Source of the DNA: Patescibacteria group bacterium
GTDB taxonomy: Bacteria > Patescibacteriota > Patescibacteriia > GWA2-46-9
DNA: 64,000 nucleotides
NCBI GenBank assembly: GCA_041660005.1
Contig: JBAZXG010000003.1
Coordinates: forward strand, 835-64,834
Direction of reading: 5' to 3'
Notes under the pieces: generated by a model
Told to the model about the DNA's origin: nothing
The model's input: only the letters and a program-made list of their open reading frames with translations
Database searches by the model: none
Position numbers and translations under genes: made by a program
In this document: positions 1 through 64,000 of the stretch, one piece after another
How the letters are laid out: every line of letters starts with the position of its first letter
How positions within the stretch are numbered: the stretch's first letter is position 1

Positions 1-56
1 TTCATATATTATACTACACGCGCGACCACGCTCCTATGTGTGGATAGAAAAACTCC

Positions 57-734
57 ATGTCAACCATTGAACAACTATTTGGTTCACCAGAAAAAATTCG
101 TATTCTCCGGTTCTTTCTTTTTCATCCGGAAAGCCGTTTTTCGCTGGCAGAGCTCCGCCAGCGCGCAGGATCGAAAGCATTTAAGAAGCCAAGGAATCTT
201 TCTGATCTGGTACGGCTGCAGGCGATTATAGCGGAGGTGAGCAAAGAGACCAGCGAAACGGTTTATAGCGTCAACCCTCATTGGCTACTTTACCAAGAAT
301 TTAGAAACTTGTTCGTCAAGGCGCAACTTTTAGTGGAGCGAGATCTAATTGCCAGAATTGAACGTGCAGGGAAAATACGTCTTTTAATTTTGGCAGGGCT
401 ATTTGTTGGTGAACCATCTTCCGCAACCGACATGCTTATCGTCGGCCAGATAAATCATCATGCTGTTACCCGTCACTTGAAAGAGTTTGAAAAAGAACTC
501 GACCAAGAGGTAAACTATACCGTTTTTACAAACACTGAATATCGTTATAGGAAAAATGTGGGAGACCGTTTTCTCTATTCCATTTTAGAAAAGCCGCATT
601 TGGTAGTCGTTGACGTTACCGATAAGCCGGCTGCTAAAACGCCCTCGCAAGGAAAGACAAGAAGGAAAAGTTCAGCAGTACTGTATGCAAAAAGCAATTC
701 AAAAAACAAGGCGAAAAAGAACAGCAGGGGATAA
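57..734 (+). CDS. Hypothetical protein with N-terminal winged-helix-like region (IRILRFFLFHP...SLAELRQRAG) and a Lys-rich tail
   Basis: Uninterrupted 225-aa ORF sitting upstream of the dcw cluster. The N-terminal region resembles a winged-helix fold. No other recognisable family motifs. Confidence 0.5.
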   Translation: MSTIEQLFGSPEKIRILRFFLFHPESRFSLAELRQRAGSKAFKKPRNLSDLVRLQAIIAEVSKETSETVYSVNPHWLLYQEFRNLFVKAQLLVERDLIARIERAGKIRLLILAGLFVGEPSSATDMLIVGQINHHAVTRHLKEFEKELDQEVNYTVFTNTEYRYRKNVGDRFLYSILEKPHLVVVDVTDKPAAKTPSQGKTRRKSSAVLYAKSNSKNKAKKNSRG

Positions 735-750
735 TAGTGGTGGCTTGTTG

Positions 751-1134
751 TTCCTCGCTGCTACGGACTTAGGGGGTTTACACATTAAAATAGTAAGATC
801 CGACGGTATAGTGCAAAAAGAGGTGAACATTAATGAAAAGCAGCTGCGTAAGTATGGTGCTTCTTTCGTTGTGACGAGCGCTTGCAAAAAAGCAATTGGT
901 TCACCGGAAAAATTGGCAGCAGTTATTGTTGAGCAGTGCAGCGGCTCTTTTACTAATTTACGTTTAACTGTTTCTGTAGCGAATACTTTTGGTTGGCTTT
1001 ATTGCGTACCAGTTTGCACCACAGAAAATTGGAATTCTTTTTTTCTTTCGAAAAAAAATTATTCGAAACTGAACTTTATCGTTCCTCGTTACTCAAAGGA
1101 GCCGAATATAACGGTTTCTCGAAAGAGTATCTAG
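751..1134 (+). CDS. tsaB: TsaB/YeaZ-like protein, N-terminal domain only (inactive Kae1 paralog of the tRNA t6A pathway)
   Basis: Frame of track ORF 610..1134. After the stop of the first gene (734), a TTG at 751/754 gives MLFLAATDLGG..., matching the TsaB N-terminus (M-L-I-L-A-[IL]-D-T-S). The GSFTNLRL segment matches the GPGSFTGLRIG motif. The ORF is only about 127 aa, so the C-terminal half of a canonical TsaB is missing. Confidence 0.45.
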   Translation, partial: FLAATDLGGLHIKIVRSDGIVQKEVNINEKQLRKYGASFVVTSACKKAIGSPEKLAAVIVEQCSGSFTNLRLTVSVANTFGWLYCVPVCTTENWNSFFLSKKNYSKLNFIVPRYSKEPNITVSRKSI

Positions 1135-1314
1135 AACCCATCTCAAAAATCCTTGTTCACCCAAACCGCACCTATGCCGCAGCGTTACGACCAAAAAATG
1201 CTCGAAAGACCTCCAGTATTCCTCTGCTTTTTTGACTGTGGCTCGGTTGGCATCTCCGCGCTTTGGCTCGAAAACTATTTTTGAGATGGGTTCTAAGCAC
1301 TAGCGCAAAATTGC

Positions 1315-1342
1315 AAAAAACCGCCCAAAGGGCGGTTTTTTG
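1315..1342 (+). terminator. Rho-independent terminator (aaaaaa-CCGCCC-aaa-GGGCGG-tttttt), symmetric A/T tracts suggest bidirectional use
   Basis: Perfect 6-bp GC stem with a 3-nt loop, flanked by an A-run upstream and a T-run downstream. Confidence 0.6.
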
Positions 1343-1376
1343 CATTGGCCCTATTTTATGTTCTAACACAGTAGTG

Positions 1377-1405
1377 TTGACGATTGGTGAGCTGTGGTGT
1401 AAAAT
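1377..1405 (+). promoter_or_regulatory. Sigma70-type promoter of mraZ operon: TTGACG -17 nt- TAAAAT
   Basis: -35 TTGACG at 1377-1382, 17-nt spacer, -10 TAAAAT at 1400-1405, about 80 nt upstream of the mraZ start. Confidence 0.6.
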
Positions 1406-1438
1406 GGATGATAAGTGGTTGGAAGTGGATAATAGTGG
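1393..1438 (+). promoter_or_regulatory. MraZ operator: direct (A)GTGG repeats with 10-bp periodicity overlapping and downstream of the -10
   Basis: AGTGG at 1414-1418, 1424-1428 and 1434-1438, exactly 10 bp apart, plus degenerate TGTGG/AATGG copies at 1393-1407. MraZ is known to bind GTGGG direct repeats with 10-nt spacers in its own promoter. Confidence 0.55.
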
Positions 1439-1485
1439 GGATAAGGTCATCATTTTGTGGATAACTTGTTTTAACAAATTCAGTC

Positions 1486-1917
1486 ATGTTTTTAGGCGAA
1501 TACCAGCACACCGTTGATGATAAGGGCCGCATAGCGGTTCCGGTTAAGTTTCGTTCATCTCTGCAAAAAGGAGCGGTTGTTACCCGTGGTATTGATCAAT
1601 GCCTTTTTGTTTATCCTATAAAGGAGTGGGAATCTCTTGCCGCAAAGCTCGCCAGCTTACCGGTTTCGCAGGCAAATACGCGCGCTTTTGCCCGCCTTAT
1701 GCTTGCTGGAGCCATGGAAGTAAAACCAGATCGGCAAGGGAGGGTCATTTTGCCTGACTATTTGCGTAAGTATGCTGGTTTACGTCACAAGGTCGTGTTG
1801 GCGGGCCTTTATAATCGTTTAGAGCTTTGGGACAGTGAGCGTTGGGAAAGTTATCGAAAAGGGACAGAGGAGAATAGTGCGGTCATCGCCGAGGCGATGC
1901 ATGACCTCGGCGTCTAG
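1486..1917 (+). CDS. mraZ: Transcriptional regulator MraZ
   Basis: 143 aa with two MraZ/SpoVT-AbrB halves. MFLGEYQHTVDDKGRIAVP and the second DRQGRVILP motif are diagnostic. First gene of the dcw cluster. Confidence 0.93.
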   Translation: MFLGEYQHTVDDKGRIAVPVKFRSSLQKGAVVTRGIDQCLFVYPIKEWESLAAKLASLPVSQANTRAFARLMLAGAMEVKPDRQGRVILPDYLRKYAGLRHKVVLAGLYNRLELWDSERWESYRKGTEENSAVIAEAMHDLGV

Positions 1918-1929
1918 TCAAAATATGCT

Positions 1930-2853
1930 ATGCAGCAACGACATGCCCCGGTTCTTTTGGAGGAGGTCATCCGTTATCTGCACCCGCTTCCGAATCAAAA
2001 TTTTGTCGATGCAACTTATGGCGGCGGGGGACATGCGACTGCCCTCCTTCAGGCAACGAAGCCAGCGGGGCAAATATTTACCTTTGATGTCGACCCCGGT
2101 GTTGCGGTACATGCCAAAAGTCTCGGTAACCGCGTTCATCACTTTACAGAAAACTTTTCTCATATAAATAAGGTATTGAGCGATGCGGCACCCACTATTA
2201 CAATTCACGGAATTCTCTTTGACCTCGGTTACTCATCGCTGCAGCTTGCAGACGAAACATTGGGGCTTTCATTTCAAACAAAACAGCCACTTGATATGCG
2301 ACTTAGTCGCACAGGAACTATGACCGCTGCTGTAATCGTCAATACCTGGCAAGAAGCAGAAATTGCCGACGCTCTGTATCAATTTGGTGAAGAGCGCGCC
2401 TCTCGTCGTATTGCCGCGGCTATTGTTCGTGCACGAAAAATTAAAACGATTACGACGACAGACGAACTCGCTGCAATTGTTGCCAAAGCGGCGGGGAAGC
2501 GATCACGGAGAATTCACCCTGCAACCCTGACGTTTCAAGCACTTCGCATTGCGGTGAATAACGAATTGGAAAATTTACGGGAGGGTATTGTTGGAGCAAA
2601 AGAAATGCTTACTCTTGGCGGGCGTATAGCTGTCATTTCTTTTCATTCGCTCGAGGATCGTATTGTCAAACAAATGTTTCGCGATTCTGAAAAATATTGC
2701 CACTGTGCTCCTGAGTCGTTGCAGTGTCGCTGTGATAAAACCAAAGTATGGAAAATCATAACGAAAAAACCCGTTACCCCGACGAGTAGTGAACTTTTAC
2801 AAAACCCCAGGTCGCGCAGCGCAAAGCTTCGTGTCTTAGAAAAATGTATATGA
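1930..2853 (+). CDS. rsmH: 16S rRNA (cytosine1402-N4)-methyltransferase RsmH
   Basis: 307 aa. HAPVLLEEV start, SAM motif DATYGGGGH, and the FHSLEDR motif. Sits immediately after mraZ. Confidence 0.93.
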   Translation: MQQRHAPVLLEEVIRYLHPLPNQNFVDATYGGGGHATALLQATKPAGQIFTFDVDPGVAVHAKSLGNRVHHFTENFSHINKVLSDAAPTITIHGILFDLGYSSLQLADETLGLSFQTKQPLDMRLSRTGTMTAAVIVNTWQEAEIADALYQFGEERASRRIAAAIVRARKIKTITTTDELAAIVAKAAGKRSRRIHPATLTFQALRIAVNNELENLREGIVGAKEMLTLGGRIAVISFHSLEDRIVKQMFRDSEKYCHCAPESLQCRCDKTKVWKIITKKPVTPTSSELLQNPRSRSAKLRVLEKCI

Positions 2854-3188
2854 TAACAAAAAGCCGCGGTCATCAACAAGCTCGTCCGTTTCAAGCAGGC
2901 AACACATCTCGATTTTTTCAAAAAAAAGCGTTCGTTATTATTACTTTAGCTGCTTTACTCTTTAGCTATGCAGGGTTTGCTAATAATGTAGCGACGCTCG
3001 GTTATAAGTTAGATGCGGCAGAGCAGGAGGTAGCAGTGTTGCAGAAAACGCAAACAAATTTAGAACTTGACATTGCAGCCGCTCGTTCACTACCTCGAGT
3101 TGAAGCGGTTGTTGGTTCGCTAGCGCTTGTTCCTGCATCTACGATTGAATACGCTGCGTCAACCGCGACCGCTGTCGCTATTCGATAA
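2844..3188 (+). CDS. ftsL: FtsL/DivIC-like cell division protein (single TM followed by a coiled coil)
   Basis: 114 aa with a TM helix (FVIITLAALLFSYAGF) then a heptad-like coiled coil. Lies between rsmH and ftsI, overlapping rsmH. Confidence 0.6.
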   Translation: MYMITKSRGHQQARPFQAGNTSRFFQKKAFVIITLAALLFSYAGFANNVATLGYKLDAAEQEVAVLQKTQTNLELDIAAARSLPRVEAVVGSLALVPASTIEYAASTATAVAIR

Positions 3189-3202
3189 TTTGGTATTCGG
3201 CA

Positions 3203-4963
3203 ATGGCTGCACGATTTGGCACGCCTCCGCCGGAAAAAAGGGGATCCAACTCTGTACGACTGCGTGTTGTTAAAACAGGAGTTTTATTGGTCGTTGCGGC
3301 CATTGTCTTACGGCTTTGGCAGCTCCAGGTTATTGATCATGCGGCGTACGCACAATTATCTCTTGGACAGCAAGCAACCTATGAATTGTTGACTCCGGAG
3401 CGGGGGAAGATTTTTGCAACTCAACGCGGTGCCAGTGGTGGTGAAGAGCTTGTGCCGCTCGCCGTTAATCGAGATGCCTATTTCATTTTTGCAAACCCTC
3501 GTCTGATCGAGGATCCAAAAGCAGCGGCTGAGGCGCTCGCCGGACCGCTCAAAAAAAGTGTCGATGAATTGTTACCGCTTCTTGATAAGCCGGATGATCC
3601 CTATGCGCCGCTTCTCCATCGAGCCGGCGCAGATGTAGCCGCAGCAATACGTGCGTTGAACTTACCCGGCATACAGATGATAACGGAGCGCGAACGTTTC
3701 TACCCGAACAATAATGTCGGCAGTCATGTGTTGGGCTTTGTGAGCTACAAAGACGATAAGCTAGTCGGACAGTATGGCATTGAAGGAACATTGAATAGCA
3801 AGCTCGCTGGAACTGCGGGAAGCATTCAGTCAATCCAAAGTCCGGGTGGCGTCTGGATTACACTCGGGGATCGCGACGTCAAAGAAGCCGTTGACGGAAG
3901 CAGTGTCGTACTCACAATTGATTGGACCGTGCAATTTTATGCCTGCCGTGCGCTCGATGCTTGGGTGGCGAAGCATGGCGCTACGGGTGGCAGCGTCATT
4001 GTCATGAACCCAGCAACCGGTGCAATTATTGCTATGTGCGGCTCGCCTGATTTTAATCCGAATGTTTTTAATGAAACAGAAAAAATTACCGCGTTTAATA
4101 ATCCGGCTCTCTTTTTGAATTACGAACCAGGATCAGTGATGAAGGGTCTCACCATGGCTGCGGCCATCGACCAGCAGCGTGTGACACCAACCTCCACGTA
4201 CGTTGATACGGGTTCGGTAACGTTTGGCAGAAGTGTCATAAAAAATTCTGATAATAAAGCACACGGCGTGCAAACAATGACGCAGGTGTTGGAAGAGTCT
4301 CTGAACACCGGGGCTATTTATGCCATGCGGCAAGTAGGTCTTTCAGTGTTCAAAAAATATCTTGAGGACTTTGGTCTTGGTTCTGTAACCGGCATTGATC
4401 TCGAAGGAGAGGCGGCTGGTAACCTAAAGAGTCTTTACCAAAATAATGAAATCTACGCAGCAACGGCTTCTTTTGGGCAGGGGGTCACCGCTACGCCATT
4501 GCAAATGGTTGCTGCCTATGCGGCTATAGCCAATAATGGGAAGTTAATGCAGCCGTACCTTGTGCAAGAAGTTAAGCATCCTGATGGCTCAGTAGAAACG
4601 CACAGCAGTAAAACAGTGCGTCAGGTCATCAACCAAAGGACCTCAGCACAAATTAGCGGTATGCTTGCTCGGGTGGTTACGAACGGTCATGGTAAAAAAG
4701 CTGCGGTTCCGGGCTATGTTATCGCAGGAAAAACGGGGACGGCGCAGATTCCAAGAAAGGACGGTAAGGGGTACGAGTCTGGTTCGACTATTGGTTCATT
4801 CATTGGCTATGGACCGGTAAGTAACCCCAAGTTTGCTATGCTGGTGCGTATTGATCGCCCGCAAGACGTTCAATTTGCTGAGTCTTCGGCGGCGCCGCTA
4901 TTTGGCGATTTGGCAAAATTTATACTACAGTATTATGAAGTTCCGTTTGATAATATAAAATAA
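3203..4963 (+). CDS. ftsI: Peptidoglycan D,D-transpeptidase (class B penicillin-binding protein, FtsI/PBP2)
   Basis: 586 aa with an N-terminal TM anchor, a PBP dimerisation domain, and the transpeptidase motifs SVMK (SxxK), SDN and KTGT. Confidence 0.9.
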   Translation: MAARFGTPPPEKRGSNSVRLRVVKTGVLLVVAAIVLRLWQLQVIDHAAYAQLSLGQQATYELLTPERGKIFATQRGASGGEELVPLAVNRDAYFIFANPRLIEDPKAAAEALAGPLKKSVDELLPLLDKPDDPYAPLLHRAGADVAAAIRALNLPGIQMITERERFYPNNNVGSHVLGFVSYKDDKLVGQYGIEGTLNSKLAGTAGSIQSIQSPGGVWITLGDRDVKEAVDGSSVVLTIDWTVQFYACRALDAWVAKHGATGGSVIVMNPATGAIIAMCGSPDFNPNVFNETEKITAFNNPALFLNYEPGSVMKGLTMAAAIDQQRVTPTSTYVDTGSVTFGRSVIKNSDNKAHGVQTMTQVLEESLNTGAIYAMRQVGLSVFKKYLEDFGLGSVTGIDLEGEAAGNLKSLYQNNEIYAATASFGQGVTATPLQMVAAYAAIANNGKLMQPYLVQEVKHPDGSVETHSSKTVRQVINQRTSAQISGMLARVVTNGHGKKAAVPGYVIAGKTGTAQIPRKDGKGYESGSTIGSFIGYGPVSNPKFAMLVRIDRPQDVQFAESSAAPLFGDLAKFILQYYEVPFDNIK

Positions 4964-4966
4964 TTT

Positions 4967-6268
4967 ATGCGCAAACTTTTTTACGCCTATTTGGCACTTC
5001 TGGCAAAATTATCGTTGCGCCGTTATAAGCCGCTCGTTATAGCAGTAACGGGTTCGGTGGGCAAAACAACGACCAAAGACATGATTGCTGCGGTGTTGCA
5101 GCAGCGGTACCGCGTGCGCGCGAGCGAGCGCAGTTATAATAACGAACTAGGTCTTCCGCTTACGATCCTTGGCGCGCCAAGTGCGAGTAGTTCTGCTCTG
5201 GGCTGGCTTGGCATTGTCGCAAAAGCAACAGTACAAGTTTTTGGCTACCAGAGGGGATATCCTCAAGTATTAGTGCTTGAGATGGGGGCTGATCATCCCG
5301 GAGACCTTGCTTACCTAACGTCAATAGCGAAACCCGACATTGCCGTGCTGACTGCCATAGCGCCGGTTCATTTAGAATTTTTTAAAAATATCGAAGAGGT
5401 CGCTCGTGAAAAAAGGAGCATTTTTAAGAGCTTGAAACCAAACGGCACAGCGATTTTGAACGAGGACGACAATGTTGTGTCCGCTACGAAAGTTGATGCA
5501 AATATGCGAACTCTTCGTTATGGAATGTCTGACAATGCTGGCATCAAAGGGAGCGACGTTAATATGCGGTTCTCACTTGGTCAAGGTTCGGAAGAAGCGA
5601 AGGGGGAAGTGAATTTTAAAATTTCACATGAGGGTTCCTCGGTTCCTGTTCACCTTGACGGAGTCTTGGGAGAGCCCGCGGTTTTGTCAGCGCTTGCCGC
5701 GTCATCTGTAGCTTTGAGTCTTGGTATGAACCTCGTGGATATTTCGGATGTGCTTTCCGCAACCTACAAGGGAACGCCTGGGCGTTTGCGATTGTTACCG
5801 GGAATAAAAGGAACGACTGTCATTGACGATTCTTATAACGCCTCTCCCGCTGCCATGATTGCCGCAATTAACGTGCTTGTCGCAGTGCCGAAAGACAAAA
5901 AGAATATGCGATGGGCAGTACTGGGCAGCATGGCTGAGTTGGGAACTGAAACGGCTCATGGGCATGAGCTAGTGGGAGCAGAGCTTGCGAAGCAGAGAAT
6001 AGACGGGTTAGTCACCGTCGGAGAAAGAGCGAGAATGATAGCGCAGACAGTTCGCGAAAAGGGAATGGATGCGAGAAACATTTTTTCGTTTGCAAAGGCG
6101 GAAGAGGCAGGCCATTTTTTGCAGGAACGGTTAGAGCCAGGGGATGTCGTGCTCATCAAGGGTTCGCAAGTCGTACGCATGGAGAAAGTTGTTAAAGAAA
6201 TTATGGCGGAGCCGAGTAGGGCTTCTGAGTTACTTGTTCGTCAAGGTCCCGAGTGGCAGGGTCGCTAA
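4967..6268 (+). CDS. murF: UDP-N-acetylmuramoyl-tripeptide--D-alanyl-D-alanine ligase MurF
   Basis: 433 aa. Mur-ligase P-loop AVTGSVGKTTTKDM, the DDSYNASP motif, and dcw-cluster context. Confidence 0.9.
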   Translation: MRKLFYAYLALLAKLSLRRYKPLVIAVTGSVGKTTTKDMIAAVLQQRYRVRASERSYNNELGLPLTILGAPSASSSALGWLGIVAKATVQVFGYQRGYPQVLVLEMGADHPGDLAYLTSIAKPDIAVLTAIAPVHLEFFKNIEEVAREKRSIFKSLKPNGTAILNEDDNVVSATKVDANMRTLRYGMSDNAGIKGSDVNMRFSLGQGSEEAKGEVNFKISHEGSSVPVHLDGVLGEPAVLSALAASSVALSLGMNLVDISDVLSATYKGTPGRLRLLPGIKGTTVIDDSYNASPAAMIAAINVLVAVPKDKKNMRWAVLGSMAELGTETAHGHELVGAELAKQRIDGLVTVGERARMIAQTVREKGMDARNIFSFAKAEEAGHFLQERLEPGDVVLIKGSQVVRMEKVVKEIMAEPSRASELLVRQGPEWQGR

Positions 6269-6402
6269 ACGTTGACGAGATAGTAAAAAAACACTACCGT
6301 TCCTACTTCGCTCTCGCTGTGCCCGAGCTACGAAGGACAAGTATTTCTGTTTATAACAGAGTTTGCCCTGCGTAGCTCTGGCGAAGCCAGAGCAGAGCAT
6401 GA

Positions 6403-6477
6403 GCCGCGTTCGTCTAATGGTTAGGACACATGGTTCTCATCCATGAAATACGGGTTCGATTCCCGTACGCGGTACCA
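6403..6477 (+). tRNA. tRNA-Glu (anticodon CTC), CCA encoded
   Basis: Cloverleaf by hand. Acceptor GCCGCGT/ACGCGGT (G1-U72 wobble). D-arm GTCT-AATGGTTA-GGAC. Anticodon stem CATGG/CCATG with loop TTCTCAT. T-arm ACGGG-TTCGATT-CCCGT. Discriminator A followed by CCA. Confidence 0.85.
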
Positions 6478-6482
6478 AAAAA

Positions 6483-6516
6483 ATTCAGTCGCCATAACGG
6501 CGAGTGAATTTTTTTA
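6483..6516 (+). terminator. Rho-independent terminator after tRNA-Glu / dcw operon
   Basis: 11-bp stem (attcagtcgcc / ggcgagtgaat, one mismatch), 5-nt loop, then TTTTTTT. Confidence 0.6.
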
Positions 6517-6585
6517 TACTTGCGCGTATGAGGAATCGAACCCAAGGATGAATTTTTATAAATAAAATTTGATAAAAAATCGGAC

Positions 6586-7383
6586 TCAATCATTTGACTC
6601 GTCCCAGATGCACCAAAACCATGTCCGATAACTGTCCGCTAACTTTTTACTTTTTAGCACAAAGAAAACAACGTCTTCATCAATATGTCCAACGCCAACA
6701 AAACCAGTGTGCGTAATGACGTAGTCTCCAAAAATATGAATGCCCGACGCTGTTGAATATTTTTTTGGCAAATAACGGTACTTGAGTGTTGCTGGAAACT
6801 CCTTAGCAAAGTTTGGAAGTTTAATTTTTACTTCCTGGTCAAATAAATGGATGAATGTAATTTTTTTCTTTTTTGCTTCTTGAAAAAAACGTTTCCCACT
6901 TACGGTCAAACGAGGGTCAAACCAGCCGCCTTTGGCGCCAATGAAATAACTATCTTCGCCGACCCGCAACACTTCGCGCCAAATATTTTTTAGCCCTTCA
7001 AACCCACGGTAGATGTACGCTTCTTCATCGATACGGCGTTCGTGGAACTTCTTTTTCAAAGCAGGCAGAATGTCCTCGAGGCGCTGCCGTTTCTCTGTTA
7101 GAAGCTCCAAAAGTTTGTCCGGATCCACGGCATTGTAATGGGTCTCGCCTGGTGTCAGTACTTGAAAGCATAACCCTTTGTCGAGCAGTCGCCGCATAGC
7201 ATCATAGGCGTTACGACGATGGATTTTTCCAACCGTCGCAATTCTGCTGACCGTAGATTCTCCTTTATCGAGCAGCGTTTCGTATATTCGCCACTCGTTA
7301 GGAGAGAGTCCGAGTATTTTATAAATTTCTTCGCTTAGCCTTTCCATAGTTGGTCCGTTATTGTGGTGGTGTTGGCCACTCAC
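6586..7383 (-). CDS. TrmB-family transcriptional regulator (N-terminal wHTH plus TrmB C-terminal domain)
   Basis: 265 aa. The N-terminus LSPNEWRIYETLLDKGESTVSRIATVGKIHRRNAYDAMRRLLDKGL is a TrmB-type HTH, and length and layout fit the TrmB sugar-regulator family. It is the only gene clearly on the minus strand in this stretch. Confidence 0.7.
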   Translation of the reverse strand: MSGQHHHNNGPTMERLSEEIYKILGLSPNEWRIYETLLDKGESTVSRIATVGKIHRRNAYDAMRRLLDKGLCFQVLTPGETHYNAVDPDKLLELLTEKRQRLEDILPALKKKFHERRIDEEAYIYRGFEGLKNIWREVLRVGEDSYFIGAKGGWFDPRLTVSGKRFFQEAKKKKITFIHLFDQEVKIKLPNFAKEFPATLKYRYLPKKYSTASGIHIFGDYVITHTGFVGVGHIDEDVVFFVLKSKKLADSYRTWFWCIWDESND

Positions 7384-7460
7384 TGGAAACCCTATAGGGT
7401 CTGTAATGTGAAGTCAAGGATGTGCCAAGGGCTTCATATTTTGAATATGTAACAATCACT

Positions 7461-8453
7461 ATGAAAAGATGGTTGATCTCGGCTGTTGTAATTATTGTAG
7501 TAGTCGGCTTTTTCATTTTTCGACCAAAAGCGAACAACGCTCTTAAGCACGTCACTGTTGGATTTCAGTCATCACCTCCGATGGCATTGTTGATGATTGC
7601 TAAAGACAAAGGTTTTTTTGAAAAGCAGGGTTTGGATGTGGAGCTAAAAGAATTTACGGCAGGCAAGTTTGCTTTGGGGGCTTTTCTCGGTGGCTCACTT
7701 GATTTTTCGGTTTCGGCGGATGTACCCCCGCTTCTTGCGGCTTTGCAAGGAAATCAATTTGTTGTCCCAGCACAACTTGTGAAGCAAACGAAAAGTGAAG
7801 TACGAGTAGTTGCAAAAAAGGACGGAGATTTAAATGATGCAGCGGCTTACTTTAAAGCAAAAAAGCGAAAGCTTGCAACTTTAAGTGGTGGCGGCCCAGA
7901 GTTCTTTACCTACGAGTTCCTGAATAAACTAGGAATTAAGAAAGAACAAATTGAAATCATCAACCAGAAGCCGGAGGATATGGTAGCGGCGCTCATGAGC
8001 GGAAGCGTGGACGCTATCTCTATGTTTGACCCCGTGGCGTATGTGGCCGAGCAGCAAATGGGGGACAATGCCATTATTTTTACTGACGAAGCGATATACT
8101 CAGAGCTTTACGTCATTGAAGCCCCTATATCGGTAAAGACAGATTCAGCCGTTTTGGAAAAATTTCTTTTGGCGCTGAAAGATGCTGAACAGTTTCTTCA
8201 AGAAAACCCCGATGCCGTCAAAGAGGTTGTTGCGAAGTATACAAAACTCGACAGAAAAACTGTTGATGGAGTTTGGGGAAACACTAACTTTGGCTTGTCT
8301 CTCACCCCTCAACTACTTGAATATTGGAAGAGGGAAGTAGCGTGGGCAAAGGATGTTGGTAAGATAGCAAACGACGTTGAAGTGCCAAACGTTGAAAATT
8401 ATATCTACAGTGCTCCGTTAAGAAAAATTGACCCAACAGCTGTCAGTTTTTAG
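7461..8453 (+). CDS. ABC transporter substrate-binding protein, NitT/TauT (SsuA/NMT1-like) family
   Basis: Signal/TM anchor MKRWLISAVVIIVVVGFF followed by an SsuA/NMT1-like periplasmic domain. The track ORF starts at 7422, but the ATG at 7461 directly precedes the signal peptide. First gene of a three-gene ABC operon. Confidence 0.75.
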   Translation: MKRWLISAVVIIVVVGFFIFRPKANNALKHVTVGFQSSPPMALLMIAKDKGFFEKQGLDVELKEFTAGKFALGAFLGGSLDFSVSADVPPLLAALQGNQFVVPAQLVKQTKSEVRVVAKKDGDLNDAAAYFKAKKRKLATLSGGGPEFFTYEFLNKLGIKKEQIEIINQKPEDMVAALMSGSVDAISMFDPVAYVAEQQMGDNAIIFTDEAIYSELYVIEAPISVKTDSAVLEKFLLALKDAEQFLQENPDAVKEVVAKYTKLDRKTVDGVWGNTNFGLSLTPQLLEYWKREVAWAKDVGKIANDVEVPNVENYIYSAPLRKIDPTAVSF

Positions 8454-8457
8454 ACGT

Positions 8458-9213
8458 ATGAAAAAGACGCTATGGTTTATTTTACCAATTATTGCTGTCG
8501 GGCTTGCGTGGGAAGTTGTTTCCCGTAGCGGAATTGTAAATCCATCACTATTCCCTCCCGTCTCAAAAGTTTTTCTTGCCCTGTGGGAGATGGTAAATTC
8601 TGGAATCATCATTACTGACGTAGGGAACAGTTTGTGGCGTTTACTTCTTGGTTTGTTTTTCGGGTCTGTAATTGGCATCGTTTTGGGGCTTATTACAGGC
8701 AGGGTCAAAAAAGTTTCTTCCTTACTTGTGCCAATCATTCAAGCATTAAGACCGCTGCCACCTGTGGCTATTATCCCTCTTGTTATTGTCTGGCTAGGAA
8801 TAGACAACACCGCAAAGATTTTTTCCATAGCTTTTGCTGTATTTTTCCCCGTTTGGATAAACACCTACATCGGGGCACAGCAAATTCCGCAAACATTTCT
8901 CTGGAGTGCTAAGTTGCTTACTACCTCTACGCTGAAGGTATTTTATCGAGTAATCTTTCCTGCAACACTACCCTTTGCCATCGCGGGTATACGTAGCGCA
9001 ATTGCCGTTAGTTATATTATGGTTTTCGTTTCCGAGTTGGCTGGAGCTTCTAGTGGACTAGGTTATCGCATTGCCATTGCTCAATCATCGTATCGTATAG
9101 ACGAAATGATAGCCGCTCTGATTGTTCTTGGCATTCTCGGTGCTTTAACCGATTACCTATTTGTTCTTTCAACAAAAAAGATGTTTCCTTACCTTGCCCT
9201 GCGATCGCAATGA
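8458..9213 (+). CDS. ABC transporter permease (binding-protein-dependent inner membrane component, SsuC/TauC-like)
   Basis: Six predicted TM helices and an EAA-like loop (AQSSYRIDEMIAALIVLG). An ATG at 8458 avoids overlap with the upstream gene. The 3' end overlaps the ATPase gene by 4 nt (ATGA). Confidence 0.8.
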   Translation: MKKTLWFILPIIAVGLAWEVVSRSGIVNPSLFPPVSKVFLALWEMVNSGIIITDVGNSLWRLLLGLFFGSVIGIVLGLITGRVKKVSSLLVPIIQALRPLPPVAIIPLVIVWLGIDNTAKIFSIAFAVFFPVWINTYIGAQQIPQTFLWSAKLLTTSTLKVFYRVIFPATLPFAIAGIRSAIAVSYIMVFVSELAGASSGLGYRIAIAQSSYRIDEMIAALIVLGILGALTDYLFVLSTKKMFPYLALRSQ

Positions 9214-9908
9214 AGCAAATTGAAGTAAAAAAGTTGTCAGTATCTTACGGTAACTTTGGCGTGCTCTGCGATATTGATTTTACGGTCGAGAAAGGGGAGT
9301 TTATCGTAATCGTTGGAAAATCGGGAAGTGGTAAGACGACCTTTCTTCACGCACTGGCAGATCTCATCCCGTTCTCTGGGGAGATTGATATTCCTGAAAA
9401 TAAAGGGGTTGTGTTTCAACACTACGCAGTTTTTCCGTGGCTGACCGTTTCAGAAAATATTGCCTTTGGACTTGACCGGTATTCAGAGGAAAAGCAACGG
9501 GAAGTTACTAGTGAACATTTAAGAATCGCTCAACTGGAAGGGAAAGACGATAGTTATCCTGCGGAGCTTTCAGGTGGTCAAGTGCAACGTGTTGCTTTGG
9601 CTCGTTCTTTGGCACACAGTCCAGAGCTTTTATTGATGGACGAACCGTATGGGTCACTGGATGCGTATACAAGAGACCAAATGCAAGAATGGCTTTTAGG
9701 TGTGTGGTCGGAGCATAAAAAAACAATCGTTTTTGTGACCCACAGTATTGAAGAAGCGATTTTTCTTGCAGACAGAATTTTGGTACTTAGCAACAAACAT
9801 TTTATTGAGGAACTCAAAGTTCCTTTTGGTAGACCAAGAAAAGAGGAAATAAAGTTTACGCCAGAATTTAATCAGCTACGAAAAAATATTTTTGAGTCCA
9901 TTAGTTAA
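9210..9908 (+). CDS. ABC transporter ATP-binding protein (NitT/TauT family)
   Basis: Walker A GKSGSGKTT, signature LSGGQVQRVALAR, Walker B LLLMDEP, H-loop VTHS. Confidence 0.9.
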   Translation: MKQIEVKKLSVSYGNFGVLCDIDFTVEKGEFIVIVGKSGSGKTTFLHALADLIPFSGEIDIPENKGVVFQHYAVFPWLTVSENIAFGLDRYSEEKQREVTSEHLRIAQLEGKDDSYPAELSGGQVQRVALARSLAHSPELLLMDEPYGSLDAYTRDQMQEWLLGVWSEHKKTIVFVTHSIEEAIFLADRILVLSNKHFIEELKVPFGRPRKEEIKFTPEFNQLRKNIFESIS

Positions 9909-10126
9909 ACGGTAGTAGTCGCTAGTTCATGGATGCTAGTCACCCGAAGAATTCTTTTCATACTACGTTGTTGACTTTATCTTTATTTTGAAACAAGATG
10001 CGGTTCATAGGAGGTATTCGAACGGTTTCAATAGACCGCATAGTAATCGTTTCGTGGCAAAAACATGGAATAAAGTAGCTAACTGTTTGCTGCTTATTCC
10101 CAACCGGTCAAAGAGGTACATTCGTC

Positions 10127-10648
10127 ATGGTAAACAGTCGTCTTTCCTTTCGTGACTTGGGACAGCCCGAGTTGGAGTTGGTGATCGGGGAGCACCACGG
10201 TGTGTTCGAGCTCCAGGCAGAACACAAAGGTCTGCGCTTCGTGGTAGACCTCACGAAGCGTGGAAGTCGGTGGCCCCACGCAGGGGACGTGTGGAAACTG
10301 CAGCCACTCTATTCTCCGCATGGTTCACGCGTCGTCTTCTGTGAACCACGCGAACTCATAAGGGAGCGAGTTCGTCCGCCTTACTTCGACGTTGCGCGTT
10401 TGGGCGCGCCTACCGTGGAGCTTCAGGAGACAATACACAAGAGGAAGCCTCAGCTCCATGCTCCGTACCAGAGACTCTTCAAGCTTGTGGTCGATCTGGA
10501 ATGGTGGGACGGAGAAACACCACAGGCGGGGCAAATCTGGATTCTCAAACCGCTGAGAACTCCGGATGGGTATCTCATTTTTTCCGAACCTGTTCGGCAC
10601 GTTGATCCTGACACTGTCGACAGCTTCGCCGAACGCGACAGGTGGTAG
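10127..10648 (+). CDS. Hypothetical protein with internal tandem duplication, encoded in a GC-rich segment
   Basis: 173 aa. Two homologous halves: LRFVVDLTKRGSRWPHAGDVWKLQPLYSPHGSRVVFCEP and FKLVVDLEWWDGETPQAGQIWILKPLRTPDGYLIFSEP. GC content is visibly higher than in flanking genes. No family recognised. Confidence 0.5.
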   Translation: MVNSRLSFRDLGQPELELVIGEHHGVFELQAEHKGLRFVVDLTKRGSRWPHAGDVWKLQPLYSPHGSRVVFCEPRELIRERVRPPYFDVARLGAPTVELQETIHKRKPQLHAPYQRLFKLVVDLEWWDGETPQAGQIWILKPLRTPDGYLIFSEPVRHVDPDTVDSFAERDRW

Positions 10649-10750
10649 CAGTTACGCCGCTCGAATAGGCTCGTGCCCTGTAAGTGAGTAGTCCTTCCAG
10701 GATGTATTCTGCGAGCTCAATCTAGAGCTCCTTACATCCACGTTTCTTTC

Positions 10751-10795
10751 GGCGCCGCCCAGGTTCTCCACCCGGGCGGCGTCTTCACTTTTGTT
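10751..10795 (+). terminator. Putative rho-independent terminator (GC stem cgccgccc/gggcggcg, 13-nt loop, T-rich tail)
   Basis: 8-9 bp GC stem at 10753-10781 followed by tcttcacttttgttatt, about 100 nt after the stop of 10127..10648. Confidence 0.4.
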
Positions 10796-11313
10796 ATTCG
10801 TCCTTGGACGCGTGATTAAGATTTAGTATCATAGTTCAAACTATGGTACTGACAGTTATTCTGTAAGAACTCAAGTAACTTCTCGGCCTATATGGGCGAG
10901 CGGAAATCAAAAGTCAAAAGGCAAAACTGCAAATCAAAAATTAAAAACTGTGCACAAACACCGCAGACTTCGCTTTCACTACCTACGCCGATCCTAAGGG
11001 ATTTGCATTGTAATCTTTCAAACCCCCTCATTGATCGGGAGAATGAATGCGCTCTCGGCTAAACCCCTGGTGTCCGGTCGTGGCAATGAGGGCGAAAGCA
11101 GGACGAATAAATTCAAGAGCATGTTTGAGCCGAATTATTAAAGTGAGGCGAGTTTGCTCTTGCTCGTCCTGCTGAGGAAGGAATGCCCGACCGGAGCACC
11201 CGGGGTGTCGTTCTTTTGGTGACTTTTCTTAGACAAGTAAGAAAAGTCACAACCTACAGCCCCGTCAGACGGGGCGAGGTTTATTGGGCCTAGGGTTTTA
11301 ATCCTTACTTACC

Positions 11314-11342
11314 TTGCTACGTAACATATTACGTAGCATAAT
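11314..11342 (+). promoter_or_regulatory. Promoter TTGCTA -17 nt- CATAAT with embedded 24-bp palindromic operator (tgctacgtaaca|tattacgtagca, 11315-11338)
   Basis: -35 and -10 hexamers with a 17-nt spacer, about 28 nt upstream of the nuclease start codon. A near-perfect inverted repeat (1 mismatch in 24) spans the -35, the spacer and the first base of the -10. Confidence 0.45.
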
Positions 11343-11369
11343 GGTTCTACAAATCATTTAAACAAAACC

Positions 11370-12122
11370 ATGTCCGATTATTACAAAGCAAACAGAACGA
11401 GAAATATTTACGATCCTAAGAGTAAGGAGCCGTTTAAATTATCTCGTTCAAAAATCGAAAATTTTTCATCGTGTAAGAAGTGTTTTTACCTTGACCGCCG
11501 ACTGGGTGTGGGACAGCCGTCGGGCTACCCATTAAATTTAAATATCGCGGTCGATACACTTCTCAAAAAAGAGTTCGACATTCACCGCGCAAAACAAAAA
11601 ACGCATCCGCTCATGAAAGCGTATGGGCTGAAAGCCGTACCCTTTGCTCACAAGATGATTAATGAGTGGAGAGAGAATTTTAAGGGTGTGCAGTTTCATC
11701 ATGAGCCGACGAATTTCATTATTTCGGGAGCGGTCGACGATCTCTGGCAAGATGAAAACGGTGAAATTATTGTGGTCGACTATAAGGCCACCAGTAAAAG
11801 TTCTCAGGTTAACCTCGACGCTGCTTGGCAAGACGGGTACAAAAGGCAAATGGAAATATATCAATGGCTACTTCGGAATAATGGTTTGAAAGTGTCGGAC
11901 ACGGGCTATTTTGTGTACTGCAACGGAAAGACAGATGCAGAAGCTTTTGACGCAAAGCTAGAGTTTGACATTGATTTATTGCCCTACACCGGCGACGACT
12001 CTTGGGTTGAAACGCGACTGCATGAAATTAAAAAATGCCTTGACGGAAACATGCCAGACGCAAACCCCAACTGCGATTATTGTAATTATAGAAAAGCAGT
12101 AAGTGAGGTTGATAATAAATAG
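11370..12122 (+). CDS. PD-(D/E)xK superfamily nuclease, Cas4/RecB-like, with N- and C-terminal CxxC pairs (putative Fe-S cluster)
   Basis: 250 aa. Catalytic core ...DDLWQDENGEIIVVDYKAT... (D...E-x-K arrangement). Four cysteines arranged as C-KK-C near the N-terminus and C-DY-C near the C-terminus, as in Cas4/AddB-type nucleases. No CRISPR array or other cas genes in the window. Confidence 0.65.
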   Translation: MSDYYKANRTRNIYDPKSKEPFKLSRSKIENFSSCKKCFYLDRRLGVGQPSGYPLNLNIAVDTLLKKEFDIHRAKQKTHPLMKAYGLKAVPFAHKMINEWRENFKGVQFHHEPTNFIISGAVDDLWQDENGEIIVVDYKATSKSSQVNLDAAWQDGYKRQMEIYQWLLRNNGLKVSDTGYFVYCNGKTDAEAFDAKLEFDIDLLPYTGDDSWVETRLHEIKKCLDGNMPDANPNCDYCNYRKAVSEVDNK

Positions 12123-12169
12123 ATTGACCGACTGAAGAACTAAGTTATAATAATAACATCCTTACAAAC

Positions 12170-12197
12170 TTGAGAATGTTGGTATGAGGTGTATACT
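12170..12197 (+). promoter_or_regulatory. Promoter copy 1 (TTGAGA -16- TATACT) within a 45-bp element repeated at 12486-12532. The predicted TSS coincides with the ATG at 12204, implying a leaderless mRNA.
   Basis: Sequence ataacatCcttacaaacttgagaatgttggtatgagGtGtat occurs twice, at 12150-12195 and 12486-12530, with three substitutions. The -35/-10 hexamers lie inside the repeat. Confidence 0.4.
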
Positions 12198-12203
12198 CTA
12201 GAG

Positions 12204-12491
12204 ATGAAAAAATTCAAAACTGCCAAACAGATGGAGCGCCACCTTAAGGGTATTGCTAACCATTACCGGATCGAAATTTTACTCCTGGTTGGGGATAAAG
12301 ATGGCATTACCCTTGAAGGTATAATTGAAACCATTAAAGCAAACGGGAAAACCATTGGTGAGCATACAAGGCGCCTTCAGCAAGCAGGCCTTATTAATAA
12401 GAGGTATCGGGGTAAATTTGTTGAACACGTTTTGACGCCGTACGGCAGAACATTTGTCCGGTTTCTAAAATCTTTTCAAGGTCTTCAATAA
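12204..12491 (+). CDS. ArsR/SmtB-family winged-helix transcriptional regulator
   Basis: 95 aa. HYRIEILLLV...ITLEGIIETIKANGKTIGEHTRRLQQAGLI matches the ArsR-type HTH and wing. The track ORF begins at GTG 12189, inside the putative promoter, so the ATG at 12204 is preferred. No metal-binding Cys motif is present. Confidence 0.65.
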   Translation: MKKFKTAKQMERHLKGIANHYRIEILLLVGDKDGITLEGIIETIKANGKTIGEHTRRLQQAGLINKRYRGKFVEHVLTPYGRTFVRFLKSFQGLQ

Positions 12492-12504
12492 CATACTTAC
12501 AAAC

Positions 12505-12532
12505 TTGAGAATGTTGGTATGAGATATATTGA
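12505..12532 (+). promoter_or_regulatory. Promoter copy 2 (TTGAGA -16- TATTGA / TATATT) upstream of the HExxH membrane protein
   Basis: Second copy of the 45-bp repeat. It overlaps the stop codon of the ArsR-like gene. Confidence 0.35.
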
Positions 12533-12535
12533 AGC

Positions 12536-13324
12536 TTGAAATTGAGTACCTGTATGTTTTTACCAAGCTTTATTTTCTTGATCGTTATCGTTGTGTTGCT
12601 TGTACTCTCGCGTCTTATCAGCCGGACGCTTTTTAAACTTTTGGGTGAAGGATGGTATATAGTACTTCTCTGGCCCGGCGTCATTGTTCATGAGGGGTCG
12701 CATTTTCTCGGCGCACTGCTTACCTTCACTCCTGTCCGAGGTTTTTCGCTATTGCCCGAAACTGGAGGGTCAGGGTCTCGCGTGCTCGGAGTTGTGCGTC
12801 ACGATCGTCCGAAAAACCCTTTTGCGTCCGTGATAATTTCAGGATTTCCATTAATTGGCGGAACTGTTGCCATTTGGTTATTAACTGTCTTTTTACTTCC
12901 CGGGCTATCATCGTCAATATTGACATCGGAATGGCAGGGTGGAGGGTATAGTAATCTTTTGAATTCTTTTCGTTTTTTAATAAAACGTGGATCGGAAGTT
13001 ATTTCTTTCGGGAGTTGGCAAACTTGGCTATTCCTTTATTTAAGTTTCACCATTAGTGCCCACTTGGCTCCTTCAAGCCATGATCTGAAGTACGTAGCAA
13101 AAGGTCTTATTGGTCTTGTTGTAATACTCGGTGCTCTCTACTGGCTCGCCAGTTTTATAAAAACATCAATGACCCACAATGTTCTCGTATGGCTCGTCGC
13201 GCACATAAATGAGGGTATCTCTAAAATTTTATTTGCTTTTCTTTACCTGGCTTTCATTTCAATCGTCGTCACTGTTGTGTCGCTACTTCTGCTGTCTATT
13301 AAAAAACGTCTTCGTCGTTATTAA
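12536..13324 (+). CDS. Integral membrane protein with HExxH zinc-metalloprotease motif (M50/M56/DUF3267-like zincin)
   Basis: 262 aa, about 6 TM segments. HEGSH motif at the end of TM2 (VIVHEGSHFLGALL). TTG start at 12536, alternative ATG at 12554. Confidence 0.55.
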   Translation: MKLSTCMFLPSFIFLIVIVVLLVLSRLISRTLFKLLGEGWYIVLLWPGVIVHEGSHFLGALLTFTPVRGFSLLPETGGSGSRVLGVVRHDRPKNPFASVIISGFPLIGGTVAIWLLTVFLLPGLSSSILTSEWQGGGYSNLLNSFRFLIKRGSEVISFGSWQTWLFLYLSFTISAHLAPSSHDLKYVAKGLIGLVVILGALYWLASFIKTSMTHNVLVWLVAHINEGISKILFAFLYLAFISIVVTVVSLLLLSIKKRLRRY

Positions 13325-13365
13325 GACTGTCTTCATTGCTGCTGCCTAGGTATATAATTAAACAC

Positions 13366-14136
13366 ATGGATACAACAGCGGTACAAGGGGTAGGTCTCGG
13401 CATATTTTTTAATGCCTTTGTTAGTGTTGTTGTTTCTCTGACAGCTCTCGCTCTCGTAGTATTTATTTTTCACAGATGGTCAAAACTTGATGGCATAATG
13501 AAGTCCTACTCCATTTTTTGGTCTACTGTCGCGGTCATTTGGATGTGCGCATTTATACGCTATGTTTTAGTAGCCACGGGGGTACCACTATTATCTATTC
13601 TCCCACTTGATTATTTTATTCAAGGAACAATTTTTTCTAGCGGCATTATATTGTTTTACTACCTTGGTCTTAGGATTACTAGTCGCACCCCTGTGGCAAT
13701 TTTTTGGGCTCTAGTGTCGGGGTTACTTGCGGCTGTCTCGCTCGTTTTTGTTTTTCGATCAGAAGGTATTGTTTATCCTGGAATAACGTATTTTGCTGCT
13801 GACGCCGAGTTAAACGTAGTTTCTTTTGGAATATTTGCTTTTGAAGTTTTTGTTGCTGCTTGTTTACTGGCGTATGACTTAATGACGCGGCTAAAACGCT
13901 GGAGGCATAAATTAGTTTCAGAGACATTATCGAACGCGCTTTACTCTTTTGGCCTTTTTCTCTATATCAGCTTGGCAGGACTTGATAACATGAAAGTGAT
14001 CAATGATTGGTCGCTCGTTGTTTTTCGAATTTTTTATTGTGGCGTTATCCTTTTCGTCTATATCGTTGTTGTGAGCGAGGAAGAAAACAAGGAGCAATTT
14101 ATTATATCGGCAGCACTTGAACAAAAAAGTTTGTAG
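13366..14136 (+). CDS. Hypothetical polytopic membrane protein (about 7 TM)
   Basis: ORF 13336..14136 with a TTG start. The ATG at 13366 sits about 7 nt after a TATATAAT box at 13351-13358, which suggests a leaderless start. Very hydrophobic, with an acidic C-terminal tail. Confidence 0.5.
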   Translation: MDTTAVQGVGLGIFFNAFVSVVVSLTALALVVFIFHRWSKLDGIMKSYSIFWSTVAVIWMCAFIRYVLVATGVPLLSILPLDYFIQGTIFSSGIILFYYLGLRITSRTPVAIFWALVSGLLAAVSLVFVFRSEGIVYPGITYFAADAELNVVSFGIFAFEVFVAACLLAYDLMTRLKRWRHKLVSETLSNALYSFGLFLYISLAGLDNMKVINDWSLVVFRIFYCGVILFVYIVVVSEEENKEQFIISAALEQKSL

Positions 14137-14218
14137 AAAGTTGTTTATTTTTATAGCTTCGACGCCGCACGGAGTTCCCTAAAATTGTGGGATCTCCGTG
14201 CGGTCGACTGTTGGCTGC

Positions 14219-14512
14219 TCAGGTGATTGTTACCGAGTAACGGCTCGGATCAGCGAGCACCTCCATGGTGTTCCGAATTACAGCCCATGCCTCCATCTGA
14301 GCGGCAAGCGTAACCTCAGAATCGTCGCGTTCCTTGGGGTCGTCGGGTATCGACGACCATGCTGTTGTGATAAGTCCGTCGAGTTTAGTTGCCATTCTGC
14401 TGAAAAAAACGCTGAGCCCCTCGCCAGCCGTGCTGACTGTATTTTGCGTAGTGCCCATTTCGGCAATCCCCTCGACAAACTGCCGTGCCGCTTCTATTGC
14501 GTTGGTTGACAT
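14219..14512 (-). CDS. Hypothetical small protein (97 aa), GC-rich, helical
   Basis: Only convincing ORF in a 530-bp GC-rich gap. GGAGG lies 14 nt upstream of its ATG on the minus strand. A stem-loop at 14170-14206 (cgcacggag / ctccgtgcg) follows its 3' end. Confidence 0.4.
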   Translation of the reverse strand: MSTNAIEAARQFVEGIAEMGTTQNTVSTAGEGLSVFFSRMATKLDGLITTAWSSIPDDPKERDDSEVTLAAQMEAWAVIRNTMEVLADPSRYSVTIT

Positions 14513-14672
14513 AGATCTTTCCTGGCCTCCTGTAGAGCATTACAAACACGAGAACGCCATGACATTAGCACAAGGAAGCTGGACTGACAACGACGAATTC
14601 TTCGATGCGGTAATGTGTATTTTTTCCAATGTCGTGCTATCGTCTTTGCATGTTGCTTTGTAAAACTATTCT

Positions 14673-15554
14673 ATGACCTGGGTTATCTTTGCGCTTCTTG
14701 CGCCGTTCACCTGGGCGTTCGTCAACCTTATTGATCGGTTTGTTATGTTGCGGGTGGTTCGTACGCCATTTGCCCCAGCTTTTGCATACAGTATTGTTGG
14801 CCTTGTTGGGTCGTTCTTAATTTATTCGTACTTTGGTTTTGAATACAGTTCAGCAAGTCACATTACTTTAGCGATTATTGTCGGCGTATTAAATTTAATT
14901 TCATCAATACTTTATTTATACGCGGCGCAGAGGGAAGAAATTTCTCGAATAGTACCGTTGTTGTACTTTGTGCCACTTTTCGTGAGTGTCTTTGCTGCCG
15001 TTTTTTTGAATGAAGTGTTTAGTGTTTGGAAGTATCTTGGCATCGCCCTTTTAATCATGGGGGCTATACTGGTAACCCACCGATCCGGAAAGTTAAGAGT
15101 GAGCAGAGCATTTTGGTTTATGCTCATGTCTGCTTTGTTTTGGGCAGCCTCCTCCGTTTTAGAAAAGTATCTTGTGCAAACAAATAATGTATGGACAGTG
15201 TATGGCTGGGTTCGCATTGGCGCGGGACTTGGTGCACCCATACTCGGCGTTATTGTTTGGAAAGAGCTCAAGCTTGTCGTAAAAACTCATGGTTCATCTC
15301 GATTAGTGCTGATGGGGGTCAACGAGTCAGTAAGTATCACTGCACAGCTTTTTCTATTCTTTGCACTTTCTCTTGGACCAGTAAGCTTGGTGAGCTCTCT
15401 AGGTTTAGTGCAGTCGTTTTTTGTGCTGCTCTTAACCCTAGTTGTTGGTATTTGGTACCCAAAGTTGCTTGAAGAGGAAATGACGACGAGAGTCGTGCTT
15501 CAAAAAGTAGTCGCAACGGTCTTAATGTTTTTTGGCGCGTTTCTAGTAGTTTAG
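14673..15554 (+). CDS. EamA/DMT-family transporter (drug/metabolite exporter, 10 TM)
   Basis: 293 aa with two EamA-like halves of about 5 TM each. Confidence 0.75.
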   Translation: MTWVIFALLAPFTWAFVNLIDRFVMLRVVRTPFAPAFAYSIVGLVGSFLIYSYFGFEYSSASHITLAIIVGVLNLISSILYLYAAQREEISRIVPLLYFVPLFVSVFAAVFLNEVFSVWKYLGIALLIMGAILVTHRSGKLRVSRAFWFMLMSALFWAASSVLEKYLVQTNNVWTVYGWVRIGAGLGAPILGVIVWKELKLVVKTHGSSRLVLMGVNESVSITAQLFLFFALSLGPVSLVSSLGLVQSFFVLLLTLVVGIWYPKLLEEEMTTRVVLQKVVATVLMFFGAFLVV

Positions 15555-15587
15555 CTCTTGGAGCATAGTAAAATGAGGTGGACTCCC

Positions 15588-15617
15588 TTGACATAAGGAA
15601 AGGGAAATATTTATACT
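15588..15617 (+). promoter_or_regulatory. Sigma70-type promoter of the hrcA heat-shock operon (TTGACA -18- TATACT)
   Basis: Consensus -35, near-consensus -10, placed immediately upstream of the CIRCE element. Confidence 0.6.
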
Positions 15618-15620
15618 GAT

Positions 15621-15647
15621 TTAGCACTCTTAATATCAGAGTGCTAA
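15621..15647 (+). promoter_or_regulatory. CIRCE operator (TTAGCACTC-N9-GAGTGCTAA), HrcA binding site
   Basis: Perfect match to the CIRCE consensus inverted repeat with a 9-nt spacer, 10 nt upstream of the hrcA start. Confidence 0.9.
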
Positions 15648-15656
15648 CGCTTCATT

Positions 15657-16376
15657 ATGAGCCAAAAGCTCTCAGAAAGGCAGGCAGCCATATTGGGTTG
15701 TCTTATTCGTGCCCATATAGAAACAGCCGCTCCAGTCGGTTCGCTGACTATCGTTGAACGAACGCGGATTGGTGCCAGTTCCGCCACCATCAGAAATGAA
15801 ATGGCGAACCTTGAGCAAATGGGTTATTTGAGAAGCCCCCACACTTCGGCTGGGCGCATTCCAACAGAGCAAGGGTACCGTTACTACCTTGAGTATTTGG
15901 TTACGCCGGCACTCATGCCAGATATTGAAGAGCGACGTATGCGTTCCATTCAACGGTCGTATGAAGACTTTGAAGAGCGTTTTCGTCAGCTGGCAAAAGC
16001 TGTTGCGGAGTTTTCAGCCGAGGGTGTCTTTCTTGCCTTTGGCAAGAATAATCTCTACTACACTGGTCTTTCGAATTTGTTTGCGCAGCCGGAATTCAGA
16101 GAGCAGCGTCAGCTCGTTGCCATGGGGCAGGTCATTGACCACCTAGACGAAGCGGTCTCAGAAATATTCGCCAGCGAGAGTGGAAATGATGTTACCGTTT
16201 TAGTGGGAAGTGATAATCCGTTTGGTAGAGACTGTAGTGTGATTCTGTTACGCTATGGTTCGAGTGGCAGCAACACCGAAAAAGGATTGTTCGGCATTCT
16301 CGGGCCAACGAGAATGGATTACGACAGGAACATTACGCGCGTTACGCGCGTTCGAGATTGTGTAAAATTAGAATAA
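15657..16376 (+). CDS. hrcA: Heat-inducible transcription repressor HrcA (short form)
   Basis: 239 aa. N-terminal wHTH LSERQAAILGCLIRAHIETAAPVGS. First gene after CIRCE, followed by grpE. Confidence 0.85.
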   Translation: MSQKLSERQAAILGCLIRAHIETAAPVGSLTIVERTRIGASSATIRNEMANLEQMGYLRSPHTSAGRIPTEQGYRYYLEYLVTPALMPDIEERRMRSIQRSYEDFEERFRQLAKAVAEFSAEGVFLAFGKNNLYYTGLSNLFAQPEFREQRQLVAMGQVIDHLDEAVSEIFASESGNDVTVLVGSDNPFGRDCSVILLRYGSSGSNTEKGLFGILGPTRMDYDRNITRVTRVRDCVKLE

Positions 16377-16382
16377 TCTTTT

Positions 16383-16895
16383 ATGACAGACGGTTCAGAG
16401 CAGCAAACAAAAAAACAGTCGCTAGAAAAGCGCATTGAGGAACTCGAGGCAACCCTTAAGGAACATACGGCTGGTTGGCAGCGGGCACGCGCCGATTATC
16501 AAAACCTTAAGCGCGAGTCCGAAGAAAAACAGCATTCCTACGCTGATTTGACGAGACGCCGTATGTTGCAGGATTTGTTGCCAATTTATGATTTATTGAA
16601 GCGGGCAACAGAGACCACACCGGACGCTGAGCACGTCACATCTTGGATTAGCGGAGTTCAGCAAATTGTCACAACCTGGAAAAATTTATTAACGCGATGG
16701 CAGGTAACAACCATTGACACTGAAAACAAATCGTTTGATCCGTCACTGCACGAAGCAGTTGGCACTGACGGTAATATGCAGGTTGGTGCAATTGTAAAAG
16801 AGTTAGAGGGTGGTTATATGGTGAATGGTGTTCTCGTCCGTCCGGCAAAGGTTATCGTTGGTACAAAGGAAGAAGGCAAAAACAAAGCGAGCTAA
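16383..16895 (+). CDS. grpE: Nucleotide exchange factor GrpE
   Basis: 170 aa. Coiled-coil N-terminus and a GrpE C-terminal beta-domain (NGVLVRPAKV). Position between hrcA and dnaK. Confidence 0.85.
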   Translation: MTDGSEQQTKKQSLEKRIEELEATLKEHTAGWQRARADYQNLKRESEEKQHSYADLTRRRMLQDLLPIYDLLKRATETTPDAEHVTSWISGVQQIVTTWKNLLTRWQVTTIDTENKSFDPSLHEAVGTDGNMQVGAIVKELEGGYMVNGVLVRPAKVIVGTKEEGKNKAS

Positions 16896-16919
16896 TTTCA
16901 TTTATTAACCTCTATTATT

Positions 16920-17342
16920 ATGTCTCGACTAATTCGTTGGAGTCCCGTGGTTCCCGATTTCTTCGAGGACACAGAAAAGTTTCTCGAAGAATATGGACTA
17001 TCTGGTGCAGCCGTGCTACCGGTTGATATTTATCAAACCGAGGATAGCGTCATTGTCGAAACGCCACTACCCGGCATAGATCCCAAAAACATTGAAGTTT
17101 CTGTTGATCATAATGTTTTGACCATACGCGGGAAAGTTGAGCATAAAACTGAGATTGACGAGAAGAACTATTATCGAAAAGAAGTGCGTAGTAACTCGTA
17201 TCACCGTGCAGTTGCCTTGCCTGTTCATGTTGACCAGGCGAAAGCTGAAGCAGACTACAAGAATGGTATGCTCATTGTCCGGTTGCCGAAAGCGAGCGAA
17301 CCGAACACTAAGACAATTCAAGTTAAGCGTTCGACTGCCTAA
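16920..17342 (+). CDS. Hsp20/alpha-crystallin family small heat-shock protein
   Basis: 140 aa. Alpha-crystallin domain (VDIYQTEDSVIVETPLPGIDPKNIEVSVDHNVLTIRG...AEADYKNGMLIVRLPK). Confidence 0.85.
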   Translation: MSRLIRWSPVVPDFFEDTEKFLEEYGLSGAAVLPVDIYQTEDSVIVETPLPGIDPKNIEVSVDHNVLTIRGKVEHKTEIDEKNYYRKEVRSNSYHRAVALPVHVDQAKAEADYKNGMLIVRLPKASEPNTKTIQVKRSTA

Positions 17343-17350
17343 TCTTAATT

Positions 17351-17412
17351 CCTCTCCCTATTCAGGGAGGGGGATCCGGGTGAGCCTAGAGTACGACTCA
17401 GGGTTCACCCGG
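17351..17412 (+). terminator. Two tandem intergenic hairpins between hsp20 and dnaK, possibly an attenuator or processing site. No T-tract follows on the + strand.
   Basis: Hairpin cctctccc-tattca-gggagggg at 17351-17372 and ccgggtga...tcacccgg at 17376-17412. Confidence 0.3.
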
Positions 17413-17458
17413 GTCACAAAAAAGTTAACTATCTTTAAAGCAAATTAATCTAAAATCT

Positions 17459-19378
17459 ATGGCAAAAATAATTGGAATCGACCTTGGTACGACAAATTCG
17501 TGTGTAGCAGTTATGGAGGGAGGAGAGCCGAAGGTAATAGAGAACCGCGAAGGAAACCGGACGACGCCATCGGTTGTGGCGATGTCGAAAAATGGTGACC
17601 GCCTCGTGGGTCTTGTTGCCAAACGGCAAGCAGTAACGAATCCCGAGAATACGATTTTTTCAGTGAAGCGTCTCATAGGTCGACGGTTTGAGGAGGACGA
17701 AGTGCAGCGCGACATTAAGCTGATGCCGTACCGAATTTCTAAATCAGGCGACGGCATTAAAGTTGCTATGAGCGGCAAGGATTATACCCCTCAAGAAATT
17801 TCTGCCATGGTATTGCAGCAGCTCAAAGCTGATGCAGAAGAGCGTCTTGGGGAAAAAGTAACAGAAGCCGTCATTACGGTTCCTGCATATTTTAACGATG
17901 CCCAACGTCAGGCGACCAAAGATGCAGGTGAGATTGCAGGACTAAAAGTTCGCCGCATCATCAATGAGCCAACGGCTGCAGCACTTGCCTATGGGCTCGA
18001 CAAGAAAAAAGACCAAAAAATTGTTGTCTACGATCTGGGGGGCGGCACATTTGACGTTTCAGTGCTTGAGGTGGGAGACGACACCGTAGAAGTCAAGGCG
18101 ACCAATGGTGACACCCATCTTGGTGGCGACGATTTTGATCAGGCCATCATTGAATGGACGATTACCGAGTTCAAGAAGGACCAGGGCATTGATCTTTCAA
18201 AAGATCGTCTCGCCTTGCAGCGCATTAAAGAAGCAGCTGAAAAAGCAAAAATTGAATTGACCTCAGCTCCAGAAACTGAAATTAGCCAGCCGTTTATAAC
18301 TTCGGACGCTGCTGGACCAAAACATCTTAACATCAAGTTGTCTCGCGCTAAGCTCGAAGACTTGGTAGGGAAGCTCGTAGAAAAAACCCTTGAACCCTGT
18401 AAAAAAGCGCTGGCTGATGCAAAACTAAAGACAACGGATATTGATGAAATCGTCATGGTCGGCGGTATGACGCGTATGCCACTCGTGCAGCAAACGGTTG
18501 AGAAGTTTTTTGGGAAGAAACTGCACCTCGGTGTTAACCCTGACGAAGTTGTGGCTATTGGCGCCGCGGTACAGGCAGGCGTATTGCAGGGTGAAATTAA
18601 AGATGTGCTGCTTCTTGACGTAACGCCGCTCTCGTTTGGCATTGAAACACTTGGTGGCGTCATGACAAAATTGATTGAGCGCAATACCACCATTCCAACT
18701 TCAAAATCACAAGTTTTCTCAACGGCAGCTGACAGCCAAACTTCGGTAGAAGTGCACGTTTTGCAAGGAGAGCGTGAAATGGCTGCAGATAACAAGTCTC
18801 TTGGGCGCTTCATTCTTTCTGGTATCCCGGCTGCCCCACGCGGTGTTCCTCAAGTTGAAGTAAGCTTTGATATTGATGCTAACGGCATTCTGAACGTGAA
18901 AGCCGTAGATAAAGCAACCAACAAAGAGCAAACCATTACCATTACTGCTTCATCCGGGCTCTCTAAGGATGAAATCGAGAAAATGAAAAAAGATGCTGAA
19001 CTGCACGCCGATGAAGACAAAAAGCGTCGGGAACTCATTGAACTTAAAAATAGTGCAGACGGTCTTGTGTATTCAACAGAGAAAACCGTCAAAGAGGCTG
19101 GAGACAAGGTGGACGCTGAGGTAAAGAAGTCTGTCGAGGAAAAGGTAGAAGCATTGAAAAAGGTTAAAGAGAGCGAAGACATCGAGGCAATCAAAAAAGC
19201 GTTTGATGAACTTGGTACGGTTATTCAGAAAGTTGGTGCAGATCTCTACAAAGCGACGCAAAGCAATGAGGGTGCGCCAGCAGAAAAAAAGGAAGAGGGT
19301 CCTGTTGATGCGCATTATGAAGAGAAAAAAGATGATGAGCAGCCAAAGTCAACAGAAGAAAAATCAAATGATCTGTAG
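17459..19378 (+). CDS. dnaK: Molecular chaperone DnaK (Hsp70)
   Basis: 639 aa. [24 protein letters not shown], and an EEVD-like acidic C-terminus. Confidence 0.97.
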
Positions 19379-19430
19379 TTGTTGGTGTAGTGGCGCCATT
19401 CGTACCTAAATTTATTCGACGAATTCTTAA

Positions 19431-19742
19431 TTGGTAATCCGTAATCATAACCATATGGCCGATCAAAAAAACATGCAGATTAAGGCGAGCGACGAAGCGC
19501 TCAAAGGAACGTATGCTAACCTCATGCAGGTTAGTCATCTGAAAGAGGAGTTCATTTTGGATTTTATGAATGTATATCCCTTTCAGGGAATCGGAACCCT
19601 AAACGCGCGGGTTATAGTGAGCCCTTCTCACTATAAACGCATGGTTGCCGCCATGCAGGAAAACCTTAAGCGTTACGAGGAAACACACGGCACAATCGCC
19701 GCAGGTGATGCACCGAGTGCGGAAGTTGGTTTTCAGGCGTAG
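19431..19742 (+). CDS. Hypothetical small protein (103 aa) inserted between dnaK and dnaJ
   Basis: Clean ORF. Start possibly at the internal Met (MADQKN...). No motif recognised. A GC hairpin at 19761-19782 (agcgccgcc-gtta-ggcggcgct) follows it. Confidence 0.5.
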   Translation: MVIRNHNHMADQKNMQIKASDEALKGTYANLMQVSHLKEEFILDFMNVYPFQGIGTLNARVIVSPSHYKRMVAAMQENLKRYEETHGTIAAGDAPSAEVGFQA

Positions 19743-19798
19743 AGACTTTTCTTTCTCGGAAGCGCCGCCGTTAGGCGGCGCTCCTGCTAACATTCACC

Positions 19799-20905
19799 AT
19801 GGCTAAAGATTATTATAGTATTTTAGGAGTCAACAAAAGCGCTTCTGCTGACGAGATCAAGAAAGCGTATCGTAAGTTGGCGCACAAACATCATCCTGAT
19901 AAAGCCGTGGAAGGAAGCAGCGAACACAAGGAAAGCGAAAAAAAGTTTAAAGAGTTGAACGAGGCCTATCAGGTGCTTTCGGACGCAAATAAGCGTCAGC
20001 AGTATGATCAGTTTGGTACTACGTTTGACCAAGCGTCTCCGGGTGGCGGTGGTTACGGTGGTGGATTTGGCGGTTTCAGTCAGGGTGGAAATATTAATAT
20101 AGATTTTGACGATCTTGAGGATCTCTTTGGTGGAGTTTTTCGTGGTTTCGGTGGAGGTTCGCGTAGAGCAAGTCGGCAGACCAAAGGAGCAGATATTCAG
20201 ATGGCGGAAACGATCAGCTTTAAAGAGGCAGCCTTTGGGGTCAAACGTGAGTTACGATTGTACAAAACAGTGCCCTGCCCAGGATGTAAAGGAAGCGGTG
20301 CTGAACAGGGAAGCAAGGTCGTGACCTGTAAGACCTGCCAAGGTCAGGGTCAGGTAGCTGACGTACAAAATACTATTTTTGGAAGTTTCCAAACCGTGCG
20401 CGCCTGCTCTGCATGTGGCGGTATGGGGAGCATTCCGGAAAAGATTTGCTCAACTTGTCGCGGCAGGCGCATCACCAAAGAAACAGTTACCCTGACCGTT
20501 GATATACCAGCTGGTATTAGTGACGGAGAGACCTTGCGTTTGACCAGTCAAGGCGAAGCTGGGGACCGCGGATTGGCTGGGGACCTGTACATAACCGTAC
20601 GCGTTGAAGCGGACCGACTGTTTGAACGGCATGGCAACGATGTTGTGACGGTTTTACCGATATCGTTTAGCGAGGCAGCACTCGGTATTGTGCGTGATGT
20701 GGAGACTATTGATGGAGCGGTAGCCGTGACCATACCGCCAGGTACGCAAAGTGGAGCTGTGCTGCGCTTAACGCGTAAAGGAATACCGCACTTACATGGC
20801 AAAGGCAGGGGCGACCATCTGGTAACCATTAAGGTGAAAACACCTGTAAAATTAAGTAAGTCTCAGCGTAAACTTTTTGAAGAATTGGCTGAACTTGATT
20901 CTTAA
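19799..20905 (+). CDS. dnaJ: Molecular chaperone DnaJ (Hsp40)
   Basis: 368 aa. J-domain with the HPD motif (KHHPDK), a G/F-rich region, and four CxxCxGxG zinc-finger repeats. Confidence 0.95.
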
Positions 20906-21005
20906 TTTGCTGAGGATGACTTTGTCTTCGCTGTAAAAACAGTGTGGATCGCGCTATACTACTACCCATCCCGGTTACATTCTGATTAGAAATTACCTTT
21001 AGACT

Positions 21006-22400
21006 ATGGAGCTAACGTTCTACAATACACTGAGTCGGCGGAAAGAAATTTTCAGTCCAATTCGGCCAAAGACTGTCTATCTTTATACCTGTGGACCAAC
21101 AGTGTACTGGTACGCACACATCGGTAATTTTCGCACGTTCATTTTTTACGATGTACTGCGCCGAGCGTTAGAATTTTTTGGCTACCGTGTCCGTCATGTA
21201 ATGAATATCACGGACGTCGGACATCTTGTTGCTGATGCTGATACCGGTGAAGAAAAAATGGCTGAAGCAGCCAAGCGTGAAAGAAAAACGGCCTGGCAAG
21301 TAGCTGATTTTTATGCTGGCACGTTTATGCGAGATGCGCGCCTGTTTAACCTTAAACCGCCCACGAAGCAACCACGGGCGACTGAGCATATCAAAGAACA
21401 AATCGCCATGATTCAGCTTCTTGAAGAGCAGGGTCATACCTATGTCACCGAAGACGGGGTTTATTTTAATACCGCAACTTTTCCTGCCTATGGCAAATTG
21501 AGTGGTCAGTCGCTCGATGATAAGCAGGGCGGGAAGCGTGTGTCCGTGGCCAATAAAAAACATCCAGCAGATTTTGCTCTGTGGAAATTTTCTCCAGCGT
21601 CAGAAAAGCGAGATATGGAATGGCAAAGTCCATGGGGAGTTGGTTTTCCCGGTTGGCATATTGAATGTTCTGCCATGTCGAGAAAGTACCTCGGGCAACC
21701 GTTTGATATTCATGCGGGTGGCATCGACCACATGCCGGTGCATCACGAAAATGAAATTGCGCAATCCGAAGCAGCCTACGGTGTACCACTAGCAAACTAT
21801 TGGATGCACGGTGAATTTATGGTTCTTGGTAAACCTGAAGAGGAGCGACGCATGGGAAAGTCAGAAGGGAATATCAAGACCGTGAGCGAGATTGTCACTG
21901 AGCTTGGTGTCGAGCCGTTAGCATTTCGTTATCTGTGTCTGACAACACATTATCGTAGTAAGTTGTACTTTAGCGAAGAGGCCTTGAAGGGCGCTGACCA
22001 GGCATTGAAGCGATTGCGGGCGCACGCTCAGGAATTTGGGAAAGCAGGACGGGTGGGTGTCGTTGCCTATGAGGAACGTTTTCGTGACGCTCTAGCGAAC
22101 GATCTTGATACGCCGACAGCTCTTGCGACCGTATGGGAAATGGTGCGTAATCCTGATAAAGATATCGAAGCGGTAAAGCGAAGTTTGTTAACATTCGATA
22201 GCATACTCGGACTCGATTTGGATCGGTTACCTAAAAAAATTTCCGTGCCGAGAAAAGTTCGGAATTTAGTGGCTGATCGCGAAACTGCACGCCAGGAGAA
22301 AGACTGGCAAAAAGCCGATGCCCTGCGATCCGCCGTACAAAGCGCGGGTTACGACGTTGAAGACACTGCCGACGGCCCGAGGGTTCATTTACTGTCTTAG
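21006..22400 (+). CDS. cysS: Cysteine--tRNA ligase
   Basis: 464 aa. HIGN motif (YAHIGNFRTF), KMSKS variant (RMGKSEGN), and the class-I CysRS layout. Confidence 0.92.
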   Translation: MELTFYNTLSRRKEIFSPIRPKTVYLYTCGPTVYWYAHIGNFRTFIFYDVLRRALEFFGYRVRHVMNITDVGHLVADADTGEEKMAEAAKRERKTAWQVADFYAGTFMRDARLFNLKPPTKQPRATEHIKEQIAMIQLLEEQGHTYVTEDGVYFNTATFPAYGKLSGQSLDDKQGGKRVSVANKKHPADFALWKFSPASEKRDMEWQSPWGVGFPGWHIECSAMSRKYLGQPFDIHAGGIDHMPVHHENEIAQSEAAYGVPLANYWMHGEFMVLGKPEEERRMGKSEGNIKTVSEIVTELGVEPLAFRYLCLTTHYRSKLYFSEEALKGADQALKRLRAHAQEFGKAGRVGVVAYEERFRDALANDLDTPTALATVWEMVRNPDKDIEAVKRSLLTFDSILGLDLDRLPKKISVPRKVRNLVADRETARQEKDWQKADALRSAVQSAGYDVEDTADGPRVHLLS

Positions 22401-22439
22401 TTCGTAGTTATTTAGTTCGAGGCCTATACGTGCTACGCT

Positions 22440-22922
22440 GTGTATATGCATAGCGCAACTGTAGAATCAAAAAAGCAACAAGAGGGGCGCGAAGAAGCGT
22501 CGCAAGCGAAGCACGAGCAGGAGGCAGTGCACGAGAAGCCACAGGCCGATTCGCCTGCGGCTCCTTCATCGATGCAAACGATTACGCCCGTAATTTTTTC
22601 TTCTAGTAGCACGCCAGAAGTTGCCTCGTCTACAAAAAGTCAATCATTGCAGCAGATCGAAGATATTTTATCGGAAGACTTAGGGGAAGTATATGCGTCT
22701 CTTTCGCCGAAGGAGCAGTTCATTATTAAAACAAAAGGAGAACAAACAGCGGAGAAAATTCGCGAGGTATTGCGTCAGGCAACACTACAATTTCGTACGC
22801 TTTTTAAACTCATTTTATCGTGGTTGCGCGTCATACCAGGAGTTGCTCGTCCGTTTGTTGAACAAGAGGCAAAAATTAAAGCGGATAAACTGCTCCGCCT
22901 GAGGAGCAAAAAAGATTTGTGA
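22440..22922 (+). CDS. Hypothetical protein (160 aa), Ser/Thr/Pro-rich N-terminus with a basic helical C-terminus
   Basis: ORF immediately upstream of the VirB4/VirD4-like ATPase and overlapping it. No TM segment and no recognised motif. Confidence 0.45.
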   Translation: MYMHSATVESKKQQEGREEASQAKHEQEAVHEKPQADSPAAPSSMQTITPVIFSSSSTPEVASSTKSQSLQQIEDILSEDLGEVYASLSPKEQFIIKTKGEQTAEKIREVLRQATLQFRTLFKLILSWLRVIPGVARPFVEQEAKIKADKLLRLRSKKDL

Positions 22923-25459
22923 ACATTATACCCGTTACACCAGAGACAAGTTTTATATCTCCACTTCTCTATCCATGGCTCGTTGCGTTAGGTGTTGCTG
23001 GTGTCGTTTTTCTTTTGATACTCCGCGCTATTTACCGCCGTACCTACCAGCATGGTGTTGCATTGAATAAAGTAGTGCTTTTGGTCACTGTTCCAAAGTA
23101 CGAATCCAAGAATAAGGAGGAGTCGAAAGGTATTGAACAACTGCGCGAACAAATTGCTCTGGCTGAGTCGCTTTTTTCCAGCATTGGCGGTTTACGCGCC
23201 GAGCGCAGTTTTGGCGCGTACCTTTGGGGCAGGAGAGACCATTTAGCGCTTGAAATCGTTGCCACAAAAGGAGAGATTCTTTTTTATGTGGTGGTCCCGC
23301 GTCAGATGCAGCGTTTTATTGAGCAGCACATTCATGCTCAGTATCCCGCAGCACACGTCGAGGAATCAGCTGACTATAATATATTTTTACCGCACGGAGT
23401 GTCACGGGGTGCAGTTCTCCACTTTAGTCGGTCATATATTTTTCCTATTCGTACCTATAAAGAGATTGACACTGATCCCTTGCTTGCCGTTACCAATGCG
23501 CTTAGTCGACTCGGTACCAATGGGGCCGCGGTGCAGATTGTGATTCGTTCAGCAAAACGTGGGTGGCATCGTTATGGGCAGCGCACTGCGTCATTAATGC
23601 ATCAAGGTAAGAGTTTTAAAGAGGCCTATTTGGCGGGTCATGGCAGCTGGTATGTTCGTATGGCCGTGCACATCATGCGTGCCTTGTACCCCGCGCCCAA
23701 AAAGGACAACCGAGACGACGATATATACTCACAGAAACAGCACTCGCGTCATCAATTGAGCGCCCTTGAGCAAGAAATGGCAAAGCGCGTTGAGGAGAAA
23801 ACAAGTAAGGCCGGGCTTGATGCAAATATTCGCGTGGTCGTTTCAACGCCGCGAGCAGTGGACAGCGACCGAGCGCTCGACAACATTTTAAATGCCTTTA
23901 ATCAGTTTGGCATGTATCAGTACGGGAATCGTTTCGTACCCAGTCGGCCAAGAAGTCAACAAACGCTTCTGCGTCGATTTATTTACCGTGATTTTGTGAA
24001 ACGAAATGCCGTGCTGTTGAATGCCGAAGAATTGGCGAGCATATTCCATTTTCCGCTTATTGGAACAGAGACGCCGAACATCCGGTGGCTGCGGTCAAAG
24101 AAGGCCGCCGCGCCAACGGTGCTACCTGATGAAGGTGTTGTCCTCGGCGTGAATAAGTATCGCGGCGAGGAGCGCCTCATTCGTTTTGCCACGGCGGATC
24201 GCCGTCGTCATTGCTACATCATTGGAACAACGGGTTCTGGGAAATCAGTGCTCATGAGCGAAATGGTTAAGCAGGACATTGCGGCAGGGCGTGGAGTTTG
24301 CGTTATTGACCCTCACGGATCAACTGTCGAAGATATTCTTGAATGTATTCCTTCATCGCGTGCGAATGATGTTATTTATTTTGACCCCGCTGACGTCGAG
24401 CGCCCCATGGGGCTTAACATGCTTGACGCAACGACGCCGGCAGAAATGGATTTTGCTACGCAAGAAATGATTGCCATTTTTTACAAGCTGGTAACTGATC
24501 CGTCGATGATTGGTCCGATGTTTGAACACAATATGCGGAACGCCATGCTGACTTTAATGAGCGATCGAGAGCAGCCGGGTACACTCGTGGAAATACCAAG
24601 AATATTTACCGACACGGAATTTCAGCGGTTTAAAGTAAAAAAAGTTAACGATCCGATAGTACGGGCCTTTTGGGAGCAGGAAATGGCTAAAACTTCAGAT
24701 TTTCACAAGTCTGAAATGCTTGGGTATTTGATTTCCAAAGTAGGACGTTTCATTGAAAACAGCATGATGCGCAATATTATTGGACAATCGAAGTCCGCCT
24801 TTAATTTGCGTCAGGTCATGGACGAAGGGAAAATTCTCTTGGTCAATTTATCAAAGGGCAAAATTGGCGATATCAACGCAAACTTGCTTGGGCTCATACT
24901 CGTGTCAAAGATTCAGATGGCAGCGCTTTCTCGTGCCGATTCTCGCGAGGACAGCTATAAGGATTTTTATTTGTATATTGATGAGTTCCAGAATTTTATT
25001 ACTGATTCAATTGCTACGATTCTTTCTGAGGCGCGTAAGTATAAGTTGAACTTGATCATGGCACATCAGTACATTGGTCAGCTGGTGCAAGGTCAAGATA
25101 CCAAGATTCGCGATGCGGTTTTAGGAAACATCGGCTCAATCATCGCTTTTCGTGTTGGCGTGGAAGACACGGAGATGCTGGCTAAAGAATTTGAACCAGT
25201 CTTTACGGAGTACGATCTCATCAACATTGATCGGTTTCACGCTTATGTGCGGCTGCTCATTAACAACAGTGTCACGAGGCCCTTCGATATAGACACGTTC
25301 CCGCCGACCGTTGGCGACCCGGCGCGTGCAGCTATTTTAAAGCAGGCATCACGAATGCGTTACGGGCGCGATCGTAGAGAAGTTGAAGCTGAAATTATAG
25401 AACGCGGTAGACTTTCTTCACTGGGGGCGCCGACCGTTGATCGAGCCGTGTTACTCTAG
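22919..25459 (+). CDS. Type IV secretion-family ATPase (VirB4/TrbE- or VirD4/TraD-like; FtsK/HerA superfamily) with N-terminal TM anchor
   Basis: 846 aa. A TM helix near the N-terminus. Walker A GTTGSGKS at about residue 435, followed by VIDPHGS. Walker B LYIDEFQNF. EARKYKLNLIMAHQ matches the E-[AG]-R-K-x-G...Q motif of T4SS ATPases. Confidence 0.65.
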   Translation: MNIIPVTPETSFISPLLYPWLVALGVAGVVFLLILRAIYRRTYQHGVALNKVVLLVTVPKYESKNKEESKGIEQLREQIALAESLFSSIGGLRAERSFGAYLWGRRDHLALEIVATKGEILFYVVVPRQMQRFIEQHIHAQYPAAHVEESADYNIFLPHGVSRGAVLHFSRSYIFPIRTYKEIDTDPLLAVTNALSRLGTNGAAVQIVIRSAKRGWHRYGQRTASLMHQGKSFKEAYLAGHGSWYVRMAVHIMRALYPAPKKDNRDDDIYSQKQHSRHQLSALEQEMAKRVEEKTSKAGLDANIRVVVSTPRAVDSDRALDNILNAFNQFGMYQYGNRFVPSRPRSQQTLLRRFIYRDFVKRNAVLLNAEELASIFHFPLIGTETPNIRWLRSKKAAAPTVLPDEGVVLGVNKYRGEERLIRFATADRRRHCYIIGTTGSGKSVLMSEMVKQDIAAGRGVCVIDPHGSTVEDILECIPSSRANDVIYFDPADVERPMGLNMLDATTPAEMDFATQEMIAIFYKLVTDPSMIGPMFEHNMRNAMLTLMSDREQPGTLVEIPRIFTDTEFQRFKVKKVNDPIVRAFWEQEMAKTSDFHKSEMLGYLISKVGRFIENSMMRNIIGQSKSAFNLRQVMDEGKILLVNLSKGKIGDINANLLGLILVSKIQMAALSRADSREDSYKDFYLYIDEFQNFITDSIATILSEARKYKLNLIMAHQYIGQLVQGQDTKIRDAVLGNIGSIIAFRVGVEDTEMLAKEFEPVFTEYDLINIDRFHAYVRLLINNSVTRPFDIDTFPPTVGDPARAAILKQASRMRYGRDRREVEAEIIERGRLSSLGAPTVDRAVLL

Positions 25460-25533
25460 TGGGCATACTTTTCTGGACGTAAAATGAACCCTTCGTTATA
25501 CTGGTTATAGTTACGTTACATCGGTGGTCGCGT

Positions 25534-26175
25534 GTGCAGAGAAACAAAAAACGAAAATATATGGATATAACAAACATACAAGATTTTTCTTCAGAAGAGG
25601 GAACACCAGAAGCAAGTACCGAGATCGGTGTTTCTCACAATGAACAGATCACTGCCGCGAAAGCGGTGTTAGCAAACCAGCTTTTAGAAGAGGCCGTAAC
25701 CTTACTTGAGCGGGTGCGACATTTACTCGGGGTCAGTAGTTCGAGTACTATCGATTTTGTTCAAGCGACTGCCGTAGACGATGACGCAGATGATCCCGAA
25801 GGAAGAGTCATTGAAGGAGTTTTTGACGGTCAAAAAATGGTTGGTCCTGACGGTCGTCATTATTCGGTTCCGGCGAACTATGCGTCGAAGTCAAAATTAG
25901 TAGAGGGCGATCTTTTAAAGTTAATCATTACACCGCGCGGCGCTTTTGTCTTTAAGCAGATTGGCCCGACCAGCAGGCGGCGGCTACTTGGTACATTGCA
26001 TCGTAATATTGACGATAGTGATTGGTGTGTAAAGGCAGAAGGGTGGACCTACCGCGTATTGACGGCGAGCGTTACCTACTTTAAAGGTCGCGACGGCGAC
26101 GAGGTCTCTGTTCTTGTTCCGGAAAGTGGTGAAAGTAAGTGGGCAGCGGTTGAGAACATTATCAAAAAAACGTAA
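25534..26175 (+). CDS. Hypothetical protein (213 aa)
   Basis: Clean ORF downstream of the T4SS-family ATPase. No TM segment. Acidic central segment. Confidence 0.5.
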   Translation: MQRNKKRKYMDITNIQDFSSEEGTPEASTEIGVSHNEQITAAKAVLANQLLEEAVTLLERVRHLLGVSSSSTIDFVQATAVDDDADDPEGRVIEGVFDGQKMVGPDGRHYSVPANYASKSKLVEGDLLKLIITPRGAFVFKQIGPTSRRRLLGTLHRNIDDSDWCVKAEGWTYRVLTASVTYFKGRDGDEVSVLVPESGESKWAAVENIIKKT

Positions 26176-26259
26176 TTGTTTGATGATAGGGTACATCGGG
26201 TATTTTGACCCGGTTTTGTCTTGGCTCAAATGATGCGCTAAACTGCCAACGACCATACT

Positions 26260-27762
26260 ATGCCAAGCTCTCTCTACCAACGCTATCGGCCCAAGAAGTG
26301 GGCTGATTTAGCGGATCAAAATCACGTTAAAGTTACCTTGCAGCACGAAATCGAGCGTGAGCAAATTGCGCACGCCTACCTTTTTGTCGGTCCTCGAGGT
26401 GTCGGTAAGACCACGACAGCCCGGCTTTTTGCGAAAGCAATCAATTGCGACGCACGTGCCAAGAAAACCGCCGAACCCTGCAATAGCTGTGCTTCCTGTA
26501 AACGCATCGATGCGCAGCAGTCTTTTGATCTCATTGAAATAGACGCAGCGTCTCATACTGGTGTTGACCACGTGCGTGAGTACATTCTTTCCTCGGCTGA
26601 AGTGCAAGCAGGGCACGGACGTTACCGAGTGTTCATTATCGATGAGGCGCACATGCTCTCAACTGCTGCCTTCAATGCCATGTTAAAAATTTTAGAGGAG
26701 CCGCCAGCACACGTTATTTTCATACTAGCGACTACCGAGGCGCATAAAGTTCCCGCAACGATCATTTCACGCTGTCAGCGTTTTGATTTCAAACGTATTG
26801 CTCCTGATATCATACGCGACCGTCTGCGTAGCTTAGCCGAACAGGAAGGGGTCCAAGTTACTGATGATGTGTTGGCAGCCATTGCTGCGCATGCGGAAGG
26901 ATCACTCCGAGACGCTGAAGGCAGTCTTGGTCAAGTTTTTTCTATTGGTGCAAAAAAAATTACCATGGACGAAGCCTCTCTTGTTATTCCGCGCTCTACC
27001 ATTACTGACGCTGCAGCGCTTGTTGACCTTTGTTTGCGTCAGTTAACTGCTGAAGCTATTGCTTACGTAAATGATCGGGTGGATAACGGTATTAATATTA
27101 ACGTGTTCATGGCCGATGTTATTGTGTGGCTGCGCACACTTTTGTTAGCCAAGGTAGGGAAGCAACTTGATCTTTTTTCTCAGCAGACACTTGGTGAGTT
27201 GCACAGCGCTGCGCTTGAACAAGCGGCGCGAACGACAGTAAAGCGTTTGCAAATGATGATTGACATTTTTATTAAACAGCGATCCTTGCTTGGTCAAACG
27301 CCAATTGAGCAGCTGCCTTGCGAACTTGCTGTTGTTGAAGCATGCGCTATTACAGAGGGTGAAGGTGCAGAAAAAATTTTTAACATCAAAGATAGTAACA
27401 ATAAACAAAAACCAGATAGTTCAGCAACGCAAAAATCTGATAAGCCAGATGAGACTGATAGCGAGACTGAAGTCAAAAGTTCGTTAAGTTCGCTGGAGAA
27501 GTTTACCCTTGAGGAAGTGAAGGGCCGTTGGCATGAAGTTTTGGAAAACATAAAAAGCTTAAACCGTTCTTTGTGTTATGTTTTGGCTGGTTCGTCACCT
27601 CGGGCAGTTAGCGGCAACCGAATTGAACTCGGCGTTAAATATCCGTTTCACCAAGACCGCGTTCACGATGCCAAAAATCGTTCAGTACTGGCAGAGGCGA
27701 CAGAGAAGGTGTTCGGCCAAGCGTTAAGCGTGGTAGCAGTTTTAAATAAGGACGGTGAATAG
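26260..27762 (+). CDS. dnaX: DNA polymerase III subunit gamma/tau
   Basis: 500 aa. AAA+ clamp-loader motifs (GPRGVGKTT, DEAHML, SRC). Zn-finger cysteines CNSCASC. Confidence 0.9.
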   Translation: MPSSLYQRYRPKKWADLADQNHVKVTLQHEIEREQIAHAYLFVGPRGVGKTTTARLFAKAINCDARAKKTAEPCNSCASCKRIDAQQSFDLIEIDAASHTGVDHVREYILSSAEVQAGHGRYRVFIIDEAHMLSTAAFNAMLKILEEPPAHVIFILATTEAHKVPATIISRCQRFDFKRIAPDIIRDRLRSLAEQEGVQVTDDVLAAIAAHAEGSLRDAEGSLGQVFSIGAKKITMDEASLVIPRSTITDAAALVDLCLRQLTAEAIAYVNDRVDNGININVFMADVIVWLRTLLLAKVGKQLDLFSQQTLGELHSAALEQAARTTVKRLQMMIDIFIKQRSLLGQTPIEQLPCELAVVEACAITEGEGAEKIFNIKDSNNKQKPDSSATQKSDKPDETDSETEVKSSLSSLEKFTLEEVKGRWHEVLENIKSLNRSLCYVLAGSSPRAVSGNRIELGVKYPFHQDRVHDAKNRSVLAEATEKVFGQALSVVAVLNKDGE

Positions 27763-27837
27763 TATATCTGTTGTAAGTTTGTTGGCCTAAAAGTCTCGAT
27801 ATACTCTCGAGAAAGTGAGTTTTATGCAGTCTGTCGG

Positions 27838-27867
27838 TTGCAAGTCTGGCTTGACGCTAACTATAAT
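27838..27867 (+). promoter_or_regulatory. Putative promoter of tRNA-Gln (TTGCAA -18- TATAAT)
   Basis: Consensus -10 at 27862-27867, about 40 nt upstream of the tRNA 5' end. Confidence 0.4.
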
Positions 27868-27907
27868 TGTCCGTACGCTGAGGAAACTCGCCGTTTGCGG
27901 GTAGTGT

Positions 27908-27978
27908 TGCCGGGTCGTCTAATGGTAGGACACATGCCTCTGGAGCATGTTATCGGGGTTCGAGTCCCTGCCCGGCAG
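27908..27978 (+). tRNA. tRNA-Gln (anticodon CTG), CCA not encoded
   Basis: Acceptor TGCCGGG/CCCGGCA. The U1-A72 pair and G73 discriminator are hallmarks of bacterial tRNA-Gln. D-arm GTCT-AATGGTA-GGAC. Anticodon stem CATGC/GCATG with loop CTCTGGA. T-arm CGGGG-TTCGAGT-CCCTG. Confidence 0.85.
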
Positions 27979-28117
27979 CAGTGTCCGTAAGTAGCAACTT
28001 ATTTTTTTAATTCAATTATATGGGTGGAAACAGTGCCAAGCGAGCTCGCAGAAAACAGGATGCCAAAAAAGAAAAAGCACGCAAACGGGCCGCTACAAAG
28101 CGACGGTAGTTTAAGGT

Positions 28118-29182
28118 GTGAGTAATTTTATGATTCTCCCAGAGCGAACGTACAGTGTTGAGAGTGTTCGAGCTGGTCATCCAGACAAAGTATGCGATCA
28201 AATTTCGGATGCCATACTTGATGACTGTCTGCGCCAGGATCCGCAGAGCCGTGTTGCCGTGGAAAGCTACGGCAGCCACGGTCTCATTGTTGTTGGGGGT
28301 GAAGTTACTACAGCTGGCTGGGTAGACGTTCACGGGCTCGTCAAGCGCATACTGCGTGACATTGGCTACGATGAACACTACGGTGTTATTTCTAATATTG
28401 TCGAGCAATCTCCGGAGATTGCTACGGGGGTAACTGCCGGTGGAGCAGGTGACCAAGGGGTCATGTATGGCTACGCAACTTCTGAGACGGAGGATTACCT
28501 TCCTATGGGCGTCACGTTAGTTCATGAAATTGTTCGGCGTTTAGATACGCTAACTCGTGAAAATAAGAAGACGGGTTTATTGCCGGACGGTAAAGCGCAG
28601 GTAACCGTTACGAATGGTAGGGTCAGTAATATTGTGGTGAGCGCTCAACATGACAGCGCGCTATCCATTGCAGATGTACGTCATCTTGTTGAGGAAGAAG
28701 TACTTTTGCCCTTGGGTCTTGATCTTGCCGCAGTGGATGTATTGGTTAATCCCGCTGGAACTTTTAACCGTGGGGGATTTGATGCGGACACTGGTTTAAC
28801 GGGTCGCAAAATTATGGTAGATACATACGGCGGCATTGTACCGCATGGTGGTGGTTCTTTCTCTGGAAAAGATGCGACAAAGGTTGATCGCTCTGCAGCA
28901 TATATGGCGCGGTATGCCGCAAAAAATATTGTCGCCAATGCTTTGGCAAAAGAGTGCTTGGTCTCCGTTGCCTATGCTATCGGTTCTTCTGAACCGGTTA
29001 TGCTTGAAGCGGTTAATGAGCGTGGGGAGAGTATTTCGAATTTGCTACGCGAAAAATTTGATTTTCGTCCGGAGTCCATTATCGAACGCCTGGGCTTGCG
29101 CCGGCCTATTTATCAGCCGACAGCTGTTTACGGGCATTTTGGTCGTACCGATGTCCCGTGGGAAGAGGTTGTCAAGTTCTAG
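28118..29182 (+). CDS. metK: S-adenosylmethionine synthase
   Basis: 354 aa. GHPDKVCDQISDA, the GAGDQG motif, and the C-terminal DxTKVDRSAAY. Confidence 0.93.
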   Translation: MSNFMILPERTYSVESVRAGHPDKVCDQISDAILDDCLRQDPQSRVAVESYGSHGLIVVGGEVTTAGWVDVHGLVKRILRDIGYDEHYGVISNIVEQSPEIATGVTAGGAGDQGVMYGYATSETEDYLPMGVTLVHEIVRRLDTLTRENKKTGLLPDGKAQVTVTNGRVSNIVVSAQHDSALSIADVRHLVEEEVLLPLGLDLAAVDVLVNPAGTFNRGGFDADTGLTGRKIMVDTYGGIVPHGGGSFSGKDATKVDRSAAYMARYAAKNIVANALAKECLVSVAYAIGSSEPVMLEAVNERGESISNLLREKFDFRPESIIERLGLRRPIYQPTAVYGHFGRTDVPWEEVVKF

Positions 29183-29996
29183 TCCCTCAATACCGCAGAC
29201 GAGCATCGTCGTTTTTCAAAAACGCCTATTGCGTTGGTATCAGAAGAACGGCCGTCATAGTCTTCCCTGGCGTCGTAATCCGACACCATATCGAGTTTTT
29301 ATTGCTGAGGTGATGCTGCAGCAAACACAAGCCGATCGCGTTAGAGAAAAGTATGAGCCTTTTTTAAAAAAATATCCCAACGTTAAACGTTTAGCTGCTG
29401 CTGTGCAGTCAGAGTTACTGCGCGCATGGTCTGGTCTCGGCTACAATCGACGGGCACTACATCTGCGCGAAGCAGCAAGATGTATCAAAAACATTCATGG
29501 CGGCAAGATACCGCAGTCTTTTGATGAGCTTTGCCGGTTACCTGGTATCGGCCCGTATACGGCTCATGCCATCAGCATTTTTTCAAGAAATGCAGACGAG
29601 GCGTGTGTTGATACGAATGTGCGGCGGGTTTTGATCTACGAATTTCAATTACCAAAGATGACAACAGATCGGGAGATTGCGTTGCTGGCTTATCAAGTTT
29701 TACCAAAGGGAAGAGCACGAGATTGGCATAACGCTTTAATGGACTACGGTGCACTTGTTGCTACGGGTAAGCGTACGAAAATTTCTTCAAAATCTCAGCA
29801 GCCATCATTTAAGGGATCAAGGAGAGAAAAAAGAGGTGCAATCATTCGCTATTGTTTAGAAAAAAAGAGTGTGACCCCAACTGCAATTGCAGACCTGCTC
29901 AAAGTGGACCGTGACGAAGCAACAGAGTTACTGCGTGTTTTAACAAAAGAAAAGTTCTTACATTTCAAGAGAGGTTGGTTTTATATCAAAGAGTAG
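29151..29996 (+). CDS. HhH-GPD superfamily DNA glycosylase (MutY/endonuclease III-like) lacking the 4Fe-4S cysteine cluster
   Basis: This is the frame of track ORF 28836..29996, whose first roughly 105 codons overlap metK in another frame and are not coding. The homologous part begins near the ATG at 29151 (LPWRRNPTPYRVFIAEVMLQQTQADRV). The HhH motif LPGIGPYTAHAI and the catalytic D are present. No C-x6-C-x2-C-x5-C cluster. The start is uncertain and overlaps the metK 3' end by 32 nt. Confidence 0.65.
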   Translation: MSRGKRLSSSSPSIPQTSIVVFQKRLLRWYQKNGRHSLPWRRNPTPYRVFIAEVMLQQTQADRVREKYEPFLKKYPNVKRLAAAVQSELLRAWSGLGYNRRALHLREAARCIKNIHGGKIPQSFDELCRLPGIGPYTAHAISIFSRNADEACVDTNVRRVLIYEFQLPKMTTDREIALLAYQVLPKGRARDWHNALMDYGALVATGKRTKISSKSQQPSFKGSRREKRGAIIRYCLEKKSVTPTAIADLLKVDRDEATELLRVLTKEKFLHFKRGWFYIKE

Positions 29997-30064
29997 GTTT
30001 GTGGCGTAGCGTCAGTTTTTTAAATCTGGTATACTGTTCGTTATAGCGTTAATAAATTATATAT

Positions 30065-30523
30065 ATGTTTACGTCAAAGAAAGTAATCGTTACTGTCGTT
30101 GTGGTTATCGTAGCCGCAGTCGGTGTGTATGTTTTTAGCCGGCGTCCCGCTTTAGGACCCGTAAAAAATAACGAAACAAATATGTCTAGCGAAGAACAAA
30201 AGAAGCCGCTCGTTGTTGAGGTACTGCAACAAGGAACCGGCAGTGAGGCGGTTAAGGGTAGCACTGTGAGTGTTCACTACACGGGCTGGCTTACGGACGG
30301 TACGAAATTTGATTCAAGCGTTGACCGAGGTACTCCATTTAGTTTTGTACTGGGTGCCGGTCAAGTGATTGCCGGTTGGGACCAGGGTGTTCTCGGTATG
30401 AAGGTTGGAGAAAAGCGACGTCTAACTATTGCGCCGGAGTTAGGATACGGAGCTCAAGGAGTTGGTCCGATTCCTGCGAATGCAACCCTCGTTTTTGAGG
30501 TTGAGCTACTCGGGGTAAAGTAA
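30065..30523 (+). CDS. FKBP-type peptidyl-prolyl cis-trans isomerase with N-terminal membrane anchor
   Basis: 152 aa with a TM anchor. FKBP domain ([16 protein letters not shown]...[33 protein letters not shown]). Confidence 0.88.
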
Positions 30524-30855
30524 TGAATTTTAGCGACTACCAAAAAGAATCACGGTCGACGGTCGTTTATCCGACGAGTGGCGTACTGTCGTACATTTAT
30601 CCCATTCTTGGTCTCGCCAGCGAGGCGGGAGAGGTAGCGCAAGTTGTTAAAAAAGTTATTCGGGATAACGAAGGGGTCGTCAGCGAAGAGGCGCGCGTTA
30701 AGATATCAGAGGAACTTGGAGATGTACTTTGGTATGTTGCGCAAATTGCAACTGAATTCAATTTTGATCTTGATGCTATTGCTGCAGCAAATTTGCGAAA
30801 ACTTGCTTCACGCATGGAGCGCGGTACCATTGGAGGTAGTGGTGATAATCGGTAA
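30523..30855 (+). CDS. MazG-like nucleotide pyrophosphohydrolase (single MazG domain)
   Basis: 110 aa. Contains the EAGEV and EELGDVLWY motifs. Confidence 0.75.
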   Translation: MNFSDYQKESRSTVVYPTSGVLSYIYPILGLASEAGEVAQVVKKVIRDNEGVVSEEARVKISEELGDVLWYVAQIATEFNFDLDAIAAANLRKLASRMERGTIGGSGDNR

Positions 30856-30934
30856 GAAGAATATTTAGCTTTGTCAGAAGGAGCTGCTTTAGTTGTGCTG
30901 AGACACGAATTGTCATTTATATATTGAGTATTAT

Positions 30935-31681
30935 ATGGATCCTATAACTCATCAGACAACCAAACGAGAGCGCAGGGAGCAACGTAAAGTAGCATGGAGA
31001 GAAGAGCGTCAGTCCGCCGTCTATCAGCAGAAGGTGCGAAGAATCGGCTTATGGGCCGTTGTTTTTGTCGTCGTTATCGGTGGTGTTTGGCTTCTTAGCA
31101 AAACAACCAGTAACAACGGCAAGCCGGGCGCTGTGGTGCCGTCGGTTAATGAGATTACTGCTGACGACTGGACGACTGGTAACCAAAGTGCAGCAGTAAC
31201 ACTGGTTGAGTATAGCGATTTTCAGTGTCCAGCTTGCGGAGCATATTACCCAACAGTAAAGAAAGTGACTCAGGACTTTAGTAATACCGTTCGTTTTGTG
31301 TATCGAAATTATCCGTTGAAATCGATCCATCCAAATGCTGAGTCAGCTGCATGGGCAGCGGGGGCGGCTGGTCGACAAGGAAAGTTTTGGGAAATGCATG
31401 ATCTTCTTTTCGACCGGCAGAAACAGTGGGAGGGCAGTTTAAGTACCAAAGGAACATTCCATGATTATGCAGTTGAGTTGGGTCTGAATGGTGATCAGTT
31501 TGATAAAGACTACGACTCGTCAGTGGTCCGCGATAAGGTTGCCACGGATGTTGCCAGTGGTAATGCTGCGCGCATTGCCGGGACGCCCAGTTTCTTTTTG
31601 AACGGGGTTCAGATTTCACCAGCGCCGAATTACACTGAATTCAGCACGCTCATCAATGATCAGCTTAACAAGAAAAACTAG
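30935..31681 (+). CDS. DsbA-like thioredoxin-fold thiol:disulfide oxidoreductase, membrane-anchored
   Basis: 248 aa with an N-terminal TM. Active-site CPAC (FQCPACGAYYP) in a DsbA-type thioredoxin domain. Confidence 0.8.
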   Translation: MDPITHQTTKRERREQRKVAWREERQSAVYQQKVRRIGLWAVVFVVVIGGVWLLSKTTSNNGKPGAVVPSVNEITADDWTTGNQSAAVTLVEYSDFQCPACGAYYPTVKKVTQDFSNTVRFVYRNYPLKSIHPNAESAAWAAGAAGRQGKFWEMHDLLFDRQKQWEGSLSTKGTFHDYAVELGLNGDQFDKDYDSSVVRDKVATDVASGNAARIAGTPSFFLNGVQISPAPNYTEFSTLINDQLNKKN

Positions 31682-32090
31682 CATTCTTTCTTACGTCGTA
31701 GCTGTCGCTGCACTGCTCGGTTTTTTTGATGCTAGCTACTTAGCCCTAAAACACTTTCAGGGGATTGCCCCCACCTGCACACTACTCGAGGGTTGCGAGG
31801 TGGTAACGACAAGCTCTTATGCGGTTGTGTTTGGCATACCGGTGGCTCTGGCAGGTGGTTTTTATTACCTTGCGGTTCTCCTTTTGGCGGTCGCTTTTAT
31901 TGACCTACCGCAACGTTGGAAAATTGATGCCGCTGCTTTGATGGTCAGCGTTGGGATGCTGGCAACAGTATGGTTCGTTTATTTACAGATTTTTGTAATT
32001 CACGCTTTTTGTCTGTATTGTCTTTTTTCGGCACTAACCACAACCGTACTTTTTGCTTTAGTAGTCTCTATTCGTCGCATTGTCCGTTAA
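31656..32090 (+). CDS. Vitamin K epoxide reductase (VKOR) family protein, a DsbB-functional analogue
   Basis: 144 aa, four TM segments. Loop cysteines CTLLEGC and an intramembrane CLYC (CxxC) pair typical of VKOR. Overlaps the DsbA-like gene by 26 nt. Confidence 0.75.
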   Translation: MISLTRKTSILSYVVAVAALLGFFDASYLALKHFQGIAPTCTLLEGCEVVTTSSYAVVFGIPVALAGGFYYLAVLLLAVAFIDLPQRWKIDAAALMVSVGMLATVWFVYLQIFVIHAFCLYCLFSALTTTVLFALVVSIRRIVR

Positions 32091-33315
32091 TTTCATGCGT
32101 GGCTTTGTGGACAAGCGCAATACATTCGTTTTGTTACTCAGCGTTATTCTTGTGGCTGGCGTGTACGGGTACGAGCATTACTTTAAAGCGGTGCTGCCCG
32201 CAGTAGCGCCGCCGCCCGCAGATATTGCCACTTTGCTGGACACCAATAGTACCGGCTATCCGCTTCATATCGAGCCAGGTTTTTCAATAAGCATATACGC
32301 AAAAAATCTTGGCAATGCTCGGGACCTAACGTTTGGCCCTGACGGGTTACTTTTGAGCATTCCAAACGAAGGGAAAATTGTTTCACTACAGGATAAAGAC
32401 GGTGATGATGGGGCAGAAGTCGTTTCAACGGTAGCTACAGGCCTTGATAACCCGCACGGCTTGGCGGTGCGTTGCATCGGTCCTTGTAAATTATATGTTG
32501 CCGAGAGAACGGCGGTGTCAGTTTTTGATTTTGATGAATCGGGACAAGCTGTGAATCGTCGGGTGCTTTTTAGCTTACCGCCTGGTGGCAGACACACAAC
32601 GCGGTCACTACTTTTTTTGCCCGGAGAAAAGGATCAGTTGCTCATTTCTGTCGGTTCTTCTTGTGATGTTTGCCACGAAAAGGATGAACGTCACGGAAGT
32701 ATACTGCTTTCTAACTTGGACGGTGCAGCGCCGACGATCTATGCCTCTGGCCTCAGGAATACAGTCTTTATGGAATTGCATCCAGTTAACGGCGAAGTAT
32801 GGGGAGCAGAAATGGGCCGAGACAATTTAGGTGATAATGTGCCGCCGGACGAAATCAATATAATAGAGCAAGGAAAGAATTACGGCTGGCCGATTTGTTA
32901 TGGGAAAAATGTTCATGATACGGCGTTCGATAAGAACACCTATATACAGGATCCTTGTTCACCTCGCGTAACGCAGCCGTCGTACATTGATATTCCTGCG
33001 CACTCGGCACCTCTGGGCCTCTCATTCATACCCGAAGAAGGATGGCCAGAAGACCATTGGTATAATCTTTTGGTAGCGTATCATGGTTCATGGAATCGCA
33101 GTGAACCGACGGGATATAAAATTGTTCGCTATAAACTTGACGCCAAGGGTAATTATCTCGGCCAGGAAGATTTTATTTCCGGCTGGTTGACCGAATCCGG
33201 TGCATTAGGAAGACCGGTTGATATTATAGCTCTTCCCGGAGGGACGATATATATTTCTGACGACAAGGCGGGGGTGATTTATAAAGTGCAGCGAACCGTT
33301 AGCGAGAATAGGTAA
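32080..33315 (+). CDS. PQQ-dependent sugar dehydrogenase family (glucose/sorbosone dehydrogenase-like) beta-propeller protein with N-terminal TM
   Basis: 411 aa. Repeated propeller signatures (GLDNPHGLA, GWPICYG, YHGSWNRSEPTGYKIV) fit the GSDH fold. Overlaps the VKOR gene by 11 nt. Confidence 0.7.
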   Translation: MSVNFMRGFVDKRNTFVLLLSVILVAGVYGYEHYFKAVLPAVAPPPADIATLLDTNSTGYPLHIEPGFSISIYAKNLGNARDLTFGPDGLLLSIPNEGKIVSLQDKDGDDGAEVVSTVATGLDNPHGLAVRCIGPCKLYVAERTAVSVFDFDESGQAVNRRVLFSLPPGGRHTTRSLLFLPGEKDQLLISVGSSCDVCHEKDERHGSILLSNLDGAAPTIYASGLRNTVFMELHPVNGEVWGAEMGRDNLGDNVPPDEINIIEQGKNYGWPICYGKNVHDTAFDKNTYIQDPCSPRVTQPSYIDIPAHSAPLGLSFIPEEGWPEDHWYNLLVAYHGSWNRSEPTGYKIVRYKLDAKGNYLGQEDFISGWLTESGALGRPVDIIALPGGTIYISDDKAGVIYKVQRTVSENR

Positions 33316-33385
33316 GTATTTGCCAGGAGTGAACGCTGACGCTACACTGCTGGAATCTTATCAGTAGTTAGTGGTGATTCTTTTG

Positions 33386-33475
33386 GTTCCAGTTTCGGGG
33401 TGTAGTATACCGGTAGTACGCATGCATGGGGTGCATGTAGACCGGGTTCAATTCCCGGCACCCCGAAACTGGAAC
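33386..33475 (+). repeat. 10-bp inverted repeat (gttccagttt / aaactggaac) directly abutting tRNA-Pro, extending its acceptor stem into a roughly 17-bp continuous helix
   Basis: 33386-33395 is the exact reverse complement of 33466-33475. The pairing is contiguous with the 7-bp acceptor stem. Confidence 0.8.
33396..33466 (+). tRNA. tRNA-Pro (anticodon GGG), CCA not encoded
   Basis: Acceptor CGGGGTG/CACCCCG with C1-G72 and A73, the bacterial tRNA-Pro identity elements. Anticodon stem CATGC/GCATG with loop ATGGGGT. T-arm CCGGG-TTCAATT-CCCGG. Confidence 0.85.
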
Positions 33476-33536
33476 GAAGGGACGGCTTTTGTCTATTGTA
33501 ACGAAGTAAAATACTTGAGCTATTTGATTCACAAGC

Positions 33537-34172
33537 ATGAACCCTAAAAAAAATTTACTTATCTTTGACTTTGACGGTGTCATTGTTGACACTTTTTCTA
33601 CATCTTACTCAGTAGCACAGCAATTAGACGGCGTGGATAGCCTGGAGGACTTTCGCGCTGCTTTAGACGGGAATATTTTTGATTATTATAAAAAGCGGCC
33701 GCATATTGATGTGAATCTTCAACGGGAAAAATGGTTTAAGATCTATGGTCCCAAGGTGCTTGAGTTGATGCCCGTTGCCGGTATGGTTGATTTGCTTACT
33801 GATTTAGCTAGGCAGCATGTACTTACGATTGTATCATCGAGCAGTTCGGATACCATCTCTCTTTTTTTAGAAAAGTACAAGTTTCGAGAGCTATTCGAGG
33901 ATGTCTTAGGTTCAAATGATCATCATAGTAAGGTTCATAAAATGAATCACATCATGAATAAATTTTCAATAACTTCCGAAGGTGCGCTCATGATTACCGA
34001 TACGCTTGGTGACATTCGCGAAGCGAAAGTTGCTGGAGTTGAATCAATCGCGGTCAGTTGGGGGTATCATGAACGAGAGCGGCTGCTTAAAGGAAACCCC
34101 GCAGCACTGGTTCACACACCGCAGGAGTTAGAGAAAGCTATTTCTCATTTTTTTGACAACAATGGCAAATAA
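33537..34172 (+). CDS. HAD-superfamily hydrolase (subfamily IA-like phosphatase)
   Basis: 211 aa. Motif I FDFDGVIVDT, motif II SSSS, and a C-terminal D-x4-D region. Confidence 0.75.
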   Translation: MNPKKNLLIFDFDGVIVDTFSTSYSVAQQLDGVDSLEDFRAALDGNIFDYYKKRPHIDVNLQREKWFKIYGPKVLELMPVAGMVDLLTDLARQHVLTIVSSSSSDTISLFLEKYKFRELFEDVLGSNDHHSKVHKMNHIMNKFSITSEGALMITDTLGDIREAKVAGVESIAVSWGYHERERLLKGNPAALVHTPQELEKAISHFFDNNGK

Positions 34173-34851
34173 TATTCCAAAACATGTTGCTTTTATAATG
34201 GATGGTAATCGGCGTTGGGCGCGTGAACGCGGTTTGCCAACCTTAGAAGGGCACCGCCTTGGTTATGAAAAAATGAAAGAAGTAGGGGAGTGGTGTATCA
34301 AACGCGGCGTTGCTGTGGTTACGGTCTATGCATTCTCTACAGAAAATTGGCAGCGATCAGCAGAAGAAGTGAAATATTTAATGCAGTTACTTTGGCGCGC
34401 ATTAACGAACGAGCTCAATGCGTTTCATGAGCGTAATATGCGGCTTCGTATCATTGGGCAAATTTCTGCGTTAAGTCAGGAATTGAGAACTGCCATCAGC
34501 GCAGCAGAGCGTAAAACAGAGCGTAACACTGAAGGCGTTTTGAATATTGCCATCAATTACGGGGGACGACAGGAAATCATTGATGCCACAAAAGCAATCA
34601 TCGAGAGTGGGGTACATAGTGATGCTATCAATGAGGATCTATTTAAAAAATATCTTTACGCACCCGAAGGGCCTGAGCCTGATATTATCATTCGGACGGG
34701 GGGCGAACAGCGACTATCCGGCTTTCTATTATGGGGTTCTGCCTACAGTGAACTTTATTTCGAAAAGCATTATTGGCCTGATTTTTCAGAAAGTGATCTT
34801 GAAGCGGCATTTTTTTGGTATGCTGGTCGCGAGCGGCGTCATGGCAAGTAG
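34153..34851 (+). CDS. uppS: Isoprenyl transferase (undecaprenyl-diphosphate synthase)
   Basis: 232 aa. HVAFIMDGNRRWA, AFSTENW, and the ERRHG C-terminus. Confidence 0.92.
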   Translation: MTTMANNIPKHVAFIMDGNRRWARERGLPTLEGHRLGYEKMKEVGEWCIKRGVAVVTVYAFSTENWQRSAEEVKYLMQLLWRALTNELNAFHERNMRLRIIGQISALSQELRTAISAAERKTERNTEGVLNIAINYGGRQEIIDATKAIIESGVHSDAINEDLFKKYLYAPEGPEPDIIIRTGGEQRLSGFLLWGSAYSELYFEKHYWPDFSESDLEAAFFWYAGRERRHGK

Positions 34852-34861
34852 TGAAGAGCAA

Positions 34862-34898
34862 ACAAAAAAGCTCCGGCCTCATGGCCGGAGCTTTTTTA
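34862..34898. terminator. Bidirectional rho-independent terminator (aaaaaag-CTCCGGCC-tcat-GGCCGGAG-cttttttat)
   Basis: Perfect 10-bp stem with a 4-nt loop, A-tract on one side and T-tract on the other. Lies between the convergent uppS and the minus-strand micro-ORF. Confidence 0.7.
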
Positions 34899-34903
34899 TC
34901 GCA

Positions 34904-35014
34904 CTAATTATCAACGTCAGAATCGTCAGCAATGTCGTCTGACGAATCGTCGTCACCATCCACACCGCACGTGCATTCATCCATGCTCGCGCCGCAGTTG
35001 GGGCATGTCTCCAT
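34904..35014 (-). CDS. Putative 36-aa zinc-ribbon micro-protein with poly-acidic tail (METCPNCGASMDECTCGVDGDDDSSDDIADDSDVDN)
   Basis: Hand translation of the minus strand. CxxC ... CxC followed by a D/S-rich tail. Convergent with uppS and shares the terminator. Below the ORF-track size cut-off. No clear SD sequence. Confidence 0.35.
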   Translation of the reverse strand: METCPNCGASMDECTCGVDGDDDSSDDIADDSDVDN

Positions 35015-35079
35015 AGGTGGAGTTTAGGTGAGTAATACACAAAAGTATATACAAAATAAATGAGCGCGCAAGGGGGTCT

Positions 35080-35829
35080 GTGCTATGCTTAGAATATATG
35101 GGTAAAAATACTTTTTTGGGGTTTTCTTCGTTTGATTCGGTTCGCATTTTGTCGTCAACGAGGTCTGAAGGAAATATGCGTCTGAATGACGGCGAAGATC
35201 AGTCGCTAGGGTCGCAGTCTTTGCGGAATGCTTTTTTTAGCAAAACCGGTATACCGATTTCGTCCGTTGTTTCTGCGCAACTCTCGCATAGCATTACTAT
35301 TGCTCGGGTGACGAAAGCAAACGGCGGAACGATTGTGCGTAACGTGGATGGGCTCATCACGAACGAACGAGAACTTTATTTGACGGTTACGGCTGCCGAT
35401 TGTTTGCCAGTGATGTTTTTATCTCAAGACCCTCGCGCTATTGCTCTAGTACATGCGGGCTGGCGTGGATTACGTGATGGTATTCTGAGTAATCTAGTTA
35501 CTACGTTTCAAAAAGAATTTCGGGTTGCAGCCGAAAGTTTGCTCGCTGAAATTGGCCCAGGCATCTGTGTCGATCACTACCGATTTCCAGAAGCTGCAAC
35601 TGTGTTTAAGTCTATTCCGCAGAGTTATAAAGAATACTCCGATGGTTTGCACTTGAGTCTGCAAGTCCTTGCACGTCAGCAGTTGTTGTCTGCGGGCATA
35701 CCGCCCGATTGCATTACCGCGTCTGCAGATTGCACCTACGAAAACGCGGCTCGTTATTTTTCATATCGACGAGACCATTCTGCTGTTCTTTCTGCTAATC
35801 TCTATGGGATTTCGCTTCGTCGTGCGTAG
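35080..35829 (+). CDS. pgeF: Peptidoglycan editing factor PgeF / YfiH (DUF152 laccase-domain purine nucleoside phosphorylase family)
   Basis: 249 aa. Conserved TADCLP and HAGWRG motifs and the C-terminal Cys/His residues. Confidence 0.8.
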   Translation: MLCLEYMGKNTFLGFSSFDSVRILSSTRSEGNMRLNDGEDQSLGSQSLRNAFFSKTGIPISSVVSAQLSHSITIARVTKANGGTIVRNVDGLITNERELYLTVTAADCLPVMFLSQDPRAIALVHAGWRGLRDGILSNLVTTFQKEFRVAAESLLAEIGPGICVDHYRFPEAATVFKSIPQSYKEYSDGLHLSLQVLARQQLLSAGIPPDCITASADCTYENAARYFSYRRDHSAVLSANLYGISLRRA

Positions 35830-35871
35830 CATATATGGGACGTAACGCTCGTCGTGCTATAATATATATCT

Positions 35872-36078
35872 ATGGGATTATTTGACCAACTTAAAACAGC
35901 ACAGGATCTTATGAAGAACATGAGTCCTGAGGACATGAAGCGCCTCATGTCTCAGGCGAACACTATGAAAGATACTCTGCGAGAGCAAGTGAGCGAACTC
36001 GTGGAGGAGGAAATTGCCAAACGTCAGTTAGTTACGAGAGACGAAGTTGAACAGTTACTCAGCGAAAGATCATCCTAG
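35872..36078 (+). CDS. Hypothetical small helical protein (68 aa)
   Basis: Clean ORF in an intergenic gap. Charged and helical. No motif. Confidence 0.35.
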   Translation: MGLFDQLKTAQDLMKNMSPEDMKRLMSQANTMKDTLREQVSELVEEEIAKRQLVTRDEVEQLLSERSS

Positions 36079-36207
36079 GTACTTATGTATCCGAAGGTGG
36101 TAGTCTCTCTGCTCCTCCTTTTTGCGTAAATTTGTTTACTGGTATTGATTCGCCAAAGGTCGCTCGTAGTCGTTAACAAAGTTCCCAGCACTAACCGTGA
36201 TACTTCG

Positions 36208-36663
36208 ATGATGACGATAACGAGTTCTGCGTTTATCGAGAACGCTACCATCCCGTCCGTTTACACTTGCGATGGGGATAACTACAATCCACCTTTATCT
36301 TTTGGCGGTGTTCCAAGAGATGCAAAAAGTCTCGCGCTCGTTTTTGAAGATCCAGACGTACCAAAGAGCATAAGAGAGGATGGCATGTGGAATCATTGGG
36401 TTGTCTACAATTTGCCGCCCGATACGCAGACAATTTTTGAAAACGCGGCGCCTCCGGGAACAGTTGGAGTGGGCACCGGAGGATTGCAAACGTATCAAGG
36501 ACCATGTCCTCCTGACCGCGAACATCGGTATTTTTTCAAATTATACGCTCTCGATAGTCTGATACCTTCGACTCAGCCACTCACAAAAGAGGAGTTGATC
36601 CAGAGAATGCAGGGTCACCTACTAGCATCGGCGGAACTCATGGGTCGCTACGGGCGTAGATAA
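36208..36663 (+). CDS. YbhB/YbcL (PEBP/RKIP) family protein
   Basis: Conserved PEBP signature DPDVP...HRYFFKLYALD. The track ORF starts at 36145, but an internal Met at 36208/36211 is the likelier start. Confidence 0.75.
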   Translation: MMTITSSAFIENATIPSVYTCDGDNYNPPLSFGGVPRDAKSLALVFEDPDVPKSIREDGMWNHWVVYNLPPDTQTIFENAAPPGTVGVGTGGLQTYQGPCPPDREHRYFFKLYALDSLIPSTQPLTKEELIQRMQGHLLASAELMGRYGRR

Positions 36664-36721
36664 TTGTGGCAGGGCGTATATATTGCTATACTTTAAGTGT
36701 TATTTCGTAACATAGATAATT

Positions 36722-37684
36722 ATGAATCGCATAGTTACCGGACTCATCGCTGTTTTGTTGTTTTTTGTACCATTGTTTGCTGTGCAAGCTGACGAATCGG
36801 ACGTGGAGCTTCGCAATGAGCGGGGTTCGGCTCAGGAGTTACGCAATAAAACGAAACAGGAGATAGAAATCGAACGTGAGAATGCCAAGGATGAACAAGA
36901 AAAGCTGCGTAATGAAATAACGAGTGATCGGCAGCAAAAGAAAGAGGATGTGAAGAACGCCAAAAACGAAGCACGAGGTGAAATTCAAAATATTCGTGCA
37001 AGGGAGGATGACAGTACTTCAGGAAGTGATCAGGAAGAGCGGACAGCCATTGAAAAAGTAAAACAAGAGTTGCAGAAAAAAGTAGAGGCGCGACGTGAGG
37101 GTTTCAACAAAGTGAAGCAAGAGCTGAAAGCGCAGCTGGAGGAAAACCAGCAAAACTTGCAAGAGCGACTTCGGCGCAAACGGGAAGAACTGAAAAGTCG
37201 TCTGCAGGAGATTAAAGATACAGGAAAACAACAGGCAGTAGCACGCATTAACGATAATATCGATGCGGTTAATCGGAATGCACTTTCGGTTTTTAGTCGC
37301 ATCCTTGACAATCTAACGGTGATTTTAGAAAAGCTACAGAGCAGAACTGACAAGGCCGCCGCCAACGGTGCTGATGTTAGTGCCGTCATTGTAGCGATGG
37401 CAGATGTTCAATCAGCTCTGAATACGAGCAGGAGCGCCATCACGACACAAGCGGCAAAGATATATACCATTACTATTACGAGCGAGACAAATCTTGGAGA
37501 CGATGTTCGGTCCACAAGGAACATTTTACACACTGACCTTACTCGTGTTCGCAGTACGGTGATGGCGGTACGCGACTCATTGCGGCAAGCGCTTGATGTA
37601 TTAAAGAAAATACCCAATGTTGATGATGAGCTCGAATCTGCGTCTGCTGGATCAGTAACGAATAGTAATACGGCAAGTCAGTAA
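36722..37684 (+). CDS. Secreted/anchored coiled-coil protein, E/K/R/Q-rich, hypothetical
   Basis: 320 aa. Signal/TM (IVTGLIAVLLFFVPLFAV) followed by about 250 residues of charged heptad-like sequence. Confidence 0.55.
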   Translation: MNRIVTGLIAVLLFFVPLFAVQADESDVELRNERGSAQELRNKTKQEIEIERENAKDEQEKLRNEITSDRQQKKEDVKNAKNEARGEIQNIRAREDDSTSGSDQEERTAIEKVKQELQKKVEARREGFNKVKQELKAQLEENQQNLQERLRRKREELKSRLQEIKDTGKQQAVARINDNIDAVNRNALSVFSRILDNLTVILEKLQSRTDKAAANGADVSAVIVAMADVQSALNTSRSAITTQAAKIYTITITSETNLGDDVRSTRNILHTDLTRVRSTVMAVRDSLRQALDVLKKIPNVDDELESASAGSVTNSNTASQ

Positions 37685-37705
37685 GTTTCATAAACAAATA
37701 AACGT

Positions 37706-37966
37706 ATGCATAAAAAAATTGTCATTCTTTTGCTGATTGTAGGTTTCCTGGCCCTTGGTGTCTCTCTATTGCTAAAGACAAAGACTCAGCCTGCGTCGCA
37801 AGACTCAGACGTGCAGATGCTGAACACTGAGGAGCAGTCAGAACTCCAGAACATGACACAGAGTGATTCTACGAGTGATATTAGTCAGGACTTAGGTGCT
37901 GCGGCTAGTGTTGACGACGTTAACACCATGCTCACTAATGTAGACGCTGACCTGCAGAAGCTATAA
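37706..37966 (+). CDS. Hypothetical small membrane-anchored protein (86 aa)
   Basis: N-terminal TM (IVILLLIVGFLALGVSLLL) and an acidic Ser/Asp/Gln-rich tail. Confidence 0.4.
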   Translation: MHKKIVILLLIVGFLALGVSLLLKTKTQPASQDSDVQMLNTEEQSELQNMTQSDSTSDISQDLGAAASVDDVNTMLTNVDADLQKL

Positions 37967-37968
37967 CT

Positions 37969-38649
37969 ATGCCGCACAATTATTCTTATGCTTCAGTACC
38001 ACACCACAGTTTGAGCAATGCTGAACGCCTAAAAGAGATTAACAATGAGTTCGAGAAGGGATTTGCTTTATTGGAAACTGTTTCGAAAGGTGTAACATTT
38101 TGGGGTTCATCCAGAACCAAGGATGGAGAGCATCCTTATAACCAAGCCCGGGAATTGGCGTCTGCATTAACGAAACTGGGTCATACTATTGTTACGGGAG
38201 GTGGACCAGGGATTATGGAGGCAGCGAACAGAGGGGCACTCGAAGCGGGCGGACGATCTGTCGCTTTTGAAATTCAAATTCAATCTGAGCAGACAAATCC
38301 CTATATTACAGATTCGGTAAGTTTTTATTATTTCTTTGTTCGTAAAGTAATGCTGGCTAGCTCGGGACAGGCGTATGTTTATTTTCCTGGTGGCTTCGGC
38401 ACGTTGGATGAATTTTTTGAGATTTCAACACTCATTGCCACACACAAATTGCATCAAGATGTTCCTGTTGTGTTGGTGGGCAAGGATTACTGGGAACCGC
38501 TTATGCGGTGGCTGCGCAATACCGTTGTAGAGAAGTTCCACGCCTTTGAGCCCGAAGAGTTTGCTATGTGGAGAATTGTTGATACACCAAAAGAAGCGCT
38601 TGATATTGTGGAGCGCTGCAGTGGTAGGATGGGTGTGTGTAATTATTAG
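37969..38649 (+). CDS. LOG-family protein (TIGR00730 Rossmann-fold nucleotide-binding, cytokinin riboside 5'-monophosphate phosphoribohydrolase-like)
   Basis: 226 aa. GGGPGIMEAANRGA and PGGFGTLDE motifs. Confidence 0.8.
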   Translation: MPHNYSYASVPHHSLSNAERLKEINNEFEKGFALLETVSKGVTFWGSSRTKDGEHPYNQARELASALTKLGHTIVTGGGPGIMEAANRGALEAGGRSVAFEIQIQSEQTNPYITDSVSFYYFFVRKVMLASSGQAYVYFPGGFGTLDEFFEISTLIATHKLHQDVPVVLVGKDYWEPLMRWLRNTVVEKFHAFEPEEFAMWRIVDTPKEALDIVERCSGRMGVCNY

Positions 38650-38670
38650 TGTCTTTCTGGAGGCGGAACG

Positions 38671-39564
38671 TTGATTATGCTCTTCAAAAAAGAAAACAAA
38701 ACTTTTGCACTTATCAATCCTGCGGTGGGTTTTACCCTCATTGAAGCATTGATTTCACTTGCGATTTTTACGTTCCTCAGCACAGTTGCTTTTGCCAGCT
38801 ATAAATCGTACGAACGCAGGCTGGTTATTCAGTCGGTAACTCAGGAACTGATCAGTGTTCTAGAAACAGCAAAAAACCGCACTATAGAATCTCTTAACGC
38901 TAGCTCTTATGGTGTACATTTATTACCAAATAGCTTTACTCTTTTTGGCGAAGGGAGTTATGTAGCTGGCAATCCTGCAAATGAGGTCCATCAAGTTCCG
39001 GCAGACGTCGAACTGTATGCAATTTCCGTGGGAGGCGGCAGCGACGTTATGTATGATCGGGTTCGCGGATCAACGGCGAACAGCGGCACTATCGGGATTC
39101 GTTTGGTTAGCGATCCCAACGTTGTAATGACCGTAAGTGTCCCCGCGCTTGCTCCGGTCGGTCTTCAGCACACTATTCAAACAGCAGGATCACGCCTTAC
39201 TGATGCACGCCATGTACACGTGACGCTTGGGTGGAGCATACAGAACGCAACAACTCTGGAGCTTGTTTTTAAGGACTCACCAAATCCAGATACGGTTGAG
39301 AATGTCGCAATTGCCAACTACTTGAATGCTGATCAAACAGTCTTTGATTGGGAGGGTACGCAGACTGTCAATGGTCAACCACAGGTAGTGCATATATCTT
39401 CGCACGAACTCAATGGGAGTAATACGATTTTATCGATTCGTCGCGATGGACGTTACAATAGTATAAATGTAGACATTAAAATTGACGGGCAAACGATTGT
39501 ATCTTACGGGAGCGATAATGAAGTTGTGCTTGGTGGTGCTGCTACCTCATTAGCAATACAGTAA
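38671..39564 (+). CDS. Type IV pilin-like protein (prepilin-type N-terminal cleavage/methylation domain)
   Basis: 297 aa. Class III signal ...AVG|FTLIEALISLAIF with G at -1 and E at +5. Confidence 0.75.
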   Translation: MIMLFKKENKTFALINPAVGFTLIEALISLAIFTFLSTVAFASYKSYERRLVIQSVTQELISVLETAKNRTIESLNASSYGVHLLPNSFTLFGEGSYVAGNPANEVHQVPADVELYAISVGGGSDVMYDRVRGSTANSGTIGIRLVSDPNVVMTVSVPALAPVGLQHTIQTAGSRLTDARHVHVTLGWSIQNATTLELVFKDSPNPDTVENVAIANYLNADQTVFDWEGTQTVNGQPQVVHISSHELNGSNTILSIRRDGRYNSINVDIKIDGQTIVSYGSDNEVVLGGAATSLAIQ

Positions 39565-39571
39565 CAGTAGT

Positions 39572-40093
39572 ATGGATAGACTAATAAAAAAACAATTTCA
39601 AACAGCATTTCCGAAAGGATTTGGCATGATTGAGTTACTCGCGGCTATGGCGCTCGCCATTTTTATTATACCGGGCATGCTGCAGTTTTCGTTTTCTATG
39701 ACTAGGATTATTAATGGGCAGGAGCGCAGGGTAGAGGCGGCCTACTTAGCTGAGGAGGGGATTGAAGCGGTTCGAACGATGCGCGATCGCAGTTGGTCAA
39801 CAACTATTGCAGGGCTGACTCTTAATACCGATTATTATCCTACCATTCAAAGTAACGTGTGGTCATTAAGTTTGACTGACCCGGGAGTACTCCTTGGTCG
39901 CTACACGCGCACGGTGAAATTGCAGAGTGTCAATCGAGATACGAGTAGTGACATTGTTGTGCCGCCAGCGGTTGGCGGAGTTGAAGACGCCGAAACCAGG
40001 TTCGTTAGCAGTACCGTTAGTTGGACAGAACCTGGTGGTGCGGTTCGTTCCTTAACGTTGCAAGCGTACTTAACGAATTTTTTAGCTAACTAA
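39572..40093 (+). CDS. Prepilin-type minor pilin / pseudopilin
   Basis: 173 aa. ...PKG|FGMIELLAAMALAIFII with E at +5. Confidence 0.65.
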   Translation: MDRLIKKQFQTAFPKGFGMIELLAAMALAIFIIPGMLQFSFSMTRIINGQERRVEAAYLAEEGIEAVRTMRDRSWSTTIAGLTLNTDYYPTIQSNVWSLSLTDPGVLLGRYTRTVKLQSVNRDTSSDIVVPPAVGGVEDAETRFVSSTVSWTEPGGAVRSLTLQAYLTNFLAN

Positions 40094-40100
40094 CCCGGCT

Positions 40101-40658
40101 ATGCTGTTAATTAAAAAAAGAAAACAGCAGCATCCGTTAGGCGTCTCATTGTTTGAGGTTGTTATTTATGTTGCTTTTTTCCTCGTTCTGACCATTTTAA
40201 TAACAAACGTTTCGACCCAGCTTATTGCCGTTAATCAAAATACACGAGCAACCAATGATATTATAGCGAGCGCGCGTTTTGCTGTTGATACTATTGCTCA
40301 AGAGGTGCGGCATGCTAAAAGTGTTTACTCTCCGACAAGTGTTTTTGATGTCAGTCCAGGTCAGTTAAGCTTAGAAACAACCCGAGATCTCCCCGACGGG
40401 GAAACATCTACGTTCGTCGATTTTTATATTGATACTGGACGGCTTTACTTGAGGCGGGAGGGTCAAGACCCAATTCGTTTGACGAGTGACAGCGTTATCG
40501 TTGAAGGGTTGACCTTTTCTTACTTGAATCAGTCGGTGCTTACGCCAGCAGTTCGAATGAGCATAACCGTTGCGAACTACGGCGCCAGTAGTGGTAATGT
40601 TAGTCATCGAACCATTACTCTTGTTACGACAGCCGCATTGCGTTCTTATGCGCAGTAA
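40101..40658 (+). CDS. Prepilin-type minor pilin / pseudopilin
   Basis: 185 aa. ...HPLG|VSLFEVVIYVAFFLV with E at +5. Confidence 0.65.
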   Translation: MLLIKKRKQQHPLGVSLFEVVIYVAFFLVLTILITNVSTQLIAVNQNTRATNDIIASARFAVDTIAQEVRHAKSVYSPTSVFDVSPGQLSLETTRDLPDGETSTFVDFYIDTGRLYLRREGQDPIRLTSDSVIVEGLTFSYLNQSVLTPAVRMSITVANYGASSGNVSHRTITLVTTAALRSYAQ

Positions 40659-42429
40659 TAGAGAACAACAAGTGCGTCGTTTTATAACTCCTTATCCTCA
40701 AGGTCAGGCAGCATTGGTGGCGACCATTTTTCTTTTTTTGATTGGAACAGCTATTGTAAGTACCTGGAGCACGATTTCTATTGCTACCATTAAAACCATT
40801 GCGGCGCTTCCGAATTCGCTGCAGAGTTATTACGTCGCAGAATCGGGTATTGAAGATAGTCTATTGCGGTTAACGAACAGTAATTATGCATTTGCCGCAA
40901 ACAATACTATTACCATAGGTGAAAGTTCTACCACGGTGAGTATTAATCAAGGGAGTCAGGGTGCGACCGTTACTTCAACAGGAATGGATAGTACGCTCGT
41001 ACGTAAAGTTGTTGTCGCACTGGAGACGAATACCGTTGGTGCCAGTTTCAGTTATGGCATACAGGTTGGTTCTGGAGGACTGACCATGCGCGATAATTCT
41101 GTGATAAACGGTAATGTGTATTCGAATGGTAGCGTTGTTGGGCAAAATCACGCTACGGTAACCGGGGACGTCATTGTGGCGTCTGGCGTGCCGAGCGAAC
41201 CGGATTCGGAGTATACCTATGCAAATGCCGACCACTCTTTTGCTTTAGCGAGCACTAATAAGGCAGCGGCACAGTCATTCAGACCTCTAGCCACAGGGCC
41301 TGTTACCCAGGTGGCAGTGAACATAGCGAAGGTAGGTACCCCAAACGATAATTTGAGAGTCCGTATAGTTTCTGACAATGGCAATAAGCCATCAGGCACG
41401 ACACTAACACAGGCGTCTATCCCGGCTTCAGTAGTTGGTACTGTATCTTCGTGGATCAACATTGGTTTTAGTGATACGCCAACGCTAACTGCAGGTACTC
41501 GGTATTGGGTGGACGTTGATAGTGGCACCAGTCACCCGAACAGTTATTGGAAATGGAGGAAAGACACCGGTGATACCTATGCAAGCGAAACAGCCATGTC
41601 TGCTAGTGGTTGTTGTTCGGGTAGCACGAATTGGTCAAATTTGAATGCTGATTTAGACTTTAAAGTTTGGGTTGGTGGTACACCAACCCGTATTGAAGGA
41701 ATGACCATCGGCGACACTACGGCAGGGAGCGGTCGAGCGAACGTATTTGTAGATAGCACTATTCATGGCTCGCCCTGCCCGAACAGCTATTGCATTATAG
41801 ATTCACCAGCGCCAAGTACCATGCCTCTGTCTGGAGGGAGTATAGATGCGTTCCTTGATCAAGCCGCACAAGGAGACATCTGCGCACCGCCGATATGCAA
41901 CAGTAATGGCGATCTCATTCGTACTGGCAAAGGTAGCTCGGCCACGATTGGGCCAATGGTCATAAATGGCGATCTCAAGCTGTTTGACTATAGTTCACTT
42001 ATACTTACGGGTACGGTTCGAGTGATGGGAAACATAGATTTCAACAATCATTGCACGGTTACCCTTGACGAAAGCTATGGCTCTGGCGATGGCGTTATCG
42101 TAGCCGATGGCTGGATTAACGTAGCGAATAACTGCTCGTTTGCCGGTTCAGGTCAGATAGGCAGCTATCCACTGGTGCTGTCCATGTACCCGGACGGCGA
42201 AGACCGGCCAGCCATTGATCTCAATAATCATGCCGACGGAGTCGTTTTCTATGCAAGTGAGGGCACAATTGAGATAAGCAACAATTCAACGGTAAATAGT
42301 TTGGTTGGGTATGCCATCAGTATAAAAAACAACGCAACTATTACCTACGACAGCGGCTTGCTCGATATGAGTTTTGAGAGTGGCCCGACTGGTGGCTTTA
42401 CTATCAGTAGTTGGAAAGAGGAGCAATAA
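40648..42429 (+). CDS. Large pilus-associated protein (PilX/PilY1-like tip or minor component?) with N-terminal hydrophobic segment
   Basis: Track ORF 40570..42429, but residues before the ATG at 40648 overlap the previous gene out of frame. After M(40648) comes the hydrophobic helix ALVATIFLFLIGTAIVSTW, then a roughly 550-aa Gly/Ser/Thr/Asn-rich beta-type domain. Fourth gene of the pilin cluster. Confidence 0.55.
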   Translation: MRSNREQQVRRFITPYPQGQAALVATIFLFLIGTAIVSTWSTISIATIKTIAALPNSLQSYYVAESGIEDSLLRLTNSNYAFAANNTITIGESSTTVSINQGSQGATVTSTGMDSTLVRKVVVALETNTVGASFSYGIQVGSGGLTMRDNSVINGNVYSNGSVVGQNHATVTGDVIVASGVPSEPDSEYTYANADHSFALASTNKAAAQSFRPLATGPVTQVAVNIAKVGTPNDNLRVRIVSDNGNKPSGTTLTQASIPASVVGTVSSWINIGFSDTPTLTAGTRYWVDVDSGTSHPNSYWKWRKDTGDTYASETAMSASGCCSGSTNWSNLNADLDFKVWVGGTPTRIEGMTIGDTTAGSGRANVFVDSTIHGSPCPNSYCIIDSPAPSTMPLSGGSIDAFLDQAAQGDICAPPICNSNGDLIRTGKGSSATIGPMVINGDLKLFDYSSLILTGTVRVMGNIDFNNHCTVTLDESYGSGDGVIVADGWINVANNCSFAGSGQIGSYPLVLSMYPDGEDRPAIDLNNHADGVVFYASEGTIEISNNSTVNSLVGYAISIKNNATITYDSGLLDMSFESGPTGGFTISSWKEEQ

Positions 42430-42432
42430 AAT

Positions 42433-43824
42433 ATGGAATTGACATCATACGGAGCCGCGGGTGAAGTAACTGGATCAAAGCATCTACTCACTGTTAATGG
42501 TAAGGGGTTACTCCTTGACTGCGGCATGTTTCAAGGAGCGTATGCGGAGGTAGCGCAAAAAAATGCAAATTTTCCATTTTCAATAGATAAAGTAGATGCA
42601 GTTATCCTTTCGCACGGCCACCTGGATCATTGCGGGTCTCTGCCGCTACTCGTGCGTGCGGGATATCGTGGAGCTATTTATTCCACGCCGGCGACAAAAG
42701 ACGTCGCGGAATGCATCATGCGCGACTCGGCGCACATTCAATTGCAAGACGCGGATTATCATAATAAGTATCGAAAACCAGGTTCAGCCGAAGGTCAGCC
42801 ACTCTATCTGGACAGGGACGTTGACGCGGCATTGCGGCTAATGCAACCCATTCCGTATTGGAAGCCGTTTGAACCTCTGTCGGGAGTCAAAGCGACTTTT
42901 TTTGATGCAGGACATATCCTTGGCTCGGCGCTTACCCATCTTACGATGAGCGAGGAAAATCGTACCGTTCGCTTTGGATATTCTGGTGACTTAGGCCATA
43001 AAGACATGCCCATCTTAAGAAATCCCGAAATACTCCCGACGACGGATATACTGCTTCTTGAGAGTACCTATGGTAACAAGAGCCATGAAACCCTTGGAGA
43101 GAGAACAGACAAACTGATTCAAGTGGTATTGGAAGCGATTCGGGTCGGTGGCAAAATAATTGTTCCGGCATTTGCTCTCGGTCGCATGCAGACGCTCATC
43201 TATACGTTGCATGCTTTGACGGATAGCGGAAAAATACCACGGATTCCTATCTACATTGATAGCCCATTAGGTGAACGATTGACTGCTGTTTTTGAAAAAC
43301 ATCAGGAGTGCTATGACGAAGAGACGAAAAAACTTTTCACGAGTCGTCATGATGACCCGTTTGGTTTTAGAAACTTGCAGTACGTGCAGTCGGTTGAAGA
43401 AAGCAAAGCGCTCAATATGAAGTCGGGACCCATGATTATTGTTGCGAGCTCAGGAATGGTTGAAGCAGGCCGTGTTTTACATCATCTCAAAAATGCTCTT
43501 CCTGATCCAAAAAATACCGTGCTCATCGTGGGCTATATGGCAGCAGGGACACGTGGCCGCAAGCTACTGGAGGGGGCTTCATCGCTTAGCTTTTTTGGAT
43601 TAAGCGTTCCTGTGCGAGCCAAAGTTCTAAAAATTAACGCATATTCAGCGCACGCAGATGAACATGATTTATTAGAATTTTTGGCGGGTACGAGTAATCT
43701 TCGGAAGTTGTTCTTAGTGCATGGAGATGCCACTGTTTCCGCGGATTTTGCAGAAACTGTTCGCTCTGAACTCCCAAGCATCGATGTGACCCTGCCTGAA
43801 GCAGGTCGAGCGTATGCACTCTAG
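42433..43824 (+). CDS. MBL-fold beta-CASP family RNA-metabolising nuclease (CPSF/RNase J-like)
   Basis: 463 aa. HGHLDHCG metallo-beta-lactamase motif, beta-CASP motifs and a C-terminal HxxxH. Confidence 0.8.
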   Translation: MELTSYGAAGEVTGSKHLLTVNGKGLLLDCGMFQGAYAEVAQKNANFPFSIDKVDAVILSHGHLDHCGSLPLLVRAGYRGAIYSTPATKDVAECIMRDSAHIQLQDADYHNKYRKPGSAEGQPLYLDRDVDAALRLMQPIPYWKPFEPLSGVKATFFDAGHILGSALTHLTMSEENRTVRFGYSGDLGHKDMPILRNPEILPTTDILLLESTYGNKSHETLGERTDKLIQVVLEAIRVGGKIIVPAFALGRMQTLIYTLHALTDSGKIPRIPIYIDSPLGERLTAVFEKHQECYDEETKKLFTSRHDDPFGFRNLQYVQSVEESKALNMKSGPMIIVASSGMVEAGRVLHHLKNALPDPKNTVLIVGYMAAGTRGRKLLEGASSLSFFGLSVPVRAKVLKINAYSAHADEHDLLEFLAGTSNLRKLFLVHGDATVSADFAETVRSELPSIDVTLPEAGRAYAL

Positions 43825-43859
43825 GTTATTATTTAAACATTGTGGTATAATCTCATCAT

Positions 43860-44066
43860 ATGTTGCAATTATTTTATAAGAGAACTAAGGGTCTAGATTA
43901 TTGGGACGTGAAGTTTGTCGGTTGTGCTGGTATGGTACTTGCTTTTATGCTCGTTCGTTTCATTCCTGAACTTGTTGACGTCAATTTTTGGTGGTGGATT
44001 AGTGTTTTTGTGCTTTTTTTACTAAGACCCTCTTATCATTTTTGGATTCAGCCTTCTAATAAATAA
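43860..44066 (+). CDS. Hypothetical small membrane protein (68 aa, 2 TM)
   Basis: Hydrophobic ORF directly upstream of the giant surface protein gene. Confidence 0.35.
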   Translation: MLQLFYKRTKGLDYWDVKFVGCAGMVLAFMLVRFIPELVDVNFWWWISVFVLFLLRPSYHFWIQPSNK

Positions 44067-44073
44067 AACTGTC

Positions 44074-47000
44074 ATGGCCGTGCGCCAGCGTCGAGCTGTT
44101 CCTAATTCTAGAAGTAAAAAGATACATCGAGATAAATTTTCGGTGTCGTTTCGTATTCAGGCAGCTGTCCTTGGAGTAGTGATATTACTGGGCGTACTGG
44201 TAAACAACATTAAATTCGGAGAGAGCGCACAGTCAACTTTTCAGCAGACAAGCTGGACGGGTCAATCGAAGGGAACCACTGAAGTCACTACTTCCCCATG
44301 GGTTGATTTTTCAACTACTGATGCTAGTGACGCTAATATCGACAGAACGTCTGGTCTTCGGTTGAAATATACCTCCTCGTCGCAGTCGGTAACAACAAAA
44401 GCCGCCTTTGATGCTGCAAGTCCTTTGTACACCAAAACGAAATCAGTAAGCGGTTCAGGAGACGATGGCTCAGTGCAGCTTGACGGTGATGCCGCATGGG
44501 TGCCGCTAAGTACGCAGTCAAGTTTGGGCGCTCTTACTAATGGCAGTGTTCTGGCGGCCGATGGTTCGCGCTACCTTTACGCAGTCGTAGGAGGCGCAAA
44601 AACTTTATACCGTTTTGACACGACAGCAGCGTCACCCAGTTGGACGTCACTTGGTAACTATCCTTTTACCGATGTTTCAAACCAAGGAGCAGCCATGGTG
44701 TATGCAAATAATGCTTTGTATTTAAACAATGGCACTGGTAAAGGCATCTACCGCTATACCATTAACGCTAACGGTTCTGGATCGTGGAGTACGCTCGGGG
44801 CTGTGAAAGATGCTTATTATAATTTTGGCGCCGGTGGGGGACTAGTATGGAATGGCGGTAATTATATCTACCACGTAAGTGGTTATTATGCTGGCCCTTC
44901 TTTTGAAGTTTATTCAATTAGTGCGAACACCTGGACAAAACTTAGTAATTCTCCTGTGGGTGTGGCTGATGGAAGTGCTTTTGCTTATGATACGGTTTCG
45001 CAGGCGCTCTACCTCGGTATAGGCGGCACCGCTTCTATTTATCGGTTTAAACCTGTAAATCCGAATAGTCCCGCCTTGAGTGATAGTTGGCAGCAGACGG
45101 TTTACGCAAGCCTACCAGTCACGCTAGGTCTCGGGTCTTTATTTATATCCGGACCGTCTGGGTCAATTTATGCACTGACCGGCGGATCAGCAGGAAACTT
45201 TCTTAAAAGTGCTTCCAATGGGTCGTCGTGGGCAACAATTGTTCCTGCGCTTGGCGCTATGGCAAAGGGTGCTGGCGGAATCTATATAGCGAACAGTGGT
45301 CGATTTTATGCCTTTAGGGGCGGAGCTGCGGAATTAGATACCTGGAAGGCAATGCCTATAGCGCCGGCATTCGGTACCTACGAATCTGGTGCGATAGACT
45401 TTAGTGCAGCGCGACGGTTCACGAGCGTTCAGTTGGATAGCGATATTCCGTCCGGTACTTCAATGACGCTCGAGGTGCAAGCGCGACAGACTGCTACGAG
45501 TGCCTGGAGTGCTTGGTCACCCATTACAATCACGAGTAACAGTGGTTCACTCAGCGCCAGCGATTATCAGGGAGTTCAGTACCTGAAGTTTCGCATAACG
45601 TTAAGAACAAATAGCTCTACTGTGACACCGAAACTGCGCGGTATTACATTTAGCTACGCTAACTATGCTACGAGTACCTACCTTGATTCGTCACCCTATA
45701 AAATGGGTACTACTGCTCAAGGTCCCGCCATTGTACAGCTCAAGTGGAGAGAAATTATCCCCGCAGCGTCAAACACTACGGTGAGATTACAGTTAAGGAC
45801 CAGGAGTACAAAAGATTTTACCGATGGGGTGAGTGGTGATAAATGGTATGGTTCTGGAAACACCGAAGGAGAGGTATTTACGGCGAGTAATAGTGGATGC
45901 ACGAGAACACCGGTGAGTGGAAATGAATATGAAGTAAGCTGTAATGTGAATGCTACGAGTCCGCTTAATAATTCCAGTACGTCGTACGTTCAGTATAGAG
46001 TTAAATTAGATTCACCTGATGCAAACGCAACTCCAACCGTAACCAGCGTATCCGTTGTTTATGATATCAATGCTTCGCCTGTTGTCAGTAATGTTACTGT
46101 CGTCGGACAGGATGCATCTGGTCTTGCGACATTTACCTATAAAGTCATTGACAACGATGCAGCGGATTCGAATTTTGCTGTTGGGCTCTATTATGATCTT
46201 GGTATTCGTTTGCCCTCAAGTATTGGCAGCGGCGTTGGTTCAATCACTGTCTCTGTTCCTGGCACTGCACAGCTTTCCGCATTGCTACCCCCCGATGGAG
46301 TACTGCTCATTGAGAACGAGCAGATTCTGTATCGTACGATTTCCGGAAATCAGTTCGTCATAGATACAGCGTCTGATCGTGGTGCTTTCCAAACAATTGC
46401 AACAGCGCACAACCCCGGGGGAACACCATTGACGGTCTGGATTCGAGCTACTGATTCTGAAGTTGGTAATAAGTTCAATGTCCAATCGTATGTAAATGGT
46501 GACGTAGGTAGTAGTGTCAGCTGCACGAGCAAATTCACTCCTTGTTCAAAAACGATTACTTGGCGCCCGGCTTTGGATCTTACCGCCAAGGTTTATTTGT
46601 CTGGTCAAAATATTAAAGTTGCTGCTAATGACAAGCATGCAGTTAATAGCGTTGGCGGCGCAGCTTTGGTGTCGCCAGCAACGTTTACGCTGGACACTAT
46701 AGCTCCACAGCTCTCAGCTACGCCAATGAGAATTGTCGGTAGTGCGGTTGCTGGGACAACAACGGGGTTAAAATCATCTACAAAAAGTGTTGCCTTAGCG
46801 ATCGAGTCTCCAAACGTGACTGGTGACAATCCATTGTCTAGCACAAAGTATTCAGTGTGTGACGAAGTGACTGGAAGCGGGACGTGCGGCACATTTTCAG
46901 TGGATGCATCTGGAGGAGTACCATCCGGATGGTTAGCGTTGAGTTCGTTTAGCAACTTAACTTCATGTCCTGCATTATCTCCAACGCTTCCACCTTTAGG

Positions 47001-50000
47001 TAGTGGTGTTAGCTGTTCTTCATTTGTGCTTGCTGGTGCAGGAGAGCGCACTGTTCAATTCGCTGCAGTGGACAACGTTGGTAATAGTAAGCGTGGAAGT
47101 GCGGACATCATTGTTGATCAAACGCCGCCGGTAACACCAGCCAACTTTTCTGCACAGGATGCTTCGAACCAGACAGTTGGAGCTCTCGTTTACCTGCGAT
47201 GGGATGCGCTTACTCCAGCGAGCGTTACCGACGCATCAGGAAACGGAGATTTTGCTCAGTACCTTATTTATAGAAACAATAGGGCAGACGCTAGTTCAGG
47301 GTGCAGTTCCTCAGCAACAACTTTTTGTTTGCTGACAAAGGTAACGAATATCGTGACCGGAACTTTTGCCGATTCAGACGTGGCTGCTGCAACGAGCTAT
47401 CAGTATAAAATTATTGCTGAAGACAATATTGGGAACGATTCGTCAACGCTTAGTAGTGCAACACCGACTTCAGCCGTAACACCGACGCCTGCCGGACAGG
47501 CCGTCGCGCCGACCCCACAAATAACCAATGTCGTTCTTGGTACGCCTGATACAAGTTCAGTCAAGGTTAGTTGGGATACAACAAATTCTGTTAGCGACGC
47601 ATCCGTTATTTACGCTGGTACAGCAAGCGCACCTGTTAGTTTTTCCGGTTATCCCTCTCAGGGTGACCCTACGGTTACCGATACGCATACGGTTACTCTT
47701 GTTGGACTGTCGGCCGATACAACCTATTATTTACAGCTTCGTTCTGTTGCACCCGGAAACGATACACCGGGGACCTATCCAGGCGCCGGACAGCCGGACT
47801 TAATGTTTAAAACAAAACCATTACCGCTCGTAGAGCGCCCAACCATTACTCCGGGATCTCCCTTGGTGTCACCAAATGAGACAAGTGCGGTGTTCAAGTG
47901 GACGACCGGAAGTAGCGAGTCAGCTTCTGATTCTTTTGTTGAATACGGCTTGAATTCGGCCCTTGGTTCTTACTATGGGACTCGGGCAACAGGTGTGGTT
48001 CACGACGTAATTGTTCCCGCGTTAACATCGGCAACAAAATATTTCTTCCGTGTGCGCTCAGCTATTCCGGGTGGCGGCGAAAAAGCGTACCCGACAACTG
48101 CACCGGATCCAGAAATGACGCCGCTTGATTTTACGACACTGCAACCGACGAACGATACAACCGCTCCAGAGCCGACCAATATACAGGTTCCTTCTCAGTC
48201 AGTTAGCGATACAACCGCAATTGTCACTTGGCACACCTTGGAACCGGCGGTGCCTTTTGTTGAATTTTGGCGAGTAGACGATCCAACAACGCACCGGGTA
48301 CTACCGTCGACTCCCGGGGACGAAACATCCAGTGCTAGTATTCTTTTGTCCAGTCTTGATCCAGATACAGAGTATCAGTTCATTGCCATTTCAAGAGATG
48401 CTGCGGGTAATTCTGGCAGGTCCGCGGTTCAGCCGTCATTCAGAACCAGCAAAGATCCACGCTATACTTCTGATCCAGTCATTACGACGATTCACAACGA
48501 TCCTGCAGGTGTCTCTACCGTTACTATCTACTTCAACACTGACCAGGCGACCACTGCCGTTGTTCGTTACTCTTCAGATACTGATCCAACACCATACTCT
48601 CGGTCGCAAAGTTTTCCGTCGTTTGTTGAGGGGGAGCATGCAGTCACACTTCTTGGATTAACTTCAGGGACACCGTACGTTTATAAGGTTGAGACAACGA
48701 ACCCAAGCGGTGGCAATGCTTCTAGTAGCAACTGTAGCGGTGTAAGTGACAGCTGTAGTTTTGCGACTAACATAGCACAAGGTGAGCTGCCGGACATCAT
48801 TGTTCCGTCTATCAGAGTAACGAAAGATGCGGACAAGGCAAATCTTGTCACTATCTCGTGGGAAACAAGTCAGGCGGGAAATTCGCTTGTTGAGTTTGGT
48901 CAAGACGCCGTTGACGGAGTGCCGCAATACGGCAGAACGTTTGGGTTTGTGCGCGACAGCGCCACTATTCACTCTGTTACCTTGCCGAATGACCTACTAG
49001 AGGGTCAAACTTATTACTTCCGTCTACGGACCGAGGATAGAGCTGGCCAGTTAGCAGTATTTCCAGTGACTGCCGATCTCACTGATACGTCATGTAATAA
49101 CCCAAATCCTGCCGCTAGTACTTGTAAAAACCCGACGTTTAGCACAGTCGACACTGGACTTGTCCAGATCGGTGAAAAAATTAGTCCGCCAGTCATTACC
49201 GGAGTTGCCCCGCTACTTGTCACAAATACGAAAGTCGTTATTGGATGGACAACGGATAAACCAGCGACTTCTGAAGTCTTTCTTGGCACTTCAACACTTT
49301 TTGCATCAGACCCAACAGCGTCAGACGACACACTGACAACAGTGCACGCAGTAACCATTGACGGCTTGCAGTCAAGTACGCCATATTATTTCGCTATCGC
49401 TTCAGTTGATAGAAATAAACAACGGCAATCGGATGACAATAAGGGAGAGGCGTACACTTTTACAACAAATGCGGGGACTAAAATTGGCGATAATCAGGGT
49501 CAACAAGGGGTACAGGGTGTTGTGAAAACAGATCTTTTGCCACCGGTGATCTCGGGTATTAGCGTTACTGGTATTACAGATTTTGGAGCCACTATAACCT
49601 GGGTAACCAATGAACATGCGACATCGCTCGTGCAATATGGCGAAGATACTACCTACGGTTCAATTTTTGGGGATTCAGCGAATCTGACTTCTGAGCATTC
49701 TGTAACGTTGGTCGGCCTTACTGGCGGCACACAATATCATTTCTCGATTATCGCCTATGACGGAGACGGGAACCGCGCATTTAGTTCTGACGATACTTTT
49801 ACAACAACCGGGGAGCCGGGCAAAAAAGAGGAGACCGATACAGAGAAAACCGACAAAAATAAAACTGACAAAGAGCAGAATACAGAAAAAACCAATGATA
49901 CTGAAAATGCAGACACATTGACGGCTATTGAAAAAACGATTCGTGAGCTGAGCCAGGATAAGCAATTGTCATTGCAAAAAATTATCGAACTACTAAAAGA

Positions 50001-51030
50001 CTTTGACGAAACAGATGCCTCGAAGATTCTTGACACCGTCGGTCTACAAATGGTTGCACCACCGCAATTTGTTGGTGGTGCTCCTCGGGTAACGGTAACC
50101 ACTGATTCCGCGACCATTCACTGGACGACAGATAAACCGTCGGACAGTCGTATCGCTTTTGCTAGCGATCTCGATTATGCGCCAACGGCAAGTGATCCCT
50201 ATGGAATAGAAATAGGGGACACTGAAACATATATAAGGGACCATGAAATCGTCATTTCAAATTTAACGCCCAATACGGTCTATCATTATCAGGTGCGTTC
50301 TCGGGAGCGTGTCGGTAGATCAGCGCGTTCCATCGATAGGACTTTTAAAACATTAGCGCTGCAACCGGAAATCAAAAAATTAGCAGTAGGTAAAGTGACA
50401 GAGAATAGTATTACCTTAACCTGGCGAACAAATGTTCCTGTCAAATCAGTAATTAGTTATACAAATAAAACCACCAAAGAAGAACTTTCTCAGGGGAATC
50501 CTCAGTTTTTAACCTTACACAGTTTCGAATTGAAGAATTTGAACGGGGACACTCTCTATACTATGCGGGTTGTTGTTGAAGATGAATCTGGTTTAACGTC
50601 TACGTCGGAGGTAATAAGTGCAAGAACCACCAAGGATGAAAAGCCTCCCGTCATTGATCAAGTACGAACCGAGGTGAGCTTGGCAGGCGAAGAGGGAAGT
50701 TTTGCGCAAGCTATTGTTTCATGGAAAACCGACGAACCATCTGCATCGCAGATTGCCTTCGAAGAAGGGATTACAAAATCGGATACACTCGCCAATAGTA
50801 CGGAGTTACTGTCGGAGCTTTCTTTAAGCCATGTCATGGTACTGGGTAAGTTGCGCCCGGCGACAGTCTATCGTTTCCGGGTTCTTGGTAGCGACTCGTC
50901 TGGTAATAAAGCTGCGTCGCGTGACTACACTTTACTAACACCTCAAAGGAAGCAGTCGGTTTTGGGAATCATCATTAATAATTTTGAGCAGACCTTTGGG
51001 TTCTTGCGTTTCCTTGGGTGGTCGCCGTAA
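44074..51030 (+). CDS. Giant cell-surface protein (2318 aa): signal anchor, Kelch-like beta-propeller, about 10 PAP_N/FN3-like repeats, K/E/T-rich acidic linker, C-terminal hydrophobic segment
   Basis: Single uninterrupted 6.96-kb ORF. The N-terminal TM is VLGVVILLGVLV. Six Kelch-like blades each contain Y-x-[YA]-x-[GR]-G (YLYAVVGG, YIYHVSGY, LYLGIGG, IYALTGG, FYAFRGG). The repeat signature V-x-[IV]-x-W-x-T-x3-[AS]-x-S-x-V-x-[YF]-G recurs about 10 times. Low-complexity linker ...KKEETDTEKTDKNKTDKEQNTEKTND.... The 3' end overlaps the following ABC ATPase gene by 13 nt. Confidence 0.85.
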   Translation: MAVRQRRAVPNSRSKKIHRDKFSVSFRIQAAVLGVVILLGVLVNNIKFGESAQSTFQQTSWTGQSKGTTEVTTSPWVDFSTTDASDANIDRTSGLRLKYTSSSQSVTTKAAFDAASPLYTKTKSVSGSGDDGSVQLDGDAAWVPLSTQSSLGALTNGSVLAADGSRYLYAVVGGAKTLYRFDTTAASPSWTSLGNYPFTDVSNQGAAMVYANNALYLNNGTGKGIYRYTINANGSGSWSTLGAVKDAYYNFGAGGGLVWNGGNYIYHVSGYYAGPSFEVYSISANTWTKLSNSPVGVADGSAFAYDTVSQALYLGIGGTASIYRFKPVNPNSPALSDSWQQTVYASLPVTLGLGSLFISGPSGSIYALTGGSAGNFLKSASNGSSWATIVPALGAMAKGAGGIYIANSGRFYAFRGGAAELDTWKAMPIAPAFGTYESGAIDFSAARRFTSVQLDSDIPSGTSMTLEVQARQTATSAWSAWSPITITSNSGSLSASDYQGVQYLKFRITLRTNSSTVTPKLRGITFSYANYATSTYLDSSPYKMGTTAQGPAIVQLKWREIIPAASNTTVRLQLRTRSTKDFTDGVSGDKWYGSGNTEGEVFTASNSGCTRTPVSGNEYEVSCNVNATSPLNNSSTSYVQYRVKLDSPDANATPTVTSVSVVYDINASPVVSNVTVVGQDASGLATFTYKVIDNDAADSNFAVGLYYDLGIRLPSSIGSGVGSITVSVPGTAQLSALLPPDGVLLIENEQILYRTISGNQFVIDTASDRGAFQTIATAHNPGGTPLTVWIRATDSEVGNKFNVQSYVNGDVGSSVSCTSKFTPCSKTITWRPALDLTAKVYLSGQNIKVAANDKHAVNSVGGAALVSPATFTLDTIAPQLSATPMRIVGSAVAGTTTGLKSSTKSVALAIESPNVTGDNPLSSTKYSVCDEVTGSGTCGTFSVDASGGVPSGWLALSSFSNLTSCPALSPTLPPLGSGVSCSSFVLAGAGERTVQFAAVDNVGNSKRGSADIIVDQTPPVTPANFSAQDASNQTVGALVYLRWDALTPASVTDASGNGDFAQYLIYRNNRADASSGCSSSATTFCLLTKVTNIVTGTFADSDVAAATSYQYKIIAEDNIGNDSSTLSSATPTSAVTPTPAGQAVAPTPQITNVVLGTPDTSSVKVSWDTTNSVSDASVIYAGTASAPVSFSGYPSQGDPTVTDTHTVTLVGLSADTTYYLQLRSVAPGNDTPGTYPGAGQPDLMFKTKPLPLVERPTITPGSPLVSPNETSAVFKWTTGSSESASDSFVEYGLNSALGSYYGTRATGVVHDVIVPALTSATKYFFRVRSAIPGGGEKAYPTTAPDPEMTPLDFTTLQPTNDTTAPEPTNIQVPSQSVSDTTAIVTWHTLEPAVPFVEFWRVDDPTTHRVLPSTPGDETSSASILLSSLDPDTEYQFIAISRDAAGNSGRSAVQPSFRTSKDPRYTSDPVITTIHNDPAGVSTVTIYFNTDQATTAVVRYSSDTDPTPYSRSQSFPSFVEGEHAVTLLGLTSGTPYVYKVETTNPSGGNASSSNCSGVSDSCSFATNIAQGELPDIIVPSIRVTKDADKANLVTISWETSQAGNSLVEFGQDAVDGVPQYGRTFGFVRDSATIHSVTLPNDLLEGQTYYFRLRTEDRAGQLAVFPVTADLTDTSCNNPNPAASTCKNPTFSTVDTGLVQIGEKISPPVITGVAPLLVTNTKVVIGWTTDKPATSEVFLGTSTLFASDPTASDDTLTTVHAVTIDGLQSSTPYYFAIASVDRNKQRQSDDNKGEAYTFTTNAGTKIGDNQGQQGVQGVVKTDLLPPVISGISVTGITDFGATITWVTNEHATSLVQYGEDTTYGSIFGDSANLTSEHSVTLVGLTGGTQYHFSIIAYDGDGNRAFSSDDTFTTTGEPGKKEETDTEKTDKNKTDKEQNTEKTNDTENADTLTAIEKTIRELSQDKQLSLQKIIELLKDFDETDASKILDTVGLQMVAPPQFVGGAPRVTVTTDSATIHWTTDKPSDSRIAFASDLDYAPTASDPYGIEIGDTETYIRDHEIVISNLTPNTVYHYQVRSRERVGRSARSIDRTFKTLALQPEIKKLAVGKVTENSITLTWRTNVPVKSVISYTNKTTKEELSQGNPQFLTLHSFELKNLNGDTLYTMRVVVEDESGLTSTSEVISARTTKDEKPPVIDQVRTEVSLAGEEGSFAQAIVSWKTDEPSASQIAFEEGITKSDTLANSTELLSELSLSHVMVLGKLRPATVYRFRVLGSDSSGNKAASRDYTLLTPQRKQSVLGIIINNFEQTFGFLRFLGWSP

Positions 51031-52391
51031 TTATGCGAGAGTCGATTATTAAAATCACTGATGTTTGCGTTACTTATAATCAGGGTAAGCTCGGGGAAAC
51101 GAACGCACTGAAAAGTGTTAGTTTAGAAATATTTCCCGAGGAGTATGTGATTTTTTTTGGGCCGTCTGGTTGCGGAAAGTCGACACTGCTTTACACGATG
51201 GCAGGTCTTGAAACGCCGAACAGCGGAGTAGTTAATGTTGCGGGCAAAGATTTAGCGAAGTTGCCAGCGCGTGAGCTTGTTCAATACCACCGGACAAAAT
51301 TGGGCATGATTTTTCAGGCGTTCTATTTAATTCCGTCACTTAGCGTGCTTGACAATGTAGTACTGCCGCAGATGTTTATTCGAAAAGCACCGCATGAACG
51401 TAAAGAACATGCTATGCAGGTGCTGAAAAGGTTTGGCATTGATCAGTTTGCCGACCATTTACCAACCGAACTTTCTGGCGGACAGCAACAACGCGTGGCC
51501 ATCTGCAGGGCGGTAATGAATAACCCCGATATTGTTTTTGCTGATGAGCCAGTAGGAAATCTTGATTCTGTGGCTTCTGAGAAAGTTATGGAACTTCTTT
51601 ATGAACTAAACTCAAAAGATAAAAAAACTGTCGTTCTGGTTACCCACGACTCTCGTTATTTGCGTTTTGCTCATAGAATAATCTACCTGAGGGATGGCGA
51701 GATAGTGCGCGAGGTAACCAATACAGAACGTTTACAGCTGCGTGAGGAGAAAATTAAGCCTTTTGTGCCACACGCGCTTGAAGAGTTTGCTCGGTACTAT
51801 CCAAACCTTGGTGAGTCTGAGCTTAAGGCAAAATTTTTAAGTCATTATTTGCTCGACCTAGCGGAAGAACGTCTGCAGGAGCGATTAGAAACACTTGTTC
51901 ACAAGCGCACCGTTGGTGAAGTTACCCGAGAACAATTTATTTCCCGAGCCAATACGCCATTTATTGAAGGCGGCGTCGGCCTCTATGAGCAAACTGCCGA
52001 GCATATTGCTGACAATCTTGATGCGGTTTTGGAGGAGTCGCGCTTTATTAGGGAGCATTTTAAGAACTTTCCTGAAAGTTATGAACTTTTGCAGCAGGGA
52101 ATTGCTCGCCTCAAGGCTCGTCTTTTGGAGCATTACCACGGCCATTTGACTCAAGAACAAAGCGATCGACTTGATCAAAGTATTAAAGCTCGGCTTGAAG
52201 GGTCTTTAGACCATCGACAGCTGAAAGATGTTCTTGATCGTCCTTTTAAGGATGGCGGTGTCGGGCTTCATTATCAAACTGCTCAAGATTTTGGTAGACG
52301 CCTTGAGGTTTACTTGATTGATTACAGTACTGAGGCGCCTAAAGTGACGGATGTCGTTCAGGAGACGGCATTGCAAGGTAAAATTCTATGA
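51018..52391 (+). CDS. ABC transporter ATP-binding protein (MacB/LolD/FtsE-like) fused to a roughly 220-aa C-terminal extension with internal repeats
   Basis: Residues 1-230 carry Walker A GPSGCGKST, the Q-loop, signature LSGGQQQRVAICRA, Walker B IVFADEP and H-loop VTHD. The C-terminal half is non-ABC and contains the repeated motif PF[IK](E/D)GGVGL(Y/H)(E/Y)QTA(E/Q) at two positions. Confidence 0.8.
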   Translation: MVAVIMRESIIKITDVCVTYNQGKLGETNALKSVSLEIFPEEYVIFFGPSGCGKSTLLYTMAGLETPNSGVVNVAGKDLAKLPARELVQYHRTKLGMIFQAFYLIPSLSVLDNVVLPQMFIRKAPHERKEHAMQVLKRFGIDQFADHLPTELSGGQQQRVAICRAVMNNPDIVFADEPVGNLDSVASEKVMELLYELNSKDKKTVVLVTHDSRYLRFAHRIIYLRDGEIVREVTNTERLQLREEKIKPFVPHALEEFARYYPNLGESELKAKFLSHYLLDLAEERLQERLETLVHKRTVGEVTREQFISRANTPFIEGGVGLYEQTAEHIADNLDAVLEESRFIREHFKNFPESYELLQQGIARLKARLLEHYHGHLTQEQSDRLDQSIKARLEGSLDHRQLKDVLDRPFKDGGVGLHYQTAQDFGRRLEVYLIDYSTEAPKVTDVVQETALQGKIL

Positions 52392-53608
52392 TGCGACCCC
52401 TTGATCTTCTCCAACTTTCAACGCGTATGTTTAAAACGCGACCCATGCGCACCTGGCTGACGATCCTTGGTGTTGGCGTAGGCATTGCGGCAACGTTTTT
52501 TCTCGTCAGTCTTGGGTATGGCTTGCAGACATTACTATTTAATCAAATAACTACTTCAGAGTCTCTCTTGAGTCTTGATGTCTACCCACCCGACTCCAAT
52601 ATCGTTCCATTGAATGATGCACTACTGCGAACAATAGAAGAGATGCCATCAGTTAACGAAGTCAGTCCCGTGGCGAACCTCCCGGCTCAGATAACACTGA
52701 ATGGTTTTACTGGAGATACTCTTGCCCAAATTGTTACTCCATCGTTCTTTAAGCTTGATGGTCTCAAGACACAATATGGTTCATTTTTCACTGCATCGGA
52801 CACTAAACAGGTCGTGGTAAGTTCAACGGTTTTGAAACTTTTGAATATTGAACCCGCTGAGATTATAGGAAAATCCCTTGATATTACTTTCTTTTTGCCA
52901 CCCGTGCCGGCAGCCGATCATAGTGTTTCAACGCCCGGGCAAGCTGAAGTGAACGTTCAGCAGCAGCGGACGCTGACGGTTGTCGGCGTAATTCAAGATG
53001 ACCTTTCAAGCCAAATTTATCTTTCCTATGATTCGCTACCTGAATTTCGTCCGTCAGTATACACGCAGGCAAAGGTTAGAGTTGCCTCAACCGATGTTCT
53101 CGATGATGTTCGCCAGAAAATTAAGGAGAACGGTTTAACCGTTGTTGCATTGTCGGACACCATTGCTGAGGCGACAAAAATATTTAAAGCTATTCAAATA
53201 ATTTTAGCTCTTTTTGGTATCGTGGCTCTGGTAGTGGCTGCCATCGGTATGTTCAATACGGTTACGATTGCACTACTGGAAAGAACTCAAGAGATTGGTA
53301 TTATGCGTTCGATTGGCGCAGCGCGGGCAGATATGATGGTAATGTTTTTAACGGAGTCTGCCTTAATGGGTTTCTTTGGAGGTGTGACTGGCCTCATCAT
53401 GGGATACGTTGGTGGAGAAGTTTTCAATTGGCTGCTGAATATTTTAGCCACACGCCTCGGTAGTCCTCCTTTGCAGCTTTTCGTTCGTCCATTGTGGTTT
53501 ATTTTGACCATTGCGGTGTCCTCCGCATTTATCGGATTGTGCACAGGTATTTTGCCGGCACGACGAGCTGCCAAGCTTAATACTCTGGAAGCGCTGCGCT
53601 ACAAGTAG
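52388..53608 (+). CDS. ABC transporter permease, FtsX/MacB-like (4 TM with a large periplasmic domain)
   Basis: 406 aa. An N-terminal TM, a periplasmic domain of about 200 aa, and a C-terminal FtsX 3-TM bundle. Overlaps the ATPase gene by 4 nt. Confidence 0.8.
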   Translation: MMRPLDLLQLSTRMFKTRPMRTWLTILGVGVGIAATFFLVSLGYGLQTLLFNQITTSESLLSLDVYPPDSNIVPLNDALLRTIEEMPSVNEVSPVANLPAQITLNGFTGDTLAQIVTPSFFKLDGLKTQYGSFFTASDTKQVVVSSTVLKLLNIEPAEIIGKSLDITFFLPPVPAADHSVSTPGQAEVNVQQQRTLTVVGVIQDDLSSQIYLSYDSLPEFRPSVYTQAKVRVASTDVLDDVRQKIKENGLTVVALSDTIAEATKIFKAIQIILALFGIVALVVAAIGMFNTVTIALLERTQEIGIMRSIGAARADMMVMFLTESALMGFFGGVTGLIMGYVGGEVFNWLLNILATRLGSPPLQLFVRPLWFILTIAVSSAFIGLCTGILPARRAAKLNTLEALRYK

Positions 53609-53626
53609 AAATTCAATAATTGAACT

Positions 53627-55261
53627 ATGCGCAATTTGATTCGGCGTTTTTTTTTAGTCCAAACGAGTAGTATTACGAGAGCCGCATGGACAATCGCGCT
53701 CGCTAGTTTAGTAAGCAGATTACTTGGAGTTTTCCGTGATCGAATTCTTGCTAGCTCGTTCGGTGCAGGTGACGTTCTTGATATGTATTATGCGGCATTC
53801 AGGGTGCCCGATTTTATTTATAACCTTATCATTGTCGGCGCACTTTCCGCAGGATTTATTCCAGTGTTTATTGCTTTCCGGCGTAGTGGTGAACAATCGG
53901 GAGAGGAATCAGCATGGGAGTTGACCAATGTTTTTTTAACCATTTCTGGCATAGCACTTGTCGTCGTCGCCATACTCCTTGGTGTGTTCGCTCCGATTTT
54001 GGCGCCGCTCATAGCTCCTGGCTTCACGCCAGAAAAACAGGCGGCAGTTGCGGCGCTTACGCGAATTATTCTGTTTTCTCCAATACTCCTCGGTCTCTCC
54101 GCTATCCTCGGCGGAGTGCTTCAAGCGTACCGTAATTTTTTCATCTACTCACTTGCACCTATTTTTTACAACGTTGGTATTATTTTCGGTGCACTTTTCT
54201 TGGTACCATTCTACGGCGTGAGTGGTCTCGCCTGGGGTGTTGTTATTGGCGCTTTCTTCCATTTTCTAACGCAATTTTTTGCTGTCTGGCGTTTAGGTTG
54301 GCGACCGCATTTTATTTGGCAACCGCGGCACTCAGGACTACACGAAATAATGCGTCTCATGGTTCCTCGCACACTTTCTCTTGCAACGCAACAACTGAAC
54401 ATTGTTTTTCTGACCATTATCGCATCCTTTCTCGCTAGTGGCAGCTTAGCCATTTTTAATTTTTCCTCAAACTTGTATTTTGTGCCTGTTGCTTTTTTTG
54501 GTATTTCTTACGCGCTGGCCGTATTTCCTGCGCTGTCTGAGATGGCGCTGCAAGAAAATGATGCCGGTTTTAGAGCGCTCATTTCAAGTGCGGTGCGAAG
54601 TGTCCTTTTCTTTATTGTTCCGGCAACGATTCTTTTTGTCCTTCTCAGAGCACAAATCGTACGCGTTCTTTTTGGCAGCGGAGCTTTTGACTGGAATGAC
54701 ACGGTTCTCACTTTTGAATCGCTTCGTTGGTTGTCTATGAGCATGTTTGCAAGCTCGCTCATACCTGTTTTAGTGCGCGGGTTTTACGCCCGTCACAATA
54801 CCATGATTCCTTTTGCGGTTGGAATTTTGTCTGATGCCTTGACCATAGCAGGTGCATATTATCTTTCTCGGTTTTTTGGCGTTCTGGGGCTTGCCATGGC
54901 TTTTAGCTTAGGAGCCGTATTCCAAGTAGTAGGATTGTGGGTTTTTCTGCATTTTATCGCCGGAGACATGGACGAAAAACGTATATTCTTTTCAGTGATT
55001 CGTTTTACGATTGCTGGGATGATTATGGCGGTGGCAGTACAGGGCGTAAAGAACATTGCGGGCACCGTTCTCGGAACGAATACATTTATTGCTTTATCTC
55101 TTCAGGCAGCGCTTGCTAGTTTGGCAGGTGTCGTTATTTATGCAATAGTTTTGTGGTTTATGCAAAGCGAAGAGCTACATGAATTTATCACTGCACTCAG
55201 CCGTAAGCGTGAGCGAGTGAAGACGACGCTTGGAGCACTTAACGAAGGTGAAAGTCTTTAA
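53627..55261 (+). CDS. murJ: Lipid II flippase MurJ (MviN)
   Basis: 544 aa, about 14 TM. MOP-superfamily N-terminal motifs (LLGVFRDRILASSFGAGDVLDMYYAAFRVPDFIYNL). Confidence 0.88.
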   Translation: MRNLIRRFFLVQTSSITRAAWTIALASLVSRLLGVFRDRILASSFGAGDVLDMYYAAFRVPDFIYNLIIVGALSAGFIPVFIAFRRSGEQSGEESAWELTNVFLTISGIALVVVAILLGVFAPILAPLIAPGFTPEKQAAVAALTRIILFSPILLGLSAILGGVLQAYRNFFIYSLAPIFYNVGIIFGALFLVPFYGVSGLAWGVVIGAFFHFLTQFFAVWRLGWRPHFIWQPRHSGLHEIMRLMVPRTLSLATQQLNIVFLTIIASFLASGSLAIFNFSSNLYFVPVAFFGISYALAVFPALSEMALQENDAGFRALISSAVRSVLFFIVPATILFVLLRAQIVRVLFGSGAFDWNDTVLTFESLRWLSMSMFASSLIPVLVRGFYARHNTMIPFAVGILSDALTIAGAYYLSRFFGVLGLAMAFSLGAVFQVVGLWVFLHFIAGDMDEKRIFFSVIRFTIAGMIMAVAVQGVKNIAGTVLGTNTFIALSLQAALASLAGVVIYAIVLWFMQSEELHEFITALSRKRERVKTTLGALNEGESL

Positions 55262-55263
55262 CT

Positions 55264-57048
55264 ATGTACGACCAAAAACTTATCAGAAATTTTTGTATTA
55301 TTGCGCATATCGATCATGGTAAAAGTACCTTGGCTGATCGCTTAATTCAGCGAACAGGAACGATAGAGGACCGGCTACTCAAAAGCCAGCACCTCGACAC
55401 GATGGATATCGAACGCGAGCGTGGTATAACGATTAAGCTCCAGCCAGTTAGAATGCTTTACCAAAATATCGAATTTAACCTGATTGACACACCGGGACAT
55501 GTTGATTTTACCTACGAAGTTTCGCGCTCATTGGCGGCTGTTGAGGGTGCGATTTTACTCGTTGATGCAACACAGGGTATTCAGGCGCAAACGCTGGCTA
55601 ATCTCTATCTCGCCTTAGAACAAAATGTTGAAATTATTCCTGTTATCAATAAGATTGATCTTCCGAATGCCGACGTAGTACGCGTTAGTGGTGAACTGCA
55701 GCGACTCTTGGGTTGCAAAGATGAGGATATTTTACGCGCCTCCGGTAAAACAGGGGAAGGAGTGGACGTCATCTTAACGACCATCATAGGACAGGTTCCT
55801 GCTCCTCGCGGTGAAAGTAATGGTGATCTTCGTGCGCTTATTTTTGATTCAGTCTTTGATGAATATCGCGGTGTTATTATCTTTGTTAGGATTGTTGACG
55901 GAAAGGTTCGGCCGGGACAAAAAATTCATTTTGCCGCAACGAAGGCAACAGCAATTGTTGAAGAACTTGGTGCGCTCCGACCGCAACTTAGCCCGACTGC
56001 TGAGCTGACCGCCGGGGAGATTGGTTACATTGTGACGGGGTTAAAAGAGGTAAAATTGTGCCGTGTTGGTGATACGGTGATAGAGATAGGCAAGCCAGAT
56101 TCGATAGCTCTGCCGGGGTATCGTGAGGTTCACCCCATGGTGTATGTAGGTATTTTTCCAGAAGAGGGGAGCGAACATCAAACACTGCGCGACGCCCTGG
56201 AGCGTTTGGCGTTAAATGATGCAGCATTGCAATTTGAGCCAGAGCATTCCCCTGCCTTAGGTTTTGGTTTTCGCGTTGGTTTTCTTGGACTGTTACATTT
56301 GGAAGTAACGCAGGAGCGATTGCGTCGAGAGTACAATTTGGAGCTCGTTACTACTGCGCCATCCGTTGCTTATCGCGTTTACCTTAGCAACGGGGTTTCG
56401 CTCGACGTAAAAAGTCCACAGGATTTACCAAGGGCAGAAACAATAGAGCACCTTGAAGAGCCATGGGTTTCACTGGATGTTATTACACCCGTGAGCTACA
56501 TCGGTGGCATTATGCCGTTGGTGTCGGCTCGCCGCGGAGTTTATAAGACTACCGAATATATCGGTGATCGCGCGCTCTTGCATTATCGTTTGCCGCTGCA
56601 GTCGATACTCGTTGATTTTTATGATAAGCTCAAAAGTGTCAGTTCGGGCTACGCATCAATGAATTATCAACTCGATGGCTACGAGCAGGCGGATGTTGTG
56701 CGAATGGATGTTTTAATTGCGGAAGAGCCCGCAGAAGCTCTTGCCACAATAGTCTATCGCGACGACGTGCAGGAGCGAGGAAGAAAAATTACAGCTCACC
56801 TCAAAGAGGTTCTACCTCGTCAGCAGTTTGTTTTAAAAATACAGGCCGCTGTTGGTGGTAAGGTTATCGCTTCGGAACATTTGAGTGCTTTGCGTAAGGA
56901 TGTTACTGCAAAACTTTACGGGGGGGACGTTACTAGAAAGCGGAAACTGTTGGACAAACAGAAAAAAGGGAAAAAACGTATGGCTGAACACGGGAGAGGT
57001 AAAGTTGCAATTCCTCCAGAGACTTTCATTAGTATTTTGAAACAATAG
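55264..57048 (+). CDS. lepA: Elongation factor 4 (LepA)
   Basis: 594 aa. G-domain AHIDHGKSTL, DTPGHVDF, NKID, and the LepA-specific C-terminal domain. Confidence 0.95.
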   Translation: MYDQKLIRNFCIIAHIDHGKSTLADRLIQRTGTIEDRLLKSQHLDTMDIERERGITIKLQPVRMLYQNIEFNLIDTPGHVDFTYEVSRSLAAVEGAILLVDATQGIQAQTLANLYLALEQNVEIIPVINKIDLPNADVVRVSGELQRLLGCKDEDILRASGKTGEGVDVILTTIIGQVPAPRGESNGDLRALIFDSVFDEYRGVIIFVRIVDGKVRPGQKIHFAATKATAIVEELGALRPQLSPTAELTAGEIGYIVTGLKEVKLCRVGDTVIEIGKPDSIALPGYREVHPMVYVGIFPEEGSEHQTLRDALERLALNDAALQFEPEHSPALGFGFRVGFLGLLHLEVTQERLRREYNLELVTTAPSVAYRVYLSNGVSLDVKSPQDLPRAETIEHLEEPWVSLDVITPVSYIGGIMPLVSARRGVYKTTEYIGDRALLHYRLPLQSILVDFYDKLKSVSSGYASMNYQLDGYEQADVVRMDVLIAEEPAEALATIVYRDDVQERGRKITAHLKEVLPRQQFVLKIQAAVGGKVIASEHLSALRKDVTAKLYGGDVTRKRKLLDKQKKGKKRMAEHGRGKVAIPPETFISILKQ

Positions 57049-57115
57049 TGTATGCTTAAGAAAAAGAAACGACTGCAACGACGCATATGGATTGTGGTGA
57101 ACGCCATGGTTATTA

Positions 57116-58888
57116 TTGGAATGCTTCTCTTTACCTTGGCTCCGCTCTTGCGCTATTAAGATGTTGTCATACGTTTGGCAGCTGGGTAATCAGCCGGGAG
57201 GAGCGCCAAGTAAACCATCCGATATTCAAACTATAGTACGCGCTATTGTTCAGGCGCGCGGATTTAGTAGTGAACATGATATTGACCTTTTTTTAAATCC
57301 CGATTACGGGCGTGATGTTCACGATCCTTTTTTGTTCGCCAGTATGCGTATGGTGGTTGATCGTATTTACAAAGCGATTCAGCGCTCTGAACGCATTGTC
57401 GTTTTCGCTGACTACGATGCAGACGGTGTGTGTAGTGCGGCGGTAATGGTGAGCGCTCTTGAGGCCTTAGGCGCTCGAGATATTGAAGTATATATACCGC
57501 ACCGTGAAGACGAAGGATATGGGCTTAATATGGGTGCTATCCAGAAGTTTATTGCGTCAGATACTAAATTATTGATTACACTCGATTGCGGCACAACAAA
57601 TGTTGAAGAAATTGCCTCAGCGAAAAGCGCCGGTGTTGATGTCATTGTCATTGATCACCATCATGTGCCAGAAGAACTACCCGGGGCGTATGCATTACTA
57701 AATCCAAAAATGCCCGGCGAAAGTTACCCGTATCACGATTTGGCCTCAGTTGGTATGGCTTTTAAAGTTGCGCAGGCGCTATTCAAAGATCGTGTGTCGG
57801 GCTTTCCAGAAGAGCGGGAACGTTGGTTGCTTGCCGAAAAATGGCTATTAGATCTTGTGGCCATAGCGACGGTAACTGACTTGGTGCCGCTCACCGGCGA
57901 AAACAGGGTGCTCCTAAAGTATGGGTTGATTGTTCTCAATAAAACGATGCGGCCAGGTTTACGAGCGTTGATAGAGGAGTGTGGTGAGATCAATAGTGCC
58001 ATTACGGCAGAGACCATCGGTTTTCGCATCGGACCACGTTTAAATGCCGCTGGACGCATGGGTCATGCCATCGATGCCTACAATTTATTGATGGCAAAAA
58101 ATGACGTCGAAGCGACCACTTTGGCTAAAACTTTGAGTGATGCTAATCGCGCTCGACAAGTATTGACCGAAAAAGTAACTGCGGCCGCGAATGCTGAGCT
58201 TGAAGAAAATAAGAATGATCGTGTTCTGGTCGCCATTGGTAACGGTTGGCCAATTGGGTTAGTTGGGTTAGTTGCCAGCAGATTACTTGAACGTCATAAT
58301 CGTCCCGTTCTTGTCATCAGTAGGACCAGTCGCGGGCTTATCGGTTCAGGCAGGAGTGTTCCTGATTTTAATATTATTGAGGCAATGCATACCGTGCCGG
58401 ACCTTTTTGTGAAGTTTGGCGGTCACGCGCAAGCATGTGGATTTACATTGCCTGACGATGCGGCAGCTGATGAGTTGCGCTTGCGACTTAATACTTTAGC
58501 AGCTGTGCAGTTCTCGGAAGGGGTACGTGCCCCTGATCTAGAGCTAGCGGGAGTCTTAGAGTTGCGTCATGTACAATTAAATTTATTCAGCGAACTGCAA
58601 AAACTTGAGCCATGTGGTATGGGGAATATGCGCCCGATTTTTCTTTTTAGTAAACTTACGGTTGTCCACTTTGCTGCGGTTGGTGTCGACAAAAAGCATT
58701 TGAAATTGATGCTGAGTGATCACGACGGGCAGATTGTTACGGCGATTGGGTTCAAACTCGGTGCCTGGGGCGAACGCTTGACGCTTGGGGACCATATCGA
58801 CATTGCGGCAGAGATTATCAAAAATGAGTGGCGTGGATCGAACGACTTACAGCTTCGCGTTGTTGATCTCCGCCGGACACTATCATAG
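57116..58888 (+). CDS. recJ: Single-stranded-DNA-specific exonuclease RecJ
   Basis: 590 aa. DHH motifs (VFADYDADGVCS, DHH at IVIDHHH), the DHHA1 domain (GGHAQACG) and an OB-fold C-terminus. The start may be the internal ATG at 57161. Confidence 0.88.
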   Translation: MECFSLPWLRSCAIKMLSYVWQLGNQPGGAPSKPSDIQTIVRAIVQARGFSSEHDIDLFLNPDYGRDVHDPFLFASMRMVVDRIYKAIQRSERIVVFADYDADGVCSAAVMVSALEALGARDIEVYIPHREDEGYGLNMGAIQKFIASDTKLLITLDCGTTNVEEIASAKSAGVDVIVIDHHHVPEELPGAYALLNPKMPGESYPYHDLASVGMAFKVAQALFKDRVSGFPEERERWLLAEKWLLDLVAIATVTDLVPLTGENRVLLKYGLIVLNKTMRPGLRALIEECGEINSAITAETIGFRIGPRLNAAGRMGHAIDAYNLLMAKNDVEATTLAKTLSDANRARQVLTEKVTAAANAELEENKNDRVLVAIGNGWPIGLVGLVASRLLERHNRPVLVISRTSRGLIGSGRSVPDFNIIEAMHTVPDLFVKFGGHAQACGFTLPDDAAADELRLRLNTLAAVQFSEGVRAPDLELAGVLELRHVQLNLFSELQKLEPCGMGNMRPIFLFSKLTVVHFAAVGVDKKHLKLMLSDHDGQIVTAIGFKLGAWGERLTLGDHIDIAAEIIKNEWRGSNDLQLRVVDLRRTLS

Positions 58889-58889
58889 A

Positions 58890-59321
58890 ATGAATAACAT
58901 GAAGAAAGTCGTCCATATTCATACCGATGGGGGAGCCCGAGGAAACCCAGGGCCGGCTGCGCTTGGTGTTTATATTACGGACGAGCTAGGAGTGCTGTTG
59001 CAAGAATTTGGTCGTTATCTCGGTATCGCTACTAATAATCAGGCGGAGTATCAGGCGTTGATTGCAGCTCTTGAGGCGGCAAAAAAATTTGAGCCAGAGT
59101 TAGTGCATTGTTATCTTGATAGCGAGTTAGTAGTCAAACAAATGAAACGCGAGTACCGGGTAAAGCATGTAGATCTGCAGCCGCTTTTTTTAAAGGCCTG
59201 GAATGCTGCGGCTAGTTTCAAAAAAATTAGCTTTACGCATGTGCCAAGAGCAAGAAATAAAGAGGCCGATCGACTGGTCAACGCAGCCCTTGATGCTGCT
59301 CAAGACGCGGTTGACAAATAG
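58890..59321 (+). CDS. rnhA: Ribonuclease HI
   Basis: Track ORF 58785..59321, but its N-terminal part overlaps recJ. The ATG at 58890 gives MNNMKKVVHIHTDGGARGNPGPAALGV... with the RNase H catalytic residues D-E-D-D (DGG, AEYQAL, DS, NKEADRL). Confidence 0.85.
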   Translation: MNNMKKVVHIHTDGGARGNPGPAALGVYITDELGVLLQEFGRYLGIATNNQAEYQALIAALEAAKKFEPELVHCYLDSELVVKQMKREYRVKHVDLQPLFLKAWNAAASFKKISFTHVPRARNKEADRLVNAALDAAQDAVDK

Positions 59322-59360
59322 CCACTTTTTTTGTTACTCTAGCACTATTATCAAGATAGT

Positions 59361-59763
59361 GACATCGAAAAAGAGGTCAGAGAATACTGGGCGGCCGCTT
59401 CGACAGTGATGTCGGAGAGGAAAGTCCGAACACCACCTCGCAAGAGGTATAAGGATAGTTCCTAACGGGAACCGCAGTGGCGGCAACGCCATTGTAGGGC
59501 CAGTGCCACAGAGACAATACTATCCGCCAACAGCTACGCAGTTGCTGGCGGAGAAGCGTGAAAAGTTGGGCGGTGTACATTTTTGTGCTACGCCTGTTCC
59601 TACCGCGCGAGCGGCAAGGATGGTAAACCCTATCCGGTGCAAGAGCAAATTTGGTAGCTCGCTTGATCCGTCAGGCAACTGACGGGCTAGAGAGATGGTC
59701 GCCGCTCGGAACGTCTGAGTACAGAATTCGGCTTATAAGTATTCTCTCCTCTTTTTCGATGTC
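59361..59763 (+). repeat. 26-28 bp inverted repeat bracketing rnpB (gacatcgaaaaagaggTCagagaatact / agtattctctCCcctctttttcgatgtc), P1 plus a 16-bp perfect outer extension
   Basis: 59361-59388 pairs with 59738-59763, with only a 2-nt internal mismatch. Confidence 0.8.
59378..59750 (+). ncRNA. rnpB: RNase P RNA (bacterial type A), rnpB
   Basis: P4 5' strand GAGGAAAGTCCGAAC at 59415-59430 and the conserved 3' element ACAGAATTCGGCTTAT at 59721-59736 (consensus ACAGAAcCCGGCUUA). P1 is agagaatact / agtattctct. Ends are approximate. Confidence 0.85.
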
Positions 59764-59773
59764 AGTAGCATAA

Positions 59774-61192
59774 ATGAAGCGCACGGAGCTATTTTTTTCA
59801 ATACTTTTAGTCCCTCTAGATTTTTGTGCTCTTCTTCTTGCTGCTCTAGCGGCGCAGAGGATACGGTTTCTTGATGTGGTCGAAGGTATTCGGCCTGCGC
59901 TGTACAGTATTGCGACGGAACGCCTGGTACTGTCAGCCAGTATTATTGCTGTGGTGTGGATACTTTTTTTCTCGCTCGCTGGGCTTTACAGTAGGCGCAT
60001 TACCGACCCTTTTTCTAACGAATTTTTGAAAATTATCTCTGCTTGCTCTGCTGGTCTCGTGCTTGTGGTTTTCATTGTTTTTTTCAAACGGGAACTTTTT
60101 TCTTCTCGCTTTGTGATTTTAGTAGCATGGTTTTTAGCAATATTTTTTGTAACAGCACTTCGTTTTTTTGTTCGAAAGATGCAGCAACTGCTTTTTCGCT
60201 TCGGTTATGCTGCTCGACGTATTGTTATTGTAGGAAAAAGTAGCACGGTAGTGGAATTGAAAAATCAGATGACCATGCATCCTGAGTCAGGATACAGAGT
60301 TATTGCTGTTGTTTCTCCCGATGAGCATGGTCTTGCTGAGCTGCAGGCACTTAGCAAGCCTGGTGTACTGGACGAAGTTATTTACGCAGATGCAGATTCG
60401 TCGAACGAAGAACGCATTCTTTTTTTAGAATTTGCCGAAGAGCGCCATCTTAACTTTCGCTATACACCTGACTTACTGCAGTCAACTATTCGCCGACCCG
60501 TGGTCAATTTTGATATTGGTGTACCTTTGATTGAGGTTCCTGCGACAAAAATTGAAGGGTGGGGGAGGATATTTAAAAGAGTTTTTGATTTTGCGGCCGG
60601 CGTTTTTGGTCTTGTGCTCTTTATGCCTGTTTTTGCTCTTGTGGCAGTCGGCATTTTCATGGAAACGGGGTTGCCTGTTTTTTATGCATCTCTGCGCGTT
60701 GGACGTCGGGGAACTTTTGTCGTTTATAAATTTCGTTCCATGTACTTGCGTGACTGCACTGGTAGTAATTATGGGGGTGCAGCAGCACAGGCCCTTTATG
60801 ACCAGCTTGTTGCCACTAGCGGATCGCGCGGTGGTCCTGTACCTAAAGTTATTAACGATCCGCGTGTTACGCGTTTTGGTAAATTTATACGACGCTATAG
60901 TCTCGATGAATTGCCACAGTTTTGGAATATTATAAAAGGTGACATGAGTCTCATTGGGCCACGTCCGCATTTGCCTTGGGAGGTGTCCCGTTACGAAAAA
61001 CATCACCGCAAGGTACTCGCCGTGAAGCCGGGTTTGACAGGACTAGCGCAAGTGAGCGGTCGCTCTGATCTCGATTTTGAAGAGGAGGTCCGATTGGATC
61101 GTTACTATGTGGAACAGTGGTCACCGCTGCTTGATCTTGTTATTATCCTGAGAACTGTTGGTGCGGTTATACGCCCGCGGCGCGCTTTATGA
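59774..61192 (+). CDS. Polyprenyl-phosphate sugar phosphotransferase (bacterial sugar transferase family, WbaP/WcaJ-like)
   Basis: 472 aa. Four or five N-terminal TM segments and a C-terminal catalytic domain (KFRSM, DELPQFWNIIKGDMSLIGPRP). Confidence 0.85.
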   Translation: MKRTELFFSILLVPLDFCALLLAALAAQRIRFLDVVEGIRPALYSIATERLVLSASIIAVVWILFFSLAGLYSRRITDPFSNEFLKIISACSAGLVLVVFIVFFKRELFSSRFVILVAWFLAIFFVTALRFFVRKMQQLLFRFGYAARRIVIVGKSSTVVELKNQMTMHPESGYRVIAVVSPDEHGLAELQALSKPGVLDEVIYADADSSNEERILFLEFAEERHLNFRYTPDLLQSTIRRPVVNFDIGVPLIEVPATKIEGWGRIFKRVFDFAAGVFGLVLFMPVFALVAVGIFMETGLPVFYASLRVGRRGTFVVYKFRSMYLRDCTGSNYGGAAAQALYDQLVATSGSRGGPVPKVINDPRVTRFGKFIRRYSLDELPQFWNIIKGDMSLIGPRPHLPWEVSRYEKHHRKVLAVKPGLTGLAQVSGRSDLDFEEEVRLDRYYVEQWSPLLDLVIILRTVGAVIRPRRAL

Positions 61193-62289
61193 AAGTTGCT
61201 CTTGTTCACGATTTTCTCACGCAAGATGGGGGCGCGGAGCGTGTTTTGAGCGTTTTAGCGAGCATGTACCCTACTGCCCCGATTTATACGCTGGTCTACA
61301 ACAAAGAGGTTCTTGGTTCGCGATTTGAAGGTAAAGATATTCGAACGTCTTTCATTCAGCGCATGCCGGGCGGTGTTCGTCATTACCAATTCTATTTGCT
61401 GCTGATGCCAACAGCCATTGAAACGTTTGATCTTTCCGGGTACGACGTTGTTATTTCTTCAGCGTCTGCCTTTGCAAAAGGTATTTTAACCGACGAGCGT
61501 ACGGTACATATTTGTTACTGTCACACACCGACTCGTTACCTATGGTCAGACGCAGTGAGCTACATAAAAACACTGCCGTATCCGAAAGTTATTCGAGCGC
61601 TCATTCCTTTTGTTCTCACAAAACTTCGTCCTTGGGACATGCTAGCCGCCGGAAGGGTTGACGTTATGGTAGCTAATTCAGTTGCAGTGGCAGAGCGCAT
61701 TCGGAAATATTATAAGCGGGAGTCGGAAGTTATTTATCCGCCAGTAGACGCCCCGGGATTTACTAGTGAGCGCAACGAAAAAGATTTTTTCTTGACCGGC
61801 GGACGACTCGTTGGATATAAGCGTTTTGATATTGTTATTGAAGCATGTTCGCGCTTGCGTTTACCTTTACACATTTTTGGCACAGGACCCGATCGTGTGC
61901 GCCTTGAAAAGTTGGCAGGTAATACCGTGAAGTTTCTTGGACATGTTTCAAAAAAAGAATTAGTGAACGAGTATGCATCTTGTCGCGCCTTTGTTCACCC
62001 GCAAGTCGAAGACTTTGGCATCACGGCAATTGAAGCCATGGCTGTCGGCGTACCAGTGATTGCGTTCGCTGGGGGCGGAGCGCTTGAAACAGTGCGACCA
62101 GGCATATCAGGAGTTTTTTTTGACGAACAAAGCTGGGAGTCGTTGGCGGACGCGTTAGCGCGCTTTTCCTCAAGTCAATTTTCGACAAGCGTTATTTCCG
62201 CAGAGGCCAATCAGTATGCAACCGATGTTTTTATTCAAAAGTTTGGCAGTCTTGTTCGTCGCGAAATTGCTAAACGCGTTAAGAGATGA
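61189..62289 (+). CDS. Glycosyltransferase family 4 (GT-B)
   Basis: 366 aa. KVALVHDFLTQDGGAERV N-terminus and the E-x7-E region (EDFGITAIEAMAVGVPVIA). Confidence 0.8.
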   Translation: MKVALVHDFLTQDGGAERVLSVLASMYPTAPIYTLVYNKEVLGSRFEGKDIRTSFIQRMPGGVRHYQFYLLLMPTAIETFDLSGYDVVISSASAFAKGILTDERTVHICYCHTPTRYLWSDAVSYIKTLPYPKVIRALIPFVLTKLRPWDMLAAGRVDVMVANSVAVAERIRKYYKRESEVIYPPVDAPGFTSERNEKDFFLTGGRLVGYKRFDIVIEACSRLRLPLHIFGTGPDRVRLEKLAGNTVKFLGHVSKKELVNEYASCRAFVHPQVEDFGITAIEAMAVGVPVIAFAGGGALETVRPGISGVFFDEQSWESLADALARFSSSQFSTSVISAEANQYATDVFIQKFGSLVRREIAKRVKR

Positions 62290-63395
62290 GAATTGGTATT
62301 GATTTACGAGTTCTTGATGACCCGTTCGGGTCTGGTGTTGCACGCTATACAACTTTAATGCTGGCGGAGCTGAAGAAGATCCTAACTGCCAGGGGTCATA
62401 CTTTAATTGGTTACCGAAGTGGCCACAGGCGTAAAGCTGAAAAAATATTGGAGAACGAGCACGTGGTTCAACTACCCAATACTATTTTGAATTTATGCAG
62501 TGTCATGTTTGGCTTACCGACGTCTGCACAATGTTTTCCGAAAGCTGATCTGATTTGGCAGCCCAATCCGCTTTTTTTGGGTCAAGTACGGATACCCCTT
62601 TTTGTGACGATACACGATTTATCGTTTGTGCGTCAGCCGGAAACGTTCCCCTTGCATACACGTTTATGGTATTTACGTAATGTTAAAAATTTTTTACGCC
62701 GCGCTGATCCTGGTACGTATCTTATGGCGGTATCAGAGCATACGAAGGATGACATTCTTGATCTTTTTCCCCAATGGAAGGGTAGAGTTTTTGTTGTACC
62801 ACCCCCATTACTGAGCTCTTTTTTAAACGAAGGAGCGCCAGTTAAAACGAATAAGCAGAAATATTTTCTTTACGTCGGAGCTGTAGAAGTTAGAAAAAAC
62901 GTGGTGTCGCTCATGAATGGTTTTATAAAGTTCCGCCAAAGCCATCCCGATTATCAACTTTACGTCGTGGGACGGCAGGGCTTTTTGTCGGTCAATAATA
63001 TGATTGATAAAGATTACCTTCTTAAAAACGGTGTGGTGCTTGCCGGTTACGTCGACGAGACAGAGCGTCGCCGGCTTTTGGTAAACGCGAGCGGCCTCAT
63101 TTATCCATCCTTTTATGAAGGCTTTGGCTATCCTCCGCTTGAGGCGCTAGAAGTGCACGTTCCGGTCATTGCTGGCGCCGATACTGCTCTTACAAAAACG
63201 CTTGGAGACGCAGCGCTCTGGATAAATCCGTATCGCATTGGTGACGAACTGCCGGGTGCGTTAGCGGCGCTAGTTGATAGTCCGGAATACCGGCAGCATA
63301 TGATTGAGAAGGGGTTAAAACAGTTAGCAGGTATACAAAAGGATTTTTCGCTTTTACCGTTAGTTGAACTATGGGAAAGATTCGCCTCGGTATAG
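62286..63395 (+). CDS. Glycosyltransferase family 1/4 (GT-B)
   Basis: 369 aa. GT4-like C-terminal motif (YEGFGYPPLEALEVHVPVIA). Confidence 0.75.
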   Translation: MRIGIDLRVLDDPFGSGVARYTTLMLAELKKILTARGHTLIGYRSGHRRKAEKILENEHVVQLPNTILNLCSVMFGLPTSAQCFPKADLIWQPNPLFLGQVRIPLFVTIHDLSFVRQPETFPLHTRLWYLRNVKNFLRRADPGTYLMAVSEHTKDDILDLFPQWKGRVFVVPPPLLSSFLNEGAPVKTNKQKYFLYVGAVEVRKNVVSLMNGFIKFRQSHPDYQLYVVGRQGFLSVNNMIDKDYLLKNGVVLAGYVDETERRRLLVNASGLIYPSFYEGFGYPPLEALEVHVPVIAGADTALTKTLGDAALWINPYRIGDELPGALAALVDSPEYRQHMIEKGLKQLAGIQKDFSLLPLVELWERFASV

Positions 63396-64000
63396 ACGCA
63401 CGCCTTTATGGTGTACAGAAACGCGGTATTGGACGCTACACTGAGTCGCTACTGCAAGCGTTGGATGGTGCGCGTGACCGCTATACTCTGGTCGCTTTTA
63501 TTGAACAAGACAACACATTGCGCCAGTCGCTCGCGGAGCGTGGTTGGGAAGTTCATGAAGTTCGCGCGCGGGTTTATGGACTGCGCGAGCAATTGAGTTT
63601 TGTGCAAGAACTCATGAAAGCTTCTCTCGATCTACTGCACGTGCCGCACTTCAATGTGCCATACCTTTATAGGCGTCCGTATGTTGTGACCGTGCATGAT
63701 TTAATTCTGCATCACTACCCTAATCGCATGAGCTCAACAAGGAGTCTGCCCGTTTACACCTTTAAATACTTGGCTTACAGAATTGGTTTTCGTCATACTA
63801 TAAATGCCGCACGGCAAATTATTACCGTTTCTGGGTATACCAAGGAGGATTTGCTTACCTATTACCCTTGGCTAGCCCCCAAAACGAGCTCAATAATCCA
63901 ACCTGTACAGTTGACAGTGGAAACGGTGACTGACAAGGTCACGAATCTGCATTATAATAGTAATGAGCCATATGTACTTGTGGTCGGAGCTTTCTATCCG
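63381..64000 (+). CDS. Glycosyltransferase (GT4-like), 5'-partial view: the ORF runs off the window end
   Basis: Hand translation from the ATG at 63381 gives MGKIRLGIDARLYGVQKRGIGRYTESLL... with no stop through position 64000. Overlaps the previous gene by 15 nt. It is absent from the ORF track because no stop falls inside the window. Confidence 0.6.

Follow-up and report, generated by a model that had tools for sequence, protein, structure and literature searches.

An orphan coupling protein of the VirD4/TrwB class in a conserved housekeeping neighborhood of Patescibacteria

The 846-aa ATPase encoded between cysS and dnaX in the MAG of an ultra-small bacterium of the Patescibacteria (CPR) is a type IV coupling protein (T4CP) of the VirD4/TrwB class, and not a member of the VirB4, FtsK, or HerA families. 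T4CPs are membrane-anchored motors that supply conjugation machines with DNA or protein substrates. Full-length homologues that include its N-terminal domain reside inside genuine conjugation clusters, and the ATPase is therefore a domesticated conjugation T4CP. We put at about one in two the probability that it serves as substrate receptor and motor for the FATA-derived T4SS of the phylum, encoded elsewhere in the genome, with the small upstream protein p160 acting as its regulator or adaptor and with a cargo slightly more likely to be nucleic acid than protein. As orphan copies in Patescibacteria were reported in 2025, the ATPase is a well-conserved further example of the orphan T4CPs of this phylum, not a new kind of machine.

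Locus organization

The window, by which we denote the whole 64-kb stretch of DNA analyzed, carries p160, the ATPase, and p213 as three ORFs on one strand, bounded by the conserved neighbors cysS upstream (21006..22400, +) and dnaX downstream (26260..27762, +). The p160 ORF spans 22440..22922 (+), or starts at the ATG at 22446 in the NCBI annotation to give 158 aa. The ATPase gene (22919..25459, +) begins with a GTG, and this start shares a 4-nt overlap with the stop of p160, so that the two are probably translationally coupled. The p213 ORF follows at 25534-26175 (+), with the NCBI start at ATG 25561 defining a product of 204 aa (25561..26175). A terminator-like hairpin and T-run between p213 and dnaX (26195..26224, +) may conceivably mark the end of one p160-ATPase-p213 transcript; over the whole region, such sites are no more numerous than expected from shuffled sequence.

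VirB4, VirB6, relaxase, and integrase genes are absent from the 64-kb window, neither tRNA genes nor repeats flank the ATPase gene, and the GC content of its region (0.47-0.48) equals that of the flanks. The sequence-only reading, which had described a chromosomally fixed gene outside any conjugative element and lacking adjacent T4SS components or relaxase, is borne out by these features and by the cysS/dnaX synteny described below. Its further suggestion, that the ATPase might work with type IV pilus genes at 38.7-42.4 kb, finds no such footing: this interval contains only four pilin or pseudopilin-like ORFs and no pilus ATPase or platform gene, and nothing ties the ATPase to these pilin genes, which lie 13 kb away.

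Domain architecture and family assignment

The ATPase consists of a short external N-terminus, one TM helix (~17-38), a cytoplasmic DUF8128 domain (~50-400), and a TrwB/VirD4-type RecA-like ATPase domain (~405-800). Residues ~17-38 form the single hydrophobic segment of the protein (Kyte-Doolittle 2.46), coincide with a helix at 14-49 in the AF2 model (pLDDT 84.9), and are followed by the sequence RAIYRRTY, in keeping with the positive-inside rule. In the model, an all-alpha domain of eight helices (residues 507-635) is inserted between the strands of Walker A and Walker B. The motifs that had been read from the translation are all present, as are the ORFs and the lone N-terminal TM helix: Walker A GTTGSGKS at residues 436-443 (24224..24247, +), VIDPHG at 462, and Walker B IDEFQNF at 687-693 (24977..24997, +), followed by EARKY (704-708) and AHQY (715-718). 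Across 46 sequences, G436, G439, G441, and K442 are invariant, and so are D688, E689, F690, Q691, N692, E704, A705, R706, K707, Y708, and Q717. All catalytic residues are invariant. Hexamer formation, ATP hydrolysis, and substrate binding are predicted for this protein. Mean identity to 45 aligned homologues is 47% in the N-terminal domain, 70% in the ATPase domain, and 78% in the all-alpha domain, the best-conserved part of the protein.

Two Pfam profiles match residues 414-751 at about twice their gathering thresholds, namely, PF02534 (T4SS-DNA_transf; 41.3 bits, GA 20.1) and PF10412 (TrwB_AAD_bind; 41.2 bits, GA 20.5), and PF12696 scores 24.6 bits (GA 22). Since scores against the NCBIfam equivalog and subfamily T4CP models fall far below every cut-off, the ATPase belongs to no named T4CP subfamily. 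Its best sequence relatives in the PDB, by profile comparison, are TrwB (8e-7) and DotL (3e-4), and Foldseek matches its model to TrwB (TM-target 0.58-0.68 over 410-460 columns), TrwK, Cagbeta, and HerA. Three T4CP traits are thus present, that is, the profile-matched P-loop domain, the all-alpha insert, and the N-terminal TM anchor; the fourth, T4SS or relaxase genes alongside, is absent from the window and from the flanks of ~170 related loci.

Canonical T4CPs possess two TM helices. TrwB of R388 (PDB 1E9R/1GKI) shares with the ATPase an N-terminal anchor and a RecA-like P-loop domain in which Walker A and Walker B are followed by a basic motif, together with the all-alpha insert. Unlike TrwB with its two TM helices, the ATPase has a single one, accommodates the 350-aa DUF8128 domain between anchor and ATPase domain, and is inherited vertically in a housekeeping block that contains neither mating-pair-formation nor relaxase genes; the two proteins are only ~15% identical in sequence.

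Of the VirB4/VirD4 assignment made in the sequence-only reading, the VirD4 half stands (PF02534 and PF10412, ~41 bits each) and the VirB4 half does not: CagE_TrbE_VirB (PF03135) yields no match at E<=1, and TIGR00929 (VirB4_CagE) reaches 28 bits, far short of its cut-off of 643. The VirB4 protein TrwK of R388 (PDB 7O43/8RTD) resembles the ATPase in its length, its two-part layout, and a Walker A near residue 435 of ~800, and gives the best Foldseek E-value (2e-14) in a whole-chain alignment, but a TM-score of 0.30 and an rmsd of 18 Å make this match suggestive only, and an N-terminal likeness to VirB4 is therefore unproven. Alignment by hhalign of the N-terminal (DUF8128) profile with three VirB4-like proteins gave no signal (probability <=2%). 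The FtsK/SpoIIIE profile PF01580 scores 14.2 bits versus a GA of 24 and covers just 21 residues; the ATPase also lacks a gamma domain and, with its one TM helix, the multi-TM N-terminus of that family. For HerA, DUF87 attains 29.7 bits, but on the P-loop only (residues 429-467), NF040819 stays at 12 bits (cut-off 970), and PDB profile E-values range from 0.017 to 0.14. The sequence-only reading had named a full-length best hit to FtsK/SpoIIIE or HerA as grounds for its rejection, and the profiles show no such hit.

Conservation and gene neighborhood

The ORF and its motifs far exceed what chance would produce: a deposited Patescibacteria protein shares 100% identity with the ATPase, and full-length homologues number in the thousands. 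Homologues at E<=1e-30 make up 6,101 clusters at 50% identity, relatives occur in at least 596 GTDB species, and identities of 55-79% extend across many named candidate phyla. In Patescibacteria, the gene sits in a conserved block, cysS–p160–T4CP–(p213)–dnaX, and most of the 80 species compared retain the cysS/dnaX context. Among related loci, cysS is found no more than 4.3 kb upstream in 45 of 63, and dnaX lies downstream in 59 of 67, in 14 of which it directly follows the ATPase gene (<=150 nt) without p213. In other lineages, the neighbors are gyrB/gyrA or recJ. No T4SS genes were found within ~5 kb of the ATPase gene in roughly 170 related loci. The Patescibacteria gene is thus vertically inherited in a housekeeping neighborhood and is itself under strong purifying selection.

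These data bear on the idea that the gene is a decaying remnant, left behind after the rest of an integrated conjugative element was lost. An orphan T4CP without mating-pair-formation genes, whose homologues occur in plasmids and ICE-like clusters, is what such a loss would leave. The reading frame, however, is intact and its catalytic residues are all invariant, the 55-79% identity spans many candidate phyla, the same gene order with cysS and dnaX recurs in dozens of species, and the locus matches its flanks in GC and lacks integrase, relaxase, flanking tRNA, and repeats. Conservation and synteny effectively refute this explanation, to which we assign a very small probability.

The same neighborhood lends itself to a second explanation, the main rival to a T4SS motor, in which an exapted T4CP hexamer, with p160 and perhaps p213, transports DNA or RNA through the membrane or along it independently of any T4SS, alone or with another channel. 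Possible roles would be the uptake or processing of host nucleic acid, or a task linked to replication or segregation. The gene is always found away from virB4 and among housekeeping genes, mostly with dnaX, at times abutting, on its downstream side, and with gyrB/gyrA or recJ beside it in other lineages. In compact, nearly single-strand genomes, however, adjacency to dnaX may reflect inherited gene order only. We regard this explanation as possible, and as distinctly less probable than a T4SS-coupled role.

Conjugative ancestry

The 350-aa N-terminal domain is Pfam DUF8128 (PF26449), as precomputed on the identical deposited protein and on all 120 listed homologues. In the monoderm bacteria Streptomyces and Bacillus, this domain is fused to T4CPs encoded within genuine conjugation clusters, whereas on a plasmid of the haloarchaeon Natrinema it exists as a separate gene abutting a T4CP gene. 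The homologue from Streptomyces sp. BHT-5-2 p1 (L092 6765-9209) aligns over residues 41-816 of the ATPase (29% identity, E 1e-70), and its gene has that of a VirB4-like ATPase (CD1110 family, 288 bits) on one side and that of an NlpC/P60 wall hydrolase on the other; hhalign pairs it with the DUF8128 profile at 99% (E 1e-17). For the 912-aa T4CP of the B. licheniformis plasmid NZ_CP032539, whose gene adjoins relaxase-like, TcpE-family, and VirB4-like genes, the corresponding probability is 95% (E 2e-8). On the plasmid of Natrinema sp. DC36, a stand-alone 375-aa DUF8128 ORF (probability 99.6%, E 1e-23) overlaps the start of the gene for a 1031-aa T4CP.

Common to these MPF-FATA-type T4CPs is the order of DUF8128 followed by a T4CP ATPase with an all-alpha insert, split over two genes in Natrinema, and the ATPase domain studied here is 26-28% identical to those of the Bacillus and Natrinema proteins. 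Whereas the plasmid-borne comparators adjoin genes for VirB4-like ATPases, wall hydrolases, and relaxase-like, TcpE-like, or pilin proteins, none of these lies near the ATPase gene here. Homologues of p160 and p213 were detected neither in the plasmid collection nor in the Streptomyces, Bacillus, and Natrinema clusters.

The flanking proteins p160 and p213

Both flanking proteins are free of TM segments (maximum KD 1.2 for p160 and 1.1 for p213), in agreement with their earlier description as soluble. The expectation that they are conserved together with the ATPase holds well for p160, a homologue of which lies directly upstream in 72 of 77 GTDB species loci, in many with the 4-nt overlap. It holds only partly for p213, which is present in 50 of 75 ATPase loci and which, in a second sample, tracks dnaX (24 of 45 loci) more than the ATPase (7 of 39). 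The association of p213 with dnaX is no weaker than that with the ATPase, and p213 may not be a dedicated ATPase partner.

p160 combines an acidic, low-complexity N-terminal half (pI 5.5, residues 1-70) with a conserved, basic, helical C-terminal half (pI 9.6, residues 71-160) that carries a motif invariant among homologues, WL..IPGvN.fF.EQEAKIK.D. It has no Pfam, NCBIfam, or PDB sequence match and is not detectable beyond the clade with at least 50% ATPase identity. It is likely the specific partner or regulator of the ATPase.

p213 has at least 7,935 homologues, widespread in Patescibacteria, and no match to Pfam or other sequence profiles. It comprises an acidic, disordered N-terminus, one long helix (a coiled coil), and two predicted tandem OB-fold domains, the latter modeled as beta-barrels at pLDDT ~95 (82.8 for the AF2 model overall). 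This predicted OB region has a basic pI of 9.3 and bears the invariant motif PANYASKSKLVEGD. Weak Foldseek matches link it to the S1/CSD domains of RNase R (E 1.4e-3), to IF1 (TM-target 0.6-0.7 over 66-75 columns, E 4e-3 to 7e-2), and to the inter-domain of Mpa, a coiled coil with a double OB (~134 columns). p213 probably binds nucleic acid. Its predicted layout recalls the N-terminal region of Mpa/ARC/PAN, where a coiled coil precedes a double OB ring; unlike these, p213 is small and stands alone, without a fused ATPase, and it has no sequence similarity to them, with E-values of only 1e-3 to 1e-1.

Candidate functions within the phylum

VirB4 is encoded in 2,417 of 3,035 Patescibacteria genomes (~80%) and forms a clade nested in MPF-FATA, and the same survey counted 5,713 T4CP homologues in 2,918 genomes (96%), of which only 148 lie near virB4 (Quinonero-Coronel et al., 2025; PMC12102498). 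The "non-canonical apparatus" envisaged in the sequence-only reading overlooks both this FATA-type T4SS, encoded elsewhere in most genomes of the phylum, and the published orphan T4CPs. The ATPase resembles those orphans, the pair of Ca. Southlakia epibionticum among them, in phylum, family, distance from virB4, absence of a relaxase, and a number of about two copies per genome; the DUF8128 domain, the p160 partner, and the cysS/dnaX synteny are not described in that survey (PMC12102498).

In the T4SS-coupled role that we favor, the ATPase would assemble as a membrane-anchored hexamer with its ATPase part in the cytoplasm, its all-alpha domain would bind a conserved substrate or adaptor, and ATP hydrolysis would hand the substrate to the FATA-derived T4SS composed of VirB4, VirB6, VirB3, and VirB2-like pilins. 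p160 would most likely be a regulator or adaptor, as CagZ is for Cagbeta or TraM for TraD. Nucleic acid would be the slightly favored cargo, because of the conserved substrate-binding domain, the basic tandem-OB neighbor, and the finding in the literature that ABY1 T4SS loci lie together with comF, recG, and radA. The analysis identified neither a relaxase nor a known T4SS substrate signal, and classical conjugation is unlikely given the lack of a relaxase. With no T4SS gene in the window or in the ~5 kb flanks of ~170 loci, the physical link between ATPase and T4SS is purely inferential.

The T4SS cluster of Southlakia has no recognizable coupling protein, and this species carries two T4CP-like genes, SEML1_0293 and SEML1_0142, either of which may be the orthologue of the ATPase gene (PMC10633639, Table S1). 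In favor of the T4SS-coupled role, SEML1_0142 scores as essential together with the small ORF before it (PMC10633639, Table S1). The T4SS of Southlakia is essential, yet SEML1_0293 can be dispensed with (PMC10633639, Table S1), which speaks against the ATPase as a T4SS motor, as does the wider distribution of T4CP homologues (96% of genomes) compared to VirB4 (80%).

That wider distribution also fits the T4SS-independent translocase, and exaptation was raised by the survey authors themselves (PMC12102498). The basic tandem-OB fold of p213 would suit nucleic-acid handling, and a 2026 preprint describes host-RNA uptake by a Patescibacterium through a mechanism unresolved there (10.64898/2026.06.21.733656). 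Against this translocase, p213 is often encoded elsewhere, a protein with one TM helix cannot form a membrane channel by itself, and the canonical, essential FtsK of Southlakia means that the ATPase is no FtsK substitute. We know of no precedent for a VirD4-class T4CP that works without a translocon.

A final alternative retains the T4SS and changes the passenger: the T4CP would recruit effectors or toxins destined for the host bacterium, with p160 as chaperone or adaptor and p213 unrelated. Small adaptors of this kind are known, with IcmS/W-LvgA serving DotL and CagZ serving Cagbeta. Effector-translocating T4CPs typically have such partners, the structural matches include Cagbeta-CagZ (8dol), and p160 pairs a disordered acidic half with a conserved helical one; the absence of a relaxase and the suggestion by the Southlakia authors that its T4SS may export proteins (PMC10633639) point the same way. 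However, the closest full-length relatives of the ATPase lie in DNA-conjugation clusters, no effector candidates were identified, and p160 has no detectable similarity to known adaptors. Protein coupling is the less likely of the two surviving alternatives, and we consider it rather improbable. It overlaps the favored role as a T4SS motor and differs from it in cargo only.

Genomic surroundings of the ATPase gene

Three ORFs lie on the same strand between cysS on the 5′ side and dnaX on the 3′ side, as a sequence-only reading of this DNA had them. The first, p160 (22440–22922; 158 aa from the NCBI start ATG 22446), is followed by a gene for an 846-aa ATPase (22919–25459) that begins with GTG and overlaps the p160 stop by 4 nt, and then by p213 (25534–26175; 204 aa from the NCBI start ATG 25561). 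The best-supported explanation of the ATPase is that of a domesticated coupling protein of the conjugation type. The remainder of the window is housekeeping in character, comprising mraW, genes for a PBP and a Mur ligase, hrcA, dnaK, dnaJ, metK, genes for FKBP, DsbA, an RNase J-like protein, and MurJ, lepA, recJ, and glycosyltransferase genes, nearly all genes on one strand and with a flat GC content of 0.44–0.49.

Family assignment and predicted architecture

The motifs quoted in the sequence-only reading are all found in the ATPase, namely, GTTGSGKS at residue 436, VIDPHG at 462, IDEFQNF at 687, EARKY at 704, and AHQY at 715. Its single strongly hydrophobic segment, residues 17–38, is followed by an arginine cluster; no segment of this kind occurs in p160 or p213. 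Residues 414–751 match the Pfam families T4SS-DNA_transf and TrwB_AAD_bind with 41 bits each, twice the gathering threshold. NCBIfam matches are all sub-threshold, led by TraD and VirD4-like models, and the solved proteins nearest to a 46-sequence profile of the ATPase are TrwB (8e-7) and DotL (3e-4). Of the two families originally proposed, VirB4 and VirD4, the type IV coupling protein (T4CP) of the VirD4 kind is thus borne out by Pfam, by the PDB profile search, and by the TrwB fold, whereas VirB4 lacks any profile match.

The AF2 model (pLDDT 84.9) comprises a TM helix, an alpha/beta N-terminal domain (51–375), and a RecA-like domain with an eight-helix insert (507–635), which corresponds to the all-alpha domain of coupling proteins. 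In Foldseek comparisons TrwB chains reach TM-target values of 0.6–0.68, with Cagbeta and HerA next. TrwK/VirB4 returns the top E-value with a whole-chain alignment, but at a TM of 0.30 and an rmsd of 18 Å. No VirB4 appears among the PDB matches of the 46-sequence profile, and hhalign of the N-terminal profile against three VirB4-like proteins gives no signal; a VirB4 identity is rejected on these grounds. The whole-chain alignment to TrwK is kept as a lead, and a VirB4-like ancestry of the N-terminal domain alone is conceivable.

Identity with FtsK or HerA, named beforehand as the finding that would count against a secretion ATPase, is likewise ruled out by profile scores and coverage, FtsK_SpoIIIE scoring 14 bits, under the Pfam threshold, and the HerA/DUF87 match being limited to the P-loop. 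Nor does the protein substitute for FtsK, because Ca. Southlakia epibionticum (hereafter Southlakia) keeps an essential canonical FtsK (PMC10633639 tables). This widespread orphan ATPase is thus a genuine T4CP of the conjugation type, belonging to the subtype with the N-terminal domain DUF8128.

DUF8128 and the conjugative relatives

In precomputed annotation, the N-terminal domain of all listed homologues is PF26449, DUF8128, of which no mention was found in the papers searched. Relatives at first taken for N-terminally different paralogues carry divergent versions of it. A conjugative context came from a tblastn search of a plasmid collection with the ATPase half, which returned 749 records. 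The top record is Streptomyces sp. BHT-5-2 p1, where an 814-aa ORF aligns to query residues 41–816 (29% identity, E 1e-70) and has on one side an ATPase resembling VirB4 (CD1110 family, 288 bits) and on the other a wall hydrolase of the NlpC/P60 type. A homologue on a B. licheniformis plasmid, mis-annotated as an ABC transporter, is followed by a replication-relaxation protein, a TcpE-family protein, and an 867-aa VirB4-like ATPase, and its residues 110–354 match the DUF8128 profile (probability 95%, E 2e-8). A plasmid of Natrinema sp. DC36, which also has genes for pilins and conjugal transfer, encodes DUF8128 in an ORF of its own (375 aa; locus L093, 7485–8612; probability 99.6%, E 1e-23) that overlaps the start of the T4CP gene (8602–11697).

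These plasmids present a clean case of a split versus a fused domain, DUF8128 being separate from the T4CP in haloarchaea and fused to it in Patescibacteria, Streptomyces, and Bacillus. Since DUF8128 stands beside a T4CP ATPase in all three plasmid settings, the combination, fused or split, is an architecture of coupling proteins in the conjugation systems of monoderms and archaea. This fits the published nesting of Patescibacteria VirB4 within the MPF-FATA class (PMC12102498). No relatives of p160 or p213 were found in the three conjugation clusters, and p213 has no tblastn match in the plasmid collection.

Haloarchaeal megaplasmids among the search matches (H26–H35) show the stand-alone arrangement, with a DUF8128 ORF of ~375 aa overlapping the T4CP gene start. 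Some DUF8128-T4CPs are extended at the C-terminus by 400–1,200 aa (family members of 1,267–2,006 aa; proteins P0139, P0142, P0144, P0145, P0152, and P0168, and locus L085); no Pfam domain was found in these extensions.

Conservation and synteny

A protein from a MAG labelled Patescibacteria group bacterium shares 100% identity with the ATPase, and one of Ca. Uhrbacteria shares 79%; the window is therefore chromosomal DNA of the CPR/Patescibacteria. Its family comprises 6,101 clusters at 50% identity (E ≤ 1e-30), and at least 596 GTDB species genomes contain a match. All catalytic residues are invariant in the 46-sequence alignment, where the 45 homologues share with this ATPase a mean identity of 78% over the all-alpha domain, 70% over the ATPase domain, and 47% over DUF8128.

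Gene order was compared in 80 GTDB loci around ATPase homologues, with denominators that vary per neighbour. Here dnaX lies 3′ of the ATPase gene in 59 of 67 loci, directly after it in 14, and cysS lies 5′ in 45 of 63. Absence of conserved flanking ORFs had been set beforehand as the result that would speak against the locus as first described; since a p160 homologue directly precedes the ATPase gene in 72 of 77 loci, often with the identical 4-nt overlap, and a p213 homologue follows on the same strand in 50 of 75 (within 300 nt in 35 of those), that objection fails. The orphan ATPase is vertically inherited and under strong constraint. Synteny, composition, and conservation rule out a remnant of an ICE, in agreement with the initial view that the locus does not look like a conjugative element.

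The surroundings of distant T4CP homologues (34–41% identity) are again housekeeping genes, and neither T4SS genes nor a detectable p160 was found near them. At locus L097 (5991–9985), a family member of ~1,000 aa (90% cluster, 336 members) is preceded by unannotated ORFs of 121 and 210 aa and followed by gyrB–gyrA; here again a T4CP homologue has DNA-metabolism genes beside it. About ten related genomes (loci L007, L009, L011, L012, L014, L015, L017, L019, L021, and L033) have an extra ORF of 174–204 aa between the T4CP gene and p213, whose product begins with a TM helix and carries the motif VYDLGxGDGR of class-I SAM-methyltransferases; the window has no such ORF.

Two flanking genes of unequal standing

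The two flanking genes are not equivalent. In the product of p160, the N-terminal half is acidic and of low complexity, whereas the C-terminal half is basic and bears a near-invariant motif; nothing in Pfam, NCBIfam, or the PDB matches it. This companion of the ATPase is restricted to one clade and probably coupled to it in translation, and in the best-supported reading would act as its regulator or adaptor. Many other lineages have, abutting the start of the T4CP gene, a small ORF that is acidic and rich in disorder, with no homology to p160 detectable. Two Parcubacteria-type genomes have a DUF4012 protein of ~900 aa in place of p160, directly 5′ of the T4CP (L095 639–3356, gap 1 nt; L096 588–3293, gap 45 nt).

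The p213 gene belongs with dnaX at least as much as with the ATPase. When a further 80 loci, drawn from metagenomes (L098–L177) and seeded on a divergent p213 homologue, were compared, the outcome differed: p213 is followed by dnaX in 24 of the 45 loci with enough flank, versus a T4CP gene 5′ of p213 in just 7 of 39. Together with the 14 GTDB loci where dnaX comes directly after the ATPase gene, these counts weaken the proposal that p213 is a dedicated T4CP partner. The order DUF4012–T4CP–p213–dnaX was found at two p213 homologues chosen solely for their long contigs.

With at least 7,935 homologues, p213 is in its own right a very widespread and unannotated family of Patescibacteria, and possibly an essential one. 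Searches of Pfam, NCBIfam, PDB sequences, and plasmids gave no informative match. Its AF2 model (pLDDT 82.8) consists of a long coiled-coil helix and two OB barrels, the OB part being basic (pI 9.3), with weak Foldseek matches to the S1/CSD domains of RNase R, to IF1 (TM-target 0.6–0.7), and to the coiled-coil plus double-OB region of Mpa. Its probable counterpart in Southlakia is SEML1_0404, which has 171 aa and two OB domains by prediction, is encoded two genes 5′ of dnaX, and is scored NE/ES/ES by Tn-seq (PMC10633639 tables). The top AFDB matches of this counterpart are mis-named "50S ribosomal protein L7/L12".

Possible roles of the orphan coupling protein

The Patescibacteria account for a large share of bacterial diversity and live by exploiting other cells. 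Their T4SS is essential in the single species tested, and its cargo and coupling protein are still sought. The essential T4SS cluster of Southlakia has no recognisable coupling protein (Wang et al. 2023; PMC10633639). Quinonero-Coronel et al. (2025) surveyed 3,035 Patescibacteria genomes and counted 5,713 VirD4-type T4CP homologues, spread over 2,918 genomes and lying near virB4 in only 148 cases, with VirB4 in 2,417 genomes and relaxases almost absent; T4SS loci of the class ABY1 often contain comF, recG, and radA (PMC12102498). An orphan T4CP class in Patescibacteria is already known, and the present ATPase is a further example. The sequence-only reading had a real observation and the right family, and the discovery is incremental because both the family and its orphan situation were in the literature. 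The additions made here are the tie through DUF8128 to true conjugation T4CPs, a tightly coupled partner in p160, the gene block with cysS and dnaX, the p213 family, and a two-paralogue caveat on essentiality; these are useful leads, not a new kind of system.

The caveat concerns Southlakia, whose non-essential t4cp led the same survey to allow for exaptation (PMC12102498). The sole fitness data to be had include two T4CP-like genes, with opposite Tn-seq calls (PMC10633639 Table S1). SEML1_0293 (921 aa), located after a sigma/HARE-HTH gene as at locus L088, is non-essential; SEML1_0142 (1,019 aa) scores as essential at every time point, and a 139-aa ORF 13 nt 5′ of it, SEML1_0141, is also scored essential. 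What has been published on a non-essential t4cp thus applies to one of the two only. Together, the results name specific genes to pursue by genetics, in Southlakia or in other Saccharibacteria that are tractable.

As a domesticated coupling protein, the ATPase would form a membrane-anchored hexamer whose all-alpha domain recognises a conserved cargo or adaptor, and would most likely hand that cargo to the phylum's FATA-derived T4SS, encoded elsewhere. The main rival is a nucleic-acid translocase that works independently of any T4SS, a reading favoured by the wider distribution of T4CP than of VirB4, by the DNA-metabolism genes nearby, and by the OB-fold neighbour p213. A third possibility, a receptor for protein effectors, differs from the coupling-protein explanation in cargo alone. 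A more ambitious proposal, which we consider unlikely, is that the T4CP, the small ORF at its start (p160 in this genome), and perhaps the tandem-OB protein p213, which looks essential, constitute a phylum-wide module moving host-derived or self DNA or RNA, via the pilus-bearing T4SS or independently, with the essential SEML1_0141/0142 as the Southlakia counterpart. Were it true, the module would be the motor so far missing from the scavenging of nucleic acids on which these nucleotide-auxotrophic epibionts rely.

Other features of the window

Cooperation of the ATPase with type IV pilus genes at 38.7–42.4 kb, as once suggested, is unsupported. The cluster (38671–42429) consists of four pilin- or pseudopilin-like ORFs, the fourth of 619 aa, with N-termini that include GFTLIEALISL, FGMIELLAAMAL, and VSLFEVVIYVAF; the window lacks genes for a pilus ATPase, a platform protein, or a prepilin peptidase. 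One Kuenenbacteria locus has pilMNO near the T4CP, an arrangement that is not general.

An isolated ORF for a PD-(D/E)XK/Cas4-like nuclease (11370–12122) lies among transporter and chaperone genes, with no CRISPR or cas genes seen near it. A 2,318-aa ORF rich in Thr, Ser, and Ala (44074–51030), with a hydrophobic segment at its N-terminus, probably encodes a giant surface protein, and directly after it come genes for an ABC ATPase of the MacB type and a permease resembling FtsX (51018–53608).

Follow-up and report, generated by a model that had tools for sequence, protein, structure and literature searches.

The DNA analysed here, a 64,000-nucleotide stretch of a Patescibacteria genome that we call the window, carries on its forward strand the gene of a giant FN3-stalk protein followed by the genes of an ABC ATPase and a permease. 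We propose, at roughly even odds (about 0.5), that they represent a three-gene module conserved in Patescibacteria, in which a Sec-exported FN3-stalk protein is paired with a dedicated type VII ABC complex that engages its C-terminal tail. Many related genomes have the same trio, complete with the tail and with a C-terminal extension of the ATPase, and joint action of all three products in a single machine at the cell surface is therefore the most likely reading. The proposal draws on direct observations, set out below, of how the genes are linked, how the proteins are built from domains and which of their parts are conserved.

Organization of the locus and architecture of the giant protein

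The ORFs called in this part of the window lie at 43860-44066 (68 aa), 44074-51030 (2318 aa), 51018/51033-52391 and 52388-53608 (406 aa), all on the forward strand. An extended -10-like promoter element, TGGTATAAT (43843..43851), was read from the sequence; 8 nt separate it from the start codon (ATG) of the small ORF, and the same element stands 7 nt upstream of the orthologous small ORF in locus L001. It was not listed by the consensus promoter scan because it has no -35 match; it is likely to mark the start of the operon, whose mRNA would then be leaderless or near-leaderless. The small ORF itself (43860..44066) has two hydrophobic segments, as expected from its earlier reading as a two-TM protein, and tblastn located its orthologue directly 5' of the giant gene in L001 (60% identity, E 6e-20) and L093 (52%, E 4e-21) and in none of the other module loci. 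It matched no Pfam or NCBIfam model, the name 'AgrB' given to it by JGI is unsupported here, and it is a lineage-specific accessory gene. At the other end, a MurJ gene lies directly downstream of the module in the window.

The giant gene (44074..51030) encodes a protein of 2318 aa, deposited at NCBI as MFA5954431.1 and annotated 'hypothetical protein'. The preliminary description had presented it as a single ORF, and its coordinates were confirmed. An assembly artefact is very unlikely, since the gene was searched for DNA-level repeats and none were found, and since the orthologues from separate assemblies, with 2310, 2305 and more than 2444 aa, have no breaks and run colinear with it. Among the colinear orthologues, that of L001 is 66% identical over the full length, and those of L002 and L004 are 42% and 43% identical, respectively.

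Residues 1-52 (44074..44229) comprise a basic n-region and an h-region at aa 28-44, and this is the sole strongly hydrophobic segment in the protein. It had been described as a signal anchor; however, hydrophobicity and orthologue alignment indicate that it is probably a cleavable Sec signal, given that AXA-type sites of the orthologues align here and that a conserved motif of the mature N-terminus comes straight after them. In the giant, cleavage would fall between ESA and QS, at a site that is non-canonical in having E at position -3. The motif, QSTFQQTSWTGQ (44230..44271), has the family consensus YTFxQTDWSGG, and 12 complete members of the family have it next to the signal peptide.

The head of the protein, at about aa 150-440 (44521..45393), is a probable six-bladed Kelch-like beta-propeller. 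The earlier claim of a Kelch propeller has in its favour six hYhxxGG motifs at aa 168, 215, 265, 312, 365 and 411, with a regular spacing of 46-53 residues, and Kelch propeller matches above threshold in the family member of L169. In the giant itself, no Kelch model of Pfam reached its threshold (Kelch_3, 17.2 bits vs 22; Kelch_4, 15.1 vs 21.6; Kelch_6, 13.4 vs 25.3; Kelch_1 likewise sub-threshold). The precomputed annotation of the L001 protein includes a faint Beta-prop_Calicin match. Next to the head is a lineage-variable middle region, aa 441-1159 (45394..47550), in which no Pfam family scored above threshold; it holds one canonical-looking fn3 domain at about aa 1030-1135, and a segment covering aa 438-695 is common to the giant and the protein of L007.

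The FN3 array agrees with the earlier estimate of about ten PAP_N/FN3-like repeats. Pfam found ten Pur_ac_phosph_N stretches (PF16656, E 8.7e-58, 193.3 bits vs a cut-off of 30) together with fn3 (PF00041, E 8.3e-34, 116.1 bits vs 25), and a custom repeat HMM also found ten repeats, laid out as seven, a linker and three. The seven occupy aa 1160-1904 (47551..49785) and the last three aa 2010-2282 (50101..50919). Between them, the linker at aa 1905-2009 (49786..50100) begins with the acidic K/E/T-rich low-complexity stretch noted previously (23 D+E and 14 K+R in aa 1901-2000) and continues with a conserved element (...LSxxKQLSLQKIIDxLKxF...ILxxxG...) that we read as helical. The repeats of the giant are 1:1 positional orthologues of those in L002 and L004, and repeats 7-10 are still 1:1 orthologous with those in L006. 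The array is old, stable and positionally orthologous, and not of the fast-evolving adhesin type, as the 1:1 positions hold over large distances.

The protein ends in a conserved amphipathic tail of about 30 aa, within aa 2283-2318 (TPQRKQSVLGIIINNFEQTFGFLRFLGWSP; 50920..51027), which is previously undescribed. A hydrophobic C-terminus had been reported at this place, but there is no TM segment at the C-terminus of the giant (maximum 19-residue Kyte-Doolittle mean, 1.07); likewise, the sortase check that the preliminary description had recommended returned no LPXTG motif ([LN]Px[TSA][GNA]) anywhere in the protein, and the tail had no match among the NCBIfam sorting signals. The tail consensus, TPQ+xESVLxxIIKNFExxFG[FW]L+, is kept in 36 non-redundant family members, in all of them at the extreme C-terminus, and its mean pairwise identity of 0.47 is only moderately above the 0.39 of the adjacent FN3 domain. 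Its hydrophobic moment ranges from 0.35 to 0.57 across the family; the value of the giant's own tail is modest (0.35, in the top ~5% of windows in the protein), and the tails of orthologues reach 0.57, a value exceeding that of 99% of the giant's windows. The paralogues in L090, L095, L112 and L120 do not adjoin an ABC gene and retain the tail, so its conservation is not a by-product of the start region of the downstream gene. We propose that the tail acts as a handle for the ABC complex.

The ABC ATPase and permease

The ATPase (P0001; 51033..52391) has 452 aa, of which aa 1-232 form the NBD and aa ~240-436 a duplicated helical C-terminal domain. Its gene had been described as overlapping the end of the giant gene by 13 nt, which is the case only with the GTG at 51018 of the longest ORF. 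The deposited protein of 452 aa starts at ATG 51033, 2 nt after the TAA of the giant gene, and the N-termini of the family align with this start, which is most likely the one used. The assignment of the ATPase to the MacB/LolD type was borne out: it belongs to the LolD/MacB/FtsE clade, its best NCBIfam matches are LolD, MacB, DevA and FtsE, and a Foldseek search with the NBD returned MacB, MJ0796, FtsE, YbbA and LolD as the closest structures (rmsd 1.3-2.0 A). The residues of Walker A, the Q-loop, the LSGGQ signature, Walker B-E and the H-loop are invariant across the family. The AF2 model of the protein has a pLDDT of 86.6, with a low-confidence linker at aa 238-243.

The C-terminal extension of this ATPase, ~200-220 aa long, makes it twice as large as usual; the extension consists of two helical repeats of ~90 aa (51750..52340), each with an invariant GG(V)GL...TA loop. 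Modelled alone, the extension was predicted by AF2 to fold into 9 helices (pLDDT 90.4, pTM 0.83); Foldseek against the PDB gave a best E of about 1 and TM below 0.25, and the Pfam and PDB sequence searches gave compositional matches only. With the extension as query, phmmer retrieved 189 clusters (50% identity) at E<=1e-3, many of the matches being short fragments, and in the full-length matches listed it forms the C-terminus of proteins of ~430 aa or longer. By these searches and models, the extension is an undescribed domain.

The permease (406 aa; 52388..53608) overlaps the ATPase gene by 4 nt (ATGA), just as had been described for this FtsX-like protein. Its MacB_PCD domain (PF12704, E 2.1e-23, aa 22-247; extracytoplasmic part aa ~43-270) is placed between TM1 (aa 24-42) and TM2 (aa 271-289), and the FtsX transmembrane domain follows at aa 271-406 (PF02687, E 2e-19, 70.2 bits vs a cut-off of 25.5, aa 275-398). 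Among solved sequences, the permease is closest to YtrF (9o9x, 4e-27), with which only its C-terminal TM part aligns (aa 231-404), and to MacB, Spr0695 (1e-17) and LolF/LolC; the match to solved FtsX is weak (E ~1e-4) and lies at aa 229-339, outside MacB_PCD. By sequence, the ATPase and permease are assigned to the type VII ABC systems (MacB/FtsX fold), and as such would be predicted to act by mechanotransmission, in which ATP drives a long-range movement of the extracytoplasmic domain and no substrate path crosses the membrane.

The pair scored below all curated equivalog cut-offs. A MacAB-TolC-type tripartite efflux pump was rejected on the MacB equivalog (195 bits vs 966), a LolCDE extractor on LolD TIGR02211 (204 vs 307.75) and lolCE TIGR02212 (68 vs 362), and an FtsEX division complex on FtsE TIGR02673 (181 bits vs 264.85) and the FtsX models (35-49 vs 225-255). 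No HlyD-type membrane-fusion adaptor was present in the module of the window or in the gene tables of nine module loci whose sequence runs beyond the module at both ends.

Linkage of the three genes across Patescibacteria

We surveyed 11 contexts of extended ATPases that are 41-82% identical to that of the window, and in 10 of them a Pur_ac_phosph_N/FN3 protein (1152-2902 aa) is encoded immediately 5' and a MacB_PCD+FtsX permease immediately 3'. The tail is present in all of those 10 having DNA available. The intergenic gaps in the module measure only 2-67 nt, and the outer flanks differ among all module contexts. Conservation of the pair without the giant, the finding that the preliminary description had named as speaking against its interpretation, was seen in one context only, that of L009, where an extended ATPase has no giant upstream.

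A reverse search yielded 34 non-redundant tail-bearing genes, 30 of which had at least 1.4 kb of downstream sequence and were counted. An extended ATPase and a permease follow directly downstream in 24 of the 30, and all 24 ATPases carry the extension; as the loci came from pattern-based scans, these fractions and those of the first survey are not an unbiased census. The ABC pair appears in reversed order in L119 (permease, then ATPase), a MacB-type pair lies upstream of the tail-bearing gene in L125, and no ABC pair occurs in the available sequence of 4 of the 30. In L168 two tail-bearing giants stand in tandem before one ABC pair, which would serve two or three paralogous giants. Taken from gene order, the coupling of the giant with the ABC pair is well supported; the trio persists while its flanks change and has no membrane-fusion adaptor, which upholds the earlier suggestion of a functional link between pair and giant, as opposed to a generic drug exporter.

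Conservation is graded within the stalk proteins: the last ~420 aa and the tail are kept, the first ~1100 aa vary, and among the FN3 repeats the three C-terminal ones are conserved most widely. The N-terminal head is a probable propeller in the giant, FG-GAP in L007 and Laminin_G_3/DUF2341 in others. Complete minimal versions of 486-667 aa consist of a signal peptide, one FN3, the linker, three FN3 and the tail, and some of them adjoin the ABC pair. We propose that the tail-bearing FN3 partner proteins of Patescibacteria form a new family, defined by a signal peptide, an FN3 array, the helical linker, three FN3 and the tail (TPxxxESVLxxIIKNFExxFG[FW]), with an extended ATPase and a permease of the MacB type encoded alongside. 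The locus in the window has a tail (HMM E 3e-21), the 7+3 layout, an ATPase extension (HMM E 4e-78) and the permease.

A proposed mode of action and its alternatives

ABC systems of type VII lack a channel that would take a substrate through the membrane and use a dedicated extracytoplasmic partner, often encoded nearby, such as EnvC, LolA, MacA or TesA (PMC5985334, PMC12646458, PMC11466899). In the mechanism we propose, the giant would be exported via Sec, lose its signal peptide and stay cell-associated through its C-terminal tail, which the permease would engage at the outer face of the membrane, by either the extracytoplasmic MacB_PCD or the TM1/TM2 stalk. ATP binding and hydrolysis in the cytoplasm, transmitted via the permease, would perform mechanical work on this handle, either holding and actuating the fibre or extracting an amphipathic anchor from the membrane, and no substrate would be pumped across the bilayer. 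The stalk protein would combine a lineage-variable N-terminal head, at the distal tip, with an old, stable FN3 array and a conserved C-terminal unit of linker, three FN3 and tail, the tail being at the base; the duplicated helical domain of the ATPase would be cytoplasmic and specific to the family.

Co-location might instead serve regulation only, the pair being an ordinary exporter or resistance pump of the MacB/YknYZ/HrtBA type, with a lipid, a peptide or a small molecule as its substrate. The FN3 protein would then act on its own, as an adhesin at the surface or as a protein of the envelope, and would share the operon since both serve the envelope. We regard this as unlikely but credible: most Bacillus type VII pairs have no known partner (PMC11466899), exceptions to the linkage occur in both directions, and the tail-permease contact is only inferred. 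Against it stand an adjacency that outlasts full turnover of the flanking genes, at the ATPase identities and gap lengths given above, an ATPase variant whose special extension goes with tail-bearing proteins in 24 of 24 downstream cases, and a single ABC pair for the two or three paralogous giants of L168. Another possibility, a sub-variant of the preferred reading that differs in the work done, is a Lol-like release, in which the tail would be an in-plane amphipathic anchor, of the kind that E. coli PBP5 has at its C-terminus, and the ABC pair would extract it, so that the protein is shed or handed on to the wall, the S-layer or the host surface. The moments of up to 0.57 in orthologue tails agree with such an anchor, and LolCDE and YbbAP pull hydrophobic moieties from the outer leaflet (PMC12646458); we consider it improbable, given that the giant's own tail moment is modest, that no LolA-like acceptor is conserved in the module of the surveyed loci, and that the observations fit static docking as well as extraction.

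Two further readings have little in their favour. That the pair is the FtsEX of this lineage, with the FN3 protein as an extracellular effector of peptidoglycan hydrolysis at division, seems very improbable: although the FtsE and FtsX models give significant, if low, scores, the MurJ gene lies directly downstream and ftsE/ftsX are routinely annotated in Patescibacteria papers, those model scores remain below their cut-offs, the permease has a MacB_PCD with solved FtsX matching only outside it, Pfam found no hydrolase, LytM or coiled-coil activator domain in the giant, and MurJ adjacency is shared by the closest relative only among the module loci compared. Type I-like secretion, with the tail as a secretion signal that is not cleaved off and the ABC pair as the translocator that carries the giant through the membrane, is already disfavoured and hardly tenable. 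An extreme C-terminal conserved motif and a substrate gene adjoining an ABC ATPase do resemble T1SS operons, but family members start with Sec signal peptides, and T1SS substrates have none; the permease is of the 4-TM FtsX/MacB type and not an ABC_membrane exporter, the FtsX/MacB fold has no transmembrane channel (PMC5985334), and there is no membrane-fusion or outer-membrane component.

The proposed tail-engaging module shares with FtsEX-EnvC/PcsB, LolCDE-LolA, MacAB-TolC and YbbAP-TesA a 4-TM FtsX permease whose TM1 and TM2 flank a large extracytoplasmic domain, and an ATPase of the LolD/MacB/FtsE clade, and, as in ybbAP-tesA, a candidate extracytoplasmic partner gene sits beside the transporter. 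It differs from the known type VII complexes in that this partner would be of a new class, an FN3-stalk protein of 0.5-3.6 kaa with a conserved C-terminal tail, in that the module has no MFP adaptor, LolA-like acceptor or hydrolase, and in the ~200-aa duplicated helical domain of the ATPase, which is found in no solved type VII member. B. subtilis YtrEF and S. pneumoniae Spr0694-0695, MacB-type pairs of monoderm bacteria, likewise have the NBD and the TMD on different proteins in an envelope with one membrane, but their ATPases lack the extension and neither is tied to an FN3 giant; Spr0694-0695 is tied to an MFP (Spr0693), and the function of YtrE2F2 is given as 'Unknown' (PMC11466899).

As a surface protein, the giant resembles those of CPR/DPANN episymbionts (FN3, FhaB and DUF2341 proteins; Absconditicoccaceae, Patescibacterium) in being very large, signal-bearing and Ig/FN3-rich, with adhesion-type heads. 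Those giants were reported to be lineage-specific and fast-evolving, with no conserved partner system, whereas here the stalk repeats are 1:1 orthologous, both termini have conserved motifs and a dedicated ABC pair co-travels. LPXTG/sortase, PEP-CTERM/exosortase, T1SS and the T9SS CTD also involve diverse surface proteins that end in a short conserved motif, with several paralogues per genome and one nearby machine; unlike those sorting signals, the tail of the giant has no TM helix, basic tail or LPXTG, and the machine would be an ABC mechanotransducer instead of a transpeptidase or secretion channel. The Pam pilus of CPR bacteria is similar in being CPR-restricted, in its Ig-like folds and in having been found via operon conservation; it is built of small pilins polymerised by donor-strand exchange with membrane-anchored chaperones and no ABC pair, and occurs mainly in Saccharimonadia and Microgenomatia (bioRxiv 10.64898/2026.03.03.709456).

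Organization of the locus and of the giant protein

The region of the module consists of four consecutive ORFs on the + strand, all of them present in public collections: a small ORF of 68 aa (43860-44066), the giant FN3 protein of 2318 aa (44074-51030), an ATPase of 452 aa (51033-52391) and a permease of 406 aa (52388-53608). The giant is deposited as MFA5954431.1 ('hypothetical protein'), and its contig, of 154 kb, carries the label Patescibacteria group bacterium. ORF calling also allows an ATPase start at 51018, and by taking this longest ORF the preliminary description arrived at a 13-nt overlap with the giant gene; the deposited ATPase begins at the ATG at 51033, 2 nt past the giant's TAA, and the family alignment agrees. 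The overlap between ATPase and permease (ATGA) is genuine. The nearest relative is Candidatus Uhrbacteria CG10 (GCA_002793855.1; locus L001), where synteny with the window runs from pseudopilin-like genes upstream to glycosyltransferases downstream and the giant has a full-length orthologue of 2310 aa (66% identity).

The small ORF is kept in the nearest relatives only (60% identity in L001, 52% in locus L093), and its JGI label, 'AgrB', found no support in Pfam, NCBIfam or a collection look-up. The extended -10-like element TGGTATAAT, located 8 nt 5' of its ATG, is also present in L001, which suggests that the operon start may be leaderless. Promoter and terminator consensus scans of the region were uninformative, with counts at the level of shuffled sequence. 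Downstream, MurJ, LepA and RecJ are syntenic with L001 only, among the loci compared, and lie outside the module.

Pfam recognized the repeat array of the giant that had been noticed earlier, as 10 Pur_ac_phosph_N stretches (E 8.7e-58) together with fn3 (E 8.3e-34). For the proposed Kelch propeller the outcome was mixed: six regular hYhxxGG motifs are present (aa 168, 215, 265, 312, 365 and 411), but every Kelch Pfam model stayed below threshold (best 17.2 bits versus 22). In the family member of locus L169, the Kelch propeller matches are above threshold. Since the giant gene is free of DNA-level repeats except for one 18-nt tandem, misassembly driven by repeats, a concern raised at the outset, is very unlikely, and the colinear orthologues also speak against such an artefact. 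The tandem (47460-47494, 1.9 copies), the only DNA repeat within the 7-kb gene, is located in a spacer rich in Thr and Pro that immediately precedes FN3 repeat 1.

The two termini were read differently from the preliminary description. In the giant, strong hydrophobicity is confined to aa 28-44, and for the supposedly hydrophobic C-terminus the Kyte-Doolittle mean does not exceed 1.07; with this value and no LPXTG motif, sortase anchoring was discarded. The N-terminus, described as a signal anchor, is more likely a cleavable Sec signal, because complete orthologues have, after the hydrophobic segment, AXA-type sites (ALA/AS, SRA/IT, AYA/AT, IQA/AT and SEA/QS, the slash marking the predicted cut) and, directly behind them, the motif YTFxQTDWSGG. 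At the aligned site, the giant of the window reads ESA/QSTFQQTSWTGQ. The motif (44230-44271 in the window) recurs where the mature N-terminus is predicted in tail-bearing proteins with otherwise unrelated heads; therefore, both protein ends are conserved and the middle is variable.

Orthologues of the giant are colinear and share a conserved core composed, in order, of the FN3 array, a linker of ~100 aa, three FN3 domains and a tail of ~30 aa at the extreme C-terminus. The linker contains the acidic low-complexity stretch noted before, followed by a conserved element read as helical. From 36 non-redundant sequences, the tail consensus is lTPq+xEsVlxlIIkNFExtFG[FW]l+, and its hydrophobic moment is 0.35-0.57, the 99th percentile over sliding segments of the giant being 0.47. 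The ten repeats of the window giant match those of loci L002 and L004 one to one, and repeats 7-10 do so even with L006; for this reason the array is regarded as old and stable, not as rapidly expanding. The N-terminal ~1100 residues vary by lineage, with a probable propeller in the window and a propeller in L169, FG-GAP in L007, and Laminin_G_3/DUF2341 both in L168 and in a JGI contig. There are also complete proteins of minimal size (486-667 aa), formed by a signal peptide, one FN3, the linker, three FN3 and the tail, and some of them adjoin an ABC pair. Because such versions exist, the C-terminal ~500 aa represent the core unit, and the giant size is an elaboration of it.

A homology search with aa 1-1050 of the giant returned no matches from an index shown to be unable to serve long proteins. 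Likewise, a C-terminal profile search retrieved only proteins of up to 728 aa, despite the presence in the collection of the giant (P0121) and its orthologue (P0122) as cluster representatives; as these known long proteins were missed, the word index is of no use for long proteins, which such searches may under-retrieve.

The extended ATPase and its permease

The assignment of the pair to MacB/LolD-type ATPases and FtsX-like permeases was borne out. The ATPase matches Pfam ABC_tran and has LolD, MacB, DevA and FtsE as NCBIfam neighbours, and the permease carries MacB_PCD and FtsX, with ADOP, MacB and LolCE as nearest NCBIfam models; all NCBIfam matches of both proteins lie far under the curated cut-offs. 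The nucleotide-binding domain (NBD) superposes at 1.3-2.0 A on MacB, MJ0796, FtsE, YbbA and LolD, and its catalytic motifs are invariant across the family. The ATPase is twice the normal length. In an alignment of 39 homologues (41-82% identity), the additional ~200 residues prove to be two tandem copies of a helical module of ~90 aa, each copy ending with an invariant GG(V)GL…TA loop. AlphaFold2 gave a pLDDT of 86.6 for the whole ATPase, confidence being low at a hinge (aa 238-243), and for the extension alone a pLDDT of 90.4 and a pTM of 0.83, with nine helices.

No relative of the extension was found by Foldseek against PDB (best E about 1, TM below 0.25), and Pfam and PDB profile searches returned compositional matches only. 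An exhaustive phmmer search against 1.84 billion cluster representatives yielded 189 clusters at E<=1e-3, of which 76 reach E<=1e-10; among the full-length matches listed, the extension forms the C-terminus of proteins of ~430 aa or longer, and many of the other matches are short fragments. The likeness of the loops to hxxhxGhGxxxAxxh had raised the idea of helix-hairpin-helix motifs, which we rejected because no such Pfam model matched even at E<=5, the G-to-A spacing is off by two residues and Foldseek returned no protein of that class. Some ATPases of the family (P0013, P0019, P0023, P0031-P0050) reach 545-779 aa, with extra sequence beyond the duplicated helical domain that is Pro-rich in the aligned members P0013, P0018, P0019 and P0023.

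Linkage of the giant to the ABC pair across genomes

We approached the linkage from both ends of the module. Starting from the ATPase, 10 genomic places of extended ATPases were looked up and one locus was added from a scan of genome contigs; in that scan, the ATPase alignment picked generic ABC-core patterns, such that nearly all matches were unrelated ABC ATPases and L009 was the sole relevant locus. An FN3 (Pur_ac_phosph_N) protein of 1152-2902 aa lies directly upstream of the extended ATPase in 10 of these 11 places, and in the same ten a MacB_PCD and FtsX permease lies directly downstream. The genes flanking the module on the outside are of different, unrelated kinds in these places (DEAD helicase, MS channel, HrcA-GrpE-DnaK, ribosomal proteins, tRNA synthetases and others). 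The link between giant and ABC pair claimed in the preliminary description holds in ten places, and an ABC pair apart from the giant was found once, in the Falkowbacteria contig L009.

Starting from the tail, a metagenome scan with the giant's C-terminal alignment produced 78 loci, which were analysed with HMMs for tail, NBD, extension, permease and FN3 repeat. They contained 34 non-redundant tail-bearing genes, 30 of them with at least 1.4 kb of downstream sequence. The ATPase was directly downstream in 24 of the 30, always with the extension and followed by the permease. In the remaining loci, L119 has the permease before the ATPase, in L125 the tail-bearing gene is preceded by a short ATPase and a permease, and four show no ABC pair in the sequence available. 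L168 carries two tail-bearing giants in tandem before one ABC pair, and downstream of the pair a third giant, rich in FN3, whose N-terminus is nearly identical and whose C-terminus falls beyond the locus end. The survey loci come from pattern-based scans and are not an unbiased census; the source names, for the few loci that have them, are Uhrbacteria, Falkowbacteria, Parcubacteria, Paceibacterota and 'Patescibacteria group'.

Within L168 (1-21290), the tail-confirmed giants have DUF2341 and Laminin_G_3 heads, and a single extended-ATPase/permease pair sits amid the three giants. In L007 (12750-17534), a Parcubacteria-type contig, the next gene downstream of the permease encodes a protein of 1594 aa with DUF2341, Calx-beta and CarboxypepD_reg domains; DUF2341 is common to this protein and the L168 heads.

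A candidate partner of a type VII ABC system

ABC systems of type VII pass no substrate through the membrane; ATP-driven motion is transmitted to an extracytoplasmic domain that acts on a dedicated partner, such as EnvC/PcsB, LolA with lipoproteins, MacA-TolC or TesA, whose gene is often nearby (PMC5985334, PMC12646458, PMC11466899). The module would fit this scheme with the FN3 protein as the extracytoplasmic partner and the tail as its handle, since the adjacency is conserved and the special ATPase variant is restricted to these loci, one pair is common to several tail-bearing paralogues, the protein grades from a conserved base to a variable tip, and it carries a probable Sec signal. The pair may anchor and actuate the protein or, as in Lol systems, extract and release it; contact between tail and permease, an adhesive function and cleavage of the signal peptide are our inferences.

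A shared operon could also reflect co-regulation only, with the FN3 protein and the ABC pair not working together. An FtsEX-like role for the pair and a type I-like secretion of the giant by it were considered too; neither passed the tests specific to its class. Returning to the partner and handle arrangement, its components are of known kinds, and what would be new is the class of type VII partner and the ATPase appendage. Neither the tail nor the ATPase extension is covered by a Pfam or NCBIfam model, and full-text literature searches brought up no account of the module; the Pam pilus, recently reported from CPR bacteria, is a separate system. If the model is true, this would be a fifth kind of extracytoplasmic partner for the type VII mechanotransmission family and its first system with a large cytoplasmic ATPase appendage.

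We also entertain, at roughly one chance in five, that the module builds an unrecognized surface organelle of wide occurrence in Patescibacteria, an ATP-powered host-attachment adhesin. It would comprise a fibre of FN3 domains, with a ligand-binding tip that can be exchanged and, at the base, a C-terminal docking signal of a new kind, held by a type VII mechanotransducer, in which cytoplasmic ATP hydrolysis gated by the extension would actuate, retract or release the fibre. Genomes labelled Uhrbacteria, Falkowbacteria and Parcubacteria/Paceibacteria carry the module. Little is understood of the way in which ultra-small episymbiotic bacteria attach to their hosts and interact with them, and their large surface proteins mostly seem specific to a lineage and defy comparison. 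The module offers a conserved handle, with a defined tail motif, a defined ATPase domain and a fixed gene order, which can serve as markers to find, count and compare such proteins across Patescibacteria.

Just upstream of the module, four consecutive + strand ORFs (38671-42429; 297, 173, 185 and ~574-619 aa) begin with hydrophobic stretches that resemble those of pseudopilins, and the first of them (297 aa) matches the N_methyl prepilin motif; the set looks like the minor pilins of a type IV pilus. An orthologue of the last ORF (~600 aa) occupies the same position in L001, upstream of an RNase gene. Throughout the window (1-64000), nearly all ORFs longer than 120 aa are on the + strand and the cumulative GC skew rises monotonically; gene co-orientation is strong and presumably follows replication. 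An unrelated ABC importer is encoded at 7422-9908, with an NMT1-type binding protein, a BPD_transp_1 permease and an ATPase of 232 aa; the other ABC ATPase of the window is thus of normal length.

Follow-up and report, generated by a model that had tools for sequence, protein, structure and literature searches.

To our knowledge, the maturation of the RNase P RNA has been described in only a few model bacteria, and not at all in Patescibacteria. In Staphylococcus aureus, rnpB shares a transcript with a neighbouring gene, and RNase J trims this transcript as far as P1, the helix in which the two ends of the RNA pair (PMC3937233). The leader-trailer helices that enclose the rRNA precursors are cut by RNase III and have, in addition, an RNase III-independent role that requires at least 17 bp (PMC11404451). 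For the CPR, Lui et al. 2021 (PMC8172020) report RNase P RNAs with helix extensions, without P13, P14, P16 and P17, and with scores below the Rfam thresholds, an extended P15, a missing P12 and a missing UGG motif also being described; the available portion of that article, to which this account is confined, mentions neither a long P1 nor leader-trailer pairing. Within open-access text, we found no description of a long P1, a leader-trailer stem or an RNase III step for rnpB. What is new at the locus described here is a clade-specific, covariation-supported closing helix of 26 bp on an RNase P RNA of known class.

The locus lies in the window, by which we mean the whole stretch of 64,000 nucleotides that was analysed. 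The organism is a Patescibacterium near Candidatus Uhrbacteria; its RnhA is 100% identical to P0001 ('ribonuclease HI family protein [Patescibacteria group bacterium]'), and the next-closest relatives of this protein come from Candidatus Uhrbacteria. An earlier note on this DNA had placed an RNase P RNA gene between rnhA and a glycan-synthesis operon, with the start codon of a sugar transferase only 10 nt beyond a long duplex, and this is the arrangement that we find. Upstream of rnpB are lepA, recJ and rnhA, all on the + strand; downstream, the ATG of the sugar transferase (59774) stands 10 nt past the helix, and two GT1/GT4 glycosyltransferase genes follow on the + strand. The order lepA-recJ-rnhA-rnpB-sugar transferase is found again in relatives, and rnpB adjoins a sugar transferase in more distant Patescibacteria as well. 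In the window recJ and rnhA are almost contiguous (recJ end 58888, rnhA start 58899), and in relatives they abut or overlap, by 4 nt in L161 and L165 (loci fetched for comparison carry L numbers); a RecJ protein search of the genome contigs returned no relatives. The features to which the text refers are as follows.

58899..59321, + strand: rnhA, RNase HI family, 140 aa, stop codon at 59319-59321 (Pfam PF00075, PF13456).
59311..59316, + strand: -35-like TTGACA, overlapping the last rnhA codons; part of a putative rnpB promoter.
59335..59340, + strand: -10-like TACTCT of the same putative promoter; transcription predicted to start near 59347, some 14 nt ahead of the helix.
59357-59360 with 59764-59767: marginal pairing, three pairs around a G/G mismatch, with 50% of cells paired across lineages.
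59361..59376, + strand: outer helix, 5' strand, pairs 26 to 11, GACAUCGAAAAAGAGG (exact complement and covariation).
59377..59378, + strand: 2-nt bulge UC (TC in DNA) between the outer helix and P1, on the 5' side.
59379..59751, + strand: RNase P RNA, bacterial class A (RF00010 limits).
59748..59763, + strand: outer helix, 3' strand, pairs 11 to 26, CCUCUUUUUCGAUGUC (exact complement), with U5 at 59752-59756 inside.
59774..61192, + strand: sugar transferase (Bac_transf), first gene of the glycosyltransferase operon (Pfam PF02397, E = 1.8e-59).

The identity of the gene, which the earlier note had read from a P4 strand and a 3' element, is borne out by cmscan against Rfam 15, which returned RF00010 (RNaseP_bact_a) at 59379-59751 on the + strand with 181 bits (E = 8e-57), against a gathering score of 100 bits. 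The score places the RNA in RF00010, and the match covers model positions 1-367 of 367; 34 model positions of the P15-P17 region are missing, an absence that is common in CPR (PMC8172020). Both diagnostic elements were located, the P4 strand GAGGAAAGTCCGAAC at 59417-59431 and the 3' element ACAGAATTCGGCTTAT at 59721-59736, and the architecture is full-length: P1 to P4 are present, as are ACAGAA and GAGGAAAGUCC, the strands of the pseudoknot. P1 has 10 bp, formed by 59379-59388 (AGAGAATACT; as RNA, AGAGAAUACU) with 59738-59747 (AGTATTCTCT; as RNA, AGUAUUCUCU). By its sequence the gene is an unremarkable representative of bacterial class A, and its product is predicted to act catalytically on pre-tRNA.

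Beyond P1 the gene is closed by further pairing. The flanks 59361-59376 (GACATCGAAAAAGAGG) and 59748-59763 (CCTCTTTTTCGATGTC) are exact reverse complements over 16 bp, just as the earlier note had claimed, and when Rfam was consulted about the ends, as it had proposed, the model limits fell at 59379 and 59751, leaving the 16-bp arms outside the family consensus. The extension continues the 10-bp P1 across the 2-nt bulge, so that the long duplex said to close the whole RNA amounts to 26 bp in all. At -33.4 kcal/mol the flank duplex is far more stable than shuffled flanks (-10.4 +/- 2.8; z = -8.1, 0/2000 as low), the 16-mer arm occurs once in the window even at 3 mismatches, and the minimum-free-energy fold of 59345-59775 includes the whole helix. 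The marginal pairing of 59357-59360 with 59764-59767 is probably not part of the element.

A comparison of rnpB flanks in related genomes, which the earlier note had suggested as a search for compensatory changes, was made across six lineages, in all of which both flanks are available and the gene order is the same. These are the window and the following.

L001 (= L002, L003, L160): Uhrbacteria CG10_48_11, rnpB about 370 nt.
L004-L008 (= L135): Uhrbacteria 46_10 / GWA2_46_9, rnpB about 900 nt.
L155: metagenome contig, rnpB about 1039 nt.
L164: metagenome contig, rnpB about 918 nt.
L165: metagenome contig, rnpB about 410 nt.

An unedited MAFFT alignment put the outer helix of the window out of register, and two bulge nucleotides were deliberately removed from the window and from L001; after this edit the strands of the six lineages align without gaps when counted from the inner end of P1. 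Pairs 11-26, the outer helix, show pairing in 96.9% of cells, and 12 of these 16 pairs have changed on both sides, the other 4 being invariant; for P1 (pairs 1-10) the corresponding figures are 95% and 8 of 10. The outer helix is thus as well supported as P1 itself. Neither result that the earlier note had named as counting against its reading, model ends that take in the arms or a lack of covariation, was obtained. Pairs 27-30, by comparison, are paired in 50% of cells and are unsupported, and when the 3' partner was slid by 1-3 columns only 44-52% of cells paired. None of 500 shuffles was as good on four of five measures, which include pairing, double changes and the covariation score, and 1/500 was on the number of further pair types; a five-lineage alignment gave the same outcome. 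Window and L001 are a close pair, as are L155 and L164, and the six lineages therefore amount to about four independent comparisons. The helix ends at pair 26, in the same register, in all six, and the longest uninterrupted pairing is 24 pairs in L165 and 23 in L155 and L164. The junction of P1 and the outer helix carries the bulge in the window and a 3x1 internal loop in L001, and has no bulge in the other four lineages. L161, whose RnhA is the third closest to that of the window, could be read on the 5' strand only, its contig ending within rnpB. Over pairs 1-26 the six lineages have 137 Watson-Crick cells, 13 G.U, 0 A.C and 6 other. The pattern of change indicates that selection acts on the pairing at the RNA level, on the rnpB strand, and we put at roughly 0.85 the probability that selection maintains an RNA-level helix here whose role is to define the ends of the RNase P RNA or to protect them.

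How exceptional such a helix is can be judged from rnpB loci of many phyla, collected by a P4 18-mer scan of species-representative genomes; closing helices were measured next to the GGCUUA motif with loops of at most 3-4 nt, raw RNAduplex pair counts being inflated by large loops. Among the matches listed, the median closing helix is about 15 bp (85 distinct loci), lengths run continuously from about 8 to 31 bp, and the window is second longest of the 85 at 29 bp including marginal pairs. Helices of 20-31 bp occur elsewhere too, with 31 bp in L058 (Rhodothermales) and 19-24 bp in several Acidobacteria, in visibly different sequences, and in more distant Patescibacteria (L134, L141, L143, L144, L149, L153, L154, L157, L162, L012) the helix has 10-17 bp and a canonical terminator comes after it. 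The 26-bp form is therefore clade-specific and stands at the long end of a continuous distribution, as no separate class.

Set beside the family model, the RNA agrees with RF00010 in its full-length match, its P4, its 3' ACAGAA..GGCUUA element and a P1 made from the two ends of the RNA, and differs in having a closing helix of 26 bp where the family consensus has about 11, the 16 extra pairs lying outside the model; a P1 that is usually 10-15 bp is here lengthened to 26 bp. With the pre-16S and pre-23S leader-trailer helices it shares complementary flanks around an entire stable RNA, a length of at least about two helical turns, and covariation, and as in helix 1 of 23S the stem runs on into the helix of the mature ends. 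It thus has the enclosing architecture, the length (26 bp against at least 17-20) and the compensatory change of a processing stem, whereas the enclosed RNA is RNase P RNA, the occurrence is limited to one clade and the cutting is putative. The analogy with the rRNA stems is plausible. Like rnpB of S. aureus, the gene stands among genes of the same strand without an intervening terminator, and in both P1 has a proposed or possible part in blocking degradation of the 5' end; the S. aureus RNA, however, is of class B with a P1 of normal length, and its co-transcribed gene is upstream, where here the putative one is downstream.

The parallel that the earlier note had drawn with a tRNA-Pro locus also holds. 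The tRNA-Pro(GGG) gene at 33395-33467 has no encoded CCA, and its 5' leader GTTCCAGTTT (33385-33394) pairs with the discriminator and trailer AAACTGGAAC (33467-33476), so that the acceptor stem gains 10 bp and reaches 17 bp (z = -4.5 for the flank duplex against shuffles). Such leader-trailer pairing is absent from the other two tRNAs of the window (Glu, Gln).

In the sister lineages the RNase P RNA carries large insertions and reaches about 900-1040 nt (L008 4493-5389, L155 9387-10425, L164 687-1599), and its RF00010 scores of 92.7 (L008), 69.2 (L164) and 47.2 bits (L155) are below the threshold of 100. In L008 an element of about 115-135 nt occurs twice within rnpB at about 90% identity, once at 4526-4661 in place of the P3 hairpin and once at 5228-5344 in place of a small hairpin before ACAGAA. 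The element ccccgcacctattttgc...ggcaaaataggtgcgggg is found within rnpB in L008, upstream of it in L164 and downstream in L155, which suggests a mobile structured insert. In L144 (6447-6658; the same in L146) an ORF of 70 aa with a GIY-YIG match (PF01541, E = 9e-12) lies inside the RNase P RNA gene, in an extension of the P12-region stem (CCGCCC/GGGCGG), and may be either an intron or a retained insertion. Three further loci (L145 950-1150, L140 585-1470, and L150) carry the 5' half of rnpB up to CCAGTGCCACAGAGACAATAC and then unrelated sequence, the 3' ACAGAA..GGCUUA element not being found within 800-1500 nt; in L145 a sugar-transferase-like ORF begins about 100 nt later. They could be split genes, carry a very large insertion or result from misassembly.

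Upstream of the helix, a motif TTGAC[A/G]-N17/18-TA[C/G]NNT precedes rnpB in six lineages (window, L001, L161, L165, L004 and L155), its -35 box overlapping the last codons or the stop of rnhA in the window and in several relatives, and we infer that these conserved hexamers are the rnpB promoter. Between the -10 box and the helix lie 20-21 nt in the window and L001, 31 in L155, 58 in L004, 5 in L161 and 8 in L165; the L161 and L165 transcripts would start where the helix does, at its outer end. A pattern scan found no terminator-like site in 58500-59360, nor any in 59700-59774, including the space between the helix and the ATG, and no comparable promoter-like site was seen in the window ahead of the ATG at 59774. 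In L165 (3930-3956) a TACAAT stands 7 nt before the ATG of the sugar transferase, past the rnpB terminator, and would give a leaderless mRNA.

A pairing of this regularity might also have arisen for reasons other than the ends of an RNA. The arms form an exact inverted repeat, and promoter-like hexamers can be read across them on both strands, as would suit a palindromic site bound by a protein, an inserted element ending in inverted repeats, or complementarity by coincidence. We hold a DNA-level feature or chance to be very improbable, given a z of -8.1 against shuffles, arms that are repeated nowhere else in the window and pairing that is maintained by double changes in six lineages. The excess of G.U over A.C cells (13 against 0) means that only the + strand RNA makes the full helix, which excludes a purely DNA-level palindrome; palindrome and mobile-element ends were both rejected on the unrepeated arms and the 0 A.C cells. 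Another explanation is that P1 together with GAGG/CCUC, followed by the U5 at 59752-59756 facing A5, acts as a P1-based terminator in place of a hairpin. Among the matches listed, terminator-less rnpB loci do have the longer closing helix (median 15 vs 12 bp; Mann-Whitney p = 0.003; 127 loci), and a T5+ run follows GGCUUA within 40 nt in 33 of 89 terminator-less loci as against 11 of 89 in a control stretch; U5-U6 lies within the 3' strand of the window, L001 and L164. L165, however, combines the same 26-bp helix, free of any U run, with a canonical terminator directly downstream; in L004 and L155 no run of U is as long as 5; and L136, L027 and L064 (Patescibacteria) have no terminator, yet their helices are only 10-18 bp. 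Seven pairs beyond the U5 of the window covary, and that stretch must therefore be transcribed and selected. Instead of a local G+C-rich hairpin followed by a U run, as in an intrinsic terminator, the stem is long-range and the U5 is internal and unconserved, and we know of no demonstration of termination by a stem that closes a 350-nt loop. We accordingly consider a terminator unlikely, and a long helix as terminator substitute was dropped as the main explanation, L165 having both and L136, L027 and L064 neither. As a separate observation, the T5+ runs of the 33 loci (within the L014-L133 set; examples are L036, L110, L061, L039, L064, L022, L063 and L080) mostly lie just past the 3' strand of P1 and are often faced by an A-rich 5' leader, and P1 itself may be the terminator stem in those species.

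If the helix instead serves the ends of the RNase P RNA, it might be cut or kept. Transcription would begin at the conserved promoter overlapping the rnhA stop codon, pass through rnpB and, in the window, enter the sugar-transferase gene; the 26-bp duplex would form after synthesis of its 3' strand and would set the ends of the RNase P RNA, with RNase III cutting within the outer 16 bp to give an RNase P RNA with a somewhat long P1 and a short-leader 5' end for the downstream mRNA; the remaining duplex would then stop RNase J (5'-3') and PNPase (3'-5'). Helix length and regularity here fit those of RNase III substrates such as tracrRNA:crRNA duplexes and the rRNA stems. Being near-perfect over 24-26 bp, the duplex should be such a substrate, for which reason a cut in its outer part is slightly favoured. 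The genes rnc, rnj and pnp are reported to be among those kept in at least 90% of CPR genomes (PMC12641178). Where the enzymes are one endonuclease specific for double strands and two exonucleases that stop at stable duplexes, a long closing helix would be a natural means of defining the ends of a co-transcribed stable RNA; tblastn returned no match for rnc within the 64-kb window, which is part of the genome, or in the fetched loci. By analogy with the rRNA stems, we give nearly an even chance to the proposal that RNase III cuts inside the helix and so frees the RNase P RNA. Against cutting, the helix is continuous with P1 in 4 of 6 lineages, with no conserved bulge or internal loop to mark a cleavage site; the -10 box lies 5-8 nt before it in L161 and L165, so that the primary 5' end may equal the end of the helix; and closing helices of 20-31 bp in other phyla are part of a continuous length distribution. 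The same observations speak for the alternative that the whole 26-bp helix is kept in the mature RNA as a permanent long P1 that protects the ends, these being set by the start of transcription or by RNase J and PNPase trimming halted at the duplex, and that it ties the 5' and 3' ends together for folding, most needed by the 900-1040-nt RNAs of the sister lineages. The closing helix of the window is second longest in the continuous series of 85 loci among the matches listed, the junction of P1 and extension lacks a conserved irregularity (bulge or loop in the window and L001 only), transcription is predicted to start right at the end of the helix in L161 and L165, pairing stops abruptly and consistently after pair 26, and L165 keeps the helix in full despite a terminator of its own; in S. 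aureus, P1 has been proposed to shield the 5' end from RNase J (PMC3937233). A helix that is never cut is a real possibility, given here somewhat under even odds; against it, 24-26 bp of near-perfect duplex should be cleaved in a cell with RNase III, which CPR genomes generally keep, and the RNA of the window, with no terminator, still has to be separated from an mRNA that starts 10 nt on. On balance we slightly favour cutting over keeping the whole helix. Under either fate the long P1 probably serves to mark the RNA ends or to protect them, in the manner of the stems that flank rRNA.

For Patescibacteria, whose RNase toolkit is reduced, a conserved 26-bp leader-trailer helix offers a testable handle that predicts both the positions of the ends and the enzyme. 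The annotated ends of rnpB in the clade are probably wrong, model matches falling 18 nt short on the 5' side and 12 nt short on the 3' side, and at the Rfam threshold the 900-1040-nt RNase P RNAs of the sister lineages escape detection altogether. Should the helix be no more than a long P1, it would modestly extend the variation already known in the family. A further, distinctly tentative proposal, again by analogy, is that this clade makes its RNase P RNA as it would an rRNA, by RNase III excision from a terminator-less transcript through a dedicated leader-trailer stem, the same cut giving the 5' end of the glycan-operon mRNA. Were this so, the output of the tRNA-processing ribozyme would be coupled to the expression of a cell-envelope operon, and the 10-bp helix of tRNA-Pro would suggest that genomes left with RNase III, RNase J and PNPase alone use such stems generally.
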